Source: an uncultured Gammaproteobacteria bacterium (GTDB lineage: Bacteria > Patescibacteriota > Microgenomatia > Daviesbacterales > UBA10151). From it: DNA of 64,000 nt. Where the stretch lies: the NCBI GenBank assembly GCA_964500725.1, contig CAZCNP010000001.1, positions 321,520 to 385,519 on the forward strand, written 5' to 3'. Both the position numbers and the translations under genes were made by a program. The notes under the pieces are model-generated. The model made no database searches, was not told the origin of the DNA, and saw nothing but the letters and a program-made list of their open reading frames with translations. Below, one piece after another: positions 1 through 64,000 of the stretch; position 1 is the stretch's first letter; each line of letters opens with the position of its first letter.

Positions 1-596
1 GCATCTAAAATGAAAGTACTAAACCTATCAAAATATATCTTAATACTCTCTACTATTAATAGGTACCTCAATAATTTAAATAATCCTCTGGCAAATCTTG
101 CCTGATAAATTATTAAGTATGTTAAAAGAAGAGTTGCAAAAAGTATTACTATAATAATCATGATAAACTTCATATTTAAAGTGGTAGGAACTACAAAAAA
201 CAACACTGCAGTTAATAACAAAACAACTAAAAAATCTACAAATCTATCCATAAATATCCAAATTACAGATTTACCTAAAGGCAGCTTATACTGAGTGTTC
301 AGATAAACCCCTTTTAATATCTCCCCAGCCCTGATAGGAATAAAAAAATTAAGTATCTGAGCAGCTCCGTTTAAAAAGATTAGATCTAACAGTTTAATTT
401 TAGTAATTTCTGTTAAAAAAACCTTTAACCTAACTGCCCTTATTAGCGGAGAAAGTAGCATAAATAAGAAAATAGGGACCAAATAAATTAAATTTACCTT
501 AGATAGATTAGAAATTATTTGGGGAATATCAACAAATCGGGACCAAATATAGATTAAAATAACACCTAAAACAGTGTTTAAAAGTATTTTGAGCAT
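1..596 (-). CDS. Partial multi-TM membrane protein running off the window start; UPF0104/flippase-like (lysylphosphatidylglycerol-synthase TM-region-like) family
   Basis: Open minus-strand frame from ATG (complement of cat at 594..596) to position 1 with no stop. It is absent from the ORF track because it has no stop inside the window. Translation MLKILLNTVLGVILIYIW...LLSPLIRAVRLKVFL...IPIRAGEILKG shows several hydrophobic helices and the LxxxRxxRL and GE motifs typical of this family. Confidence 0.45.
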   Translation of the reverse strand, partial: MLKILLNTVLGVILIYIWSRFVDIPQIISNLSKVNLIYLVPIFLFMLLSPLIRAVRLKVFLTEITKIKLLDLIFLNGAAQILNFFIPIRAGEILKGVYLNTQYKLPLGKSVIWIFMDRFVDFLVVLLLTAVLFFVVPTTLNMKFIMIIIVILFATLLLTYLIIYQARFARGLFKLLRYLLIVESIKIYFDRFSTFILD

Positions 597-644
597 AAGT
601 TATTGCCAACTCTCCTTATTAAATATACACTATTCATATAGATT

Positions 645-1538
645 ATGTTTTCTACTTTTAAACAAAGGTTAATTTTAGGAATTTATATTTTTATCCTACT
701 TTCTATTCCAGCAGGAGCTTTTCTGGTTTCCCAATACAGAACTACTGTCAAAAGCAGCGCTTTTGAACAAAAAGGTGTTAAACCTACCTTACAAATTCCC
801 CCAAAACCAGCAACCCCTTCAGCCAGACAATTACTAAATGCCTCACAACAAGCTGCTAACTCTACAGCTGGATCAACTACTGCTTCTTCTTCCGAGCCTT
901 CTCCTACCCCTGAAGGCTCATCCCCTACTATTGCCACCTCTTATGGCCCAACCTTATCCCTTAAAGTAGCCTTGGAAGGCAGAGCTGAAAATAATCAAAC
1001 TACTAAATTGTTTGTAGGTATTGCAGAAGGAGCTCTAACAGCTAACCCTAAATTTGTCTTAAGTTTTTCTGTGGATCTGCCTGCTTCAGGGCAATATTCT
1101 AATTTATCCTTGGCAGGGCTCACTGTAGGATCAAATTACACTGCTTTGGTAAAAGGAGCTGCTCAAATTGCCGGCTCTGCTGCCTTTACTATGGCTCCTA
1201 CAATTACAAACCTAAATGATGGCGTAGTGATTAATTTAACTTCAGGAGATTTAAATGAAGATAATGTCATAAACTCTACAGACTATACTATTGCCCAAAA
1301 AGCCATTGGCTCTACCTCAAAATCTGCAAATTGGAATGAGACTGCTGATATTAATAGAGATGGTATGGTAAATACTTTTGATTTAGGAATAATTTCTAAA
1401 AATATTGGCAAGACTGGGGATTCAGGAGCCTGGACTTCACCTATACCTAAAACCTCAACTCCTTCTGCAGGACTGGCTGCTCCTCCTATGGGTTCCCCTG
1501 ATGGCAGTGATGGCTACTGGCTCTGGCTACCCAAATAA
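645..1538 (+). CDS. Membrane-anchored/secreted protein with a C-terminal type-I dockerin-like domain
   Basis: N-terminal hydrophobic anchor (LILGIYIFILLSIPAGAFLV) and a P/S/T-rich linker. Two tandem Ca-binding dockerin repeats: DLNEDNVINSTDYTIAQKAIG and DINRDGMVNTFDLGIISKNIG (DxNxDGxVNxxD pattern). Confidence 0.55.
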   Translation: MFSTFKQRLILGIYIFILLSIPAGAFLVSQYRTTVKSSAFEQKGVKPTLQIPPKPATPSARQLLNASQQAANSTAGSTTASSSEPSPTPEGSSPTIATSYGPTLSLKVALEGRAENNQTTKLFVGIAEGALTANPKFVLSFSVDLPASGQYSNLSLAGLTVGSNYTALVKGAAQIAGSAAFTMAPTITNLNDGVVINLTSGDLNEDNVINSTDYTIAQKAIGSTSKSANWNETADINRDGMVNTFDLGIISKNIGKTGDSGAWTSPIPKTSTPSAGLAAPPMGSPDGSDGYWLWLPK

Positions 1539-1559
1539 TCCTCATAGATCCCATAGGAC

Positions 1560-1588
1560 TTGACATAGTGATTTATATATGCTATCAT
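1560..1588 (+). promoter_or_regulatory. Sigma70-like promoter TTGACA-N17-TATCAT upstream of the 1602 gene
   Basis: ttgaca at 1560..1565, 17-nt spacer, tatcat at 1583..1588; the start codon is 14 nt downstream. Confidence 0.4.
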
Positions 1589-1601
1589 ACACACTTGTAT
1601 T

Positions 1602-2420
1602 ATGAAAATTATAAGTCTTTCTAACATTAGCAAAAAAGTTTTAGCCCTTAGTTTTATTGGGTTATCTATCTTATCCCCTCTTAATATTCTAGCCGTCGAA
1701 CAACCAGTTTCTGCTCCAATTACTATTCCAGTGCCTGTCCCACAACCCTCAACTACTCCCATCCCATCTTCTACCCCGATACCTACACCTTCTGCAACTC
1801 CATCCGCTACCCCCTCAGCTACCCCTACTCCAGTACCAGCCGCACCAGAGATGGTTTATCCAAGAAATGGTCAGACCTTAGATTTAGAAGGAGCATATAT
1901 GTTCAAAGTAAAACCTGTAGCAGGAGCCCGTGGTTATTTATTTGGTTTATTCCAAAATGGACAAATGGTATATGAAAATTATAGAGATACTAGACAATTA
2001 AATCCTAATGGAGAATTTGTCCTTACACAATCCAACCCTGCTCATGCCAAGTTTCATGCTGGTAACATGACACTTATGGTTAGAGCTCAAGTTAATGGCA
2101 AATGGACTGATGCACGCACAATTACTGTAACTTTAAAGCAACGGATTTTCTTACCTCAAATTACTACAACTTGGCCTGCTACACTAAAAGAAGGCAGATT
2201 CTTCGTCCTCACAGGTAACAATTTTGGCAATTCAGGCGGAGTCAAATTATACAAAAGCGGAGTTGCTTATAATGCTACAGTTTATTATTGGTCAAACAAT
2301 ACGATCTTTGCTGCTATCCCAGCTAACTTCTCTACGTACAGAACATACAACGTTGGCATACAAGTTAACACCCCAAATAACAAACAAAGTCCTATTGTAT
2401 ATCGCTCTGTAAGTAAATAA
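1602..2420 (+). CDS. Secreted hypothetical protein: signal peptide, Pro/Thr-rich linker, C-terminal beta-rich (IPT/TIG-like) domain
   Basis: Signal peptide MKIISLSNISKKVLALSFIGLSILSPLNILA; PT-rich repeats TPIPSSTPIPTPSATPSATPSATPTP; C-terminal FFVLTGNNFGNSGGVKLYKSG... Confidence 0.5.
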   Translation: MKIISLSNISKKVLALSFIGLSILSPLNILAVEQPVSAPITIPVPVPQPSTTPIPSSTPIPTPSATPSATPSATPTPVPAAPEMVYPRNGQTLDLEGAYMFKVKPVAGARGYLFGLFQNGQMVYENYRDTRQLNPNGEFVLTQSNPAHAKFHAGNMTLMVRAQVNGKWTDARTITVTLKQRIFLPQITTTWPATLKEGRFFVLTGNNFGNSGGVKLYKSGVAYNATVYYWSNNTIFAAIPANFSTYRTYNVGIQVNTPNNKQSPIVYRSVSK

Positions 2421-2438
2421 TTGCTATAGTTAGTATCT

Positions 2439-3911
2439 ATGGCTTCTCTGTCCCGGACCAGTTGGTTGTTTGTATTTCTGGTTTTTGCCCTTCCTTTAGT
2501 TTTTTTCCCTTATACTTACCTTGCTTTTGAAATGCCAAAAGTCTTTTTATTGTATCTTTTTACAGTTTCCACCCCTTTTCTTTTACTCAAGTCAGGCTAC
2601 AGATTAGGCAATTTTAGTAAAGTTTACTTACTGTATTTGGTGTTCTTTGCTTGGATTATCTTGACCGCTGCCTTGGGCTTATCTTTTGGGCAAAGTTTTT
2701 TAGGCAGCTATTTTAGGTGGCAGGGAATAATAACCTGGATATGTTACTTTGTGTTATTTTTTATATCTGCCAAGTTATTTGAAAACCCTCATTTTAAAAA
2801 ATACACCTGTTACGCTATTTTAATAGCTAGCACTGTTACCGCACTGTTGGCTATCACTCAATTTGCTCTTTATTGGTTTGATGGGAATACCACCCAACTA
2901 CTATATAACCGCAGAGTAATATCCACCTTTGGCCAGCCTAACTTTTTAGGAGCCTACTTGGTCATGTCGCTTCCATTTACCTGGCTTTTACTCAAACAGG
3001 CCAACCTAAAGCAAAAGGGGTTAATAGGCTTGGGGCTAATTATTATAATTTTAGGCATCCTTTCTACTACCTCAAGAAGTGCTTATTTAGGCTTGATCTT
3101 TCTAGCTTTAATTTGGGGAATTTTTCATTACCGTCTGCTTCTTGCAGGCATTATTGCCTCAATAATACTTCTTACTATCTTAGCAAATCTTTTTCCTTTA
3201 CTAGTGTTCAATGAGTGGTATAGATTTAAGATTGATACTACCTCAAAATGGACAGCTGAAAACAGGCTCCTTATAGCCCAGAGATCAGTTCAATTAGTTC
3301 TACAAAAACCCCTTACTGGGTATGGTTTGGAGAATTTCTCCTTAGCCTTCCCTGCTGTTGTTAACAGTCAAGATTTAGGCTTGAAAGATATTGTGGTTGA
3401 TTCTTCTCATAACCTATTTTTGGACTTAGCAGTCCAATTAGGCCTGGTAGGATTAGGGCTATTTCTTGCTTCTGTCTCCTCTGCTTTAATAACTGGCTTA
3501 AAACGCCTCAAATCGGCAGATATAGAGTCTCAGCAACTTATCAAAGCAGCTATATGTGTAGTCATCACCTTCTTGAGCATGCACCAATTTTCTGTTGTTT
3601 CAGTTGTGCCAATGGTACTTTTTTGGGTCTCCTTAGGAATCATCACCGGACCAGCTTTAGCTTATCATGCAATCTCCAAATTAAGTAGAAATATTATAAG
3701 CCTTGCTGGGATCAGTTCCATAATAATTATATCTCTCCTTATTATTCAAACAATTAGGGCAGATATTTTATTTCGGGAAGCCAGTGCTTATGAAGTATCT
3801 GATATACATAGATCTATTAAGCTAGATAATGATGCAATTAAAATAGCCCCATGGATCTATTTTTATCAAGTTAGAAGAGATTTCCTCCTCAAGCAACTCG
3901 GGTATAATTAG
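2439..3911 (+). CDS. O-antigen ligase (Wzy_C)-like polytopic membrane protein, possible O-oligosaccharyltransferase/polymerase
   Basis: At least 10 predicted TM helices; central motif STTSRSAYLGLIFLALIW...H with a large periplasmic loop, as in the WaaL/PglL/Wzy_C family. Confidence 0.5.
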   Translation: MASLSRTSWLFVFLVFALPLVFFPYTYLAFEMPKVFLLYLFTVSTPFLLLKSGYRLGNFSKVYLLYLVFFAWIILTAALGLSFGQSFLGSYFRWQGIITWICYFVLFFISAKLFENPHFKKYTCYAILIASTVTALLAITQFALYWFDGNTTQLLYNRRVISTFGQPNFLGAYLVMSLPFTWLLLKQANLKQKGLIGLGLIIIILGILSTTSRSAYLGLIFLALIWGIFHYRLLLAGIIASIILLTILANLFPLLVFNEWYRFKIDTTSKWTAENRLLIAQRSVQLVLQKPLTGYGLENFSLAFPAVVNSQDLGLKDIVVDSSHNLFLDLAVQLGLVGLGLFLASVSSALITGLKRLKSADIESQQLIKAAICVVITFLSMHQFSVVSVVPMVLFWVSLGIITGPALAYHAISKLSRNIISLAGISSIIIISLLIIQTIRADILFREASAYEVSDIHRSIKLDNDAIKIAPWIYFYQVRRDFLLKQLGYN

Positions 3912-3936
3912 CCATCACCTTCAATTTACTTATAAC

Positions 3937-4683
3937 TTGCGTTATAGTCACTCTGTTCCTGTAAGTTTGACTTATAGGCCTAAATATAGTATAATAGTCC
4001 CTCCTATTTTTGTATTTTACTATAGGAAATATATGGCTATTAATCAAATAGAACTAGGCTCAGCTGCAATTGCGCATATGATAACCATGGCTTCTGGTGA
4101 AGCAATAGGGGTAGCTGCTGCATTAACTCATGAAAAAAGACCCTTATCAGCCGAGGAAAGACTTCGATTGCTTGGGTTCACCCTACCTGAAACAATAGAA
4201 CAAGGACATAACGGACTTAAAGGCCATCTGCAAATCGCAGGTAAACTTATGCAAAGAAATGGCAACGTAAAAGGATACTGGCATACATGCTGGCTAAACG
4301 AAGCTGTTGACATAAACCAAAAAGCAATCATACCCATAAGAAACCTAATCATAGATGGTCATTTTGACAGCAATCCACAAGCGGGAATAAATGCCATGCT
4401 TGCTTTAAACCCTGAACTTATTGGTCGCGCAAGAGCAATTGCCATGGGTATTCACAAAAAACTCCTTCCTAAGCCCCTTTTAGAAAATATTTCCCAAATT
4501 GTGCCAAATACTCAGAGATTACTTGATCTTGGTATCGAAAATTATGAGCAACTTCTTGTTTTAGATCAAACTTTAAGACTTCCACCAAACTATCCAATAG
4601 ATATTTACCATGGCTATAACGGAGATCCTATTCTGCTTATTGCAAAAAAACACCTCCCGGAAAACATGAAGCAAGCAGCCTAA
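3937..4683 (+). CDS. Hypothetical protein; likely true start at MAINQIELG (about 4033)
   Basis: ORF-track translation. The first 32 codons are hydrophobic and low-complexity and overlap the upstream gene's terminator region. No recognisable motif. Confidence 0.3.
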   Translation: MRYSHSVPVSLTYRPKYSIIVPPIFVFYYRKYMAINQIELGSAAIAHMITMASGEAIGVAAALTHEKRPLSAEERLRLLGFTLPETIEQGHNGLKGHLQIAGKLMQRNGNVKGYWHTCWLNEAVDINQKAIIPIRNLIIDGHFDSNPQAGINAMLALNPELIGRARAIAMGIHKKLLPKPLLENISQIVPNTQRLLDLGIENYEQLLVLDQTLRLPPNYPIDIYHGYNGDPILLIAKKHLPENMKQAA

Positions 4684-4827
4684 AGCTTTAATTCCTCTTA
4701 CCTTAACTTATGCCGAAACTAAAAGACAGATAACCTCAGTTTAATCCTGCCAGGCTTTTCTGATATCTTGACAAGGTATATTATTTTAACTCATACTAGA
4801 ATTAGCAGATAGCAGACGGGCAATTTA

Positions 4828-7800
4828 ATGGTTAGCCCTAAAAAAACCTTTTTGGCTGTTGTAAGTCTTTTATTGGTTGTTATTTCTGTATTTCCTCAAC
4901 CTCTTTTTGCCTCCCAAAAACAATATTTTGACTATGGCCCTTACTATTCTACCTCTCAAGTCTTAGGTTTTTCCTTCTCCTCTTTAGAAAACCTGCCTGC
5001 TTTAAAAGTTCCTGATAATTTAATACCAGCAAAAGCCAGCGGTGTTTTGCCAGACAGTCCTTTTTATTTTTTTGAGAAAGTTGCTGAAAATACCCAACTA
5101 ACATTTACCTTTGATCCAGTTAAAAAAGAACAATTAAGAGTAAGTTTTGCTGCCGAAAGATTAACTGAAGCTAAAACTCTGATGGACCAAGGTAAAACAG
5201 GTCCAGCTTCCCAAGCTTTAAATGATTACAGCAGGACTTTAGATACACTTGCTCAAAACCTGCCAGCAATTGCCCAAAGAAATGATCCAGCCTCTCAGCA
5301 GTTACTGACTCAGGTAGAAAAAGTTACTGCTGATCAAGCGGTGGCAGCTACTGCCTTAAGTTTGACTTCCTCCCCTGCTCAAGCTGAAAACTGGACTGAG
5401 GCCCAAAATACTGCCAGGCAGGTCTTGGATAAAATTACTGAAAGCAAAGGCGAGAGCGCTATTCCACAAGATTTATCAACAAGCCTTCAGCAACTCAAAG
5501 AGCAGGGTTTAATCTCAGAAGAAGAAAGCGGTAAAATATACAGCTTAAAAAACCGCGGCGAGGTCCGGGAAGAATTAAACAAGTTAGCTTCCTCAGGAGG
5601 CATTCCTCCTTCAGAACTCCTTAAGCTAGATACATCTGTAGCTAAATACTACCCAGATGTTCAAAAACAGGAAATTGCTAATTGGCAGATAGTAGAACTT
5701 AGAAGTTATCAATCTTTACCACAACCTACTGAAGAAATTATAGAGCAGCTGGAAAAATGGCAAAATCAATCAAATATCCCCCCATCAAATGATATCAAAC
5801 CATATCTTTGGTATACTAGAGCTTCTGATTTAGCTCAAAAAGTAGACTTATCAAACTTTACCTCTGAGCAGCAAACTGAAGCAGTCAAGTCTTACCCTGC
5901 TATTGCTGCCAACCCTACCTATTCACCTCCTCCCAGCCCTACACCCACTCCTTCTCCTTCACCAGCAGCTGATAATACATCTCCAGTGCCTTCAGCCACA
6001 CCTTTATCCTCAGCTCCCCCAGCATCTCCGCCTCCTGTCCCGGTTGAACCATATTTGGAAGAAACCGTTGGAGCTTTGCCTGGCCAACCTACCTATATAT
6101 TAAAGCAGCTAGGTGAAGGTTTCAGTCTAGCTTTCACTTTTGATCCTGCTGAAAAAGCCAGGCTGCAAATGCAAGTGGCTGAACGCCGTCTAGCTGAAGC
6201 TGAAGCACTCTCCAGCGATCCTAAAAAAGCTAGTCTTTATGAGGCTACCCTGAAAAATTATCAACAGGCAGTAAATACTGCCTCAACTTTTGTTAAAGAA
6301 TTGAAGGATCCCAAAATTGCCAAACAGGCAGCAGAAAGGCTGGAATCCCAGTCTGCCAGGCATGAGGTAGTTTTTGAAAAAGGACTCCTGCCTGCCCCGG
6401 CTGAAAATCCCAATCTAATTTCAGATGTTATTAATGCTGCTGAAGATGCCATGGACAGAAGCGCTGATGTTTTGGATCGTCCTGCCTTGCCGCCGCAACT
6501 TGCATCCAGATTAGGCGATCTGAAAGCTCAGGGGTTGATTTTAGAAGAAGAAGCTGCAGATTTAGTCAAATCTGCTACTAGAGAAGAAGCGCGCAGTAAA
6601 ATCAGAAAACTGTTAGAAGCCCAAACTTTTCCTCTGGCTGATGCTAAAAAGCTGGATGAGGCCCAAAGTTTTGTCAACTCAACTGACTACAATCAACTAG
6701 TAGAGGTTAGAAAAGTTGAGGAACTGCAAAACTTAAGATCAGTACAAACAGATCTGGCCCAAACTCCCACACTCAAATCTCAAGCTACCAACTTAGCCCA
6801 AAAAGAAGCAGTTTTAACTAGCTCTTTTGATCCTGCCCTTATCAATAAAGAAGATCTGGCTGGCAAAGAGAACTTAGTTAAAACTTATGAAAAACTCTCA
6901 TCAATCCCCCGTCCGATTAACGGCGGACAGTTTGGGTCCGAGGCTACTCCAGGGGCCAAACCCGCAGCTACCCCCTTACCCCAAGATGCAGTTTTAACAG
7001 CTTGCCCTGAAGGTGCTGTTTTCAAGCAATATGAAGGCTGTGTGTGGGCTGACAGCGGTAAAAAGCTCAACGACTATGATCAGTACAAATGCGAAGGCCC
7101 CAGGCAGTATTATTCTTTTGCTGTAAGAAAATGTGTGGCTTATGATTCCTCTCAAGGCTATCAACAAGATGCCCAGCCTGTTTGTCCTGTAGGTTATCAA
7201 TGGAGTTGGCAAAATCAAAGCTGTCAAACTTCAACTGGAGGTATTTTACCTTGGCCCAGCCCTTCAGCCCAACCAGAACCTAAAGACGAAAAAGAAATAG
7301 AAGAAAGATCAAAAAGCTGTCCTGAAGGCTCTTCCTACAAACCTCCCCAGGGCTGTGTTTGGGATGATGATGGCAAATCAGTTTATGATTCTGAGCAGTA
7401 TCGCTGCAACGGACGTGGTCAATATTACTCTTTTGAACAAGGAAAATGTGTAGCTGCTCCTAAAGAGGGAGAGCCATATCCCAAAGATACCTCCCCTGCT
7501 TGTAAAGAACCTGACACTTATTGGAATTGGTCCCAAGGCAAATGTGTTAAAACTGTTGAGGCAGTCGCCGCTACTCCGCAAGCTATTAATATTGATGAAG
7601 TTAGGCCAAATTTTGCCACCCCTGGTAATCCTTTCTATTTCCTAAAACAAGCTGCTGAAAGAGTGCAAGAATTTACCGCCTTTACTCCTGAGGCTAGAGA
7701 ACAAGTCCGCGCATCTCAAGCCAAAGAAAGACTGGCTGAGGCTATTGATGCTTCAAAAAGAGAAGATGAAACAGGGATTAAAAATGCTTTATCCGCCTAT

Positions 7801-10344
7801 ACCTCTACCATGCAGAATCTGGTAAGCGATCTGTCTAAAGCTCAACTTTCTGATACTGCCAAAAATCAAATCAGCAAAAATTTAGCCCAAAGCTCTGTTG
7901 AACAAAACCTCCTGTTGCAAAAACTCCAAGCTTTGGCGGGAGCCGAACAAGATACTCCTATCAGCGCTGCAGTTTCAGCCACTATCTTAGGTGTAGATAA
8001 AGCAGCAGATATTGGCGGTGAGCCTCCTATTCCTGCTGATGTAAAAGAAAAAATTGAAGCCTTGCCAGAGAAAATGATCTCTGATGGTGACAAGAAAAAA
8101 CTTTTGGAGATGAAATCCCGGGTAGAAGCCAGACTCACTTTAGGAGGCTTGATAGCAAATGGCGCTTTAACACAAACTGATACTAATTTTCTAAATGAAG
8201 ATTTTGACAAGGTAGACCAAAATACCAAGATTAAGGTAGAAGAACTCAAAAAACTAGAAGAGATTGCAACTGCAACTGAAAGCAAGGATAAACTTGATGA
8301 AAAAATCAAAAAAAATGAAGATGTGGCCCAAAAATTACAAGAATTTGAAAAAACTTTTGAAGTTGGCCAGGAAGTTCCTGTGGAGATTAGACCTTATGTT
8401 AGACTCACCAGAATCAATGAGGTAACCCAGACTATCAGGCCTGACCTAGTCAGACTTAATGAGTTCCAAAACCGCAAAGATATACAGCTGGCTGTGGCTA
8501 CTTTACAAGAAGAGTTTAAACCAACAGCTGAAAACTTTGGAAAGATTGAAGAATTCCGAAGAAGAAACCCCTCCTCGCCTCTTCCTCCAGATCTAGCCAG
8601 GGTCGAGGCTCTATCTTACAATTTAGGAGTAAGGAGGGAAGCAGGACCATGTTTTCTACCCACTCCACCTTTTGCACCAAACACTCCTTGTCCAGCAGCT
8701 GGAGCAGCTATCCCTGTTACTTCATACTATAGCTTCGTCACGCTCTATGCACCAGAGGATCCAGGTTCTCTCAACCCTTCCATACCCTCCACTGACAAAG
8801 ATGGCAAACCTTTAGTTTACGGACAAGGGCCAAAACCCGCAAGTCCTGGAGTTTGTCCATCAGACTCTCATTGGATGTATGACAGCGGAGGCTGGTGTAT
8901 GTCCAACAGCGGCAACTATAGTTCATCTTACTCTTACACACCAACTGGCACTGGCGCAGGTTATACTCCTTACAGCTCTTATTACACTGCCCCAGGAGCG
9001 CCTCCAGCAACCTACGGCTATCCTGCAGCAGGAGGTAATTACAACTACTCTTCCTACAGCCCGCCAAGTTATTACGGCACTGCTCCCACTTATTACACCA
9101 CTAACCCTCCTGCTGGTACTGTGCCTGGTTCAGGACCAAAACCTACCTCACCTGGTCAATGTCCATCAGGGTACCATTGGATGAGTGATAGTGGTGGCTG
9201 GTGTATGGCTGATGGACCAACCTATGTACCAAGTGGTTCTTACCAAAGCTCTTATCCTGCAGGCGCTACCACCAGTGAAACTCCACCCTCAGGAGGCTAT
9301 AATTGTGGCAGCCAGCCATATGATCCTGTCACCAAAAGATGTAAAGACGGAGCTTGTCCAGGAGGATTTAATTGGGATGGTAGCAAATGTGTAGCAAGTA
9401 GTCCTTATTATTCCCCTAATTTAACTCAGTCAAGCTGCGGTCCTGGATATTACTGGGATGGTAGAGGTTGTATTCCCACCTATTCCGGAGGAAACAGCAA
9501 CGGAGGAAGTTACTCTAGCAGCGGAGGCGGGTATTCTCCCGGCTCATACCAGTATGGCTGTACTCCAGGATATTATTGGGATGGTAGTAAATGTGTGGCA
9601 GGCAGCAATGAAGGCTCAGGCTGGTCAGATACTGCTGCCCGATCCCAATCCTGGTGTCAACCTCCCTCAAACGGCTGTGGCTCTAACTCTTATTGGGATT
9701 ATGGCAGCTGTTATTGCCGAAGCTCAAGCACTTATTCTGGAGGTAGCGGTCCCTCACCCAGCAATCAATGTCAAGGTCTAAGCTGCGGTGGAGGTGCATG
9801 GTTAGATTACTCAACCTGTAGTTGTAAGTATTCAGGTGGTTCTGGAACTAGTTCTACAGGATCTACCATCACTTGTTATCCTCCTTCTGCAGGTTGTCCA
9901 GGCGGCTGGTATGACTATAGCAGTTGCAGCTGTAAAACCAGCTCCTATAGCACAGGTTCATCAGGCGGGACTTCTGGTGGATCATCTTCAGGCTCTTGCC
10001 CCTCAGGCTCTCATTGGATGAGTGAGAATGGCGGTTACTGTATGTCTGATGCTGAAAGAGATGCTGCTTCCACCGGCGGTTCTTCCGGCGGATCATCCTC
10101 TTCCGGCTCCTGTCCTTCAGGCTACCATTGGATGGATAACAGCTGGTGTATGCAAGATGGCAGCGGTAGCACCTCTACACCCGCACCTACTAGTACCAAC
10201 TCTACACCTACTCCAACCTCTCAACCTGAACAGCAACAGCAAACACCCCAACCTACTTCCCAACCTGAGCAACAGCAACAATCCACCCCCCAACCTGAGC
10301 AACAGCAGTCTACTCCTCAACCTGCATCCTCTCCTTCATCATAA
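4828..10344 (+). CDS. Large secreted protein (1,838 aa): signal peptide, three DUF5667-like helical domains, novel Cys-rich repeat modules, Y/S/G-rich low-complexity region, C-terminal Q/P/T repeats
   Basis: Signal peptide LAVVSLLLVVISVFPQPLFA. Three copies of the FYF[FL]K...F.F.P...LAE helical module (DUF5667-like) at aa ~75, ~430, ~940. Four copies of CPSG[YS]HWM..GGWCM, three of C.PGYYWDG..C, paired CPEG...GCVW...Y.C...QYYSF..KCVA modules. YS-rich stretch SSYSYTPTGTGAGYTPYSSYYTAPG.... Terminal TPQPTSQPEQQQQ x3. Confidence 0.7.
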   Translation: MVSPKKTFLAVVSLLLVVISVFPQPLFASQKQYFDYGPYYSTSQVLGFSFSSLENLPALKVPDNLIPAKASGVLPDSPFYFFEKVAENTQLTFTFDPVKKEQLRVSFAAERLTEAKTLMDQGKTGPASQALNDYSRTLDTLAQNLPAIAQRNDPASQQLLTQVEKVTADQAVAATALSLTSSPAQAENWTEAQNTARQVLDKITESKGESAIPQDLSTSLQQLKEQGLISEEESGKIYSLKNRGEVREELNKLASSGGIPPSELLKLDTSVAKYYPDVQKQEIANWQIVELRSYQSLPQPTEEIIEQLEKWQNQSNIPPSNDIKPYLWYTRASDLAQKVDLSNFTSEQQTEAVKSYPAIAANPTYSPPPSPTPTPSPSPAADNTSPVPSATPLSSAPPASPPPVPVEPYLEETVGALPGQPTYILKQLGEGFSLAFTFDPAEKARLQMQVAERRLAEAEALSSDPKKASLYEATLKNYQQAVNTASTFVKELKDPKIAKQAAERLESQSARHEVVFEKGLLPAPAENPNLISDVINAAEDAMDRSADVLDRPALPPQLASRLGDLKAQGLILEEEAADLVKSATREEARSKIRKLLEAQTFPLADAKKLDEAQSFVNSTDYNQLVEVRKVEELQNLRSVQTDLAQTPTLKSQATNLAQKEAVLTSSFDPALINKEDLAGKENLVKTYEKLSSIPRPINGGQFGSEATPGAKPAATPLPQDAVLTACPEGAVFKQYEGCVWADSGKKLNDYDQYKCEGPRQYYSFAVRKCVAYDSSQGYQQDAQPVCPVGYQWSWQNQSCQTSTGGILPWPSPSAQPEPKDEKEIEERSKSCPEGSSYKPPQGCVWDDDGKSVYDSEQYRCNGRGQYYSFEQGKCVAAPKEGEPYPKDTSPACKEPDTYWNWSQGKCVKTVEAVAATPQAINIDEVRPNFATPGNPFYFLKQAAERVQEFTAFTPEAREQVRASQAKERLAEAIDASKREDETGIKNALSAYTSTMQNLVSDLSKAQLSDTAKNQISKNLAQSSVEQNLLLQKLQALAGAEQDTPISAAVSATILGVDKAADIGGEPPIPADVKEKIEALPEKMISDGDKKKLLEMKSRVEARLTLGGLIANGALTQTDTNFLNEDFDKVDQNTKIKVEELKKLEEIATATESKDKLDEKIKKNEDVAQKLQEFEKTFEVGQEVPVEIRPYVRLTRINEVTQTIRPDLVRLNEFQNRKDIQLAVATLQEEFKPTAENFGKIEEFRRRNPSSPLPPDLARVEALSYNLGVRREAGPCFLPTPPFAPNTPCPAAGAAIPVTSYYSFVTLYAPEDPGSLNPSIPSTDKDGKPLVYGQGPKPASPGVCPSDSHWMYDSGGWCMSNSGNYSSSYSYTPTGTGAGYTPYSSYYTAPGAPPATYGYPAAGGNYNYSSYSPPSYYGTAPTYYTTNPPAGTVPGSGPKPTSPGQCPSGYHWMSDSGGWCMADGPTYVPSGSYQSSYPAGATTSETPPSGGYNCGSQPYDPVTKRCKDGACPGGFNWDGSKCVASSPYYSPNLTQSSCGPGYYWDGRGCIPTYSGGNSNGGSYSSSGGGYSPGSYQYGCTPGYYWDGSKCVAGSNEGSGWSDTAARSQSWCQPPSNGCGSNSYWDYGSCYCRSSSTYSGGSGPSPSNQCQGLSCGGGAWLDYSTCSCKYSGGSGTSSTGSTITCYPPSAGCPGGWYDYSSCSCKTSSYSTGSSGGTSGGSSSGSCPSGSHWMSENGGYCMSDAERDAASTGGSSGGSSSSGSCPSGYHWMDNSWCMQDGSGSTSTPAPTSTNSTPTPTSQPEQQQQTPQPTSQPEQQQQSTPQPEQQQSTPQPASSPSS

Positions 10345-10363
10345 TTTGTGATAGTATAAATTT

Positions 10364-12313
10364 GTGAATAGATTATCAACAGTTATAATCTTTATTGAAG
10401 ATAAACGTAAAATCCTCATCTCGCTATTTTTAGTTGTTGGTCTTGTAAGCGCCACCATAGACGGAATTATTCTTGTGCAACGTCCTGTAACCTACCAGTC
10501 AAAAGCCAGCAGCAAATTCCAAAAAAAACTTTCTGTAGTAGAACCTGCCCAACCTTCCTCTGTAGTCAAATTTGCCTCTCCCAAAGGTTTGTATAAACTT
10601 TCTTATGACCCAAAACAATGGACTTTAATACAAGATAAAGAAAGAGTGACTTTTAACCTAAGAAAAGAATATGGCTATGCCAGGTTAGATATTCTTGAGG
10701 GCGAAAGCCAAAAAGATCTGGATAGTTTGAAAGAAGAAATAATCAAACTATCCCCTGCCAAACCTATTAGCGTAGAGGCTACTACATTCAAAGGCAAGAG
10801 CGCATATTTATTAACTTACCAAGAAACAACTCTAGGGACAGAAACGTATTATTATCAACAGATTGTCAAAGATAATAATAAATTTCTCATTTTAGAAAAG
10901 AGGTTCCCTCGTTTAAGCTATCAAACTCCCTATTTGGATAACTTACTGGAGAACATTTCCTTAAACAGTCAAACCCCACCACAAGTTAAAGGCATTTCTG
11001 AAAATAGGACTAAGCTAACAACAGTTGAGCTGGTAGATTTAGTCCGCCCTGCTGTTGTCAATATTGTCCATACCTATTGTGTTGATATTGTTAATCTTTC
11101 ACCGGAGCTTTCCAAACTCACCAAAGACAAATATAACTTTTGCAGTTTATCAAAAGGATCAGGATTTTTAGTAGATGAAAAAGGGGTAGTTGCTACCAAT
11201 GGCCATGTTGCCAAAACCTATCCAGAAGAAGGTTTGGTAACCAATATTCTCTCTGGTGGCAATAAAATTTTAGCTATAGATTTAATCAAAGGTGTATATG
11301 CTTCCTCAGGATTTGCTGCCAGTGAAGGCCAAATTGAGGATTTTTATACAAAAGTTAGTCTAAACCCCCAATACCTTGATCATATTTTGGCAGAAATTTT
11401 TAAGCTGCTTGATAAAAAAGCTGTCTCAGTTGCAATCAGCAATGAAAAATATTATGTCAATGTAGGCAACGAACCGATCAAAATAAACTATCAAACTCAA
11501 ACTGTAATACCTTCTTCTACCACCTATAGCGCCAATATGTTGGATTTTGATTATCCTAATAAGTACATAAAATCCCAGCCTGGTTCTGATGTAGCTTTAC
11601 TGCAGATTAAAAATTCATCTAATAGTCTTTTTCCAGCACTGGCACTGGTCAACACTCAAAATCTAAGAGAAGGTTCAGATGTGATAGTTGCGGGCTACCC
11701 TGTTTTGGTTGAAGGAGGAGAAGGACCAGGAGCTACTATCAGTTTTAAAACCTCCACCAAACCTACTGTAACCCGGGGAATTATCAGCGCTATAAAACAA
11801 GATCCTTCAGGCAGACAAGTATTTCAAACAGATGCTTCTATAGATCATGGCAACAGCGGCGGTCCTGCATTCAACTTACAAGGTGAGACAATAGGTATTG
11901 CCACCTTCTTTTTTGAAAGCAAAAGCGGTAATTTTAACTTTTTGCGAGATATTTCAGACCTTAAAACACTAATGTCTAAAAATAATATAAAAGGCGGAGC
12001 TGGAAAGCTGACTGACACTTGGAAAGCAGGCTTAACCCAGTTTAGGCAATCATATTATAAGCAGGCAATTAAATATTTTGAGGAAGTCAAAACTCTATCT
12101 CCTACCCACCCTACTGTTAAAGAATTTATTAAACTTTCTCAGGATGCTATTGAAAGAGGTGAAAGCTTAGAGGGACTAGTAGGCTTTGTGAAAAACGGGC
12201 AAGGAACAAACATCATTCTAGTAGTATTTGGGGCTATTTCAATAGTAAGCTTTTTATCAGCAGGGTTCTTGGCCATCTTGCCTTTTTTTACCAAATATGA
12301 TAAAGTAGCTTAA
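10364..12313 (+). CDS. Trypsin-like serine protease (S1/DegP-like catalytic domain) with N- and C-terminal TM anchors; GTG start
   Basis: Catalytic triad context VATNGHVAK (His), GSDVALLQI (Asp), DHGNSGGPAF (Ser, GxSGGP). TM segments near both termini. Confidence 0.7.
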   Translation: MNRLSTVIIFIEDKRKILISLFLVVGLVSATIDGIILVQRPVTYQSKASSKFQKKLSVVEPAQPSSVVKFASPKGLYKLSYDPKQWTLIQDKERVTFNLRKEYGYARLDILEGESQKDLDSLKEEIIKLSPAKPISVEATTFKGKSAYLLTYQETTLGTETYYYQQIVKDNNKFLILEKRFPRLSYQTPYLDNLLENISLNSQTPPQVKGISENRTKLTTVELVDLVRPAVVNIVHTYCVDIVNLSPELSKLTKDKYNFCSLSKGSGFLVDEKGVVATNGHVAKTYPEEGLVTNILSGGNKILAIDLIKGVYASSGFAASEGQIEDFYTKVSLNPQYLDHILAEIFKLLDKKAVSVAISNEKYYVNVGNEPIKINYQTQTVIPSSTTYSANMLDFDYPNKYIKSQPGSDVALLQIKNSSNSLFPALALVNTQNLREGSDVIVAGYPVLVEGGEGPGATISFKTSTKPTVTRGIISAIKQDPSGRQVFQTDASIDHGNSGGPAFNLQGETIGIATFFFESKSGNFNFLRDISDLKTLMSKNNIKGGAGKLTDTWKAGLTQFRQSYYKQAIKYFEEVKTLSPTHPTVKEFIKLSQDAIERGESLEGLVGFVKNGQGTNIILVVFGAISIVSFLSAGFLAILPFFTKYDKVA

Positions 12314-12323
12314 GCTTAAGATA

Positions 12324-12404
12324 GTGAGCACTAAAGTTAAGTCTCACTGAGGCAATCGGACTGAAAAGTTCAAAACGATGTCCTCGCTTAAGCGAGGATT
12401 TTTA
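12324..12404 (+). promoter_or_regulatory. rplJ leader: two hairpins, the second sequestering the GAGG Shine-Dalgarno immediately 5' of the start codon (putative L10/L12 autoregulatory leader)
   Basis: GTGAG(N14)CTCAC at 12324..12347. TCCTCGC-TTAA-GCGAGGA at 12381..12398 followed by TTTTTA, then ATG at 12405. Confidence 0.35.
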
Positions 12405-12911
12405 ATGGCTAAAACTAGACAACAAAAAGAAGAAACAGTAATACAGCTTCAGGAAAAAATAGCTAAAGCAAAAGCTTTGGTATTTGCAGACTATAAAGGT
12501 TTGAGTATGAAACATCTCTCTGACCTAAGAAATAGCCTTAGAGAGGTAAATAGCGAACTTGCTGTTACTAAAAATACCCTTCTCAAAAAAGCCTTACCAG
12601 AAGCTAATGCAGAAGGCCCAACTGCTACCCTATTTGCTTATGATGATGAAATCTCCCCTATTAAAATTTTAGTTAAAGCTTTAAAAGATGCTGCTATTGG
12701 TAAAGTAAAAGGCGGCTTTTTAGGCAGTTCCCCTTTAGATGAGGCAAAAGTTTTACAACTTGCAACTTTACCTACTAAAGATGAGCTAAGAGGCAAAACT
12801 GTTGGGGTTTTAGTTGCTCCTCTGCAAGGCATTGTTTCAGTTCTGCAAGGAAACTTAAGAAACTTAGTATATGCACTTTCCGAAATCAAAAAAGTGAAGG
12901 GAGGTGTTTAA
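12405..12911 (+). CDS. rplJ: 50S ribosomal protein L10
   Basis: MAKTRQQKEETVIQLQEKIAKAKALVFADYKGLSMKHLSDLR... is a typical L10 N-terminus. The ORF-track start at 12378 lies inside the leader hairpin; the ATG at 12405 is preferred. Confidence 0.85.
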   Translation: MAKTRQQKEETVIQLQEKIAKAKALVFADYKGLSMKHLSDLRNSLREVNSELAVTKNTLLKKALPEANAEGPTATLFAYDDEISPIKILVKALKDAAIGKVKGGFLGSSPLDEAKVLQLATLPTKDELRGKTVGVLVAPLQGIVSVLQGNLRNLVYALSEIKKVKGGV

Positions 12912-12914
12912 AGT

Positions 12915-13421
12915 ATGGCAGACGATCAAACAAAAACAGAAGAAGTAAAAGCCGAAGAAGCAGTAGAGGAAGTTAAAGAAGTTGTACAAGAAGCAAAAGC
13001 TGAGGAAGCTCCTAAAAAAGAATCCAAGGCAGTTTCAGCTAATTTAGAAAAAATCATAGAAACAGTAGAGAAATTAACTGTTTTAGAACTGGCTGATTTA
13101 GTACATGCTTTAGAAGACAGATTTGGTGTTTCAGCCTCAGCCCCAGTAGCTATAGCAGCAGCCGGGAACGGTGGCGCAGTAGCTGCAGGTGAACCAGCTG
13201 AAGAGAAAACTACCTTTAATGTTATCTTAGCAGGAGCAGGAGCAAACAAAATTGCAGTTATTAAAGCTGTAAGAGAACTCGTTCAAACCTTAGGCTTAAA
13301 AGAGGCTAAAGATTTGGTAGAGGCAGCTCCAAAACCAGTTTTAGAAGGTGTTAATAAGGCAACAGCTGAAGAAGCTAAAGCAAAACTCACAGCAGCAGGA
13401 GCAACAGTTGAGCTTCAGTAA
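12915..13421 (+). CDS. rplL: 50S ribosomal protein L7/L12 with an unusually long acidic N-terminal extension
   Basis: C-terminal domain [57 protein letters not shown] is canonical L12 CTD. About 40 extra N-terminal residues rich in E/K/A. Confidence 0.85.
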
Positions 13422-13430
13422 TAATCAATT

Positions 13431-13479
13431 ATCACCTCGGACAAGAAGTTAACGAATACTCTTCCGAGGTGATTTTTTG
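13431..13479 (+). terminator. Rho-independent terminator after rplL
   Basis: Stem ATCACCTCGGA (13431..13441) and TCCGAGGTGAT (13463..13473) followed by TTTTTT. Confidence 0.7.
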
Positions 13480-13500
13480 AAGGAAATCGAAACTAAACCC

Positions 13501-13531
13501 TTGACACTGTCTGTTTTGTTATGATATATAA
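13501..13531 (+). promoter_or_regulatory. Sigma70-like promoter TTGACA-N17-ATATAT(AAT); transcript would be near-leaderless
   Basis: ttgaca at 13501..13506; TGaTATATAAT extended -10 at about 13521..13531; ATG at 13541. Confidence 0.45.
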
Positions 13532-13540
13532 TGAGTCAGA

Positions 13541-13777
13541 ATGGCTGACAAGATATCACTCGAGAGTCTCCCCGATTTATTAACAGTCAAAGAAGTTGCA
13601 GAAATTTTGCGTGTATCTCCCTTAACTATTAAACGCTGGGGCAAAAGAGGAAAACTCCCAGCAATAAGAATTAACTCCAGAGGAGATAGAAGATATAAAA
13701 AAGAGGCTGTTTTATGGTTATTAGGCATCACCCAAAAAACATCTTCATCTGACTCTTCACAAGTAAGTTCTTATTAA
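13541..13777 (+). CDS. Small MerR/excisionase-family helix-turn-helix DNA-binding protein
   Basis: LTVKEVAEILRVSPLTIKRWGKRGKLPAIRINSRGDRRYKKEAV is an excisionase/MerR-type HTH. It is paralogous to the N-terminus of the giant ORF at 16417. Confidence 0.6.
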   Translation: MADKISLESLPDLLTVKEVAEILRVSPLTIKRWGKRGKLPAIRINSRGDRRYKKEAVLWLLGITQKTSSSDSSQVSSY

Positions 13778-13804
13778 GAATTCCACAAAAAAAATATTAG
13801 AAAA

Positions 13805-13833
13805 GCAGCAAAGCCACAACTGTGGCAAGCTGC
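13805..13833. terminator. Nested perfect hairpin between convergent genes; T-run on the minus-strand side, so likely the terminator for the 13902 gene
   Basis: GCAGC-aaa-GCCACA-act-TGTGGC-aa-GCTGC. The reverse complement is followed by ttttctaatatttttttt. Confidence 0.4.
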
Positions 13834-13901
13834 ATTATTAGCACTCAGTTCAGATAAATTGCTAATTGGGTTTGAATATGTTGTCAGAGAGCCAAAAAGG
13901 G

Positions 13902-14408
13902 TTACTCTGTAGCAATTTGGGGATGAACCTGATAGTTAGGATTTTGCTCAAAGACAATTTCCCCTTTTTTCTCTACTACATAATAAGCAAGGCCTCTTTT
14001 TTCTATTATTGGCTGAGCAACCTGATATTTTTTATCCAAAACTATATTGGCCAAAACCACCAAAAAATTATTGCCAGTATTAACAAGACACATTCCCCAT
14101 CCTGCAGGCACTGAAAAACTTTTTAAAGGATTTAAAACCATCACTTTAAATTCTTTAGCATCTCCTAGCTGATCATTTCTTTGCAGCAGTAAAATTCCAG
14201 ACCCATATAAGCACTGAAATGTTTGTACTCCAGGGAAATTACTGACAAACCCTTCAGTTTTATTAAACTCTACACCATTTCTACCAGCAGAAACTACAAA
14301 AATTGTTTGGTTTTTATCTTCTATCTGGTAGTAAGGAGTTTTTACTCCCTTTACTTTTGGTTCCATCAGCACTGGCTTTAAATCCTGAGCTGTCTTTTCA
14401 GTAACCAT
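13902..14408 (-). CDS. Cupin-type phosphoglucose-isomerase (cPGI)-like protein lacking the metal-binding histidines
   Basis: GSGILLLQ...GDAKEF...VPAGWGMCLVNTGNNFLVVLAN...EKRGLAYYVVEKKGEIVFEQNPNY aligns to the archaeal cupin PGI core (GKGGMLLQ...GDAKW...VPPYWAHRTVNIGDEPFIFLA). The GHxH and WAHR His positions read GRNG and WGMC here. This comparison is from memory of the family, not a search. Confidence 0.4.
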   Translation of the reverse strand: MVTEKTAQDLKPVLMEPKVKGVKTPYYQIEDKNQTIFVVSAGRNGVEFNKTEGFVSNFPGVQTFQCLYGSGILLLQRNDQLGDAKEFKVMVLNPLKSFSVPAGWGMCLVNTGNNFLVVLANIVLDKKYQVAQPIIEKRGLAYYVVEKKGEIVFEQNPNYQVHPQIATE

Positions 14409-14428
14409 AGTATTTCTAGCTTAACATA

Positions 14429-15124
14429 TTATCTTTTAGCAAGTAAAAGGAGGTAGTTTATAAGCGCAAATTGCCTCTTTACCCTCCAAGGCTGCATCAC
14501 CAACCTAAACAACCACTCCAATCCTAAACTCCTGACCCATTTAGGGGCTCTTGGGATACTGCCTGAAAGATAATCAAATGCTCCTCCTACTCCCATACTA
14601 ACATGGGCAGGAATTTTAGCCAAATTATCAGCAATCCATTTTTCCTGCTTTATATGCCCAAAAGCAACAAAAAGAATATCCAGAGGAGGAACAGTTAAAT
14701 TAGCAGTTGTCTTCCCCTCTTTATTAACATCTCCACCTGAGTTAATAAAGTTTACTTTTAACCCTGGGTACTTTTTCTTTAAGCGCTCAACTGTCCTCTC
14801 TGCTACCCCTTCTTTACCTCCTAAAAAACCTATTACAAAGCCTTTTTCTGCAGATAGCTTAATTAATTCTTCCATAAAATCAGTCCCAGAAATAGTGTTT
14901 TTTACACTACCAGACAGTCTTAAACCAGCTCCATCAGGAATAGATAAATCTGCATCATTTAATATCTTCTTAAAATGTGAATCTTTTTGCGCTGACACAA
15001 TAAATTCTGGATTAGGAGTAACAATATAATATTTACCAGGAGCTATTATCCACTTCTCCACTTGGGCCAAACCCTCATCCATACTAACATCATCAATTTT
15101 AACTCCTAGAACTTTAACTTTCAT
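14429..15124 (-). CDS. WecB/TagA/CpsF-family glycosyltransferase (N-acetylmannosaminyltransferase-like)
   Basis: MKVKVLGVKIDDVSMDEGLAQVEKWI...YIVTPNPEFIV...DADLSIPDGAGL; family-typical N-terminus and length. Confidence 0.75.
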   Translation of the reverse strand: MKVKVLGVKIDDVSMDEGLAQVEKWIIAPGKYYIVTPNPEFIVSAQKDSHFKKILNDADLSIPDGAGLRLSGSVKNTISGTDFMEELIKLSAEKGFVIGFLGGKEGVAERTVERLKKKYPGLKVNFINSGGDVNKEGKTTANLTVPPLDILFVAFGHIKQEKWIADNLAKIPAHVSMGVGGAFDYLSGSIPRAPKWVRSLGLEWLFRLVMQPWRVKRQFALINYLLLLAKR

Positions 15125-15131
15125 ATACCTT

Positions 15132-16253
15132 CTATACTGCTTTTTCTAAAACAGCAAGTGTTTCTTTGGCGCATTTTTCCCAACTAAATCTTTTAACGTT
15201 TTCAAATCCCTCTTTTATTTTTTCCATTCTCAATTTTCCATCGTCAACTTTCCTCATTCCCTCTACTATATCATTAATTTTATAGGGGTTTACATAGATT
15301 GCCCCTTTCCCAGCTATCTCAGGCATACTGGAAAGATTGGAGGTAATCACAAGACATCCGCAAGCTTGAGCCTCAATAATAGGCAAACCAAACCCTTCAA
15401 AAAGGGATGGAAAAATTAGGGCAGCTGCGCCACTATAAAAAACAGGTAGTTTTTCGTCTGGCACATACCCTAAAAATTTAACTCTATCTTCTACCCCTAA
15501 TTTCTTAGGTAATTGGTAAATGTCATCACTAAGCCAACCTTTAGAACCAATTATAACTAACTTTTTAGAAAAGGTTGGAGATATCAATTTACTAAAGGCA
15601 GAAATTACCCTCTCCAAATTTTTCCTTGGTTGAACAGTTCCCACAAATAAAAAATATCCTCCAGGTTCAAGACCATACTGCCTCAAACTATAAACTAATG
15701 TATCACTCCTAACTGGCTTAAACAAACTTTTATCATACCCTTCATAAACTGTCTGAATTTTAGCTGGGTCAATCCCTTCTCTATCAATTAGATCTATTTT
15801 GGTAGCTTTTGATACAGTTATGATTTTTGTGGCTTTTTGCAGTTGATACCTTTGCATAAACCCCAGATAAAGCCTTTGTTTTAACTGATGCATTGAAGGC
15901 AGGTACTGCGACCCTAAATCATGAACAGTTACCACAGTTTTAAGTCCTGGTTTAATAATTACTGGCAAGGTGTGGGCAGGAACAAACAAGAGATCTAAAT
16001 TGTCCCTAAAAGTCTGCAAAGACAAACCTGCTTGTGTCCATAACCTTTGAAAAGGAATTTCCTTAAACTGGAATTTTTTTGACCAAGAAGAACCTTGCAA
16101 ATCCCCTCTTCGCCTGCTTTGAGGACGTAAATAAATTATATATTTATTTTTTTGATCAATCTTAGATAGGGCTCTTAAAAGCTGGTAAGAATAGTTTTCT
16201 GTGCCAGTCCGCCAGCTGGCGAATGCCCTGGATCCATCAATACCAATCACCAT
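15132..16253 (-). CDS. GT4 (group 1) glycosyltransferase
   Basis: C-terminal EGFGLPIIEAQACGCLVITSNLSSMPEIAG (EX7E-type GT-B motif). Confidence 0.75.
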   Translation of the reverse strand: MVIGIDGSRAFASWRTGTENYSYQLLRALSKIDQKNKYIIYLRPQSRRRGDLQGSSWSKKFQFKEIPFQRLWTQAGLSLQTFRDNLDLLFVPAHTLPVIIKPGLKTVVTVHDLGSQYLPSMHQLKQRLYLGFMQRYQLQKATKIITVSKATKIDLIDREGIDPAKIQTVYEGYDKSLFKPVRSDTLVYSLRQYGLEPGGYFLFVGTVQPRKNLERVISAFSKLISPTFSKKLVIIGSKGWLSDDIYQLPKKLGVEDRVKFLGYVPDEKLPVFYSGAAALIFPSLFEGFGLPIIEAQACGCLVITSNLSSMPEIAGKGAIYVNPYKINDIVEGMRKVDDGKLRMEKIKEGFENVKRFSWEKCAKETLAVLEKAV

Positions 16254-16285
16254 AGTTTAAGTATATCTCAAGTCTTATTATATAT

Positions 16286-16362
16286 GTTGACGTGTTTTAT
16301 TATATATGATACTGTAAAAATAATACTGCATATATGCATGCATAGGTGGGTGCATATATGCA
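16286..16362 (+). promoter_or_regulatory. Divergent promoter region with two copies of the palindrome TGCATATATGCA (putative operator) upstream of the giant ORF
   Basis: ttgacg at 16286..16291. Palindromic 12-mers at 16327..16338 and 16351..16362, centres 24 bp apart. Confidence 0.4.
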
Positions 16363-16416
16363 AAGCCGTAAAAGAGCAATTTAGGAATAAAAACGGCAGC
16401 AGACGGACGGATTTAA

Positions 16417-19400
16417 ATGTTAAAAGTTAATTCGTCCAAAAAATCACTTGTTAAAATTGCCCAAGCCTCCAAGTTATTAGGCGTCCACAAAGATACTTTA
16501 AGAAGATGGGAAAAAGCTGGCAAAATTAAAGTAGTCCGAGACCAAAAAGGAGACAGGCTTTATGATGTTTCTAAACTAATTAACTCAGCTCCTGCTTCTC
16601 AAACCTCCAAGGTGCCTACAACTGAGCAGCTGTTAAAGTCAGCTTCCCAACACGCTCAACAATCCACCTTACAACCTCAGCTACCAGCTTTAGATTACTC
16701 TGCTTTGTTAGATCAAACTATATCAAAGGATAACAAGCAAACAGGCAGAAGGTTTTATTTTATGGCTGCAGGCTTCTTCCTGCTCTTAGTGCTGATAGGC
16801 TTAGGTTATATTAGAGTTTTATCTACTCAATCCAAACCACAAATAATTACTTCTTTGGAAAACAAGATACTGGCAGCTATCACCTCTCAACCTTTAGTTA
16901 AGATAAATGCTGATGTCAAAGTAAGAGGGTCATTATCTGTATCAAACGATATCAATGGGCTGGCGATTGCCACTGATTCAGCAGGCTTTACCTTAACTTC
17001 TGAAAATGGCAAATTAACTGTGGTTGGCGATGCCTTGTTAAACCAAGACTTATCTTCCAGCGGCTCCCCTACTTTTTCTTCTCTAAATTTATCCTCAACC
17101 AGCAATCAGCTAGTCTTTCAATCAGGCGGACCAGCAGGCACCTTAACCTGGACTCCAACTGCTGCAAGAACTATTACCCTGCCAGACACCACTACTACTT
17201 TAGTTGGAAAAGATACCACCGATACTTTTACTAACAAATCCATTTCTGGGTCTTCTAACACTTTTACCAATATCCCCAACTCTGCTCTAACAAATAAAAA
17301 AATAACTGTTACAGCTGGAACTAATTTAACCGGCGGAGGAGATGTAGAACTTGGTTCATCAATTACTTTGAGTTTAAAAGAATCCCCTACTTTCTCCGGT
17401 GTAGTCTTACTTTCTGATGGCACAGCTGCTGCCCCAGGCTTAGCTTTCAGCAATGATACTAATACAGGTTTATATAGAATTGGTACAGATAAAATTGCCC
17501 TGATCACAGGAGGATTAGCTACCTCAGGGATTACCATTGATTCTTCTGGCAATTTAGGAATAGCCAATAATTCTCCAGCATATAAATTAGATGTAACAGG
17601 CACTGCCAATATTACCAGCAATACTACTATTGGTGGAACTCTGGGAGTAACAGGTATCTCTACTTTTTCATCAACTATGGGGGTGTCGTCAGGATTATCT
17701 GTAGGTAGTACCTATTCTTCTCTGTCACCACCAACCAGCGGTGCCATTATAGAAGGAAATGTCGGTATCGGAACCAGCGCCCCTGGTTCTTTTGCGTTAA
17801 ATGTAAGCGGCAATACTTACCTTAACGGGAGGCTAGAAACTTCAGGTAATGTTGGTATAGCTAATTCTGCTCCATCTTTTACTTTGGATGTAGTAGGTAC
17901 TGGCAGATTTTCTTCTTTACTTAATGTCTTAGGTAATATAGGTATTGGTACCTCTGGTGCAGCAGGATCAGCCCTGCAGGTTAATGGTGGAGGATTATTT
18001 GGCTGGGGAACAACTTCTACTGCTTTATCTTCTGGAGCTATCTTAGGAGTTAATGGAAATGTAGGAGTTGGGACTACTTCCCCTCTGGCTAACCTGCATG
18101 TTGTTGGACAATGTGTTGTTGGGGAAACAAAACTTAAAAGAAGAAGGAGAAAGAAGGGCAAAAATGGTGAGTGGTCAGATGAATATGAAGATGTAGAGAT
18201 TAAGGATATCAAGGAAGGGGATGAGATACTAACACTTGATGAAAGTACCGGCAGATTTGTACCTGCTAAAGTTAACGCCCTCAAAGATATGGGGATCAAA
18301 GAAATCTTTGAGTTGACCACTGCTACCGGAAAAACCATCAGGACCACCGGCAACCATCCCTACCTGGCACTTGGCGTAGAACACCTAGCCCTCACTAGTC
18401 ATGATTCGGCATCAGGTGTTACCGGTGCTTCCTTGCTCAACTCTACCATTTTATCTCTCACAAGAGGGAACAAAGACCACCGGATCGCCGTCTTTATCGA
18501 TGCGGCAAACCTTGAAAAATCCGTTGAGAAAATAGGCTTCAAAGTCCACTATAAAAACCTTAAACGCCTAATTGCTTCTTTAGGTTCTCTTGACTATATT
18601 GGTTATTTTACAGTAGCTACTTCTTCAGAACAGAATGTGACTCTTCGCCAGTCTCTGCTGCGCTTTGGTTATAACGTGGTTACCAAACCTCTAAAACTTA
18701 TTAAAACCGCCAAAGGCCTGAAACCCAAGGCTGATGTTGATGTAGAGATTACCACCGAAGTAATGGAACGCAAAGATGACTTTGATCTGATGATTCTCTT
18801 TTCAGGAGACAGCGATTTTTACTATCCAATTAAGCTCTTACAAGAAAAGTATGGAAAGAAAGTAATAGTTATCTCTACCAGATACAGTGTCTCCAGGGAA
18901 CTACTCAAAGTTGCTGACCGTTACATTGATATTGCCAAGCTTAAAGGGGAAATTGCCAGAGGGCAAAAAGAAAGCCCGTCTTTTGCAACGGGCGACTCAT
19001 CTTTCGACGAGAGCAATCTTACGACTGCACTTCAAACTATATCAGATATCCTGCCTTTTGTCAAGAATTTGGGCAAATGGACTAAGGTGTCAGGGCTAAA
19101 GACCGGCCAGATGATAGCTGCAGTAGGGAAAGACAACCAACCTCAGTTTGAAAAAATTGCCTCTATTAAGAAGGTTAAACGCGAGCAGGTCTTTGATATA
19201 GAAGTAGAAGGCACCCATAACTTTGTAGGCAATGATATAGTAGCTCATAATACTTTTATTACAGGTAATGTTGGGATTGGGGCTGCTTTTACCACCTCAG
19301 GTATAGTTACCCCCACTAATGGTTTAGCTGTCCAGGGTAATGTAGGTATAGGAACTTCTACCACCAATGCTGCCTTAACAGTAATAGGTGGGATAACAAC

Positions 19401-22400
19401 TACTGGCAATGTTGGTATTTCAAACTCTGCCCCATCATTTACTTTGGATGTAGTAGGCACTGGCAGATTTTCTTCTGATCTAACTGTTTCTGGAACTACC
19501 TTCTCTGCCTCATCAGCTGCTGGATCATTTGATTCCTTAACAGTAGGAGGAGGTTATGGATCAACAGGAGTATCAATCTCCAATGCTGGAGTAATCCAGG
19601 CTAATGGAGCTTTAACTGCTGATGGACTGATTACTGGTTCAACAGGTTTAACTATTACTGGAGGTGTAGTTTCTTTGAATGCTTCCTCAAATAATGCTGT
19701 CAATATAAACACAGGATCATCTACAGGTGCTTTAACATTAGGAGGAGGATCTGGAACTGTGGAAGTGGCTTCCACCAGCTGGGATATTTCTACTTTAGGA
19801 GCTATCTCTGGTGTCACTGGTATTACTACCTCAGGAGGATATACCCAATCTGGTACTTCCGAGAACCTCTTTACTGGTAATGTGGGTATAGGAGTATCTG
19901 CTACAGGAGCTAAACTTTCTTTAAATGGCGGAGCATATATCTGGCCAATTACAACTAATATTGCTGCTCCTAATAACGGATTAGCTGTTTATGGTAGAGT
20001 GGGCATTGGTACTACCTCCCCCGCAACCAATCTCCACTTGATTGATACTTCTGGCAACACTGAGATAGCCAGGTTTACCTCCACGACCAACTCTAAGGAC
20101 TCCTATGTTCAGTTCAATACTACTTCTTCCACTTCTTCTATGGGATTGCAACTTTCTAGCACTGCTGCTAACTCAGTAGGTATGAGAATTGATGGCTCAG
20201 GAAACTTATCTTTCCATACAGGTGCAGCCAGCAGCTCAGTTATGGCTAATAATAATAAAAAGATGACTATTGATACCAATGGGAATGTGGGTATAGGCAG
20301 CAGTGCCAGCAATGGTATTAGCGCAATTCAACTTTTCCAGGTTAATGGAACCTCCTCCTCCCCATTTGTAGTTACTTCAGCTGGTAATGTTGGTATAGCT
20401 AATTCTGCCCCATCTTTTACTTTGGATGTAGTAGGTACTGGCAGGTTTTCTTCTTTACTGAATGTTTTAGGAAATGTGGGGATAGGAACATCAGGAGTAG
20501 CAGGATCAGCCCTGCAGGTTAATGGTGGAGGATTATTTGGCTGGGGAACAACTTCTACTGCTTTATCTTCTGGAGCTATCTTAGGAGTTAATGGAAATGT
20601 AGGAGTTGGGACTACTTCCCCTCTGGCTAACCTGCATGTTGTTGGACAATGTGTTGTTGGGGAAACAAAACTGAAAAGAAGAAGGAGGAAAAAAGGCAAA
20701 AATGGCAAGTGGATTGATGAATGGGAAGAGGTGGAAATCAAGGATATTAAAGAAGGCGATGAGATACTTTCCTTAAACGAGAGTACTGGTGAGTTTATTC
20801 CCAGAAAAGTTAAGGGGCTTTTGGGTATGGGAATGCAGGAGGTGTATGAAATCTTAACCGAAGAAGGTAAAACCATCCAAACCACCAAAAACCATCCTTA
20901 CCTGGTAGACCTCTCTGAAACAGCAGGTACAGCGCTTCATTTTATTCAAAAAGCCACTTTTGAATATAGCGAGAGATTAGGAAAAGAGTTTTATATTGAT
21001 CATCTTGCAGGCAAGAAAATAAAATCAAAAGCATTAAATGACACTATCAACTTTACTCATACAGGCTGGAACCACTTTACAGAAAAAAGCAGATCAATCA
21101 ATGAATTGATTACCAGATTTTTTGCTCTTCCCTATGCTATTACAGTTCTATCTCAAGCCAGCAAAGTAAAAATTCATGAGGAAAGAAAGAAACCAGATAT
21201 GGTAGTGGAATACTGGATTTTTGAAGAAATTATCGAGTATGCGTTAATCCGGGTAGTAATTTCTGCTGTGAATCATGGCCCTAAGTTTTTCTTGTCTTGT
21301 TCCTGGCTGGGGACACAGGCAGAAGGAGGAATTTTAGCCAACAAAAAAGAGCTGTCTCTCTCGCAGGCAGTTACTCCTGGTCGACGTCGGGAACTGGTTA
21401 TCCCTCAGCTCTTTACTAAGCTGTTTATACCAAAAAATGTCAAAAATGTCAAGTGGGTTGAGGTTAGAAACTTAACAGTTGGGGCTAGTATCGCCACTAT
21501 TTCAGGTTGGGAAAAGATAGTTTCCATCAAAAATATGGGTAGAAAATCTACTTTTGATATAGAGGTAGCAGGGACTCATAATTTTCTAGGCAATAATATA
21601 GTTGCCCATAATACTTTCATTACAGGTAATGTTGGTATAGGAGCTGCTTTTACCACCTCAGGTATAGTTACCCCTGCTGATGGTTTAGCAGTCCAGGGCA
21701 ATGTAGGTATAGGGACAACTACTACCAATGCTGCTTTAACAGTGATAGGAGGAATAACCAGTACTGGTAATGTGGGTATTGCTAACTCTGCTCCATCATA
21801 TACTTTGGATGTAATAGGTACTGGCAGATTCTCTTCTACTCTGCTAGCTAATACCTTCTCCTCCTCAGAGGTAACCATCACTGGTGGAACCATCAATAAC
21901 ACCAGTATTGGAGCAACTGTAACCTCAACTGGCGCTTTTACTACTCTTTCTGCCTCTGGAGCTTTGGCTGCCAATGGTGGGATTACCTTTGATAATGCTA
22001 CTGATACATTAGGAGCTTTTACTGCTGCTGGAACTATCAATATGAATGGCAATATTATTACCAATATAGGGGCAACAGATACCAGCTTTGCCACCACTGG
22101 AGCCTTAGCCATTACCTTAGATGGAGCTGATGCCAGTGGCGCTCTCTCTGTTTCCAATGCCTCTCAAACCTCAGATATCTTTGTGGCCAAAGATAACACT
22201 ACTGCTGTGTTTACCATTAAAGATGGAGGCAATGTTGGGATAGGCTTTACCTCTCCTTCAGCTTTGCTTCATCTCAGACAAACAGGATCAGGTAATGCTT
22301 TCTATGTAGAAGATCAGGCAGATGATACTTCTTCTCCTTTTGTGATCAATGCTGATGGTAATGTTGGTATAGCTAACTCTGCTCCATCATATACCTTGGA

Positions 22401-25400
22401 TGTAGTAGGAACTGGAAGAATATCTTCTGATCTGGTAGTAAATGGCACTACTTTCTCTGCCTCATCAGCTGCTGGATCATTTGATTCCTTAACAGTAGGA
22501 GGAGGTTATGGATCAACAGGAGTATCAATCTCCAATGCTGGAGTAATCCAGGCTAATGGAGCTTTAACTGCTGATGGACTGATTACTGGTTCAACAGGTT
22601 TAACTATTACTGGAGGTGTAGTTTCTTTGAATGCTTCCTCAAATAATGCTGTCAATATAAACACAGGATCATCTACAGGTGCTTTAACATTAGGAGGAGG
22701 ATCTGGAACTGTGGAAGTGGCTTCCACCAGCTGGGATATTTCTACTTTAGGAGCTATCTCTGGTGTCACTGGTATTACTACCTCAGGAGGATATACCCAA
22801 TCTGGTACTTCCGAGAACCTCTTTACTGGTAATGTGGGTATAGGAGTATCTGCTACAGGAGCTAAACTAGCCATTAATGGTGGAGCATATATCTGGCCTA
22901 CTACCACAGCTATCTCTGCTCCCAATGATGGGCTGGCTGTATATGGTAATGTTGGTATAGGAACTACTACACCTTTAGCTAACTTACATGTTGTAGGACA
23001 ATGTGTAACTGGAGATACCAGACTGAGAAGAAGGAAGAAAAAGAAGAATGGTGAGTGGTCAGATGAATATGAAGATATAGAGATTAAAGATATCCAAGCA
23101 GGAGACCAGATACTGTCCTTAAATGAAAAGACAGGGCAATTTGAACCTCACACTGTTCTCGCCCTAAAAGATATGGGAATCCACCAAACTTTTGAGTTGA
23201 TTACTGCCTCCAGGAAATCAATCAGAACAACAGCTAATCATCCATACCTTATTAAACAACAAAAAACCCGCCTTTCAGCGAGTTCTTTGACTGAGTTTAA
23301 TGCTGATGCACTATACTCGGGTCTGAGTATCAATACTCTACCACAAAATACCAATAATGTCAAGTCTATGACTGCACGAAGTGGAACTAATGTGGACCTG
23401 ACGGGAATTGAACCCGCAAACCCAGATTTCTCAGACCCGAGCGTACACCAGTACCAGGCCCACATAAAATTATTATCTCATAAATGGATTAAAGTTTCAG
23501 GGCTTAAACCAGGCATGGAAATAGCTACTATTAATGGATGGGAAAAAATAGCAGCTATTAAAAAATTTGCCAGAGAACAGGTTTTTGATATAGAAGTTGA
23601 AGGAACACATAACTTTGTAGGCAATGATATAGTTGCCCATAATACTTTTATTACAGGTAATGTTGGGATTGGGGCTGCTTTTACCACCTCAGGTATAGTT
23701 ACCCCCACTAATGGATTAGCAGTCCAGGGTAATGTTGGTATTGGGACAACTACTACTACTAATGCCTTAACTGTTGCAGGTAATGTTAATACTACTGGTA
23801 ATTTAGGAGTTGGAACATCAGCTACAGGAGGATATAACTTAACAGTACAGGGTACTACCAGTATTACTGGAGCTGCCACTTTTGGATCTACTGGTACCTT
23901 TGCCTCTACCTTAACAGCTTCCAATGGCTTAACTTTAACAACTGGAGCTTTAAATCTAACCTCTACCTCAGGACAGGCTAATCTAGCTCTAACCAATAAC
24001 ACCAACACCTTCACTGTTAATGGATTATTTGGGATAGACACTACCAATAACAGAGTTGGTATTGGAACCACTGCCCCCTCTGCAGCAAGGCTTGAAGTTA
24101 TTGGAGCAGGATCCGTGACAGGACGCACCTTCTGGGTTACTGGATCAAATCTTTCCTCAGGCCTGGCAGTACTGGATAATGGTAACGTGGGTATTGGTAT
24201 TAGTGGACCAACTGCCAGTTTGGATATTGTGGGAACCTCATATACTACTGCCTTAGATCAATCTCAAACAAGTACTAATGGATTTTATAGCTCCAGTATA
24301 CAAGCGCAATCTTTCACCCCTTCTGTTACCGGCCCTTTCATGTATGCTGATATAAAAATCCAATCAGGAGGAGGAGCTCCAGGCAATACCGCTCTTACCC
24401 TCCGCTCAGGAGAAGATGTTTCAGGTACAGTTTTGGCTACTTCAACCAGTGTTGCCAGTTTAGGCAGTGGTTGGTATCGGATTACTTTTGACAATACCCC
24501 TACTTTAACTGCCGGACAGCAATACACCATCCGCTATGATAGAACAAGTACAAACGACTGGGGAATACAAGGTGCTAATCCCTATTCTGGAGGAAGATTC
24601 TATGGCTTAGGAGCTTGGAAAACCGATGATGGTGCCTTTAAAACTTATGTCTATACAACAGATACTACACTGGCAGATGCAGTTAAAATGGCTAATAATT
24701 ACACCTCGGCAAACAGCGGGGCTGTTTTAAACATTACCACAGCTGGAATAGCTGGAAGCTATGCCTTAAGAGTTAACGATGACGGTACATTTACCGATAC
24801 CTCCCCCTTTGTTATTGATACTACTGGTAATGTTGGTATAGCTAACTCTGCTCCATCATATACCTTGGATGTAGTAGGAACTGGAAGAATATCTTCTGAT
24901 CTGGTAGTAAATGGCACTACTTTCTCTGCCTCATCAGCTGCTGGATCATTTGATTCCTTAACAGTAGGAGGAGGTTATGGATCAACAGGAGTATCAATCT
25001 CCAATGCTGGAGTAATCCAGGCTAATGGAGCTTTAACTGCTGATGGACTGATTACTGGTTCAACAGGTTTAACTATTACTGGAGGTGTAGTTTCTTTGAA
25101 TGCTTCCTCAAATAATGCTGTCAATATAAACACAGGATCATCTACAGGTGCTTTAACATTAGGAGGAGGATCTGGAACTGTGGAAGTGGCTTCCACCAGC
25201 TGGGATATTTCTACTTTAGGAGCTATCTCTGGTGTGACTACTTTGAATATGTCAGGCGCCATCACTGCTGCTACTGCCTCCAATACCATCAATGGTTTAA
25301 TTATTAACTCTGGAGCATTATCTGGTGTCACTGGTATTACTACCTCAGGAGGATATACCCAATCTGGTACTTCCGAGAACCTCTTTACTGGTAATGTGGG

Positions 25401-28400
25401 TATAGGAGTATCTGCTACAGGAGCTAAACTTTCTTTAAATGGCGGAGCATATATCTGGCCAATTACAACTAATATTGCTGCTCCTGATAATGGCTTGGCT
25501 GTATATGGCAATGTGGGTATTGGTACTACTACTACCAATGCTGCTTTAACAGTGATAGGAGGAATAACCAGTACTGGTAATGTGGGTATTGCTAACTCTG
25601 CTCCATCATATACTTTGGATGTAATAGGTACTGGCAGATTCTCTTCTACTCTGCTAGCTAATACCTTCTCATCATCAGATGTAACAATCACAGGAGGAAC
25701 TATTAATGACACTACTATTGGAGCAACTATTACCTCAACTGGAGCTTTTACCACTTTAACTTCATCAGGTAATACCACCTTGGGTACAGGAGCATCATCT
25801 GTCAATACCATTGGTTCAACCACTACTCCAGGAACTCTAACCCTGCATGGAGCCACTACTTTGGACAATACCTTCACTGTTTCAGGAGCCAATCTCACTT
25901 CTTTGGGTGGGAACTTATCTTTTACTGGCACTGCTCCATCTTTAACTTCTGGATCATCAGTACTAGGAATATTTGCTGGAGGTAATGTAGGAATTGGGAC
26001 TACTTCTGCCATGGCCTCCTCTTTTAATGTTAATGGCAATCAGGTTATTGGTTCATCTTTCATTGGAGGTGCTGCCCCCACTAATGGATTAGCAGTCCAG
26101 GGTAATGTTGGTATTGGGACAACTACTACTACTAATGCCTTAACTGTTGCAGGTAATGTTAATACTACTGGTAATTTAGGAGTTGGAACATCAGCTACAG
26201 GAGGATATAACTTAACAGTACAGGGTACTACCAGTATTACTGGAGCTGCCACTTTTGGATCTACTGGTACCTTTGCCTCTACCTTAACAGCTTCCAATGG
26301 CTTAACTTTAACAACTGGAGCTTTAAATCTAACCTCTACCTCAGGACAGGCTAATCTAGCTCTAACCAATAACACCAACACCTTCACTGTTAATGGATTA
26401 TTTGGGATAGACACTACCAATAACAGAGTTGGTATTGGAACCACTGCCCCCTCTGCAGCAAGGCTTGAAGTTATTGGAGCAGGATCCGTGACAGGACGCA
26501 CCTTCTGGGTTACTGGATCAAATCTTTCCTCAGGCCTGGCAGTACTGGATAATGGTAACGTGGGTATTGGTATTAGTGGACCAACTGCCAGTTTGGATAT
26601 TGTGGGAACCTCATATACTACTGCCTTAGATCAATCTCAAACAAGTACTAATGGATTTTATAGCTCCAGTATACAAGCGCAATCTTTCACCCCTTCTGTT
26701 ACCGGCCCTTTCATGTATGCTGATATAAAAATCCAATCAGGAGGAGGAGCTCCAGGCAATACCGCTCTTACCCTCCGCTCAGGAGAAGATGTTTCAGGTA
26801 CAGTTTTGGCTACTTCAACCAGTGTTGCCAGTTTAGGCAGTGGTTGGTATCGGATTACTTTTGACAATACCCCTACTTTAACTGCCGGACAGCAATACAC
26901 CATCCGCTATGATAGAACAAGTACAAACGACTGGGGAATACAAGGTGCTAATCCCTATTCTGGAGGAAGATTCTATGGCTTAGGAGCTTGGAAAACCGAT
27001 GATGGTGCCTTTAAAACTTATGTCTATACAACAGATACTACACTGGCAGATGCAGTTAAAATGGCTAATAATTACACCTCGGCAAACAGCGGGGCTGTTT
27101 TAAACATTACCACAGCTGGAATAGCTGGAAGCTATGCCTTAAGAGTTAACGATGACGGTACATTTACCGATACCTCCCCCTTTGTTATTGATACTACTGG
27201 TAATGTTGGTATAGCTAACTCTGCTCCATCATATACCTTGGATGTAGTAGGAACTGGAAGAATATCTTCTAATCTAACAATAGGTGGATCATTAACTTCT
27301 ACTGGTAACCTACTTCCTTCAGCTGATGATACTTATGATTTAGGTTCTTCTTCTGCCAGATGGCAAGATCTCTATGTTGGCCCCACATCCTTAAATCTAG
27401 TTTGTACTGCAGGAGAATGTGGTACAGCCAGAACTTGGAATATTGGTGTTCAGGAATCTTCTGGAGTAGCAGCTGCCCAAGGTAATTTAAGGATTGGGCT
27501 TTCTTCCAGTAGAGACTTTCTCAATATTAACACCTCTGGAAATTTAGGAATTGGGACCAGTAATCCAGGAAACCTTTTGACTGTTTCAGGAGGCAATATT
27601 GAAATTTCCAGCGCTTCTCCACAGTTGATTTGGACAGACACCACAGCTGGTCAGGATGCTTTTGGAGCTATAGCCAACAGCGATTACTTAGAATTTATGT
27701 CCGGAGGCACCAGAAATATTTTAGTCTTGGCTGGTGCAACCCACGCAAATGCAGGTAATGTGGGGATTGGAACAGCAACTCCTGCCTTTAAACTGGATGT
27801 TAATGGTGGCATCAATTCAGGTACATCTGCTGGATATTCTGTTGGATCGTGGCTTGGTATGTCTTATGCAGCAAATGGAGCAAGTTATAACTTAAACTTA
27901 GGTGGTATTAATGCCTCTACCTGGGTGGGACTAGGTCTTTTCACTTCTGGCACAGAAAAGGTCAGAATCGATACAAATGGCGCACTATATTCAGGCAATA
28001 TTGGTACCTCTATTGCTAATGCTAATTTATTTGTCTCAGGGGCTACCTCTGGAAATGTTGGTATCGGCACTACAACTCCAAATACCAGACTGGATGTTAT
28101 AGGTAATGGGACTTATGCTGCTGATTTCATGAATGGAAGTGTGGGAATTGGAACTAGCAGCCCTCAAGCTACCCTTCATGTAGCTTCTGCCTTTACTGCA
28201 GTTTCAGATACTGGCAGCACTGGTGGTAACTTAATTATTCAAGGAACTGATACTACCAGGGATCCAACTCATGGGGCTGCTTTAAGCTTCTATCTTCCAG
28301 CTACTACAGCAGGAGGAAATCCTTATGTTCAAGCCAGAATTATAGGAGCACCAGATAATAGTTCTAATAATAATACTTCTGGAAGATTAATTTTCCAGAC

Positions 28401-31400
28401 TAGAAATAATACCAGCGCCTCTTTCAATAATGCCATGATGATAGATTCAAATGGAAATGTTGGCATTGGCACAACTGGGCCTAATGCTAAACTGGATGTG
28501 ATTGGTGGAATCAGGGTTACTAATACGAGCAGCACCAATGCTCTTGTGTTTGGTCTTGCAAATAGCAATCATTACCTCAAGCTCTACGCAGATACAGACA
28601 CTGGTATCAGCTACATTAAGAACTTATCTAACTATGATATTAGACTGGGACATGCAAGCAGTGATGATGTAATAATCAACTCTGCTGGTAATGTAGGTAT
28701 AGCAAACTCTGCTCCAAGTTATACCCTGGATGTTATAGGTACAGGCAGATTCTCTTCTGACCTTACTGTTGGAGGAAACTTAACTGTCTCTGGCACTACT
28801 TTTTCTGCCTCAGGAGCTGCAGGATCTTTTGATTCTTTAACAGTTGGTGGAGGTTATGGATCAACTGGAGTAACTATTTCCAATGCTGGGGTAATCCAAG
28901 CCAATGGGACTTTAACTGTTGATTCTACCTCTACTTTAACAGGAGCTGTCAGTATTGGAGCTTCCAATGCTGCTTTAACATTTACTGGTACTACTCCATC
29001 AATCACTTCTGGTTCCTCTGTCTTTGGAATCTTTGCTGGGGGGAATGTGGGAATAGGGACCACCTCTACCATGGGGTCAACTTTGAATGTTTCAGGTAAT
29101 CAGGTTATTGGTTCATCTTTCATTGGTGGAGCTGCTCCACAAAATGGATTAGGGATTCAGGGTAATGTTGGTATAGGCACTACTACTGCTACCTCTTATA
29201 ATCTTCAAGTTGTAGGGACTATTGGTTCAACCAGTGGTATTACTATAGATGCTGGAGCAGGCAGCTCTAATGCAACTCTTACTCTCGCAGGAAGAAATTC
29301 TGGGACAGCCCATTCTGCTTCTGTTTTCTCCAATTTTAACGGAGGCCTTAATCTAAAACCAGCCACAACTGGCAGTGATATTAATGTCTATCTTTGGAAT
29401 AATGCCACAGCTTCTACCTCCAATACCATGCCTTTAAACTTTGATTTAAATGCTACCACAGATGGTAAAACTACTTTTGCTCAAATCATGGGTCTTTCTA
29501 CTGATATTACCTCGGGAGCTGCCTCTGGAGCTTTATCTTTCTACACCAAAAATACTGGATCCTTGAAGGAAAGAATGAGGATAGATCTAAACGGTAACGT
29601 TGGTATTGGTACTTCTGCTCCATTTACTGCATTAACAGGAGCCTTCCAAGTAGCACCAGTTTCTGCCCCTGCTGCTTTCTTTGTAGGAAGTACAGGTAAT
29701 GTTGGGATAGGGACTACTGCCCCTACTAACAACTTATCAGTTATAGGCAATGTTAATACCACTGGTAATTTGGGAGTAGGGACATCTGCCACAGGTGGAT
29801 ATAACCTAACAGTAAATGGAACTGCTAGAATCTCAGGAAATATAGGTATAGGTGGTACTGCTACCTTCAGTAATCCAACTATCTTTAACAATGGTATTAC
29901 CAATAATGGAGTCTTTTCTCAGACAGGACAATTCCTAGCAGGAGATGGATCAGCTGCAGCTCCTTCGTATTCCTTCACCAGTTCCACTGGAGCAGGCCTC
30001 TGGTCACCATCTTCTAACAATATTGCCCTAACTACTGGAACTCCTACTACAACTGGTACCATTAAAGGAATCTCTGTTGATTCCTCTGGTAATGTAGGAA
30101 TTGGGACTTCTAATCCAGCAGGGCTTTTGGACATTGTTAAATTAGGAAATGATAACCCAATCTATATAGATCGATATAGTACAAACAATGGCCATGTTCC
30201 CACAATCCAATTCCGCACCAGCCAACAAAACAGTCTAGGCAACACTGCCACCACTATTAGCAACATGTATGGAAGACTTGAATGGTATGGGAATGATGGT
30301 AACGGCTTCCAAAGGGCTGCCTATATTCAAGCACAGCAGGGTTCAAGTACTGCAACTGATGCTGACTTAACAATATCTACAGGTGCAAGCGGAACAATTT
30401 TCATGGAAGGGAGTTCTGGCAATGTTGGTATTAACAATGCTGCTCCTGTGGCTAAATTACATTTAACAGGAGCTGGGATTACCACTGGAGTTAACTTCCT
30501 CTCCACAGGAGCTGGTGGAGGTGGAGGTCTAGTAGGTATTTTAGATAATGGCAATGTTGGAATAGGGACAACTGCACCAGGACAGAAACTGGATGTGGTT
30601 GGTACTATTAAATTTGGTTCCGGGGGTTATTACTCTTTGGGCACAGATCCTACCCGACTGGAAATAAGAAATGCCGCCAACGATTCCATCGCTCTTTATA
30701 CGAACGGTACGCGCGGCTTACTTATGACTGGGTCTCAAAAAGTCACAGTTGGAGGAGATATTTCTGGTGGTAATAGTTTATTCAATGTTCAAGGTGGTAC
30801 AGCAATTGGGTCAAGTTATTACCTGGCGACAGCTCCTACCAACGGCCTATTAGTTGAAGGTAATGTTGGTATTGGTACCACCAGCCCGATCACTAAATTA
30901 GATGTTAGCGGTGGAGTTGGAGACACTTCATCTACTGATCCTCAATTCTCTCTTTCCAGATGGTCTTCAACTGGTAATAACGAAGTAGTCAAATTTAGAT
31001 TAATGGAGCAAGCTTCAGGTGGCACTAACTTTGGGGTATTTACCATCCAAACCAAGAGTACAGCCTCTGCAGCAGAAAGCGATAGTTACTACACTAATGC
31101 TTTCTCAATCACTGCAGCTGGAAATGTTGGTATTGGTACCACTGGACCAGCTGTTAAGCTTGATGTTGTTGGTGGAGGAAACTATGTTGACGGTTTGAGA
31201 TTAAGATATTCTGCCTTAACTAACGGATGGAACTTTGCTCAGGGGACTGGCGGACAACTTTATTTTGGTTATGGCTCTGCTGCTTCACCAACAACCATGA
31301 TGCTGATAGATACCAATGGCAATGTTGGTATTAATAATGCTGCTCCTGTGGCTAAACTTCATTTAACTGGAGCAGGAACAACTACTGGGGTTAATTTCCT

Positions 31401-34371
31401 CTCTACTGGAGCTGGTGGAGGGGGTGGACTGGTAGGGATTTTAGATAATGGTAATGTTGGGATTGGCAACACCGGACCCTCTCAGTTATTCCAAGTAGGA
31501 CCCAATACTTCTGCTGGATCTTCTGCTATGGTATTTACCTCAGGGGGTAACTTAGGTATTGGCACAACTGGACCTGTTGGTAAGTTTGATGTTACTGATA
31601 CCTCCAACACTGGTGCCTCTTTCTCTCTAACAAATAATACTGCCACTACTATTGGAGCTGGAGTAAATACCTTGGGAGTTCTAGACCTCCAATCCACCTC
31701 TTTGACTACTGGTAACTTTATGAATATAGAATTAAATGCCCTATCTTCTGGAAAAGGTATTAATTTAACCTCTACTTCTACTGCATTTTCTACTGGATCT
31801 TTCTTAAACTTAAATTGGTCTCCTACCACCTCTACTACAGCTACAGGTGACCTAGTTTCAATTGGTATTGGAGTATCTGGAAATGTAGGAAACTTACTTA
31901 ATATTACAGATTCAGGTTCTTCTATCTTTGCTGTATCAGAATCCTCATTAACTACATCACTTCCTGCTAACTTTACTGCTGCTGGAGATGTGGCTATAGC
32001 TTATGATATTAACTTTACCAATCCTACTGCCTCATATGTTAAATCTGCTGCCCCACTATACTTACAAGCTGGAGAAACCTTTAACTCCTCAGACCTGACT
32101 TTGAAAACCTTTAACTCTGGTCAGGGAGTGTTTGATTTTGCAGGAGGAGCCAGTTTTATCCAGCCCCAAACCTGGAACTTCCCTGCTACCACTTCTATCA
32201 ATGCCTTAACATTTTCTGATTCAGCAGGCAATGATTTATTAAACCTGGATACTGCCAATACTAGGGTAGGAATAGGCACTTCTAATCCATCAGCTACTTT
32301 CCAGGTCAATGCCACCGGCACTTCTTCTTTTGTGGTTAACTCTTCAGGTAATGTGGGAATTGGAACTTCTACCACAGGTGTACCTTTGACTATCAGAAAC
32401 CTTGGCACCACCTCAGGAACTGCCTTAGTAGTAGATAGCGAAGGCCAGGTTTATAAAACAAGTTCTTCTTTAAGATATAAAAACAACGTTGCCAATTTAA
32501 ATAATAACTTTGCCAAAATTTTACAGGTTGCTCCCAAATCCTTCAATTATAAAGATACAGGAGCTGCTGATATAGGTTATATAGCAGAAGACTTTGATAG
32601 CTTGGGTCTTACAGATTTGGTACTTTATGATAACCAGGGCAGACCTGATAGTATTAAGTACGATCGGGTTGCCCTTTATGCTGTAGAAATATTGAAAAGC
32701 CAGAATCTCACCCTTAACAACTTAACTAATGCCTTATCTGTAATTGGTGGAAATGTAGGCATTGGAACCACCAATCCAACTGCTGCTTTGGATGTAGTTG
32801 GAGATACTAATATTATGGGGGTACTTTCTGTCAAAAACTCCTTGGGACAAAATCTATTCCAGGTAGATGCTTCTGGTTCTGCCAAACTGGCAGGAACTAT
32901 CACAACTGAGGCAGGAGCTTTTGATATAGCAGAAGACTATCAAGCTGAGGCAGGAATAGAAGCTGGAGATGTGGTTGCTATTTCGGAAGACAGCAGCGCT
33001 GATAACCCACAAGTAGAAAAAACCACCTCCTCCTACCAAAACAATGTCTTAGGTATTATTTCTACCAAAGCAGCCCTTAGACTTAGCTCAGGGTCTTCGA
33101 CCACCGACTCTCAACCTATCGCTTTAGTTGGTAGAGTGCCAGTCAAAGTTTCTACAGAAAATGGAGCTATACAAAAGGGAGATTACTTAACATCCTCATC
33201 TATACCAGGTGTTGCTATGAAAGCAACCAGACCAGGACAAGTTATAGGAAAAGCATTAGAATCATATTCAGAGACAGGAGTTGGCAAAATACTTATCTTT
33301 GTAAATATATCCTTTGCTGATCCAGGCAATTTCTTATCTTCCCTATCTTTGGATGATGAAGGCAATTTGATAATTCCTAAGATAAAAACTGCTAGTATTG
33401 CCCTGGATCCAAAAGTTGCCACAACGCAACAATTGGCACTCGACAATGACCAATTAACAAGCGCAGAGACCTTAAATGATAAGTCTCAAATGTCGAATGA
33501 CACTTACTATGATTTAGGCGGCAAGATTGCCTCGCTGGAGGAAAGAATTACTGAGTATGAAGAAAAGATTAAAGACTTAGAAGCTAAGGTAAATAGTGCC
33601 CCTGAGGCTACTTCTTCAGCAGAAATTAAAGATTTGGCTGATGAACTGTTAACCAGCTCAGAAAAATTGGTAGCAGAGGCCACCTCCTCAGCTACACCTT
33701 CGGCTGTCTTAGCAGATGAAACATTAAACTTAACTCCTCCTGAAGTCCTACTTAACCAGGCTTCTGCTGTCTTGACTGATTTGGAAGTTAAATCAGAAGC
33801 CACTGTTTCTGGACAATTAACTGCCTATAACTTAAATGTCCAAGACGGACTCAAATCTTTGGGAACAACCTCTTTGGGTAATACTACTATTGCTGGAGAT
33901 TTGACTGTTGATGGCACATTATCAATAGAAAATGGTAATGAGATTAATGTCTTAGGTACTCTCTACTTGCAAAAATCTATCCTGGCAACTGCTGTAGATA
34001 TCTTCAATGGCTTGGTAACTATAGATAATAAAGGTAATTTAACAGCTCAAACTATTATAGCTGAGGAAATAGTAACCACTAAATTGACAATTAATGCCAA
34101 GCCTAAAGAGGCTAGCTCCTCAGCTACTTTGGGCACTTCTACTAATGCCACCATTGGATCTGGTAAAATCCTTGCTGGAAAGACCAAAGTAGCCATATTT
34201 ACCAACCAAATCACTGAAGCTTCAAAGGTATTTATCACTTTGAAATCATCTAGCTTGGGTCAAACCCCTTATGTTGAAACTACCCTATCAGGCAAAGGCT
34301 TTGTAGTGAGCATTGATCAAACTGTTGGTAAAGATATTGATTTTGACTGGTGGATTATAAGCACACGATGA
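16417..34371 (+). CDS. Giant surface-fibre protein precursor (5,984 aa): N-terminal MerR/excisionase-like HTH, single TM, hundreds of GNVGIG-type fibre repeats, three inteins, internal peptidase-S74 intramolecular-chaperone domain, C-terminal coiled coil
   Basis: Single uninterrupted ORF. N-terminus LVKIAQASKLLGVHKDTLRRWEKAGKIKVVRDQKGDRLYD is an HTH; FYFMAAGFFLLLVLIGLGYI is a TM. Recurring 35-45-aa repeats carry the motif GNVGIG[TA]..P...L.V.G. Intein and S74 signatures are listed separately. Confidence 0.85.
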   Translation: MLKVNSSKKSLVKIAQASKLLGVHKDTLRRWEKAGKIKVVRDQKGDRLYDVSKLINSAPASQTSKVPTTEQLLKSASQHAQQSTLQPQLPALDYSALLDQTISKDNKQTGRRFYFMAAGFFLLLVLIGLGYIRVLSTQSKPQIITSLENKILAAITSQPLVKINADVKVRGSLSVSNDINGLAIATDSAGFTLTSENGKLTVVGDALLNQDLSSSGSPTFSSLNLSSTSNQLVFQSGGPAGTLTWTPTAARTITLPDTTTTLVGKDTTDTFTNKSISGSSNTFTNIPNSALTNKKITVTAGTNLTGGGDVELGSSITLSLKESPTFSGVVLLSDGTAAAPGLAFSNDTNTGLYRIGTDKIALITGGLATSGITIDSSGNLGIANNSPAYKLDVTGTANITSNTTIGGTLGVTGISTFSSTMGVSSGLSVGSTYSSLSPPTSGAIIEGNVGIGTSAPGSFALNVSGNTYLNGRLETSGNVGIANSAPSFTLDVVGTGRFSSLLNVLGNIGIGTSGAAGSALQVNGGGLFGWGTTSTALSSGAILGVNGNVGVGTTSPLANLHVVGQCVVGETKLKRRRRKKGKNGEWSDEYEDVEIKDIKEGDEILTLDESTGRFVPAKVNALKDMGIKEIFELTTATGKTIRTTGNHPYLALGVEHLALTSHDSASGVTGASLLNSTILSLTRGNKDHRIAVFIDAANLEKSVEKIGFKVHYKNLKRLIASLGSLDYIGYFTVATSSEQNVTLRQSLLRFGYNVVTKPLKLIKTAKGLKPKADVDVEITTEVMERKDDFDLMILFSGDSDFYYPIKLLQEKYGKKVIVISTRYSVSRELLKVADRYIDIAKLKGEIARGQKESPSFATGDSSFDESNLTTALQTISDILPFVKNLGKWTKVSGLKTGQMIAAVGKDNQPQFEKIASIKKVKREQVFDIEVEGTHNFVGNDIVAHNTFITGNVGIGAAFTTSGIVTPTNGLAVQGNVGIGTSTTNAALTVIGGITTTGNVGISNSAPSFTLDVVGTGRFSSDLTVSGTTFSASSAAGSFDSLTVGGGYGSTGVSISNAGVIQANGALTADGLITGSTGLTITGGVVSLNASSNNAVNINTGSSTGALTLGGGSGTVEVASTSWDISTLGAISGVTGITTSGGYTQSGTSENLFTGNVGIGVSATGAKLSLNGGAYIWPITTNIAAPNNGLAVYGRVGIGTTSPATNLHLIDTSGNTEIARFTSTTNSKDSYVQFNTTSSTSSMGLQLSSTAANSVGMRIDGSGNLSFHTGAASSSVMANNNKKMTIDTNGNVGIGSSASNGISAIQLFQVNGTSSSPFVVTSAGNVGIANSAPSFTLDVVGTGRFSSLLNVLGNVGIGTSGVAGSALQVNGGGLFGWGTTSTALSSGAILGVNGNVGVGTTSPLANLHVVGQCVVGETKLKRRRRKKGKNGKWIDEWEEVEIKDIKEGDEILSLNESTGEFIPRKVKGLLGMGMQEVYEILTEEGKTIQTTKNHPYLVDLSETAGTALHFIQKATFEYSERLGKEFYIDHLAGKKIKSKALNDTINFTHTGWNHFTEKSRSINELITRFFALPYAITVLSQASKVKIHEERKKPDMVVEYWIFEEIIEYALIRVVISAVNHGPKFFLSCSWLGTQAEGGILANKKELSLSQAVTPGRRRELVIPQLFTKLFIPKNVKNVKWVEVRNLTVGASIATISGWEKIVSIKNMGRKSTFDIEVAGTHNFLGNNIVAHNTFITGNVGIGAAFTTSGIVTPADGLAVQGNVGIGTTTTNAALTVIGGITSTGNVGIANSAPSYTLDVIGTGRFSSTLLANTFSSSEVTITGGTINNTSIGATVTSTGAFTTLSASGALAANGGITFDNATDTLGAFTAAGTINMNGNIITNIGATDTSFATTGALAITLDGADASGALSVSNASQTSDIFVAKDNTTAVFTIKDGGNVGIGFTSPSALLHLRQTGSGNAFYVEDQADDTSSPFVINADGNVGIANSAPSYTLDVVGTGRISSDLVVNGTTFSASSAAGSFDSLTVGGGYGSTGVSISNAGVIQANGALTADGLITGSTGLTITGGVVSLNASSNNAVNINTGSSTGALTLGGGSGTVEVASTSWDISTLGAISGVTGITTSGGYTQSGTSENLFTGNVGIGVSATGAKLAINGGAYIWPTTTAISAPNDGLAVYGNVGIGTTTPLANLHVVGQCVTGDTRLRRRKKKKNGEWSDEYEDIEIKDIQAGDQILSLNEKTGQFEPHTVLALKDMGIHQTFELITASRKSIRTTANHPYLIKQQKTRLSASSLTEFNADALYSGLSINTLPQNTNNVKSMTARSGTNVDLTGIEPANPDFSDPSVHQYQAHIKLLSHKWIKVSGLKPGMEIATINGWEKIAAIKKFAREQVFDIEVEGTHNFVGNDIVAHNTFITGNVGIGAAFTTSGIVTPTNGLAVQGNVGIGTTTTTNALTVAGNVNTTGNLGVGTSATGGYNLTVQGTTSITGAATFGSTGTFASTLTASNGLTLTTGALNLTSTSGQANLALTNNTNTFTVNGLFGIDTTNNRVGIGTTAPSAARLEVIGAGSVTGRTFWVTGSNLSSGLAVLDNGNVGIGISGPTASLDIVGTSYTTALDQSQTSTNGFYSSSIQAQSFTPSVTGPFMYADIKIQSGGGAPGNTALTLRSGEDVSGTVLATSTSVASLGSGWYRITFDNTPTLTAGQQYTIRYDRTSTNDWGIQGANPYSGGRFYGLGAWKTDDGAFKTYVYTTDTTLADAVKMANNYTSANSGAVLNITTAGIAGSYALRVNDDGTFTDTSPFVIDTTGNVGIANSAPSYTLDVVGTGRISSDLVVNGTTFSASSAAGSFDSLTVGGGYGSTGVSISNAGVIQANGALTADGLITGSTGLTITGGVVSLNASSNNAVNINTGSSTGALTLGGGSGTVEVASTSWDISTLGAISGVTTLNMSGAITAATASNTINGLIINSGALSGVTGITTSGGYTQSGTSENLFTGNVGIGVSATGAKLSLNGGAYIWPITTNIAAPDNGLAVYGNVGIGTTTTNAALTVIGGITSTGNVGIANSAPSYTLDVIGTGRFSSTLLANTFSSSDVTITGGTINDTTIGATITSTGAFTTLTSSGNTTLGTGASSVNTIGSTTTPGTLTLHGATTLDNTFTVSGANLTSLGGNLSFTGTAPSLTSGSSVLGIFAGGNVGIGTTSAMASSFNVNGNQVIGSSFIGGAAPTNGLAVQGNVGIGTTTTTNALTVAGNVNTTGNLGVGTSATGGYNLTVQGTTSITGAATFGSTGTFASTLTASNGLTLTTGALNLTSTSGQANLALTNNTNTFTVNGLFGIDTTNNRVGIGTTAPSAARLEVIGAGSVTGRTFWVTGSNLSSGLAVLDNGNVGIGISGPTASLDIVGTSYTTALDQSQTSTNGFYSSSIQAQSFTPSVTGPFMYADIKIQSGGGAPGNTALTLRSGEDVSGTVLATSTSVASLGSGWYRITFDNTPTLTAGQQYTIRYDRTSTNDWGIQGANPYSGGRFYGLGAWKTDDGAFKTYVYTTDTTLADAVKMANNYTSANSGAVLNITTAGIAGSYALRVNDDGTFTDTSPFVIDTTGNVGIANSAPSYTLDVVGTGRISSNLTIGGSLTSTGNLLPSADDTYDLGSSSARWQDLYVGPTSLNLVCTAGECGTARTWNIGVQESSGVAAAQGNLRIGLSSSRDFLNINTSGNLGIGTSNPGNLLTVSGGNIEISSASPQLIWTDTTAGQDAFGAIANSDYLEFMSGGTRNILVLAGATHANAGNVGIGTATPAFKLDVNGGINSGTSAGYSVGSWLGMSYAANGASYNLNLGGINASTWVGLGLFTSGTEKVRIDTNGALYSGNIGTSIANANLFVSGATSGNVGIGTTTPNTRLDVIGNGTYAADFMNGSVGIGTSSPQATLHVASAFTAVSDTGSTGGNLIIQGTDTTRDPTHGAALSFYLPATTAGGNPYVQARIIGAPDNSSNNNTSGRLIFQTRNNTSASFNNAMMIDSNGNVGIGTTGPNAKLDVIGGIRVTNTSSTNALVFGLANSNHYLKLYADTDTGISYIKNLSNYDIRLGHASSDDVIINSAGNVGIANSAPSYTLDVIGTGRFSSDLTVGGNLTVSGTTFSASGAAGSFDSLTVGGGYGSTGVTISNAGVIQANGTLTVDSTSTLTGAVSIGASNAALTFTGTTPSITSGSSVFGIFAGGNVGIGTTSTMGSTLNVSGNQVIGSSFIGGAAPQNGLGIQGNVGIGTTTATSYNLQVVGTIGSTSGITIDAGAGSSNATLTLAGRNSGTAHSASVFSNFNGGLNLKPATTGSDINVYLWNNATASTSNTMPLNFDLNATTDGKTTFAQIMGLSTDITSGAASGALSFYTKNTGSLKERMRIDLNGNVGIGTSAPFTALTGAFQVAPVSAPAAFFVGSTGNVGIGTTAPTNNLSVIGNVNTTGNLGVGTSATGGYNLTVNGTARISGNIGIGGTATFSNPTIFNNGITNNGVFSQTGQFLAGDGSAAAPSYSFTSSTGAGLWSPSSNNIALTTGTPTTTGTIKGISVDSSGNVGIGTSNPAGLLDIVKLGNDNPIYIDRYSTNNGHVPTIQFRTSQQNSLGNTATTISNMYGRLEWYGNDGNGFQRAAYIQAQQGSSTATDADLTISTGASGTIFMEGSSGNVGINNAAPVAKLHLTGAGITTGVNFLSTGAGGGGGLVGILDNGNVGIGTTAPGQKLDVVGTIKFGSGGYYSLGTDPTRLEIRNAANDSIALYTNGTRGLLMTGSQKVTVGGDISGGNSLFNVQGGTAIGSSYYLATAPTNGLLVEGNVGIGTTSPITKLDVSGGVGDTSSTDPQFSLSRWSSTGNNEVVKFRLMEQASGGTNFGVFTIQTKSTASAAESDSYYTNAFSITAAGNVGIGTTGPAVKLDVVGGGNYVDGLRLRYSALTNGWNFAQGTGGQLYFGYGSAASPTTMMLIDTNGNVGINNAAPVAKLHLTGAGTTTGVNFLSTGAGGGGGLVGILDNGNVGIGNTGPSQLFQVGPNTSAGSSAMVFTSGGNLGIGTTGPVGKFDVTDTSNTGASFSLTNNTATTIGAGVNTLGVLDLQSTSLTTGNFMNIELNALSSGKGINLTSTSTAFSTGSFLNLNWSPTTSTTATGDLVSIGIGVSGNVGNLLNITDSGSSIFAVSESSLTTSLPANFTAAGDVAIAYDINFTNPTASYVKSAAPLYLQAGETFNSSDLTLKTFNSGQGVFDFAGGASFIQPQTWNFPATTSINALTFSDSAGNDLLNLDTANTRVGIGTSNPSATFQVNATGTSSFVVNSSGNVGIGTSTTGVPLTIRNLGTTSGTALVVDSEGQVYKTSSSLRYKNNVANLNNNFAKILQVAPKSFNYKDTGAADIGYIAEDFDSLGLTDLVLYDNQGRPDSIKYDRVALYAVEILKSQNLTLNNLTNALSVIGGNVGIGTTNPTAALDVVGDTNIMGVLSVKNSLGQNLFQVDASGSAKLAGTITTEAGAFDIAEDYQAEAGIEAGDVVAISEDSSADNPQVEKTTSSYQNNVLGIISTKAALRLSSGSSTTDSQPIALVGRVPVKVSTENGAIQKGDYLTSSSIPGVAMKATRPGQVIGKALESYSETGVGKILIFVNISFADPGNFLSSLSLDDEGNLIIPKIKTASIALDPKVATTQQLALDNDQLTSAETLNDKSQMSNDTYYDLGGKIASLEERITEYEEKIKDLEAKVNSAPEATSSAEIKDLADELLTSSEKLVAEATSSATPSAVLADETLNLTPPEVLLNQASAVLTDLEVKSEATVSGQLTAYNLNVQDGLKSLGTTSLGNTTIAGDLTVDGTLSIENGNEINVLGTLYLQKSILATAVDIFNGLVTIDNKGNLTAQTIIAEEIVTTKLTINAKPKEASSSATLGTSTNATIGSGKILAGKTKVAIFTNQITEASKVFITLKSSSLGQTPYVETTLSGKGFVVSIDQTVGKDIDFDWWIISTR
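18112..19251 (+). mobile_element. Intein 1 (380 aa) in the giant ORF, carrying an NYN/LabA-like domain in the endonuclease position
   Basis: Starts CVVGETKL (block A). TTGNHPYL is block B (TxxH). VFDIEVEGTHNFVGNDIVAHN is block F/G, ending HN; the +1 residue is T (TFITGNVGIG). In frame: aa 566-945 of the host ORF. Confidence 0.8.
18478..18933 (+). other. NYN (LabA-like, PIN-related) nuclease domain embedded in intein 1
   Basis: IAVFIDAANL ... DVDVEITTEV ... LFSGDSDFYYPIKLLQEKYGKKVIVIS ... ADRYIDI. Clear paralogy to the free-standing NYN protein at 47173..47667 (AFIDASNI ... CDVDLTMDML ... LTGDGDFAPLL...IIIIS ... GDEHIDF). Confidence 0.7.
20650..21612 (+). mobile_element. Intein 2 (321 aa) with an unknown ~200-aa insert domain
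   Basis: CVVGETKLKRRRRKKGKNGKWIDEW...TTKNHPYL ... STFDIEVAGTHNFLGNNIVAHN|TFITGNVGIG; aa 1412-1732. The insert (20905..21500) contains PDMVVEYWIFEEIIEY and IDHLAGKK with no recognisable family. Confidence 0.75.
23002..23643 (+). mobile_element. Intein 3 (214 aa), mini-intein
   Basis: CVTGDTRLRRRKKKKNGEWSDEY...TTANHPYL ... QVFDIEVEGTHNFVGNDIVAHN|TFITGNVGIG; aa 2196-2409. No endonuclease-sized insert. Confidence 0.75.
23393..23461 (-). ncRNA. tRNA-like element antisense to intein 3: canonical acceptor stem, anticodon arm and T-arm, non-canonical D-arm
   Basis: Reverse complement GGGCCTG-GTACTGGTGTACGCT-CGGGT-CTGAGAA-ATCTG-GGTTT-GCGGG-TTCAATT-CCCGT-CAGGTCC-A. 7-bp acceptor with one G-U; T-loop TTCAATT; anticodon loop CTGAGAA. 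The D region can only form GTAC/GTAC with a 4-nt loop. Confidence 0.25.
23702..27270 (+). repeat. Intragenic tandem duplication: 1,196-bp perfect repeat (23702..24897 = 26075..27270), period 2,373 bp
   Basis: Identical nucleotide strings. Antisense ORFs 24285..24530 and 26658..26903 in the ORF track have identical translations. Both copies encode TNGLAVQGNVGIGTTTTTNALTVAGNVNTTG...GTGRISS. Confidence 0.85.
32455..32735 (+). other. Peptidase S74 / intramolecular chaperone auto-processing domain (as in phage endosialidase and tail-fibre C-termini), internal to the giant ORF
   Basis: SSLRYKNNVANLNNNFAKILQVAPKSFNYKDTGAADIGYIAEDFDSLGLTDLVLYDNQGRPDSIKYDRVALYAVEILKS matches the S-x-R-x-K-x-N-[IV]...Y.YK.....IG.IA.[ED] pattern. 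About 550 further residues follow it, including a coiled coil (SLEERITEYEEKIKDLEAKV). Confidence 0.6.
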
Positions 34372-34859
34372 ACACAGATCATAAAAAAAGCATGATTCTC
34401 ACGGATAAAAAACAGATCAACACCGATCAGTCTACATCCGCTTTAAATCCGCCTAAATCCTCTTCAGGATTATTATTTGCCGACTTAACTTACAGGATTC
34501 GGGGAGCAATATTCACAGTTTACAACCAGCTAGGGTTTGGTCACAAAGAACAAGTTTACCAAAAAGCTTTAGAAAAAGAATTAATAGAAACTAAACTACC
34601 TTTTAAAAGAGAAGTTAGTTTAAATGTGAAATATAAAGATGAAGTGATAGGAAGCTACAGACCTGATTTTGTTGTAGATGATAAAGTAATTGTTGAGTTA
34701 AAAGCTGTTGAGTTTATGCCTAAATCTTTTGAAACCCAGTTAATCCATTATTTAAAAACTACTGGTTATCAATTAGGACTATTGGTTAACTTTGGTTCTA
34801 CTAAGTTAGTTATCAGAAGATTGCTATGGACAGGTCAGAAGGGAGATTCTCACAAATGA
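34350..34859 (+). CDS. GxxExxY-family protein (PD-(D/E)xK-like small nuclease-fold protein); probable start at M15 (34392)
   Basis: LTYRIRGAIFTVYNQLGFGHKEQVYQKALEKEL...YRPDFVVDDKVIVELKA contains the GxxExxY signature and a D...E.K triad. The ORF-track start overlaps the 3' end of the giant ORF. Confidence 0.6.
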   Translation: MDYKHTMNTDHKKSMILTDKKQINTDQSTSALNPPKSSSGLLFADLTYRIRGAIFTVYNQLGFGHKEQVYQKALEKELIETKLPFKREVSLNVKYKDEVIGSYRPDFVVDDKVIVELKAVEFMPKSFETQLIHYLKTTGYQLGLLVNFGSTKLVIRRLLWTGQKGDSHK

Positions 34860-37800
34860 AAAGCAGCCTAACACGGATTTCTTACTATCTGCGTAAATCA
34901 GTTCTCAAATCAGCGTTTATCCTGTCTGCCATACTGGTAGCAGGAGGAGGAATTTTTCTCTATGGTTACTTCCATTCTAAGTCTGCTTCTGCTGCCTGGT
35001 TTGATGAAGGCTGGGCATACAGAAAGGCTGTGACTGTGACTGTTACTTCCTCCTCTTCTGATATTACCAACCTGGAAACTTTAATTACCGCAGATACCTC
35101 TGCCTCCGGCAGATTTCAATCTTCCTGCCAGGATTTAAGATTTACCAACACTAATGGTAAACTTCTTCCTTACTACATAGATTCAGGCTGTACTACCTCC
35201 TCCACCAAAATCTGGATTATGCTGGATTTAGTTCCTAAAAACACCACCACTTATACCCTGTATATGTATTATGGCAATCCCACAGCCTCAGCTGCTTCTG
35301 ATTCCACTAAATTTAGACTATTTAACGGCTTGAAGGGGTATTGGAAGATGAATGATAACGTTTCCGGAGATGCAAAAACTTTAACAGACGCCTCAGTCAA
35401 TGCTAACTCAGGCACCACCTATTATGGAGCCAACACCACTGGAATGGATTGTACCATCACTGCCAAATATGATAAAGGTTGTACTCTGGATGGGACAGAT
35501 GACTATGTCAGTTTAGGAAATCCAGCAGCCCTGCAAATCTCTACTGATATCACCATCAATATTTGGGTTAAACCCACCTCAGGATCATATATTATCTCAA
35601 GGCGTGGCTGGAACATCCTTCTGGGTCAACCGCCAGCATTTGAAACTAGAAACGCCGGCGATACAGGCTGGGATACAAATGCCACCGCCACCTCTACACT
35701 CCCCACTGATTCCTGGTCCATGGTTACTGCTGTCTATAGCACAACAGATCAAAAAAAGTATATCTATATCAATGGGGTACAAGAAGGAAGTGCTGCTAAA
35801 ACAGACGGCAGTATGGGAGATACTACTGCCAGAAATATCTATCTCGGCCAATACATAGTCGGTTCCCAATGGTATAACGGTTCAGAAGACGAGCTTAGGA
35901 TTTATAACCGGGCTCTTTCACAATCAGAAATCACCCAGCTTTATCAAAACCCAGGCAATATTGCCACCTATGTTGACGGTATCAGCAAACCTACCACCTC
36001 CTTTGCCACAGAAGAACAAGGCCCAGGGCCAATAGGTTACTGGAAATTTGATGATGGGCAAGGATCAACTGCCCAGGATTCTACCTCCAGCAACTATGAT
36101 GGAACCATCACTGGAGCAACCTGGCAGACAGAAGATAAATGTATCTCTTCAAAATGTTTATATCTTACCTCAGCTACAGATAGGGTAACTGCTGGCTCAA
36201 GCAATAATTTAAATATCACCTCGGGTGATGCTACTTACCAAACCTGGGTAAGACTTACCGCTGCCACCTTTTTGGATGGCTCTACCAACTGGACTTTATT
36301 TAATAACGAAAGCTACCAGGCTTCTGGAATGACTATTAGAATTGATGGCGGAACTGGAAAATTAATGTACAGATCCAGTCAAGCAGCAGCCTCTACCACC
36401 TTTACCACTACTTCAGCCCCTATTGCTTCTAATAATACCTGGTATCACATAACTGCTGTAAAATCTGGCACCACAATATCTTTCTATGTCAATGGCAGGC
36501 TTATTCAATCAGGAACTATCACCAACCCTGTAACCACTGCCAATGCTTTTACCATTGGTTCAGCTGTAGGTGGATCACAGTCAGTCAGAGGTTTTATGGA
36601 TGATGCTAAAGTCTATAACTTTGCCAGAACTCCCGCACAGATCTTGCAGGATTATGCCTCAGGTTTGGCTAATGCAGGAACTAAACAAGGCTCCTCGGCG
36701 GTACTCGGAGCAAGTACTGAAAAATGGCTGTCTGATGGGTTAGTTGGATACTGGAAAATGGATGAAAGTTCTGGAAATGCTGCTGATTCTTCCGGCAACG
36801 CAACAACTTTAACTAACAACAATATCACCACTTTTGCTGCTGGTAAGTTTGGGAATGGATCATCATATAATGGAACAAGCCAGTACTTCAGCACTGCCTC
36901 AACAATTTCCGGTGTTCAGTCAATAGCTTTCTGGGTATATCCCACTTCCACTACAGATAATTACATTAATCTTAATGGGTCAACTTACATAACTTCATCA
37001 TCCGGTACTGTCTCGGGAACCGGAATAACCTCCCCCAGCATTTATGTCAACGGAACCCTTAATGGCACAATTACTGCCAGTGCCTGGAATCATGTAGTAA
37101 TCACCACCGCCACATCTGTATCTGCATCTGTATTTGAAATTGGGCGGGCAAATAGCTCTTATCTTTCCAACACCAGCAAAATGGATGAGATCCGCGTCTA
37201 TAATCGTGCTTTATCATCCGCGGAAATCTCTTCATTATATAACTGGGCTCCTGGACCATCTGGTTATTGGAACTTTGAAGAAAGAACAGGGACTTCTACT
37301 TATGATACTTCAGGAGGAGGAAACACAGGCACCATCACCAATTCTACCTGGAATACCGGCAAGTTTGGAGCAGGGCTGTCTTTTGATGGGAACGGTGATT
37401 TTGTAAATATCCCCCAAACTACTACCTTAGACACCCCCACAGGTACCATTTCTATGTGGGCTAACTTTAATGATCTAACAGATAATGGGTATTTATGGAG
37501 CCAGAATGTTGATGAATGGAACATTTATAATAATGGCACCCAGCTAAAAACCTATTACGATAGTACTCTCGTTCATAGCTATACCCCAACATTTACAAAT
37601 AACCAGTGGGTTCACCTTTCCTTTACCTTTACTAAAGGAGGCACCTGTTACTTTTATGTTAATGGGGTTCAAGTAGCCAGTAATACCTGTTCCTCTACTG
37701 CCCCTACCCTATCAAACATTCATATAGGAGCAATGAGCAGCAACAACACATATTCTTTTAATGGAAAACTTGATGATGTTAAAGTCTACAATTATCAAAG

Positions 37801-39877
37801 GACTCAAAAACAGGTAGTCCAGGATATGAATGCTGGACATCCTGCAGTGGGCTCCCCGGTGGGATCACCAATCGGGCACTGGAAATTTGATGAAGGAGCA
37901 GATAATACTTGCTCAGGTGGAACAAATGATACCTGTAACTCTAGTTCCCAGGGATCAACTTTAGATGGAGCTTCAAGCGGTGCCACCTGGTCTCAATCCG
38001 GAAAATTCGGCCGGGCCTTATCTTTTGACGGAACTGATGACGTAGTAACAATTACTAACTCTAATCCCATAGATATGGATACCAGTTTAGCCAATTTCAC
38101 TTACTCTGCCTGGATCAATGCTACTGGCGCAGGGGAAAATAACGTGGGACAAATACTGCAAAAAGGCGCTAGCACTTATCTTAGGGTGGATAATCCATCA
38201 GGAAGTAATTTGGATGTTGAGGCAAATCTAGACTTAGCTACAACAGATGCCAATGTAAATGTTTCTGCTCCTATCACCACCAATACTTGGCATCAAATTA
38301 TAGAAACATGGGATGGAACAACTTTAACTGTCTATATAGATGGGGTGAATAAAGGCACTGGAACAGGATCTGGGGCAATATCATCAGATGCCAACAATTT
38401 ATTGATTGGAGGGACAACTACTGCTAACTTTGCCGGCACAATAGATGAATTCAAGGTTTATAATTATGCCTTAACTGCTGATGAGGTAAAGACAGAATAC
38501 AATCGTTCATCGTCAGTGGTTCTTGGTTCATTATCAGATAATTCCAGCTACCAAACCCAAGCTGCTAATCAGGAATATTGTGTCCCAGGAGACACTACCT
38601 CCTGTGCTGCCCCAGTTGGCAGATGGGATTTTGAAGAAGGAGGTTATAACGGTACTTCAGGTGAGGTTAAAGATAGATCAGGTAATGGTTATAACGGTAC
38701 TTATAATGGAACTCTAACTAATCTTTCAGCTCCTGGCAAAGCAGGTAAGGCAGGAAACTTTAATGGCAGTAATAATTATGTCCTGGCTAGCGATAATGAC
38801 ACCTTAAGCTTTACTGATAAAAAAATGACTGTCTCTGCCTGGATTAAAGGCAGCGCTTTTGGAGATAACAACGGGATTGTTGTCAAAAGGGCATCCAGCA
38901 ACTTTGAATATGGATTTTATGTATCAGCCAGCAAGCTAAGCTTCAATATTTGGACCTCTGCCGGGGCATCTGTCTGCAGCACAGCGGGAAGCGCTACTCT
39001 CTCAACCAACACCTGGTATTTTGTCACAGCGGTTGCCGACGGAACCAACTGCCTTCTTTATTTAAACGGGGCGCGGGATGGCAACGCGGGTACTGTTTCC
39101 GGAACAGTAACCAATGGAACAGCCGGAGTATATATTGGCTATGACAACAGCGGAGTTTCCAGATATTTCAATGGCCAAATAGATCAAGTCAGCATCTATA
39201 ACTATGCCAGAACTGCTGCACAAGTTGCCTGGGATTATAACAGGGGCAAGCCTGTAGGACACTGGAAATTTGATGAGTGCCAAGGCACTACTGCCTATGA
39301 TTCTTCCCCTTCGGCAGGCTCAGGGCAAGCAGGAAATAATGGAACTATTACTATTGGAGCCTCTGGAGAAGATACTGTTGGAACTTGTACTACCTCCTCT
39401 ACTGCCTGGGGCTCTGGAGTAACTGGCAAAAGAAATTATTCTCTAAGCTTGGATGGCACAGATGACAAAGTAACAATAGGTACAGCTATCAATGGGGTAC
39501 AATCTATAACATTTTGGGTCAAACCATCCACTAATACAGACTCCTTTATCGATCTTGACGGAGGGACTCATTATATTACTTCCTCCTCTGGAACAGTTTC
39601 TGCTACTGGTTTTTCCTCACCTACTATTTATGTGAATGGTATCTCAGGGGGAACAATCACTGGAGCAGCCTGGAACCATATCGTAGTTACAACAGGCACA
39701 TCCTTCAACACGACCAGCAGCATGACTTTTGGCTACAAAAGCGCAGCTACTGCAGATTATCTAAATGGTCAAATTGATGATGTCAGGGTCTATAACTATG
39801 CCCTCACCCTCACTCAAATCAAGGAAATCATGAATGATGGAGCTATCAGGTTTGGCCCAGCAACAGGAGCACCATAA
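34826..39877 (+). CDS. Large (1,683 aa) membrane-anchored protein with an N-terminal DUF2341-like domain and at least 6 LamG-like (concanavalin-A-like lectin, Laminin_G_3) domains
   Basis: TM helix SAFILSAILVAGGGIFLYGY. DEGWAYRKAVTVTV...LETL...DLRF is DUF2341-like. The repeated motif [DE][DE][IVL][RK][VI]YN[RY]AL[ST]..[EQ][IV] (LRIYNRALSQSEITQLY, DEIRVYNRALSSAEISSLY, DDVKVYNYQRTQKQV, DEFKVYNYALTADEV, DQVSIYNYARTAAQV, DDVRVYNYALTLTQI) marks the LamG C-terminal strands. The true start may be the M at 34856. Confidence 0.65.
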   Translation: MDRSEGRFSQMKSSLTRISYYLRKSVLKSAFILSAILVAGGGIFLYGYFHSKSASAAWFDEGWAYRKAVTVTVTSSSSDITNLETLITADTSASGRFQSSCQDLRFTNTNGKLLPYYIDSGCTTSSTKIWIMLDLVPKNTTTYTLYMYYGNPTASAASDSTKFRLFNGLKGYWKMNDNVSGDAKTLTDASVNANSGTTYYGANTTGMDCTITAKYDKGCTLDGTDDYVSLGNPAALQISTDITINIWVKPTSGSYIISRRGWNILLGQPPAFETRNAGDTGWDTNATATSTLPTDSWSMVTAVYSTTDQKKYIYINGVQEGSAAKTDGSMGDTTARNIYLGQYIVGSQWYNGSEDELRIYNRALSQSEITQLYQNPGNIATYVDGISKPTTSFATEEQGPGPIGYWKFDDGQGSTAQDSTSSNYDGTITGATWQTEDKCISSKCLYLTSATDRVTAGSSNNLNITSGDATYQTWVRLTAATFLDGSTNWTLFNNESYQASGMTIRIDGGTGKLMYRSSQAAASTTFTTTSAPIASNNTWYHITAVKSGTTISFYVNGRLIQSGTITNPVTTANAFTIGSAVGGSQSVRGFMDDAKVYNFARTPAQILQDYASGLANAGTKQGSSAVLGASTEKWLSDGLVGYWKMDESSGNAADSSGNATTLTNNNITTFAAGKFGNGSSYNGTSQYFSTASTISGVQSIAFWVYPTSTTDNYINLNGSTYITSSSGTVSGTGITSPSIYVNGTLNGTITASAWNHVVITTATSVSASVFEIGRANSSYLSNTSKMDEIRVYNRALSSAEISSLYNWAPGPSGYWNFEERTGTSTYDTSGGGNTGTITNSTWNTGKFGAGLSFDGNGDFVNIPQTTTLDTPTGTISMWANFNDLTDNGYLWSQNVDEWNIYNNGTQLKTYYDSTLVHSYTPTFTNNQWVHLSFTFTKGGTCYFYVNGVQVASNTCSSTAPTLSNIHIGAMSSNNTYSFNGKLDDVKVYNYQRTQKQVVQDMNAGHPAVGSPVGSPIGHWKFDEGADNTCSGGTNDTCNSSSQGSTLDGASSGATWSQSGKFGRALSFDGTDDVVTITNSNPIDMDTSLANFTYSAWINATGAGENNVGQILQKGASTYLRVDNPSGSNLDVEANLDLATTDANVNVSAPITTNTWHQIIETWDGTTLTVYIDGVNKGTGTGSGAISSDANNLLIGGTTTANFAGTIDEFKVYNYALTADEVKTEYNRSSSVVLGSLSDNSSYQTQAANQEYCVPGDTTSCAAPVGRWDFEEGGYNGTSGEVKDRSGNGYNGTYNGTLTNLSAPGKAGKAGNFNGSNNYVLASDNDTLSFTDKKMTVSAWIKGSAFGDNNGIVVKRASSNFEYGFYVSASKLSFNIWTSAGASVCSTAGSATLSTNTWYFVTAVADGTNCLLYLNGARDGNAGTVSGTVTNGTAGVYIGYDNSGVSRYFNGQIDQVSIYNYARTAAQVAWDYNRGKPVGHWKFDECQGTTAYDSSPSAGSGQAGNNGTITIGASGEDTVGTCTTSSTAWGSGVTGKRNYSLSLDGTDDKVTIGTAINGVQSITFWVKPSTNTDSFIDLDGGTHYITSSSGTVSATGFSSPTIYVNGISGGTITGAAWNHIVVTTGTSFNTTSSMTFGYKSAATADYLNGQIDDVRVYNYALTLTQIKEIMNDGAIRFGPATGAP

Positions 39878-39920
39878 TATGGTTCCTCCTTGGATGATGG
39901 CAGGCTGAGTTTACGAAGCC

Positions 39921-40211
39921 ATGAATCCATCTATTCTATGGTATAATACCATCATGAAACAGTTTACTTTTAGAACTATTATTCAAAAAGATGGTAAGGG
40001 CTACCATGGTTTTGTACCATCTCTTCCAGGATGTCATACTTATGGCAATACCATAAATGAAGTGAGAAAAAATATCAAAGAAGCGGTGGCGGGTTGGATT
40101 GAAGCCACTTCTGAACAAGGATGGAATATTCCTTCAGACGAAGGAATAGAGACTATAGAATCCATCCAAATAACGCTTCCCAATCCCAAAGCTTCCTTTG
40201 TCTATGCCTAA
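39921..40211 (+). CDS. hicB: HicB-family antitoxin (UPF0150); probable start at MKQFTF (39954)
   Basis: MKQFTFRTIIQKDGKGYHGFVPSLPGCHTYGNTINEVRKNIKEAVAGWIEA. Confidence 0.65.
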   Translation: MNPSILWYNTIMKQFTFRTIIQKDGKGYHGFVPSLPGCHTYGNTINEVRKNIKEAVAGWIEATSEQGWNIPSDEGIETIESIQITLPNPKASFVYA

Positions 40212-40431
40212 AATTCCAATTATCAATGGAACAAAGCTCGTTAAGATTTTAAAAAAGAAAGGTTTTGTTTTAAATAGAATTCGAGGCAGTCACCATATCC
40301 TCATTCACCAAGAAAAACAGATTACTGTTTCAATCCCAGTCCATAAAAGCACAACCTTAGGCAGAGGTATTACTCTGGCTATCATAAAGGATGCGGGGAT
40401 CACTACAGAAGAATTCCTGAAATTACTTTAA
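40198..40431 (+). CDS. hicA: HicA-family mRNA-interferase toxin (YcfA-like)
   Basis: KILKKKGFVLNRIRGSHHILIHQEKQITVSIPVHKSTTLGRGITLAIIKDAGI; overlaps hicB by 14 nt. Confidence 0.65.
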   Translation: MSMPKIPIINGTKLVKILKKKGFVLNRIRGSHHILIHQEKQITVSIPVHKSTTLGRGITLAIIKDAGITTEEFLKLL

Positions 40432-40543
40432 TGGCCAAATTGATTATGTCAGAATATATAACTATGCCCTAACAGCTGCCCAGGTTAAAGGGATCATGAA
40501 CGAAGGAGCTGTCAGGTTTGGCCCTTCCACCGGTTCGCCATAA
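40431..40543 (+). pseudogene. Orphan 3' fragment of a paralogous LamG gene (encodes NGQIDYVRIYNYALTAAQVKGIMNEGAVRFGPSTGSP*), abutting the hicA stop codon
   Basis: About 80% nucleotide identity to 39763..39877, the 3' end of the intact LamG gene. Its reading frame is intact, but no upstream gene body exists. Confidence 0.7.
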
Positions 40544-40572
40544 CTCCTTTGAAAAAGTGTTAAGATGAAAAT

Positions 40573-40835
40573 ATGAATGTAATTTTCTTTAACCCTAAAA
40601 TAAAAGATAACTTGTACTCTTTGGACAAGACTCCGCTCGACAAATGCCTTCGATTAATCGATCTTCTCAAGATGTTTGGGAATAAGCTAAACATGCCATA
40701 TTCAAAGAAAATCTCACACAATCTATACGAGTTGCGCATCCGTGGACAACAAGAAGTCCGCATAATCCCAAAAAACTCCTCAAAAAGAAATTGAAACTGC
40801 ATTAGCCAAAATCTCCATCTTGACAACCACATAAC
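40573..40835 (+). pseudogene. HigB/Gp49-like (RelE/ParE superfamily) toxin pseudogene, frameshift or internal deletion
   Basis: Frame 1 gives ...LYELRIRGQQEVRIIPKNSSKRN*. The family C-terminal hallmark QKTPQKEIETALAKI is encoded immediately after, in another frame. The middle RIFYF...HGF segment is missing. Confidence 0.5.
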
Positions 40836-40855
40836 GTATATGTTATATATAGTAT

Positions 40856-41140
40856 ATGAATAAATTTCAACCTATCCCATTTGAAGATGTTTTAGCAGAA
40901 GCCCTAAAAGACCCTGAGGTAAAAAAGGGGTATGATGCTCTTGAGCTGGAGTTTAGCATTATTGAACAGGTTATCAAAAAAAGGCTGGAAAAAGGCTTAA
41001 GTCAAAAACAGCTGGCTGAAAAAATTGGCACAAAACAGTCAGCCATCTCAAGACTGGAAAGCGGCAATGCCAACCCCTCGGTAGCTTTTCTGGATAAAAT
41101 ATCAAAGGCTCTGGGCAGCAAACTTCAAATCTCAATCTAG
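40856..41140 (+). CDS. XRE-family HTH antitoxin (HigA-like)
   Basis: LSQKQLAEKIGTKQSAISRLESGNANPSVAFLDKISKALG is the XRE HTH; it follows the toxin pseudogene. Confidence 0.65.
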   Translation: MNKFQPIPFEDVLAEALKDPEVKKGYDALELEFSIIEQVIKKRLEKGLSQKQLAEKIGTKQSAISRLESGNANPSVAFLDKISKALGSKLQISI

Positions 41141-41155
41141 CAATTAAGTTAAAGT

Positions 41156-41932
41156 ATGAAAAAAATCTTAATTATTTTTCTTTTATCCAGTCTAGGTTTT
41201 TTTGTGCTAACAACTTCTGCTTATGCTCAAGCCATCTCTTCTGGTGCAACTTATACCTATAAAATAGATGATACTAAAGCAGTTGATGGAGATATTTTAA
41301 CCATGTCTGATAAGGGCTTAGTTAGGGCTAATACTCCTTATACTGGCAGTATTTTTGGTGTGGTGCAAAACGATGCAGTGATAATAATTGAGCTGCTTGA
41401 CGAAGGCGGCCAACCAGTAGCTAGGTCTGGTATTGCCAAAGTTAATGTCACAAATGCCAATGGCCCAATTAAAAAGGGCGGTCTTATCGCTGTCTCTACT
41501 ACCCCAGGAAAAGGCCAACGGGCTGATAAAGCTGGGTATGTGCTGGGAACTGCTCTGGCTGATATGAATGAGGCTACTGGGCAAATCCCTGTAGCTTTGG
41601 AAATCAAATCCTATGATCTTTCCACTACCCTTAACTCAGCTACAGCCAATAGATTCTTAAAATCACTTGACGGTATTTTGCTCGCCAGCACAGAGGACCC
41701 AGAAAAACTTTCCCAACTTGTCAGGTATGTTGCAGCAGCAATTATTGTGCTGGGAGCTTTTGCCATTAGCTTTTTTACCTTTTCCAAATCTATGGCCAAC
41801 TCTGTTGAGGCAATTGGACGAAACCCCTTAGCCAAAAATTTTATCTTTTCTTCCCTGGTAATCAATATTGTTATTACTGTGGTTGTTTTGGGGGTTGCCC
41901 TGGCTGCTGCTTTTATTTTAATTAAGTTTTAA
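41156..41932 (+). CDS. Secreted/membrane hypothetical protein: signal peptide and a C-terminal two-helix membrane hairpin
   Basis: Signal peptide MKKILIIFLLSSLGFFVLTTSAYA; TM helices AAAIIVLGAFAISFF and FIFSSLVINIVITVVVLGVALAAAFILI. Confidence 0.4.
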   Translation: MKKILIIFLLSSLGFFVLTTSAYAQAISSGATYTYKIDDTKAVDGDILTMSDKGLVRANTPYTGSIFGVVQNDAVIIIELLDEGGQPVARSGIAKVNVTNANGPIKKGGLIAVSTTPGKGQRADKAGYVLGTALADMNEATGQIPVALEIKSYDLSTTLNSATANRFLKSLDGILLASTEDPEKLSQLVRYVAAAIIVLGAFAISFFTFSKSMANSVEAIGRNPLAKNFIFSSLVINIVITVVVLGVALAAAFILIKF

Positions 41933-41933
41933 A

Positions 41934-42950
41934 CTAACGTTTTGAAAGACTTCTTTTGTATAGATCTAAGTTCTCCAAAGCTAAACCAGTCCCTAACACC
42001 ACACAAAGCAAGGGGTTTTCTGCCAAAGCAACTGGCACTCCTAAAGCATCTGTTAAGGACCTGTCTAGATTTCTCAAAAGTGATGTTCCCCCGCTCATAA
42101 CAATCCCTTTATCAATGATGTCTGAGGCAAGCTCCGGGGGAACTTGTTCCAAAACTCCTTTTGCTGCAGAAATAATCTTTTTGACAATCTCAGAGATAGC
42201 CTCAGTTACCTCATCTGAGTTAACCTCAACACTTTTAGGAAGACCAGAAAAAGCATCTCTGCCTCTGACTTCCATTTTTTGCACTTCATTGGGTTTTAGG
42301 TGAGTGGCAGAACCTATTTTTATTTTGACCTCCTCAGCCATTCTTTCCCCAATGATTAAATTGTGTTTTTTGCGGACATAATTTTGGATCGCCTCATCAA
42401 TTTTGTTGCCACCAATTCTTACAGATGAGTGCACTACTACCCCACCAAGACAAACCACTGCAGCCTCAGTTGTGCCTCCGCCAATATCTACAATCATATT
42501 GCCTGAAGGATTGGCAATGGGGATTTTAGCCCCGATTGCTGCAGCCAAAGGCTCGTCGATTAAAAAAGCAGTTTTTGCCCCAGCAGATAAAGTAGCATCT
42601 AAGATAGCTCTTTTTTCCACAGATGTTACCCCAGCTGGAGCACAAACCATCACCTCTGGCTTAAAAAGCCTGCTTGATCCACAAACCTTATCTAAAAAAT
42701 ATCTAATCATTGCTTCAGTAATTACATAATCTGCAATTACCCCATCCCTCATAGGGCGGGAGGCGGTGATATTTCCAGGAGTTCTGCCTAACATTTCTTT
42801 GGCTTCATTACCTACAGCCAAAACACGGTGGTCATCTGTGGTAATGGCTACCACTGTAGGCTCATTTAAAACAATACCTGTACCTGCCAAATAGACTAAA
42901 GAATTGGCAGTGCCAAGGTCTATTCCTACCCTTTTGGAAAAATTAAACAT
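41934..42950 (-). CDS. mreB: Rod-shape-determining actin homologue MreB
   Basis: MFNFSKRVGIDLGTANSLVY...IVDIGGGTTE...VMSGGTSLLRNLD. Confidence 0.9.
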   Translation of the reverse strand: MFNFSKRVGIDLGTANSLVYLAGTGIVLNEPTVVAITTDDHRVLAVGNEAKEMLGRTPGNITASRPMRDGVIADYVITEAMIRYFLDKVCGSSRLFKPEVMVCAPAGVTSVEKRAILDATLSAGAKTAFLIDEPLAAAIGAKIPIANPSGNMIVDIGGGTTEAAVVCLGGVVVHSSVRIGGNKIDEAIQNYVRKKHNLIIGERMAEEVKIKIGSATHLKPNEVQKMEVRGRDAFSGLPKSVEVNSDEVTEAISEIVKKIISAAKGVLEQVPPELASDIIDKGIVMSGGTSLLRNLDRSLTDALGVPVALAENPLLCVVLGTGLALENLDLYKRSLSKR

Positions 42951-43019
42951 AACTGGGGATCATTTTACCAACCCAAAAACCTAGTCACAAGATATACTAA
43001 ATAGGTCAAAGGCAATCAG

Positions 43020-44171
43020 CTATTTGAGGTTTATACCATAAAGATTTGGCTCTGAAGCAGTTGGGGTGGGAAAAGAGCTAATAATAACCAGTCTTGAGGA
43101 ATCAAGCCAGGGAAATACAAAATCATCCTTAAAACTGCCAGCATATATCACAGCTTTATTTGTGCCGTCAAAATCTATCACAGAGATGGTGCCCTTCTCC
43201 ACCATAATAATATGGGTGGAGTTTGGCAGCCACATATAACCTTCTGCTTGTGGCAGGATATATTCCTTTTTCTCCTCTAAATCATATACTTTTACAGTCT
43301 CTTTGGTTTTTAATATACCGTCATTTTCAGGATTTGTTATGTTTTCTGTTGGCTTAATGTCTGATTTGGCCACAGCCATAAATTTAGTCTCATCAGGAGA
43401 CCAGCGAATCTCAGCTGCAGACGAGGCAATCTTTCTTAAATTGATATCTTTGACCGCTAAAACTCTGGAGGCTTCTTTATTTTGGCTATCTTCCTCCCAG
43501 GTTGTCAAAGTTGACTCAAGAACTGGGGTAATATCACGGGGATCAGAATTTAACCTATCAGATTCTAACAAATAATTATTATTGCCAACAGTGGCCAAAA
43601 CTTGTTTAGAGTCGGCAGACCATCTGAGGGTAGCTTGAGATAAATCCAGCAGGGTATTTTGGGTAATTTGGTGAGGTTCGGCTGACCTGGCAAAAGAAAT
43701 TGGTTGATTACGGGTCTGAGTCCAAACCCAAATTCCCCCTTTTTTAGCAAGTCCAGGCACAATATAAGCTAACTTGCCTCCATCTGGGCTTAGTATTGGA
43801 TTTTCTACTCCAGTAAAGGTCAAAGGATAAATTGTAGGAATGGCGGGAAAAAGAGTTACTTTAACTGGGGTAACTAAACCTTCTTTAACTTCTATTTGTT
43901 TTTCCCAAGGAATAAAACCTTCTTTAACAACCCTTACTGAATAACTTTTAGGAGGCAATGATGGAACTGTTGCATCTGTGGCTGTTGTTAGGTGCCCATC
44001 TATATAAACCGAGGCAGCATCAGGAACTGAGGAAACAGTAATAATCCCAGTTCCTACAATTCTTTTTTCTTTAGGAGAAAAAGTATAGCCTTTGGCTAAA
44101 AAGATAGCAATAGCTGCAGTTGCAGCAATTGCTAGCAAAGTAATAATAGTGATAATAAACCGTTTCGACAT
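43020..44171 (-). CDS. Membrane-anchored PEGA-domain plus TolB-like beta-propeller protein
   Basis: N-terminal TM; PEGA module VSSVPDAASVYIDGHLTTATDATVPSLPPKSYSVRVVKEGFIPWEKQIEVKEG; propeller-like repeats follow (LSPDGGKLAY, WSADSKQVL, WSPDETKFM). Confidence 0.55.
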   Translation of the reverse strand: MSKRFIITIITLLAIAATAAIAIFLAKGYTFSPKEKRIVGTGIITVSSVPDAASVYIDGHLTTATDATVPSLPPKSYSVRVVKEGFIPWEKQIEVKEGLVTPVKVTLFPAIPTIYPLTFTGVENPILSPDGGKLAYIVPGLAKKGGIWVWTQTRNQPISFARSAEPHQITQNTLLDLSQATLRWSADSKQVLATVGNNNYLLESDRLNSDPRDITPVLESTLTTWEEDSQNKEASRVLAVKDINLRKIASSAAEIRWSPDETKFMAVAKSDIKPTENITNPENDGILKTKETVKVYDLEEKKEYILPQAEGYMWLPNSTHIIMVEKGTISVIDFDGTNKAVIYAGSFKDDFVFPWLDSSRLVIISSFPTPTASEPNLYGINLK

Positions 44172-44196
44172 TTATTTAGTAAGTATAGAATATATA

Positions 44197-44886
44197 CTAG
44201 CTATTTACCAGCTTTGCTCTCACAACCAACCTGTTTAATAATGTTCCTGGAGGGTCACAGGTTTGCAAAGTTAGAACTGGTTCTTCATACTTGTTAGTCA
44301 AATAGGAAACATCATTTGGATTTACTATCTGTTTATCAAAGACAATATAGTCATACCTTTTATTTTTATAAAAGATAATCACTCTGTCGCCTGGCTCCAG
44401 TTCTCTTAGCAGATAAAATATGGCATTATATCTGACAATATTCCAAGGAGCATCTGTGGAATGAGAAAAAAGGTATAAATTGCCTGGCTGCCCTGGAGGG
44501 GTTGAACCCAAAGCCTCAGCCACCCCTTGTTGGAGGGCAATTTGATATTCTCTTTCGCTGGCAGGGTTAACACCAGCTATTACTTTGGCGTTGGCATTGA
44601 TTTTTTCAATCACTATCCCATACTCTGTTGAAACAGGGATAATGTTGTTTTCTGAAGCAGATACATTACCAAAATCCACTGGCCCCCCACTTGCAGTAGC
44701 TTGCCCTTCTTCAGGAATAACAATATTAGGCACGATTCTTTGGACCCCCAACAATCTATCTTTTCTATAACCAATTTCTGCCTGAACAACTGGCCCCAAC
44801 ATAAAAATAAAGGTAATTAAGCCTGTTAAGAATACTAAATATCCAATAAATCTAACAAAAAGTATTTTTTTAAAACGTTTGGTCAT
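44197..44886 (-). CDS. Sortase-family transpeptidase
   Basis: N-terminal TM; catalytic His (LYLFSHST); TLQTC active-site motif (PVLTLQTCDPPG); conserved Arg (RLVVRAKL). Confidence 0.7.
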   Translation of the reverse strand: MTKRFKKILFVRFIGYLVFLTGLITFIFMLGPVVQAEIGYRKDRLLGVQRIVPNIVIPEEGQATASGGPVDFGNVSASENNIIPVSTEYGIVIEKINANAKVIAGVNPASEREYQIALQQGVAEALGSTPPGQPGNLYLFSHSTDAPWNIVRYNAIFYLLRELEPGDRVIIFYKNKRYDYIVFDKQIVNPNDVSYLTNKYEEPVLTLQTCDPPGTLLNRLVVRAKLVNS

Positions 44887-44893
44887 GCTTAAG

Positions 44894-44966
44894 TATCCCT
44901 GGAGGGAATTGCACCCCCGACCAACCCCTTAGGACGGGGCTGCTCTATCTACTGAGCTACAGGGAC
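44894..44966 (-). tRNA. tRNA-Arg (anticodon CCT)
   Basis: Reverse complement GTCCCTG-TA-GCTC-AGTAGATA-GAGC-A-GCCCC-GTCCTAA-GGGGT-TGGTC-GGGGG-TGCAATT-CCCTC-CAGGGAT-A. Cloverleaf with G1-U72 and an atypical T-loop (G at position 55). Confidence 0.6.
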
Positions 44967-45011
44967 AATCATATGTATAATTTTATCACTAAAGAAGATA
45001 TAATTCGATCA

Positions 45012-45084
45012 CGGGACGTAGTTCATCGGCAGAACGCTACTTTCGGGAAGTAGAAGCAAGTGAGTTCAATTCTCCTCGTCCCGA
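45012..45084 (+). tRNA. tRNA-Pro (anticodon CGG)
   Basis: CGGGACG-TA-GTTC-ATCGGCA-GAAC-G-CTACT-TTCGGGA-AGTAG-AAGCAA-GTGAG-TTCAATT-CTCCT-CGTCCCG-A. Perfect acceptor, D and anticodon stems; G37; one mismatch in the T-stem. Confidence 0.6.
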
Positions 45085-45421
45085 CTATAGGTCTATATTA
45101 GCTTCAAAATAACTCTTGACATTTGGGTAATTTTCGGGTAATACTAAATGCCAGTCCTCTGTAAAGAATAGACAAGTCGAATTAATATGCGAAAACTTTC
45201 CTTGTCAAAATAAGTTTAAAAGAAGACTTAGTCAACGATCGTTCCGTAATTTTTGCTCCCAATCCTGTGCTGCAACTCTCAACAATAAATGTAGACAAAT
45301 TAATAAATACAGGATCAATAAACCTCCCTCTAAAACACTTCATACACAGAAACCTAATATTCCTCTTAAATATTGTCAGTATTGCGGAAATAGATGTTCA
45401 TTAAATCGCAATTATTGCTCG

Positions 45422-45823
45422 ATGAAATGCTGGGGAAAAGCTCATGAACTTTCACAAGAAATATTGCTTAAACAAATTAGGTTGTTGTCATTAAAATTAG
45501 GCAGATCGCCCACTAGGCGGGAGTGCAAATATCATACAACTTGCCAAAGACATTTTGGATCATGGAATAACGCTTTAATAGCAGCTGGCTTAACTCCACA
45601 TCGTTCCCTAAATCAACGTATGTATAAAAGACGTATCTGCATTGCTAGAGATGGCCATATTTGTAATTCAGTCTCGGAATTAATAATTGATAACTGGCTC
45701 CATAAACACAACATCACTCATCAAAAAGAAGCACCCTACCCTAAGGGAAAATTTGTTGCTGATTGGGCTATTGCTACAAATACTCTAGTTGAATATTTTA
45801 GTAAGGAATTGAGAATAACTTAA
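45422..45823 (+). pseudogene. Remnant of a zinc-ribbon plus Vsr/DUF559-like (PD-(D/E)xK) endonuclease gene, truncated at both ends
   Basis: The in-frame upstream sequence YPLKYCQYCGNRCSLNRNYCS has no start codon (stop at 45356). The core CNSVSELIIDNWLHKHNITHQKEAPYPKGKFVADWAIATNTLVEYF resembles the DUF559/Vsr motif. The C-terminus is cut by the overlapping recombinase gene. Confidence 0.45.
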
Positions 45824-47086
45824 AATAGCCTTCTTATTTAATTCCATCTCCTTCTTAATAGCTTCTAACTGGTCATCAGCTTCCTTTAGTTTCTTATCTA
45901 AACCCTTTAGATCAGCACTAAACACTCCTTTTATGTAGCTATCAGTCTCACTTCTTAATAAATCCTTTGTCTTCTCAATCTTGTTGTCTAAATTCCGCCT
46001 TATTTGTTGTAAGGACCTTCTTCTGCTCTCAAGCTCTAACTCCTTATCTCTAATTACATTCCTCATTTCATCCACATAGTGGCTGTAAACTGCTTTAGAG
46101 GTGAACTTATTATCCTTTAGGAACTCACAAACAAAATCAACTATTACATGGGCTCTAATTGACTTGCCATATAATTTACAGTCAGGATTATCACATCTGT
46201 AGTAAAAGTAATTAGTCAAACCTTTTTTATTTTGCTTCGGGGTTATACCTGCTATCATGTTCTCTTCACAATCCCCACAAATCACTGCTCCCCTCAGTAA
46301 ATCAGCCTGTATAGTGCCTTCTGCATTGGCTCTGAGCCGATTCTTGAATGCTCTTTCCATATTGGAGAATTTATTTATCTTTAAGAATTCGTCTACTGTG
46401 ACCATTGGCACAAAGTCGTAAATCTCAGTTAAGTCAACAAATTGCTCACCGTATTTGAGTACTCCTGTATAAAATGGATCCTTAAACATCTCCGAAATTC
46501 TACTTCTGCCCCATTTGTAGACTTCATGCTTATCTCCTGTTGAATCCACTGCTCTGGTGAAACCATTGTCATTGAGGTACTTCATAACTACTTCTTGGGT
46601 TATTCCATCTAACCTCATCTTCCAACCCGTTTTTAGAAGAGTAAAATTATCACCGTCTGGTCTTAGGAACTTATTAATATCTTTGTAATAGCCATATTTT
46701 GTTCTGCTTAGGTATTTTCCTTCTTCAATACTCCTTCTAATACCTCGTTTAACATTGTCACTTAATTGGTCTGAGTATTGTTTACTTAAAACGAAGGCTA
46801 TTCCTAAAAGCATTTTCCCAGCTGTATTATTTTGAAAGGTGAAACTAACAAAATGCAGATCCTTTATTATTTGTTTATCTAATAAATCAATAACTTCACC
46901 ATTTGAGCCTACCACCTGATTATCTGCCAAATTTTGTGCAGGTTGTTGATCCTGCTGGGATTGTTGACTATTGTTGGTATCTGTTGACTGGCTATTGTCT
47001 GACTGTTGAGGTTGAGAGTTATCACCTTGAGAAGCTAAACTTGAGGCTAAATCTGTTAAATTATCTTTCTGAATTTTGTCATCCAT
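45785..47086 (-). mobile_element. Large serine recombinase gene missing most of its N-terminal catalytic (resolvase) domain; replaced by S/Q-rich low complexity
   Basis: Only the end of the resolvase domain is present (DLHFVSF...GKMLLGIAFVLSKQYSDQLSDNVKRGIRRSIEEGKY). It is followed by the recombinase domain (YLSRTKYGYYKD), the zinc ribbon (CGDC...YYRCDNPDC) and a coiled-coil tail. The N-terminal 60 aa are SQGDNSQPQQSDNSQSTDTNNSQQSQQDQQ; no catalytic-Ser motif. Confidence 0.6.
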
Positions 47087-47172
47087 ACGCTTACCATTAT
47101 ATCACCCAAAAATTTGCATAAAAAGTGGGGTTGTGTTAGTATATCTACATAACACTGAGGGAAGATTCTAAT

Positions 47173-47667
47173 TTAGGGTCTCCCTCTTTTTTTGTACTCA
47201 ATTAAATATTTCAAACTTCCAAAATCAATATGCTCATCTCCTGCGATTTTCTTGATTTCTCTGGCAGTTCTTTTTGGAGAAGAAATTATAATGATCTTTT
47301 TCTTTTTAGAAATTAAATAAGTAAGTAGTGGAGCAAAATCCCCATCACCAGTTAACACAATCGCTCTTTTATATTCTTTTATTTTAAGAAGCATGTCCAT
47401 AGTCAAATCTACATCACAGTTTGCTTTAGTTCTTGCTCCATATCTTTTGATTTCCTTTACTCTTAAAATATATCCAAATTGCTCTAATTTTTTTAAGAAT
47501 TTCTCTTTCTTTTCACTCTTTGAGTCTCTACCATAATAAAAGAAGACTTTAGAAATCGAAAATTTATTTTTTAGATATTGAATTAGTTTCTCTTGATCTA
47601 TAAACCAACCTTCAGCTCTGGCACCATAAATAATATTAGAAGCATCTATAAAAGCATAAGTTTTCAT
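47173..47667 (-). CDS. Free-standing NYN-domain (LabA-like) protein, paralogue of the intein-embedded NYN domain
   Basis: MKTYAFIDASNIIYGAR...CDVDLTMDML...AIVLTGDGDFAPLL...IIIISS...GDEHIDF. Confidence 0.7.
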   Translation of the reverse strand: MKTYAFIDASNIIYGARAEGWFIDQEKLIQYLKNKFSISKVFFYYGRDSKSEKKEKFLKKLEQFGYILRVKEIKRYGARTKANCDVDLTMDMLLKIKEYKRAIVLTGDGDFAPLLTYLISKKKKIIIISSPKRTAREIKKIAGDEHIDFGSLKYLIEYKKRGRP

Positions 47668-47865
47668 TGCCTAAACTATAGCATAACTGGGTAACTCTGA
47701 GCTGGAAACTGCCTTTTTCCCTTAAAATAGCTTTGGACTTCTGAATTAAACAAATCAACTATTTCTATATTCTTTGTAATATAATTAAGCAGTTCAAGGG
47801 AAGTTTCAGTCTCCCGACTTAGCTTGTATCTTGTCAAAATAAACCAGATTAACTAAACTAAAAAT

Positions 47866-48471
47866 ATGGCAGAAGCTGGTGGAGAAAAACTAGTGGGAGG
47901 TAATACAAGTTTAAGAAGAAATAAGCTTCCGCGCAGGCGTTTTTTAGAAACCGTACTAGTACTTGGGGCCCAACTTGCAATAGGCAAGGCTGGTGGAATT
48001 ATAAAACTAGTAGAGATTGGAACAGGAGCAACTCAAGCTAGTCTTAAAACATTAGAGCAAAACCCTGCCAGCGCTACAGCAACTCAAAGGCAAGCAATAG
48101 AAGAATTCAATAAACTGGAAGATGAAATAAGACGAAACCCTAAAAGTCTAGAACTTCAACGAAAAAGGGTGTACCAACTAAAGACCGGCTCTCAAGGAGC
48201 CTGGCTGGTACCAGAACCATTTACTGCTGATAAACAAATTACTATGGCCAATGGAAATAAACTACTCGCAGATACTGACTATAATATCCCAGGAGGGGCC
48301 ATTAAAGTGCTGGGTAAAAACCCCTTTAACAGTACTGGCTTGCCCCAAATAGAGTGGTATTTTATAACTACTCAACGAGATCGGCAAACTCACAAAGTCG
48401 CTGGTGGATATTTCGCCTATGCTGGAAGTTTTGTCCCAACTGCCAGAGGCACTGTTGCCCAACATAAATAA
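47866..48471 (+). CDS. Hypothetical exported protein with a twin-arginine-like signal
   Basis: LPRRRFLETVLVLGAQLAIGKAGG (RRxFL followed by a hydrophobic core). Confidence 0.35.
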   Translation: MAEAGGEKLVGGNTSLRRNKLPRRRFLETVLVLGAQLAIGKAGGIIKLVEIGTGATQASLKTLEQNPASATATQRQAIEEFNKLEDEIRRNPKSLELQRKRVYQLKTGSQGAWLVPEPFTADKQITMANGNKLLADTDYNIPGGAIKVLGKNPFNSTGLPQIEWYFITTQRDRQTHKVAGGYFAYAGSFVPTARGTVAQHK

Positions 48472-48481
48472 CAGGGTTAGC

Positions 48482-48985
48482 TTATGAGCCAAACCACAGC
48501 TCAATTTCTTTTTGAGCCTCTTCAGGGGAACCTGAAGCATGAATTAAATTATATACTGGTCTTTCCTCCAAGTTAGCTTTTAAAATATTATCTGTCCCTA
48601 AATCTCCCCTGATAGTACCCTTTTCAGCTGTTGCTGGGTCTGTAAAACCAGTGGTTTTTCTAGCCACAACAACTGCATCTTCCCCTTCTAATAATAAAGC
48701 TGCAATTGGACCAGAGGTGATAAACTTCCTAAGCCAGGTAACTACTTTTCTGCCTTGATCTTCTGCAGAGGTAACTTGCTGCCCTGCAGCAATGGTTTTT
48801 TCTCCAATAAGTCTTAAGTAATCTGGGTCCATTGGATAATGTTTTTCTACTATCTCCAAAGGCGCCATCATCTCTTTTCTTTTGACTACTTTAAGTCCTG
48901 CAGCCTCATATCTTTTTATAATTTCCTCGGTCAAACCCCTCTCTACTCCATCAGGTTTTATAAGTATCAAAGTCTTCTGTAACAT
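48482..48985 (-). CDS. ndk: Nucleoside-diphosphate kinase
   Basis: MLQKTLILIKPDGVERGLTEEIIKRYE...NLIHASGSPEEAQKEIELWF; the catalytic His is in the NLIHAS segment. Confidence 0.85.
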   Translation of the reverse strand: MLQKTLILIKPDGVERGLTEEIIKRYEAAGLKVVKRKEMMAPLEIVEKHYPMDPDYLRLIGEKTIAAGQQVTSAEDQGRKVVTWLRKFITSGPIAALLLEGEDAVVVARKTTGFTDPATAEKGTIRGDLGTDNILKANLEERPVYNLIHASGSPEEAQKEIELWFGS

Positions 48986-49031
48986 GATCGAAATATTATA
49001 TACGAAAAAAATAAAAGTTTAAAGGGTAAGA

Positions 49032-50087
49032 TTATTTGATCTCTATATCCTCTAATTTTATTGAGCCATCCTCAAATACCGAAGCTACTGCAAATCTAGG
49101 GGCTTGTGGATTTCTTTCAATTGTTATAGCTCCTGCTGTGCCCATTGATAAACCAGTTACAGGCTCTTTATATTCAGAGAAGAAGTGAATATCCCCAGCT
49201 AATACCTTTTTAACACCTGCTTCTTTTAGCTCAAACATTAATTCCTTTGCCTGAGATTTTAAACTCTTCTCCACCCTGCCCATTACATGATCTGAGGAAG
49301 GATGATAAAGTGGTATATGAACAAATACAAAGATGCCCTTTGTTCCTTCATTTTTTGTTTTTTCAATTTCCTCGCTGATCCATTTTCTTTGACTGTTATC
49401 AAATCCTATATAATTATCACTATTGTCCAGCAATAAAAACTTAAAACCTTCAAAAACAAAAGATTGATAACTGGGACCAAACACTTCTTTAAAACATTCT
49501 GTTGGAACAAGCTCTCTATTTCTACAATCCCACAAATCATGATCTCCTGGTATTAAAAAGTATCTAATTCCTGCATCATCAAGAACCTTTTTGGCCTTTT
49601 CCAACTCAGCTTTAGTTCCTACAGTGGTATAGTCTCCCAAACCTATGATAAATTCAATATCTGGAAATTGGGATTTAACCTGTTCTAAAGCTTTTTGCAG
49701 ATTAAGGTTATCACTATGAGAATCAGCAATCAGCAAAAATTTAAAAGATAGGTTTGCTGTAACAGGCTCTGGTATTTTAGTATTTTCTGAAGGGATCTGC
49801 CTGCTATTTTGCTCACCCAAAATCTTTTGGTTGATTTGATCTGCCAAGCCAGAGGTGGGTTTGTTTGAAGAAAAAAATCCCAGCAGCTGCGGTGGAATTC
49901 TGCCTGCCAACAATTCTGAGACAACAGCCTGTGGGTCAAGTTTTAAAGGGTCAACACCAGTAAAAGATTTGTAGGCAGAATAAACTCCCACCAACAAAAT
50001 GGTTAACATCACCATACTCAAAACCAATCTTAATATAACAAACAATATATTAGGCGATCTTCTTCCTTGATTATGTTTTTTAAACAT
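49032..50087 (-). CDS. Membrane-anchored calcineurin-like metallophosphoesterase
   Basis: N-terminal TM; motifs LLIADSHSD, GLGDYTT, LIPGDHDLW, FVHIPL. Confidence 0.65.
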   Translation of the reverse strand: MFKKHNQGRRSPNILFVILRLVLSMVMLTILLVGVYSAYKSFTGVDPLKLDPQAVVSELLAGRIPPQLLGFFSSNKPTSGLADQINQKILGEQNSRQIPSENTKIPEPVTANLSFKFLLIADSHSDNLNLQKALEQVKSQFPDIEFIIGLGDYTTVGTKAELEKAKKVLDDAGIRYFLIPGDHDLWDCRNRELVPTECFKEVFGPSYQSFVFEGFKFLLLDNSDNYIGFDNSQRKWISEEIEKTKNEGTKGIFVFVHIPLYHPSSDHVMGRVEKSLKSQAKELMFELKEAGVKKVLAGDIHFFSEYKEPVTGLSMGTAGAITIERNPQAPRFAVASVFEDGSIKLEDIEIK

Positions 50088-51685
50088 TACATCCTCTCAG
50101 GAGCTGAAACTCCTAAAAGCTTTAGGGTATTTGCCAAAGTTATTTTGGATGCATAAACTAAAACCAGCCTTGCTTGTATTAACTGTTCATTTTCTGCCTG
50201 CAAAACAGGACAGTTTTCATAAAACTTATGAAATAAATCTGCCAAACCGATTGCATATTCTGTCAATTGATGCACTTGCAAATTAACCATGATTTCTTGA
50301 GTTAAATCAGGAAAGCTAATTAGATATTTTATCAAATCCAGCTCGCTTGGATGAACTAACCTAGTATAGTCAACCCCTTCTAGATTCAAGTTTTTGCTTT
50401 TAAGAAGAATGTTAGTCATTCTGGCATGAGCATATTGAACATAATACACAGGATTTTTGTTTGATTGCTGCTTTAGAAGCTCGACATCAAAGTCCATATG
50501 GGTTTGAGGAGAAAACCTTAGCAGATAAAACCTAAAAGCATCTACCCCTACCTCATCTAAAACTTCTCTTGCTGTAATAAAATTTCCAGCCCTTTTGCTC
50601 ATTTTGACCACTTCATCACCCTTTTTAACCCTGACATACTGATATAAAACTACTTTTAGCTTCTGAGGGTCAAAACCTAAAGCCTGGATAGCAGCCTGAA
50701 TTCTAGGTATATGACCATGATGATTACTGCCCCAGATATTTATTATCAAGTCTGCGCCTGAGGCAAACTTTTGCTTGTGGTATACAATATCGGAGGTAAA
50801 ATAAGTATAATTTCCATCAGATTTCTGGATCACAGTTTCCCTGTCTTTTAAAAACTCATCATTGGGCGCCAGCCACAAAGCTCCATCTTTTTCTTTAACT
50901 ACCCCTTCTTTCTTCAACTCATCTACAACCTCAGCTGCGCCTTCTCTTAGCTGTGATTCGTGAACAACTAAATCAAACTTTATTCCCATAGCATGAGAAT
51001 CAGCCATAATATCCTCGTACATTAAAGCTACCGCTGCCTGACCTACCTCGCTATCAGATTTATTTTCTATATCCTCCAATTCTTTTACTAAATCATTTAT
51101 ATATTCACCCTGATATTGATTTTTTGAGGCTAAATTACCATGATATGCTGCTTTAATTGTAGCTCCTAAAGCTTTAATCTGCTCTCCTACATTGTTATCA
51201 AGATATTCTCTTAATACTTTATAGCCTGAGTTTTCCAAAACATTGGCAGCCACATCTCCTAATGGTCCCCCTCTGGCATTACCAATATGTAAAGGGCCTG
51301 TTGGATTAGCAGAAATAAACTCTACTCTGGCTGTTTTACCTTGACCAACTTCTGATTTCCCAAAGGCTTCCTTATTGTCTAAAATTTCTTTTAAGTTTTT
51401 TGTTAAACTTTCTGCTTTTATAAAAAAATTAATAAACCCTCCTCCTGCTATTTCTGCATGTTCTAAATACTCAGGTTTTCCCAAATTTTGTAAAATTTCA
51501 TTAGCAATTTCTGTTGGCGATTGCTTGCCTTTTGACCCCTCGAGTTTAGCAAGCTGCAAAGCCACATTTGTACTGTAATCTCCAAAAACAGGATTTTTGG
51601 AAATAGATACAACTATATCACTATCTGTAAATCCCAAATCTCTAATTACGTTCTTTAAGTCTTCTAAAATTTGTTGCTTAATCAT
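50087..51685 (-). CDS. argS: Arginine--tRNA ligase
   Basis: FISANPTGPLHIGNARGGPLGDV (HIGH-type motif) and KMSKR near the C-terminal third; 532 aa. Confidence 0.85.
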   Translation of the reverse strand: MIKQQILEDLKNVIRDLGFTDSDIVVSISKNPVFGDYSTNVALQLAKLEGSKGKQSPTEIANEILQNLGKPEYLEHAEIAGGGFINFFIKAESLTKNLKEILDNKEAFGKSEVGQGKTARVEFISANPTGPLHIGNARGGPLGDVAANVLENSGYKVLREYLDNNVGEQIKALGATIKAAYHGNLASKNQYQGEYINDLVKELEDIENKSDSEVGQAAVALMYEDIMADSHAMGIKFDLVVHESQLREGAAEVVDELKKEGVVKEKDGALWLAPNDEFLKDRETVIQKSDGNYTYFTSDIVYHKQKFASGADLIINIWGSNHHGHIPRIQAAIQALGFDPQKLKVVLYQYVRVKKGDEVVKMSKRAGNFITAREVLDEVGVDAFRFYLLRFSPQTHMDFDVELLKQQSNKNPVYYVQYAHARMTNILLKSKNLNLEGVDYTRLVHPSELDLIKYLISFPDLTQEIMVNLQVHQLTEYAIGLADLFHKFYENCPVLQAENEQLIQARLVLVYASKITLANTLKLLGVSAPERM

Positions 51686-51718
51686 AAACTAATCATAGCA
51701 TAATTCAAAAGCTAAAAG

Positions 51719-52738
51719 TCATTTGAGTTTTGGCTTATTAATAGTCATTAGTATTCCTCCCACTATCAAATAATACCCCGCCCAAACCAACCAGAGTTGC
51801 TCTCCTATATATTCCCAGGCAAAAGGCAAAGAGGCAAAAAATTGGACTATATAAATAAAGTAAGTCAGCAAAATATTTACCCCTACTCCTACCAACCCCC
51901 CAATAAAATTTAAGACAACACTAAATCCTAACATAATAACCCCTCCAATCATAATAAAAGGTATCGTCCAAAGAATAAAAAGATTAGCAATTATCCCCAC
52001 TAAAGAAAATTGATGAAAATTTTGGGCAATAATTGGCACAACCATTACTTGAGCTGCCAAAGAAACTGCCAAATCCTGGCCAATAATAGGTAATTTATCA
52101 AGCCACCTTAAGAAAAGCGGTGCCACTACTATTACCCCAAAGGTGGCCAGAGCTGACAACTGAAAAGATATGCTGGTAATCCAGGAAGGATTAACAAGCA
52201 GCATCAATCCTAAAGTTACTGCTAAAACCCATACTCCATCTTTGGTTCTGCCGGTTAGCTGTGCTAACGCAGCCAGAGAAAACATGATGGCAGCTCTTAC
52301 AATTGGTATCTGCATACCAGTTAGCACTGTATAAAAGCTGATTGCTAACAGACTCAAAATAATAGCATTTCTTCTCTTTATTAAACCTGCCAGACTCAAA
52401 AATACCCCTCCCACCATACTTAAATTTTGGCCAGAAGCCACTACTATATGAAGGGTGGAAGTATCTCTTAAAGAAAGTTTAAGGGAACCTGGAAGGCTTT
52501 TATTTTGCCCCAGCAATATGCCTGAAAGCAATTCTGCTTGTGGAGAAGGCAAAAGCTGACTAATCTTTTGATCTAAAAATTGTCTTTCCTGCTGGAAAAC
52601 ATCTATTTTAACCTCCCATCCTCCCTGTTGATATCTAATGTAGAAAATAAGCAGATATAAAATAAGAGCTAGAATATAAGGTAACTTGTCCCAGCGCAGT
52701 AATGCAACCATAATCAGTGGCGAGTTTGAGTCAGTCAA
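51719..52738 (-). CDS. comEC: ComEC/Rec2-family competence membrane channel (competence domain only, no metallo-beta-lactamase domain)
   Basis: Polytopic membrane protein with HIVVASGQNLSMVGGVFLSLAGL (ComEC competence-domain motif). Confidence 0.6.
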   Translation of the reverse strand: MTDSNSPLIMVALLRWDKLPYILALILYLLIFYIRYQQGGWEVKIDVFQQERQFLDQKISQLLPSPQAELLSGILLGQNKSLPGSLKLSLRDTSTLHIVVASGQNLSMVGGVFLSLAGLIKRRNAIILSLLAISFYTVLTGMQIPIVRAAIMFSLAALAQLTGRTKDGVWVLAVTLGLMLLVNPSWITSISFQLSALATFGVIVVAPLFLRWLDKLPIIGQDLAVSLAAQVMVVPIIAQNFHQFSLVGIIANLFILWTIPFIMIGGVIMLGFSVVLNFIGGLVGVGVNILLTYFIYIVQFFASLPFAWEYIGEQLWLVWAGYYLIVGGILMTINKPKLK

Positions 52739-52764
52739 AAAATAAAACGAACGAGCTACATTTA

Positions 52765-53370
52765 CTAATATACCACCAATTGCTCTTTAATCTTCTCAAA
52801 AACAGGCTTGCTGAGAACTTTTTTACTTAATAAATCCTCTACTGCCTGATAAGGCCTGTCTGAGAGAATTTTGGAAGCTGTAACAGGCCCTATACCTGGC
52901 AATGCTTCCAACTCTGCTTGAGAAGCTGTATTAATATTAACTTTAGAACTTGTTTGAGTTCCAGCAACCACCCCACTACTACCAGACCCACCTGTTTGTT
53001 CTCCCTCAAACGGCACATAAACCTTACTGCCATCTGATAATTTTTGAGCCATATTGAAATACTTTGATATATATTCTTTATTGGAGTCTGGAGAAAATCC
53101 TCCTGCAGATAAAATAGCATCCTCAATCCTTGACCCCTCTTTAAGCTGGTAAACACCTGGCTTACCAACAGCTCCGGACACATCAACAGAAATTAATTTT
53201 TGACCTTCAACTAAACTTTCTTTGGGAAATCCGCCGGCTGGCGGATTTGGTTTTTGATTACTCAACCCTGAGCTAAATACTCCACCAATAATCAGCACTA
53301 ACCCTAACATACTTAAGGCTATGGGGATTTTATATTGTTCCAGCTTCTCTCTCCAGCTTAAGCTATCCAT
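52765..53370 (-). CDS. comEA: ComEA-like DNA receptor (N-terminal TM plus C-terminal helix-hairpin-helix)
   Basis: INTASQAELEALPGIGPVTASKILSDRPYQAVEDLL is a tandem HhH; the SLBB-like middle GSKVYVPFEG is also present. Confidence 0.7.
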   Translation of the reverse strand: MDSLSWREKLEQYKIPIALSMLGLVLIIGGVFSSGLSNQKPNPPAGGFPKESLVEGQKLISVDVSGAVGKPGVYQLKEGSRIEDAILSAGGFSPDSNKEYISKYFNMAQKLSDGSKVYVPFEGEQTGGSGSSGVVAGTQTSSKVNINTASQAELEALPGIGPVTASKILSDRPYQAVEDLLSKKVLSKPVFEKIKEQLVVY

Positions 53371-53373
53371 ACT

Positions 53374-53805
53374 CTACCATCTATCATCTAACAACTTCTT
53401 TCTGTATTCTTTCACCCAGGTTTTATAAGCACCATGCAAATAACCCATTCCCCGCTCAACCATTTCTCTTTTAACTACCCCGCCAGCATGAGGATAACGG
53501 TGCAACCTTGGTTGGGTGGATGAAAAACCATGAGTGAAATGTACCAACTCATGACCAATAGTATGATCAACTACTTCCGAGGGAATATTTTGATCTTTAA
53601 ACATTGAAGTGATAGTAATATAACTTGATTTTGTGCTTCTGTTGAGCCTAATGGAGCCTAATCTATATTTGGCAAACCTACCAAACTTGATAAAGACTTT
53701 GTTGTTTTGAGCTACATCTGGAAAATATTTATTCCATAGGTAATCTAAACGAAAAAGCAGCCAGGCATTATCGCGGACTGGTGATCTGGTGGGCATAAGC
53801 ATCAT
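53374..53805 (-). CDS. HExxH zinc metallopeptidase-like protein (SprT-like/DUF45-type)
   Basis: TIGHELVHFTHGF contains HExxH; small (143 aa) soluble protein. Confidence 0.4.
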   Translation of the reverse strand: MMLMPTRSPVRDNAWLLFRLDYLWNKYFPDVAQNNKVFIKFGRFAKYRLGSIRLNRSTKSSYITITSMFKDQNIPSEVVDHTIGHELVHFTHGFSSTQPRLHRYPHAGGVVKREMVERGMGYLHGAYKTWVKEYRKKLLDDRW

Positions 53806-53888
53806 TTTAGAGTTTCAAAGGCAAAATGTCAAAAATCCTGTTACATCAAGCTAAACTAGCTACTGATAAACACTAGCAATTTATAATT

Positions 53889-56345
53889 TTAATTGCTAAC
53901 TACCAAGCTAATTATCTTACCAGGTATATACACAACTTTTTCCACGGATTTTCCTGCTAAGAATTTTTCAATCTTTTTGCTCTCTTTGGCCATTTTTTCT
54001 ACTACTTCTTTGTTACTAACAGTATCTTTTTGTATCACCAAAATATCCCTCACCTTACCATTAATTTGAACAGCTATAGAAACTTGCTCTTCTTCCAAAT
54101 ATTCACTGGCATATTTTGGCCATAACTGCTTATGAATACTCCAGTTATTAGTTCGTAGTTCATACTCTGAACTATTAACTAATTGCCACAACTCTTCTGT
54201 AATATGAGGGGCAAATGGAGCCAGCAGCAACAAAAAGGTTTTATATTCCTCTGCTGAAACTGCTTGTTTTCTAGATAAATGATTCAACCATTCCATCAGA
54301 CCAGCAATAGCAGTATTGTATTTTAACTGCTCAATATCTTCTGTGACTTTTTTAATCGTTTTGTGCATCATCCTCAAGTCACTTGACTCTTGACTCTTGA
54401 CTCTTGACTCTATTTTCTCCTGCAGTCCCCAAACTCTTTGTAAAAATCTATAAATACCACCCATGCCACTATCCCTAAAATCTCCTCCATCTGAATAAGG
54501 ACCTAAAAACATCAAATAGGTTCTTAATGTGTCAGCCCCGTATTCCTTTATATATTTATCAGGATTAACAATATTACCTTTGGATTTGCTCATCTTGGCT
54601 CCATCTTTGATAACTAAGCCATGAGCCCTAAAGGTGGTAAAAGGCTCTTCAAAATTTATTAATTTCAGATCGTATAAAACCATGGTGACAAATCTAGAAT
54701 ACAAAAGGTGCAAAACAGAATGCTCTGCTCCTCCAATATACATATTAACTGGCAACCATTTCTTGATTCTGTTAGCAGCAAACGCTTCATCTTGATATTC
54801 TGTTGATGGATATCTTAAAAAGTACCAGGCAGAATCCAAGAAAGTATCAGAAACATCTGTTTCTCTTCTTCCCTTACCACCACAGTTTGGGCATTTGACA
54901 TTATAGAAATCTGGAACAGAAGCCAAGGGAGACTCGCCTTTTCCAGAAGGCCTAAAATCCTCCACAAACGGCAGCTCCACTGGCAAACCCTCTTCAGGCA
55001 CTGGCACTACTCCACATTTATCACAGTAAATCATAGGAATTGGGGGTCCCCAGTATCTTTGCCTTGAGATTAACCAATCCCTTAAATGATAATTAGTTGC
55101 TTTTCTGGCATGACCTTGTTTAATGCTATATTCAGCCACAGCTTTCCTAGCAGTAATATCATCCATACCTTCAAAATGGCCAGTATTTTCTGTCATTACT
55201 CCTCCCCCAGTGTAAGCCTCCTCCATCTCCTCCACTTTTAAATCTTTATCTGTAGGCCTTACCACTAAAATAAATGGCAAATCATACTTTTTAGCAAACT
55301 CAAAGTCTCTCTGATCATGGGTAGGCGTACATTTAACTATGCCAGTACCGTATTCCATAATGGCAAAATTAGCAATATAGAGAGGCATCTGATGACCAGA
55401 CAGAGGATTTATTACATATCTGCCTACAAAATAACCTTTTTTCTTTTTTTCAGCACTATTTGGATCCTTGATTTTATCTTGCTTGACTTCTTCTATAAAT
55501 TCTTTAGCTCCTTTTTCATATTTAGTACCGGCAACTAACTCTGCTATCACTGGATGTTCTGGAGCGATAACCATAAATGTTGCTCCCCAAGTAGTATGTG
55601 GCCAGGTAGTAAATGATTCTAGGGTCAAATCCATACCTTCTACCTTCCACTGCTCAATCAACCCTTCACTTCTACCAATCCACTGTTGTTGAGCTATCTT
55701 AACCTTTTCTGACCAATCTAATTCTTTTAAGTTATTAAGCAGTCTTTCTGCATAATCAGTAATTCTAAAAAACCACTGCTCAAGCAGTCTTTTTTCCACT
55801 ACGCTACCGCACCTCTCGCAAACACCTCCTACCACCTGCTCGTCTGCCAGCACAGTTTTATCCTTAGGACACCAGTTGACTGAAGCTTTTTTTCTGTAAG
55901 CCAAGCCTTTTTTGTACATCTGTAAAAATAACCATTGAGTCCATTTGTAATAGTTTGATTTATATGTTTCTACTGTCCTAGTCCAGTCAAAACTATTACC
56001 AATTAGATGTAACTGCTCATAAAATCTTTTTTCTGTTTTTTTAGACAGCTCCATAGGGTGCTCATTTACCTTTAAAGCATAGTTTTCACTATGAATCCCA
56101 AAGCCATCCAAACCAATTGGCTCAAATACATCCAAACCCTGCATCCTTTTAAACCGAGAATAAATATCTGAACCAGTAAAAGCATACATATTCCCAACAT
56201 GCAGCCCCTCTGCTGAGGGGTAAGGAAACATCATTAAGCTATAGTAGGGTTTTTCCGCCTTATCTAGATCAGGGCTAAATAATTTCTCTTCAGACCATTT
56301 TTTTTGCCACTTAGATTCTATCTGACCTGGTATATACTTGTGCAT
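53889..56345 (-). CDS. leuS: Leucine--tRNA ligase
   Basis: HVGNMYAFTGSDIY (HIGH) and KMSKSKGNIV (KMSKS); 818 aa with an editing-domain insertion. Confidence 0.9.
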   Translation of the reverse strand: MHKYIPGQIESKWQKKWSEEKLFSPDLDKAEKPYYSLMMFPYPSAEGLHVGNMYAFTGSDIYSRFKRMQGLDVFEPIGLDGFGIHSENYALKVNEHPMELSKKTEKRFYEQLHLIGNSFDWTRTVETYKSNYYKWTQWLFLQMYKKGLAYRKKASVNWCPKDKTVLADEQVVGGVCERCGSVVEKRLLEQWFFRITDYAERLLNNLKELDWSEKVKIAQQQWIGRSEGLIEQWKVEGMDLTLESFTTWPHTTWGATFMVIAPEHPVIAELVAGTKYEKGAKEFIEEVKQDKIKDPNSAEKKKKGYFVGRYVINPLSGHQMPLYIANFAIMEYGTGIVKCTPTHDQRDFEFAKKYDLPFILVVRPTDKDLKVEEMEEAYTGGGVMTENTGHFEGMDDITARKAVAEYSIKQGHARKATNYHLRDWLISRQRYWGPPIPMIYCDKCGVVPVPEEGLPVELPFVEDFRPSGKGESPLASVPDFYNVKCPNCGGKGRRETDVSDTFLDSAWYFLRYPSTEYQDEAFAANRIKKWLPVNMYIGGAEHSVLHLLYSRFVTMVLYDLKLINFEEPFTTFRAHGLVIKDGAKMSKSKGNIVNPDKYIKEYGADTLRTYLMFLGPYSDGGDFRDSGMGGIYRFLQRVWGLQEKIESRVKSQESSDLRMMHKTIKKVTEDIEQLKYNTAIAGLMEWLNHLSRKQAVSAEEYKTFLLLLAPFAPHITEELWQLVNSSEYELRTNNWSIHKQLWPKYASEYLEEEQVSIAVQINGKVRDILVIQKDTVSNKEVVEKMAKESKKIEKFLAGKSVEKVVYIPGKIISLVVSN

Positions 56346-56594
56346 ACTAAGATTCTACCATATTTTGCTTTAAGCGGATGAAAAGCTAATTTACGCGGAT
56401 CTGGTCTATCAGTTTTCCATCGTACAAATCTTTTTCATAGGATGTTTTCACAAGCTAAATTAAACTATATTCAGTTTGAAATGATATAGTTTATGTATAT
56501 TCTGACTTATTCTATACCCTAAGTCCTAGTCCCTATACCCTAACCTGTGCTCGTGCGGTAATTATCTTGATCTGTTTTGCTATAGAATGAGACA

Positions 56595-56717
56595 TTGACA
56601 ACGTAGTTAATTTGCGGTATGGTAAAGTTGCAAAAAAAGGAACAGGGTAGACGGCTGTTTCTTTTTTTGTACCCTTTTTTGTTCTCCTTGTCAATTATTT
56701 GCAATTCGGTGTAAAAT
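56595..56717 (+). promoter_or_regulatory. Two sigma70-like promoter candidates upstream of the atp operon: TTGACA-N17-TATGGT at 56595..56623 and TTGTCA-N18-TAAAAT at 56688..56717; the latter is near-leaderless
   Basis: Hexamer matches. The second -10 ends 9 nt before the atpF ATG at 56727. Confidence 0.35.
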
Positions 56718-56726
56718 GACCTTAAT

Positions 56727-57413
56727 ATGCCCAATCTACCTTTTGACCCAACTACCTTATTATTAATACTAGGACTTATCATTACCGCTATTTTGTACCT
56801 TCGTGAATATAACCTCAGAAACAAGTTGGAAACCAACAATGAAAAAGTCTTGGAAAAAATCAAGGAACAAAGCTGGAGTATCTTGCACGATTCTACCAAA
56901 AAATCAAATGCCATCTTAGGACAAGCAGAGCTTGAAGGAATAAAAGTTGTAGCAGGAAGCAAAGTAGAAACAGCTAAATTTGAGCAGTCTTTTTCAAAAG
57001 AGCTCTCTGAAGCTGTAGGTTCTTCTAAACAAGTTATTGTAAATGCCCAAAACCAGCTGCTTGAGTTTATGAAGGATTTACAAACAAGAAGCGCAGAGTT
57101 TGAGGAAGCCAGTAAACACGCAGGGGAACAAAGAATTAATCAACTATTTGACAGATTTGAACAAAGACTGGCTGATTTTTTGGTGCAAACAGAACAAAAA
57201 ACCACCTCCTCTATTGAACTGGAGCTTAAAAGCACAAGAGCGCTGATTGAAATATATAAAAATGAGCAGCTTAAATTAATTGATGAGAATATTATTGCCA
57301 TGATGGAACAAACCTTAAGTATAGTTTTAGCAAAAAAACTTTCCTTAAAAGATCAGCTTGATCTTGTTTACGAAGCCTTAGAAAAAGCTAAGGTAGAAAA
57401 ATTTATTGTTTAA
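56727..57413 (+). CDS. atpF: F-type ATP synthase subunit b-like (single N-terminal TM plus long coiled coil)
   Basis: TM helix LLLILGLIITAILYL followed by an E/K/Q-rich helical region; first gene of the atp block. Confidence 0.55.
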   Translation: MPNLPFDPTTLLLILGLIITAILYLREYNLRNKLETNNEKVLEKIKEQSWSILHDSTKKSNAILGQAELEGIKVVAGSKVETAKFEQSFSKELSEAVGSSKQVIVNAQNQLLEFMKDLQTRSAEFEEASKHAGEQRINQLFDRFEQRLADFLVQTEQKTTSSIELELKSTRALIEIYKNEQLKLIDENIIAMMEQTLSIVLAKKLSLKDQLDLVYEALEKAKVEKFIV

Positions 57414-57419
57414 GATTTT

Positions 57420-57896
57420 ATGAACGAGATACTCACCATTATTTTGAAAGATACTTATTCCTTATCCCAACTTAAACATAGGCTAAGAATTCTCAAAACG
57501 TCTCTCTTGAAGGCTTTTTTTGGCAGCAAGGAAGAAATCTCCTTCTCCCCTGATGAACTAAGCTGGCTGAAATCTTTACCTGATAACTTTTATCAAAAAT
57601 TCAGCAAGGACAATATCTATCAAATTTTTACTGAATTTGAGCAAGAAATTAGCAAACTACAAACGCTCACCATACATTTGACTTTTGAACCAGACGAGTC
57701 AACATTAGCTCAAATAGGCACTTACGTTAGACATCACTTTGAGGCTACCATACCTTTAGATATCAAGTTCGATCCTAGTCTGATTGCAGGCGCAGCCTTA
57801 GTCTGGAAAGGAGTCTACAAAGATTATTCCCTCAAAGCCAGACTAGATGCAAAAAAGACCGAAATGCTGCAGGAATTCAAAAGGTTTTTAAGATGA
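57420..57896 (+). CDS. atpH: F-type ATP synthase subunit delta (OSCP)
   Basis: Position between b and alpha; C-terminal ATIPLDIKFDPSLIAGAALVWKGVYKDYSLKARLD is OSCP-like. Confidence 0.6.
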   Translation: MNEILTIILKDTYSLSQLKHRLRILKTSLLKAFFGSKEEISFSPDELSWLKSLPDNFYQKFSKDNIYQIFTEFEQEISKLQTLTIHLTFEPDESTLAQIGTYVRHHFEATIPLDIKFDPSLIAGAALVWKGVYKDYSLKARLDAKKTEMLQEFKRFLR

Positions 57897-57900
57897 AATT

Positions 57901-59379
57901 ATGGATCAAAACGAAGTAGGTTATGTTGTTAGTAGTAGAAATTTTCTAGTCAACCTCAACGGCTTTCCAACTATCAAAGTCAACGATATGTTGGAATCTG
58001 ACAATAATTTAAGAGGCTGGGTTAATACCCTCGAGAAAGATAAAATTGAAGTTTTAATGCTTGATGAAGGAACTATTAAACCAAAGCAGCAGTTTAAAAA
58101 GCTACCCAACCATCTAGGAATTAGTGTTGGAGATTTTTTGCTAGGCCGGGCAATCAACCCACTTGGTATCCCAATTGATGGTAAAAAGCTAATTCCTAAC
58201 CCTAAAACAAAACTGGTTTTAGAACTTGATAGAGAAGCTCCAGGAATAGAAGCTAGAAGGTTTATCACCAACCAGTTTTTAACAGGCATCACCTTAATCG
58301 ACACTTTAATTCCCTTAGGCAAAGGGCAAAGAGAGTTAATATTAGGGGATGCTCATTCTGGTAAAACAGGTTTTTTAATTGACACTGTCATAAATCAAAA
58401 AAATACTGGGGTAATTTGTGTAATAGCTTTAATTGGCAAACCTGCTGTGGTAATAAGAAACTTAATTGATATATTAAAAAACAACGGGGCGCTCGATTAT
58501 ACTGTGGTAGTTGCTACCTCCTCTTCTGAAACAGCACCGCTAATTTACTTAACTCCAAAATCCGCAATGACTATTGCAGAATATTTTCAAAGCAAAGGCA
58601 AAGATGTGCTGTTAATTTTGGATGACCTGGGTTCTCATGCCAAAATCTATAGAGAAATTGCCCTGTTGGGTAATAAGGCTCCAGGCAGAGAATCTTACCC
58701 GGGAGATATTTTTTATCAACATGCTCATTTGTTGGAAAGGGCAGGTAGTTTCCTGCCTACATTCGGAGGAGGTTCTATTACTGCTCTACCTGTTATTGAA
58801 CTTAATTTGTCAGATTTTACTACTCTTATCCCTACCAACCTGATGTCTATAACCGATGGACATTTGATGTTTAAAGCTAGCCTGCATTCTCAAGGGCAGA
58901 TACCTGCGGTGGATATTTCACTTTCAGTTTCCAGGGTAGGCAGACAAACTCAAGACTATCTAACCAATTTACTCTCAGCTAAGGTAAGGCAAGTCTTATC
59001 TGAAGCAGCAGATTTGGAAACTATCTCTAGGTTTTCTTCAGAACTACCAGCAGAAACCCAGCTAACCCTAAAAAGAAAAGATTTAATTATGGAAATTTTA
59101 AAACAAGAACCCTTAACCACCATAGCCAAACCAATACAAACAATTTTACTTACCCTCCCCTTTAGCACATTTGTGCAAGATAAAAGCGCCGGACAAACTT
59201 TTTTGCTCAAGAGTAAAGATTTTATTGAAAAATATAAAACAACTATTATCGAGGCTTTCTTAAAGGATCCTCAACTTGTACCAATTACAAAGGCTACCAA
59301 CCAATTAAAAACTGATGAGGAATTAATCAAACTGCTAAATGGAATCGAGCCAATACTAAACAAAATATGCCCACCTTAA
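57901..59379 (+). CDS. atpA: F-type ATP synthase subunit alpha (divergent P-loop GDAHSGKT)
   Basis: GDAHSGKTGFLIDTVINQ is a Walker A motif (canonical GDRQTGKT); ILDDLGSHA and the overall length fit alpha. Confidence 0.75.
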   Translation: MDQNEVGYVVSSRNFLVNLNGFPTIKVNDMLESDNNLRGWVNTLEKDKIEVLMLDEGTIKPKQQFKKLPNHLGISVGDFLLGRAINPLGIPIDGKKLIPNPKTKLVLELDREAPGIEARRFITNQFLTGITLIDTLIPLGKGQRELILGDAHSGKTGFLIDTVINQKNTGVICVIALIGKPAVVIRNLIDILKNNGALDYTVVVATSSSETAPLIYLTPKSAMTIAEYFQSKGKDVLLILDDLGSHAKIYREIALLGNKAPGRESYPGDIFYQHAHLLERAGSFLPTFGGGSITALPVIELNLSDFTTLIPTNLMSITDGHLMFKASLHSQGQIPAVDISLSVSRVGRQTQDYLTNLLSAKVRQVLSEAADLETISRFSSELPAETQLTLKRKDLIMEILKQEPLTTIAKPIQTILLTLPFSTFVQDKSAGQTFLLKSKDFIEKYKTTIIEAFLKDPQLVPITKATNQLKTDEELIKLLNGIEPILNKICPP

Positions 59380-59383
59380 ACTC

Positions 59384-60247
59384 ATGACTATTAAACAAAT
59401 TGAAGCAATCTTAGAAGAAGGACAATCTCTTAAAGAAATTGCCCAGGCCTATTCTGAAATTGCCAGCTTGAAAGTTAAAAGATTAAGAATTGAAGTAGAA
59501 AGAAATAGAGTATTTTTTAATGAGCTTATTAAAGTTTATGGTTTAGTTAAAACTTTGGCTATTAAAAAGAAGATAGCCATCAGTAAACCTAAAAAAAGAC
59601 TTTATATCCTACTTACCTCAAATTCTAGATTTTACGGTAATATCAACTCATCTTTGCTCAACTATTTTATCGGATCAACCAGACAACTGCAGGATGTAGA
59701 TCGGTTAATCCTTGGAAAAGTAGGAATTAATTTCTTCAAAGCCACTAAATTACTACCTGATTACAAAGAGGCTGTTTTAAAGGAAGATATGCCTACCTCC
59801 CAAGAACTGATTGATTTAGTAAAACTCTCTTCTGAGTATAATCAAGTATTGGTATTTCATACTAAAATGAAAAGCTTGCTGACCCAAATGGCCACTTTTA
59901 CAGATATAACTGCAGTTTCCCTATATATGAGAGATTTCTATACCAGCTCTTTTAACGTAAATATAGGAGAAAACACTACGCGTTTTATCTTTGAGCCTGA
60001 ACTTGTCAAAATATTGCAATTTTTTGACCACCAAATACTAACTTTACTGCTTGAACAAACTTTTCTAGAATCCGAACTCTCTAGAACAGCCTCCCGTTTT
60101 ATCACCATGGATCAAGCAGAAACAGAGGCAAATAAGTTCATCAAAGAGTACCAATCCCTCAAAGCTTACGCCAAAAGAAGCCTAAACAATAATACAATTC
60201 TGGAAAATTTTGCTACCATGATAGCGGTAAGGAAAGCAAAAGAATGA
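59384..60247 (+). CDS. atpG: F-type ATP synthase subunit gamma
   Basis: MTIKQIEAILEEGQSLKEIAQAY...; the C-terminal helix and position between alpha and beta fit gamma. Confidence 0.7.
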   Translation: MTIKQIEAILEEGQSLKEIAQAYSEIASLKVKRLRIEVERNRVFFNELIKVYGLVKTLAIKKKIAISKPKKRLYILLTSNSRFYGNINSSLLNYFIGSTRQLQDVDRLILGKVGINFFKATKLLPDYKEAVLKEDMPTSQELIDLVKLSSEYNQVLVFHTKMKSLLTQMATFTDITAVSLYMRDFYTSSFNVNIGENTTRFIFEPELVKILQFFDHQILTLLLEQTFLESELSRTASRFITMDQAETEANKFIKEYQSLKAYAKRSLNNNTILENFATMIAVRKAKE

Positions 60248-61665
60248 ATGCTCAAAATCAAGCAAGAGGCATAATTACCTCAGTTAATGGTCAAATTGCC
60301 ACTATTGAAATTGAGGATGATATTTTCCCTGAGCTTTTTGAAATAATGGTCTGTCCTTCTGAACCTTCGGTTATACTGGAAGTTTTTTCCCAATCAGAAC
60401 TTTCTATTTTTGTTCAAATCTTAAGTAATCCTGAAAAGCTCTTTAGAGGTATGCAGGTTGTAGGAACAGGCTCTGATTTAAAGGTGCCGGTAGGACCATC
60501 TGTTTTAGGAAGAGCCATCAATTTATTTGGTCATCCAAAAGATAATGGTGGAAAATTAAACTCAAAAGGTGCAAATGCTTCTATTTACTCTAAAGCCCCT
60601 TCTTTAAATATCGTCCAAAGCACCTATCAAATTTTGGAAACTGGAATTAAAGCAATAGATTTTTTAACCCCAATACAAAAAGGTGGGAAAGTAGGTTTTA
60701 TCGGAGGCGCAGGAGTTGGTAAAACTATTTTGCTAACAGAACTCATGCATAATATTACTCTCAAACCAACTATCCCTACCAAGACAAATGTGTCAACCAA
60801 GCCAATATATTCTGTATTTGCAGGGGTGGGAGAAAGAATTCGAGAAGGTCAGGAGCTACATCAAAGATTACAAGAATCTCAAGTTTTAGCAAAAACAATT
60901 ATAGTTTTAGGACAAATGAATGAAAATGCTGCCATCCGTTTCAGAGTAGCTCTAGCAGCCGTTGCTCAAGCTGAATATTTTAGAGATGTGATGAAATCAG
61001 ATGTCCTGTTTTTTATTGATAATATGTTTAGGTTTGTCCAAGCTGGAGCTGAAGTAGCCACCCTGCTGGGCACCATCCCCTCTGAACAAGCATATCAAGC
61101 AACCTTACAAACAGAAGTATCATCTCTAGAAGATAGATTAATCCCCACCGCCAATGGATCAATTACCTCTTTCCAAAATGTTTATGTGCCGGCTGATGAA
61201 ATTTCTGATGCAGGAGTAATTGCTGTTATGTCTCTACTTGATAATGCCATAGTGCTATCACGTTCAGTTGCCCAAAAAGGCATTTACCCTCCTATTGATC
61301 TTTTTCAGTCTTCCTCTTCTACTGCTTCCAAATCTTTTTTGGGCGAGACTCATTTTAAAGCTTTAACGGAATTTCAAAAACTGTTAGAAGGCTATAATAA
61401 ACTCTCACATATCGTGGCAATTGTCGGAGAAGAAGAACTATCTCCGGAAAATCGTTTACTTTATAGTAGGACTAAAAAAATCATAAATTATCTAACTCAA
61501 CCGTTTTTTATGACGGAAAAACAAACTGGCAGAAAAGGAGTATATGTTCCTCGAGAAACTACTGTAAAAGATATCGAAATGATACTTTCTGGAAGGTTAG
61601 ATAACATCCCAGCAGATAAATTCAAATACATTGGTGGCTTAACCGAAGGAGGGATAATAACATGA
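60244..61665 (+). CDS. atpD: F-type ATP synthase subunit beta
   Basis: GGAGVGKTILLTELMHNI (Walker A), VFAGVGERIREGQEL, and the DELSEED-region analogue GEEELSPENRL. Confidence 0.85.
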   Translation: MNAQNQARGIITSVNGQIATIEIEDDIFPELFEIMVCPSEPSVILEVFSQSELSIFVQILSNPEKLFRGMQVVGTGSDLKVPVGPSVLGRAINLFGHPKDNGGKLNSKGANASIYSKAPSLNIVQSTYQILETGIKAIDFLTPIQKGGKVGFIGGAGVGKTILLTELMHNITLKPTIPTKTNVSTKPIYSVFAGVGERIREGQELHQRLQESQVLAKTIIVLGQMNENAAIRFRVALAAVAQAEYFRDVMKSDVLFFIDNMFRFVQAGAEVATLLGTIPSEQAYQATLQTEVSSLEDRLIPTANGSITSFQNVYVPADEISDAGVIAVMSLLDNAIVLSRSVAQKGIYPPIDLFQSSSSTASKSFLGETHFKALTEFQKLLEGYNKLSHIVAIVGEEELSPENRLLYSRTKKIINYLTQPFFMTEKQTGRKGVYVPRETTVKDIEMILSGRLDNIPADKFKYIGGLTEGGIIT

Positions 61666-61937
61666 CAGCATCAAATCTCCGCGTCCGCATTATCTCCCCT
61701 CAAGAATTAATCTTAGACACCAGAGCTTACTCAGTAAGCTCTAAAAACTCTCGAGGTAATTTTGACATTCTCCCTGCACATGCTAATTTTATTACAATTG
61801 TAGAAAATGAACCTATCATCATCCGCTCTCCGCAACAGAAACCTTTAACTTTTAAATTCCCTTTAGCCATTATTTTAACTATGGAGAACAACATTAGTAT
61901 ATACACTTATGCTTCTCCCAAAATTGTATTAAATTGA
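61662..61937 (+). CDS. atpC: F-type ATP synthase subunit epsilon (N-terminal beta-sandwich only)
   Basis: LRVRIISPQELILDTRAYSVSSKNSRGNFDILPAHANFITIV. Confidence 0.7.
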   Translation: MTASNLRVRIISPQELILDTRAYSVSSKNSRGNFDILPAHANFITIVENEPIIIRSPQQKPLTFKFPLAIILTMENNISIYTYASPKIVLN

Positions 61938-62010
61938 TCTACAAAGTTTGCTTTTGTATATAATTAATGCTAGTTGCAATTTGAGACAGAATTTCCTACT
62001 CTAAAGATAT

Positions 62011-64000
62011 ATGGATAATTCATTAATAATAGATCTAAAAAAGCTGATTAATACCTATTTTGCTTTAATCTTTAAAATAGGTTTGATAGTTGTAATACTT
62101 TCTGTTCTTTTTCTTTTTACTAATTTGCTTAGCGAGACTTATGATACTCCTAAATTTTTAGTACTGCTTGTTGTAACAGGCATTTTATTGGTACTTTTGA
62201 CTTTAAAGTTTACCCTTACTAGTAAAGTAGTGTTTATTAAAACTCCGCTAGATATCCCTTTACTACTACTTTTAGCAGTTGGTATCGTATCTACAATCCT
62301 ATCGTCATCTCCTTATATTTCTCTTTTAGGCAATCAGCTAAAGATACACGGCAGTTTAATCAGCTTAACAGTGTATATCTTGTTCTATTTTCTACTAGTT
62401 AATAATTTAAAAGGATTTAAAAAAATAAAATGGGTATTTAATATACTTATTCCAGCTTCTCAAATCCTGGCTGCTATTACCCTAGTATCGTATGCAGGAA
62501 TAAAGATACTGCCTGCTCCTTGGACTACCGGAACCAACTTTACTACCACTGGGTCGTCATTTTCTACCACAGCTATTTTGGCGCTTTTAATACCTTTTAT
62601 GGTTACAGAGATTTTAAACTCCAAAAAACCTTTACTTACTATTTTAAATAGCTTATTTTTAACACTCTCTGGTGTTACTATTGCCCTAACAGGCACATGG
62701 GCTACCTGGACTACAGCCTTAGCAGGAGTAGCTTTAACACTTTTTGCAAACAATACAAGAAGCTTAAGTTCTTTCAAACCCTTAAGCTTGATCGGTATAG
62801 TTACTCCTTTGGTGATTACTGCTTTAATTACAGTTTTATCTTTCATACCCCCAATGGGCAGTGCGAAAAACCCAATCTACACTCAAGCGCAAAGCTTTCC
62901 TAGAGAAATTCAATTAGGCTTTCAAGATTCTTGGAAAATATCAGTATCAGCTTTTCGCGATACACCTTTTTGGGGAACAGGCCCAGCAACTTATCTTTTT
63001 GATTTCACTAATTACAAACCAGCGGAATTTAATTCTTCTAAATTCTGGAATCTAAGATTTGACTGGGCATTTAATGAATACTTGCAAGTCTTAGCCACTT
63101 TAGGAGGCATTGGACTGGTAGCTCTACTATCTATTACGGCATTATTTTTCTCTAGCGCATATAAAACAATTTCTAAGCCGCACCAATTACCTGACTCTGA
63201 ACTTCACCTTCCTTTAGCTATCTCCGGCATTCTATTTTTTATAATACTCGCTTTGCATGCATCAACTCTGAGTCTATGGGTAATTGGGGTATTAATTTTG
63301 GCATCATTCATGGTAAACAACATCTCAGAAGGCTTACAAAATAGTTGGAGCAAGATATCGGATTTTAAAAGTCTACTTTCTAGAGTCGCCAGTAATGTTA
63401 CAACTGTCAATTCTTCGGAAGAAACCATAAAGGTAGAGGCTTTACCTGGTGTGCTACTCACTATAGCTTTAGCTTTAGTCTTATTTACTTTCTTTTTTGG
63501 AGGCAAATTTGCTCTTGCTGACTATCATCATAGACTAGCTTTAAATGCAGTTTCACAAAATCAAGGAATAGTCGCCTATAACGAGCTAGTAGCAGCAGAA
63601 AAATTAAATCCTTACTCAGATTTGTACAGAACAGATCTTGCCCAAACTAATTTTGCCCTAGCTAATGCAATAGCAGCTGCCAAGGGTCCGACTGAGGCTT
63701 CACCAGCTGGATCTTTAACAGATCAAGATAAACAAAACATTCAAGTCTTACTTCAACAATCTATTAACGAAGGCAGAACAGCTGTTGCTCTTTCTCCTAA
63801 ATCAGCCAGTAACTGGGAAATATTGGCGCTTTTATACAGACAAATAGCTGGTGTTGCTCAAAACGCCTTGATTTTCTCTTTAGATTCATATGGCAGAGCT
63901 ATCCTTCAAGATCCTACCAATCCTCTTTTAAGAGTAAATGTTGGTGGAGTTTATTACGCAGTTAAAAATTATGATATGGCCATCAGATTTTTCACTGATG
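62011..64000 (+). CDS. Partial (runs off window end) O-antigen-ligase-like polytopic membrane protein with C-terminal TPR-like repeats
   Basis: Open frame from ATG at 62011 (TAA at 62002) to the window end with no stop. At least 10 TM helices; WNLRFDWAFNEYLQVLATLGGIGLV is a Wzy_C-like motif. The tail is TPR-like (AVKNYDMAIRFF, NWEILALLYRQIAG). Confidence 0.5.
   Translation, partial: MDNSLIIDLKKLINTYFALIFKIGLIVVILSVLFLFTNLLSETYDTPKFLVLLVVTGILLVLLTLKFTLTSKVVFIKTPLDIPLLLLLAVGIVSTILSSSPYISLLGNQLKIHGSLISLTVYILFYFLLVNNLKGFKKIKWVFNILIPASQILAAITLVSYAGIKILPAPWTTGTNFTTTGSSFSTTAILALLIPFMVTEILNSKKPLLTILNSLFLTLSGVTIALTGTWATWTTALAGVALTLFANNTRSLSSFKPLSLIGIVTPLVITALITVLSFIPPMGSAKNPIYTQAQSFPREIQLGFQDSWKISVSAFRDTPFWGTGPATYLFDFTNYKPAEFNSSKFWNLRFDWAFNEYLQVLATLGGIGLVALLSITALFFSSAYKTISKPHQLPDSELHLPLAISGILFFIILALHASTLSLWVIGVLILASFMVNNISEGLQNSWSKISDFKSLLSRVASNVTTVNSSEETIKVEALPGVLLTIALALVLFTFFFGGKFALADYHHRLALNAVSQNQGIVAYNELVAAEKLNPYSDLYRTDLAQTNFALANAIAAAKGPTEASPAGSLTDQDKQNIQVLLQQSINEGRTAVALSPKSASNWEILALLYRQIAGVAQNALIFSLDSYGRAILQDPTNPLLRVNVGGVYYAVKNYDMAIRFFTD

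What the first reader, a model, noticed from the sequence alone, without database searches (positions are those of the whole stretch)
44894..47667. Decayed integrative element at the tRNA-Arg/tRNA-Pro pair
Immediately downstream of divergent tRNA-Arg(CCT) and tRNA-Pro(CGG) lie three things. First, an endonuclease-like gene with no start codon and a cut C-terminus (zinc ribbon plus Vsr/DUF559-like core). Second, a large serine recombinase that has lost the catalytic-serine part of its resolvase domain; an S/Q-rich leader replaces it, and a good -10 element (TGaTATAAT) sits just upstream. Third, an NYN-domain gene paralogous to the intein-borne NYN. This looks like the remnant of a tRNA-targeted integrative element. 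It is a plausible donor of the NYN domain that later moved into intein 1.
Basis: inference. Interest (0 to 1): 0.55.

Follow-up and report, generated by a model that had tools for sequence, protein, structure and literature searches.

The report
Two stacked dead elements at tRNA-Pro
Next to the tRNA-Pro(CGG) gene of this candidate-phyla-radiation bacterium lie the wrecks of two separate selfish DNA elements, a homing-endonuclease-like gene cassette and a serine-recombinase integrative element, with an intact NYN nuclease gene inserted later; it is an ordinary genome scar whose history can be read almost step by step.

Summary
tRNA-Arg(CCT) and tRNA-Pro(CGG) are followed by an endonuclease-like pseudogene, a large serine recombinase (LSR) gene without its catalytic part, and an intact NYN gene.

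The single-element reading is only partly right. The LSR belongs to a family, found here only in CPR/Patescibacteria-type assemblies, whose 3' end overlaps a convergent tRNA in 63 of 80 loci. Some loci have 17-23 nt tRNA-end repeats at the far end.

The window copy is cut at both ends:
- A 1.84 kb deletion between 11-bp repeats fused a small S/Q-rich element ORF in frame to recombinase codon ~117.
- Its last 63 codons and the attachment site on the tRNA side (called attL here) are gone.

The endonuclease gene is a separate ~1 kb cassette. Its predicted fold resembles homing endonuclease I-Bth0305I. It occurs without any recombinase at the same tRNA-Pro in relatives. One relative (L092) shows the intact intermediate: tRNA-Pro, endonuclease, 23-nt tRNA-end copy, recombinase 3' end.

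NYN is a 585-bp insertion absent from the closest intact element. It is only 28% identical to the intein NYN, so the donor idea fails. A second assembly reproduces the structure. dN/dS of 0.03 shows no relaxation of constraint, which fits recent decay. Interest is modest.

The parts
44893..44966 (-). tRNA-Arg(CCT). It is the conserved partner of tRNA-Pro(CGG) next to the sortase gene.
   Evidence: ARAGORN and Rfam. The same pair sits beside sortase in most of the 80 related loci.
45012..45085 (+). tRNA-Pro(CGG), intact. It is the target of both elements.
   Evidence: The recombinase 3' end overlaps this tRNA in L003 and L156. The endonuclease cassette abuts it in L082, L091, L092, L083 and L106.
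45086..45145 (+). Spacer of the endonuclease cassette with its promoter-like site (TTGACA 45116-45121, 18 nt, AATACT 45140-45145).
   Evidence: It aligns with the spacer between tRNA-Pro and the endonuclease start in L091 and L092. It is the best promoter-like match in the region, 10 of 12.
45146..45802 (+). Endonuclease-like pseudogene, corresponding to codons ~36-224 of a ~290-aa protein. It contains Zn-ribbon CxxC pairs, HNH_repeat and the first part of a Vsr-like PD-(D/E)xK domain. A 106-113 bp deletion between 7-bp repeats (AATGTCA) removed codons 1-35 and put the start ATG out of frame.
   Evidence: Fold evidence.
45791..45806 (.). Junction between the truncated 3' end of the endonuclease gene and the truncated 3' end of the recombinase gene. 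The break is at 45802/45803, at the microhomology GAATA(T/G)TT.
   Evidence: Homology to endonuclease loci ends at 45799 and homology to recombinase loci starts at 45803.
45803..46893 (-). Core of the large serine recombinase gene (residues 115-480 of the 543-aa relative P0001). It includes the end of the resolvase domain, the recombinase domain, the zinc ribbon and part of the C-terminal helical region.
   Evidence: 85-86% nucleotide identity to L001, L002 and L003. Domains. dN/dS 0.02-0.03.
46883..47086 (-). S/Q-rich leader. It is the 5' part of a separate small element ORF (78 aa in L003), fused in frame to the recombinase core at the 11-bp repeat TTATTGATTTA (46883-46893).
   Evidence: L003 204-408 aligns here. 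L003 409-2249 is missing from the window. Homologues of this ORF lie in seven other recombinase elements.
47096..47104 (-). Extended -10-like element TGATATAAT, 9 nt before the ATG of the fusion ORF. It lies inside the NYN insertion.
   Evidence: Read directly from the sequence. No -35 partner was found by the scan.
47088..47672 (-). 585-bp insertion carrying the intact NYN (LabA-like) gene (ORF 47173-47667). In L003 this position holds only 8 nt.
   Evidence: More than 1000 free-standing homologues at 67-98% identity. All 20 substitutions and the 10-nt indel between the window and L093 lie in this gene.
47676..47837 (-). Small 53-aa ORF. It is the outermost gene of the recombinase element.
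   Evidence: 87% nucleotide identity to L003 49-195. Homologues sit at the far end of the elements in L019 and L066.
47791..47819 (+). Far-end att-like remnant of the recombinase element. AGTTCAA (47791-47797) and TCCCGACT (47812-47819) copy the T-loop and the last 7 nt (+1) of tRNA-Pro.
   Evidence: Homology to L003 ends exactly at 47819. TCCCGACT occurs only at 45079 and 47812 in the whole window. The same GTCGG(G) motif abuts the small ORF in L019 and L066.
47866..48471 (+). ORF of 201 aa with unknown function. It lies outside the element, between the far-end att remnant and the ndk gene, and is listed only as the flank.
   Evidence: No family match. No relative in any fetched locus or in the metagenome scan.

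Best explanation
The interval between tRNA-Pro(CGG) and ndk is an insertion hot spot. In this genome it holds two stacked, inactivated selfish elements plus one later insertion.

1. **Recombinase element goes in.** An integrative element with a large serine recombinase (LSR) integrated at the 3' end of tRNA-Pro(CGG). The recombinase gene converged on the tRNA and overlapped its last ~20 nt. A small ORF and an S/Q-rich ORF sat at the far end. This step is inferred; relatives show it intact.
2. **Endonuclease cassette goes in.** A ~1 kb cassette, made of a promoter-bearing spacer and a ~290-aa homing-endonuclease-like gene, then inserted at the same tRNA end. It landed between the tRNA and the recombinase element and displaced a 23-nt copy of the tRNA end. 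This step is inferred for the window; relative L092 shows the intact state.
3. **Three deletions at short repeats disabled both elements.**
   - About 0.34 kb was lost across the endonuclease 3' end, the displaced tRNA copy (the element's tRNA-side att site, attL) and the recombinase 3' end.
   - About 0.11 kb removed the endonuclease start.
   - A further 1.84 kb removed two cargo genes and the recombinase catalytic domain, and fused the S/Q ORF in frame to recombinase codon ~117.
4. **NYN goes in.** A 585-bp NYN gene cassette inserted between the small ORF and the S/Q ORF.

The order of steps 3 and 4 is not resolved.

The resulting 433-aa ORF has no nucleophile serine, no C-terminal tail and no attL, so the remnant cannot move. 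NYN is the only part that still looks functional. The junctions, the homologies and the intermediate states are shown. The order of events and how the endonuclease cassette inserts (homing by break repair) are inferred.
For: - **Family behaviour.** Homologues are ~545-aa full-length LSRs. In 63 of 80 loci the gene's 3' end runs into a convergent tRNA. Seven loci have direct repeats of 17-23 nt of the tRNA end (23 nt with one mismatch in L077), and L069 has a whole tRNA copy, 2.2-7.9 kb upstream of the recombinase gene, which delimits elements of about 3.5-9.5 kb.
- **Same locus in relatives.** L156 (94% identity to P0001) and L163 carry intact copies at tRNA-Pro(CGG) beside sortase.
- **Junctions mapped against L003.** The 1.84 kb deletion lies at TTATTGATTTA, the NYN insertion is +585 bp, and the recombinase 3' end is replaced.
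- **Element genes at the far end.** The S/Q ORF and the small ORF recur in other elements near their far ends.
- **Endonuclease cassette is independent.** It is absent from 81 recombinase loci. It stands alone at tRNA-Pro(CGG) in L091, L082, L083 and L106. In L087 it is flanked by the tRNA-Pro end and a 22-nt copy of it.
- **The intermediate exists.** L092 reads tRNA-Pro, full-length endonuclease, 23-nt exact tRNA-end copy, intact recombinase 3' end.
- **Repeats at the endonuclease breaks.** A 7-bp repeat marks the 5' deletion and a microhomology marks the 3' junction.
- **Far-end att remnant.** It is unique within the window.
- **The structure is real.** A second assembly, L093, reproduces it.
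- **No relaxed constraint detectable.** dN/dS of the core is 0.023-0.032 against intact copies, versus 0.023-0.038 among intact copies. This fits recent decay.
- **Hot spot.** The ndk to tRNA-Pro gap ranges from 7 bp to 6.2 kb in 28 relatives.
Against: - The far-end repeat in the window is only 8 bp plus a 7-bp T-loop match. In the family, short repeats of 9-11 nt were no commoner on the correct strand than on the control strand.
- The window's tRNA-Pro resembles the type seen in endonuclease-bearing relatives more than that of L003. A one-sided recombination that imported part of the locus therefore cannot be excluded.
- Most endonuclease-only loci (L091, L082, L083, L106, L117) show no flanking tRNA-end repeat. 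The cassette's insertion mechanism is therefore unproven.
- The low dN/dS and the intact 433-aa frame are equally compatible with a truncated protein that is still under selection.
- No excision, integration or cleavage was observed. All inference rests on metagenome assemblies.
Confidence: 0.75

Rival explanations
1. One reading: a single decayed integrative element whose cargo was the endonuclease, the recombinase and the NYN gene. All three would lie between the tRNA-Pro end and a far-end repeat.
For: The 8-bp repeat TCCCGACT brackets all three genes, at 45079-45086 and 47812-47819. All three are absent from most relatives at this locus.
Against: - The endonuclease gene occurs in none of the 81 recombinase loci.
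- It stands alone next to tRNA-Pro(CGG), followed directly by ndk, in L091 and L106.
- In the family the recombinase 3' end abuts the tRNA itself, which an endonuclease gene in between would prevent.
- NYN is absent from L003, and the two ORFs that flank it in the window lie side by side in L003 and L019.
Confidence: 0.07
2. The 433-aa S/Q::recombinase fusion is a domesticated, catalytically dead DNA-binding protein, perhaps working with NYN. For example, it could occupy the tRNA-Pro attachment site and block new integrations.
For: - The frame is intact, with a start codon and a -10-like element.
- The recombinase and zinc-ribbon DNA-binding domains are kept.
- dN/dS is 0.03.
- The gene is identical in two assemblies.
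Against: - The window-to-relative divergence can have accumulated while the gene was still intact, so it says nothing about selection after the truncation.
- The two assemblies are identical here, which gives no test.
- The C-terminus (TKIFN*) is an accidental read-through into antisense endonuclease sequence.
- Apart from L093, no other locus or listed homologue was found with this fusion. The one apparent N-truncated relative that was checked, P0101, is a gene-calling artefact.
- There was no PADLOC match.
Confidence: 0.1
3. The order of the parts arose by one-sided (homology-facilitated illegitimate) recombination, not by sequential insertion. The partners would be an endonuclease-bearing allele and a recombinase-bearing allele from two strains, joined at the GAATA.TT microhomology.
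For: - There is microhomology at the junction.
- The window's tRNA-Pro (acceptor CGGGACG/CGTCCCG) matches endonuclease-bearing relatives L091 (64/74) and L106 better than L003 (55/76).
- A ComEC competence gene lies nearby in the window.
Against: L092 shows that sequential insertion really occurs and gives the same gene order with both genes intact. A plain ~0.34 kb deletion from that state is the simpler explanation. This rival changes only the route, not what the locus is.
Confidence: 0.15
4. The truncations are assembly or binning artefacts produced by mixed strains.
For: The data are metagenomic, and alternative alleles exist at this locus in related populations.
Against: A separately assembled 2905-bp contig from run SRR12113433 has every junction identical. 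The deletion junctions rest on repeats of only 7-11 bp, too short to mislead an assembler (inference).
Confidence: 0.03

Closest known systems
tRNA-gene genomic islands as catalogued by Islander (PMC4383910, title and abstract as listed)
   Same: - Site-specific insertion at the 3' end of a tRNA gene.
- The tRNA is regenerated.
- A displaced tRNA fragment marks the far end (17-23 nt in relatives; 8 bp here).
- The integrase gene lies next to the tRNA.
- Elements stack at one tRNA.
   Different: Islander islands use tyrosine integrases. Here the enzyme is a large serine recombinase, its last codons are encoded by the tRNA's own 3' end, and the copy in the window is dead.
Tycheposons of Prochlorococcus (bioRxiv 10.1101/2020.12.28.424599, read)
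   Same: - Small cargo-carrying elements with site-specific integrases; the paper's figure legend labels flanking full and partial tRNA genes.
- A minority (27 of 937) carry a large serine recombinase.
- Terminase-small-subunit-like genes occur. Here the 137-aa ORF of L003 is a weak match.
   Different: - The host group differs (CPR versus cyanobacteria).
- No replication genes were seen here in the few elements inspected.
- Membership was not tested, and no sequence comparison with tycheposon recombinases was run.
Characterised large serine recombinases: serine integrases of phages and the excision recombinase XisF
   Same: Relatives have the resolvase, recombinase and zinc-ribbon architecture. 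The phage integrase family phrog_95 matches at E = 7.5e-64. There is a weak match to NCBIfam XisF at 66.6 bits.
   Different: - The XisF cut-off of 375 bits is far from met.
- From my own knowledge, well-studied serine integrases usually target protein-coding genes or intergenic sites with little attP/attB identity. Papers that mention both large serine recombinases and tRNA genes were listed but not read.
- The window copy lacks the catalytic domain.
Homing endonuclease I-Bth0305I (PDB 3r3p) and free-standing homing endonuclease genes
   Same: The predicted C-terminal domain has the same Vsr-like PD-(D/E)xK fold (probability 1.0, TM 0.63). The Pfam 'homing endonuclease associated repeat' is present. 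The cassette shows presence/absence polymorphism at one precise genomic site.
   Different: - The gene is free-standing on the chromosome, next to tRNA-Pro(CGG).
- It has four N-terminal CxxC pairs.
- Sequence identity to 3r3p is 14% and the Foldseek E-value only 0.02.
- No cleavage data exist.
NYN / LabA-like (PF01936) proteins
   Same: Full-length Pfam match, E = 4e-21. The acidic motifs FIDASN, CDVD and GDGDF are present.
   Different: The function of this subfamily is unknown. It sits in varied contexts: beside ychF and rpsF in L094, and in a variable region in L098.

Membership tests
Large serine recombinase (functional enzyme) | N-terminal resolvase catalytic domain with the nucleophile serine | tested here: not met
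   Only profile positions 81-145 of PF00239 match, below the cut-off. The YARKST motif present in all 19 aligned relatives is replaced by the S/Q leader.
Large serine recombinase (functional enzyme) | Recombinase domain (PF07508) and zinc beta-ribbon (PF13408) | tested here: met
   Both score above the Pfam cut-offs. The core is 91-93% identical to the full-length relative P0001.
Large serine recombinase (functional enzyme) | Complete C-terminal region | tested here: not met
   The last 63 residues, conserved in the family, are replaced by TKIFN*.
tRNA-integrating genomic island | Integrase gene directly abutting an intact target tRNA | tested here: not met
   In the window, 717 bp of endonuclease cassette separate tRNA-Pro from the recombinase remnant. 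The feature is met in 63 of 80 relatives.
tRNA-integrating genomic island | Displaced copy of the tRNA 3' end as a direct repeat at the far end | tested here: inconclusive
   No repeat of 12 nt or more, allowing 1-3 mismatches. An 8-bp repeat, unique within the window, lies exactly at the end of homology to L003. Seven relatives have repeats of 17-23 nt.
tRNA-integrating genomic island | Presence/absence polymorphism among relatives at the same site | tested here: met
   Ten of 28 relatives have less than 100 bp between ndk and tRNA-Pro. Others carry 0.2-6.2 kb of varied content.
Homing endonuclease (Vsr-like PD-(D/E)xK, I-Bth0305I type) | Catalytic-domain fold | tested here: met
   The AF2 model of homologue P0121 has pLDDT 89. 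The best PDB match is 3r3p (probability 1.0, TM 0.63 on the target, E = 0.02), followed by TnsA and Vsr. The sequence-only PDB search found nothing. The window copy is cut in the middle of this domain.
Homing endonuclease (Vsr-like PD-(D/E)xK, I-Bth0305I type) | The gene occupies one specific target site and is present or absent there | tested here: met
   It lies next to tRNA-Pro(CGG), or a fragment of it, in all 8 distinct contexts examined. It is absent from that site in most relatives.
Homing endonuclease (Vsr-like PD-(D/E)xK, I-Bth0305I type) | Site-specific DNA cleavage of the empty target | not testable with these tools
   Needs purified protein and tRNA-Pro(CGG) DNA.
NYN / LabA-like domain | Match to PF01936 with the conserved acidic residues | tested here: met
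   E = 4.2e-21 over residues 3-142. The acidic motifs were read directly from the translation.
Donor of the intein-borne NYN | The island's NYN is the closest free-standing relative of the intein NYN | tested here: not met
   The two are 28% identical. Free-standing proteins at 44-55% identity exist, and all 150 best-listed cluster representatives score at least 68.8 bits to the intein NYN, against 37 bits (phmmer) or 54 bits (BLASTP) for the island's gene.

The most novel reading that the evidence does not exclude
The ~1 kb endonuclease cassette may be a previously undescribed kind of tRNA-targeting mobile element without a recombinase. It would be a free-standing Vsr-like homing endonuclease gene that inserts precisely at the 3' end of tRNA-Pro(CGG) and keeps the tRNA intact. 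When a serine-recombinase element already sits there, the cassette separates that element from its tRNA-side attachment site. tRNA-Pro(CGG) in CPR bacteria would then be a site where two unrelated selfish elements compete.
Probability: 0.3. Interest if true: 0.6.

Novelty: new member of a known kind. Interest (0 to 1): 0.4.

Why it matters
For this window the result is mainly a clean annotation:
- 45146-45802 is an endonuclease pseudogene.
- 45785-47086 is a dead recombinase fusion and should not be called an integrase.
- NYN is an intact later insertion.
- The NYN-to-intein donor idea can be dropped.

Two leads go beyond the window.
- **A tRNA-targeting recombinase family.** A large family of large serine recombinases, found here only in CPR/Patescibacteria-type assemblies, appears to integrate at tRNA 3' ends (Pro, Leu, Val, Asp, Ala, Glu, Met, Arg). 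The recombinase's last codons are supplied by the tRNA. tRNA targeting is classically the territory of tyrosine integrases, and these enzymes come with natural, predictable target sites.
- **A possible new mobile cassette.** A homing-endonuclease-like cassette tied to tRNA-Pro(CGG) may be a new minimal tRNA-targeting element.

Both leads can be tested with cloned proteins and short DNA substrates.

Tried and rejected
- **Long tRNA-end repeats in the window.** Searches for the ends of either tRNA (12-25 nt, 1-3 mismatches) found none. The generic repeat finder gave only chance-level short repeats. The real far-end remnant was missed because it carries an indel and is only 8+7 bp. It was found later through the L003 homology boundary.
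- **Short tRNA-end repeats across the family.** Repeats of 9-11 nt were no commoner on the correct strand than on the control strand, so I make no claim from them.
- **Endonuclease gene as a plain chromosomal neighbour.** I first read it as a gene cut by an element inserted at its 3' end, and then considered an imported patch by one-sided recombination. L092 gave a simpler route.
- **Missing gene ends elsewhere.** A search for the endonuclease 3' end or the recombinase ends elsewhere in the window found nothing.
- **ORF201.** No family, no relatives in any fetched locus, and the metagenome scan was empty. It remains unexplained flank.
- **Sequence-only PDB search with the endonuclease profile.** Only chance zinc-ribbon hits came back.
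- **Recurrent N-truncated recombinases.** P0101 looked like one, but it is full-length by tblastn.
- **Defence-system reading.** PADLOC gave only domain-level matches for NYN and the endonuclease, and none for the fusion ORF.
- **Rfam.** It found nothing beyond the two tRNAs.
- **Literature.** No paper in the library combines 'NYN domain' with 'intein'. None ties serine recombinases to CPR integrative elements; the two hits are both about inoviruses.

Full report
**1. What is there**

ARAGORN and Rfam both find tRNA-Arg(CCT) at 44893-44966 (-) and tRNA-Pro(CGG) at 45012-45085 (+), and nothing else RNA-like.

Downstream lie three features:
- An open frame at 45131-45823 (+) with no canonical start before 45422. 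Its only Pfam match is HNH_repeat.
- A 433-aa ORF at 45785-47086 (-) with the Recombinase and zinc-ribbon domains but only the tail of the Resolvase domain.
- A 164-aa NYN gene at 47173-47667 (-).

The surrounding genes are MreB, a PEGA protein, sortase, ndk, a metallophosphoesterase, ArgRS, ComEC and LeuRS, plus giant surface-type proteins. The best-labelled relatives are Daviesbacteria and other Patescibacteria. The source is therefore a Microgenomates-type CPR bacterium.

**2. The recombinase belongs to a tRNA-targeting family**

The closest proteins are full-length large serine recombinases of ~545 aa from CPR metagenomes. The best, P0001, is 91% identical over the shared part.

The alignment shows the window protein is cut at both ends. 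The first ~115 residues, including the invariant YARKST motif, are replaced by an S/Q-rich leader. The last 63 residues are replaced by TKIFN*.

Several homologues end in peptide strings that look like translated tRNA. I fetched 80 family loci from one genome per species and scanned them.
- In 63 of 80, a convergent tRNA starts within a few bases of the end of the recombinase homology, and in all 63 the ORF runs into the tRNA (median 22 nt).
- The tRNAs are Pro (29 loci), Leu, Val, Asp, Ala, Glu, Met and Arg.
- In L017, L036, L042, L052, L066, L077 and L080, a direct repeat of the tRNA 3' end lies 2.2-7.9 kb upstream of the recombinase gene (17-22 nt exact; 23 nt with one mismatch in L077). 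L069 has a whole second tRNA-Pro there. These repeats delimit small elements of about 3.5-9.5 kb.
- Most loci show no long repeat within 10 kb. Repeats of 9-11 nt are not distinguishable from chance.

**3. The closest intact element shows what happened to the recombinase**

Contig L003 (86% nucleotide identity) has this order: small ORF, a 78-aa S/Q-rich ORF, a 287-aa Cys-rich ORF, a 137-aa ORF weakly like a terminase small subunit, the 543-aa recombinase, then tRNA-Pro(CGG).

Its alignment to the window:

| L003 | Window | Feature |
|---|---|---|
| 49-195 | 47819-47673 | small ORF |
| 204-408 | 47087-46883 | S/Q ORF |
| 2250-3340 | 46893-45803 | recombinase core |
| 3517-3583 | 45082-45013 | tRNA-Pro |

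So the S/Q 'leader' is the 5' part of a separate element gene. L003 409-2249 (1.84 kb) is missing from the window. The two breakpoints share the 11-bp repeat TTATTGATTTA, which the window keeps once at 46883-46893. The fusion happens to be in frame.

Homologues of the S/Q ORF and the small ORF occur in other family elements (L008, L009, L011, L017, L019, L021, L066), close to the far-end repeat where one is known. Both are therefore element genes.

**4. The endonuclease-like gene is a different element**

Its homologues form a family of 285-300 aa with four N-terminal CxxC pairs, the HNH_repeat and a conserved C-terminal domain. An AlphaFold model of P0121 (pLDDT 89) matches the catalytic domain of homing endonuclease I-Bth0305I best, then TnsA and Vsr.

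None of the 81 recombinase loci contains this gene. Relatives that share the window's gene order carry it without any recombinase:
- L091: MreB, PEGA, sortase, tRNA-Arg, tRNA-Pro, endonuclease, ndk, with 9 nt between the endonuclease and ndk genes.
- L082 and L106 are similar.

DNA alignment shows that the window keeps the spacer and promoter-like site downstream of tRNA-Pro (45086-45145). It lost 106-113 bp between two AATGTCA repeats, which removed codons 1-35 and left the start ATG out of frame. Its homology ends at 45799-45802.

In all eight distinct contexts examined, the gene lies next to tRNA-Pro(CGG) or a fragment of it, in three different orientations.

The decisive contig is L092. 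It reads: tRNA-Pro(CGG), the full 297-aa endonuclease gene, 4 nt, an exact 23-nt copy of the tRNA-Pro 3' end, and, overlapping that copy, the intact 3' end of a convergent recombinase gene ending ...GRGQEN*. That is the window's gene order with both genes whole.

The window follows from such a state by a deletion of about 0.34 kb. It runs from endonuclease codon ~224 to recombinase residue 480, at the microhomology GAATA(T/G)TT. It removes the displaced tRNA copy, which was the element's tRNA-side att site, attL.

**5. The far end and the hot spot**

Homology between L003 and the window stops exactly at 47819. The last 8 nt, TCCCGACT (47812-47819), equal the last 7 nt of tRNA-Pro plus one. The T-loop heptamer AGTTCAA is also there (47791-47797).

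TCCCGACT occurs only twice in the 64-kb window on either strand. In L019 and L066 the same GTCGG(G) motif abuts the start of the small ORF. I read this as the element's far-end att remnant. It is short, so it is suggestive rather than proven.

ORF201 (47866-48471) lies beyond it and has no relatives in anything I could search.

Across 28 relatives that span ndk and tRNA-Pro, the gap ranges from 7 bp to 6.2 kb. Ten are below 100 bp. L156 and L163 hold intact family recombinases, and L108, L138, L154 and L166 hold partial matches to the recombinase.

**6. NYN**

Window 47088-47672 (585 bp; the NYN ORF plus 85 bp holding the TGATATAAT element) replaces 8 nt of L003, between the small ORF and the S/Q ORF. 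Those two ORFs are also adjacent in L019. NYN therefore came in later, or was lost from both relatives.

It belongs to a very large family of free-standing 164-200-aa proteins at 67-98% identity. Family members sit in unrelated contexts, for example beside ychF and rpsF in L094 and in a variable region with a second NYN gene in L098.

The intein-borne NYN is real. It sits between Hint blocks in the 5984-aa ORF. It is only 28% identical to the island's NYN. Its nearest relatives are 80-83% identical within proteins of 380-630 aa. Free-standing proteins reach 44-55%, and all 150 best-listed cluster representatives score higher to it than the island's gene does. The donor idea is not supported.

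**7. Real and recent**

Contig L093 (run SRR12113433) covers 44896-47790 with every junction. All 20 substitutions and the 10-nt indel fall in the NYN gene, mostly its 3' end, and 16 of the 20 are synonymous. The other ~2.4 kb are identical. The structure is therefore not an assembly error. The NYN gene has exchanged a patch with another allele.

For the recombinase core, dN/dS against intact copies is 0.023-0.032. Among intact copies it is 0.023-0.038, and about 0.03 on the window's own branch. No relaxation of constraint is visible, so the truncations are recent relative to the divergence from these relatives. The alternative, a retained function, is less likely.

**8. Mechanism**

*Shown:* the homologies, the junctions, the repeats at the junctions, the intermediate states in relatives, and the loss of the catalytic domain, the C-terminus and attL.

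*Inferred:*
1. Integration of the recombinase element at tRNA-Pro.
2. Insertion of the endonuclease cassette at the same tRNA end, closest to the tRNA as expected for the newer arrival.
3. The three deletions and the NYN insertion, in unknown order.

How the cassette moves is also inferred. Homing, meaning cleavage of the empty site and repair from an occupied allele, fits the fold and the site specificity. But most endonuclease-only loci lack flanking repeats.

A variant route, one-sided recombination between two alleles, is not excluded. The window's tRNA-Pro resembles that of endonuclease-bearing relatives more than that of L003.

**9. Comparison with what is known, and novelty**

As a scar at a tRNA hot spot this is a familiar kind of object; compare the Islander description of tRNA islands, listed. 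The recombinase type is unusual for tRNA targets but not unprecedented: 27 of 937 tycheposon-type elements carry a large serine recombinase.

The library search found no description of this CPR family, nor of NYN domains in inteins. That is weak evidence of absence.

I rate the finding itself as a new member of a known kind, with modest interest. The endonuclease cassette tied to tRNA-Pro(CGG) is the most novel lead.

Noticed in passing
window 16417-34371 (+), residues ~565-945 of the ORF (about 18110-19250): The 5984-aa ORF starts with a MerR-type HTH. It contains a real intein (Cys start, TGNHPY block, ...VAHN|T end) whose endonuclease slot holds an NYN domain. A second Hint module lies at residues ~1438-1547. 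The intein NYN's relatives include NYN domains inside proteins of 700-3900 aa. No paper in the library combines 'NYN domain' and 'intein'.
   Followed up: partly
L002-L081 (80 recombinase loci), e.g. L003 3511-3532: In all 63 loci with a convergent tRNA, the recombinase ORF ends inside the tRNA gene (median overlap 22 nt). The last residues (...SRGGEN, ...GRGPGN) and the stop codon are thus encoded by the tRNA's 3' end. If the crossover is at the extreme 3' end of the tRNA, the protein's tail would differ between the integrated and excised forms.
   Followed up: partly
L092 1-1328; L087 5656-7007; L180 1-56; L182 2940-2965: The endonuclease-like gene is always next to tRNA-Pro(CGG) or a fragment of it, in three orientations. 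In L087 it lies, together with a small HTH gene, between the tRNA-Pro 3' end and a 22-nt (91%) direct copy of it. In L182 only a degenerate tRNA-Pro 3' fragment precedes it, beside Thoeris genes (ThsA/ThsB).
   Followed up: partly
window 47188-47506 versus L093: All 20 substitutions (16 synonymous) and a 10-nt indel between two otherwise identical assemblies cluster in the NYN gene, mostly its last 80 bp. This looks like a gene-conversion patch from another NYN allele or paralogue.
   Followed up: partly
L003 385-408 and 2238-2260; L163 2162-2431: The small S/Q-rich element protein ends with a motif (SNGEVIDL in L003, NNGDRIEL in L163) that resembles the recombinase's conserved AGEIIDLLDK. At the DNA level this similarity provided the 11-bp repeat used by the 1.84 kb deletion. 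Whether the resemblance has a function is unknown.
   Followed up: no
L163 1545-2010: A HicB/HicA-like pair lies between ndk and the S/Q-type ORF of the recombinase element, at the same tRNA-Pro(CGG) locus in a relative. I judged this by reading the translations; no domain search was run.
   Followed up: no
L013 7490-7528; L081 9801-9825; L073 11843-11865; L075 1757-1776; L028 11755-11772: Exact 18-39-nt copies of the 5' half of the target tRNA lie 85-220 nt beyond the tRNA, on the side away from the recombinase. They may be scars of other insertions at the tRNA's 5' side.
   Followed up: no
window 45201-45213 and 47830-47842: An exact 13-nt direct repeat, CTTGTCAAAATAA, occurs once inside the endonuclease fragment and once just outside the far-end att remnant. 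About 0.5 such repeats are expected by chance in this AT-rich 3.9 kb, so it is probably coincidence.
   Followed up: partly
window 24288-24533 and 26661-26906 (-): Two antisense frames inside the giant ORF gave identical weak scores in the six-frame scan. This points to an internal repeat of about 2.4 kb in the 5984-aa gene.
   Followed up: no
L088 7644-8780: In one of two otherwise collinear contigs, an IS605-type OrfB/TnpB gene is inserted between rpsO and another NYN-family gene (27% identical to the window's).
   Followed up: no
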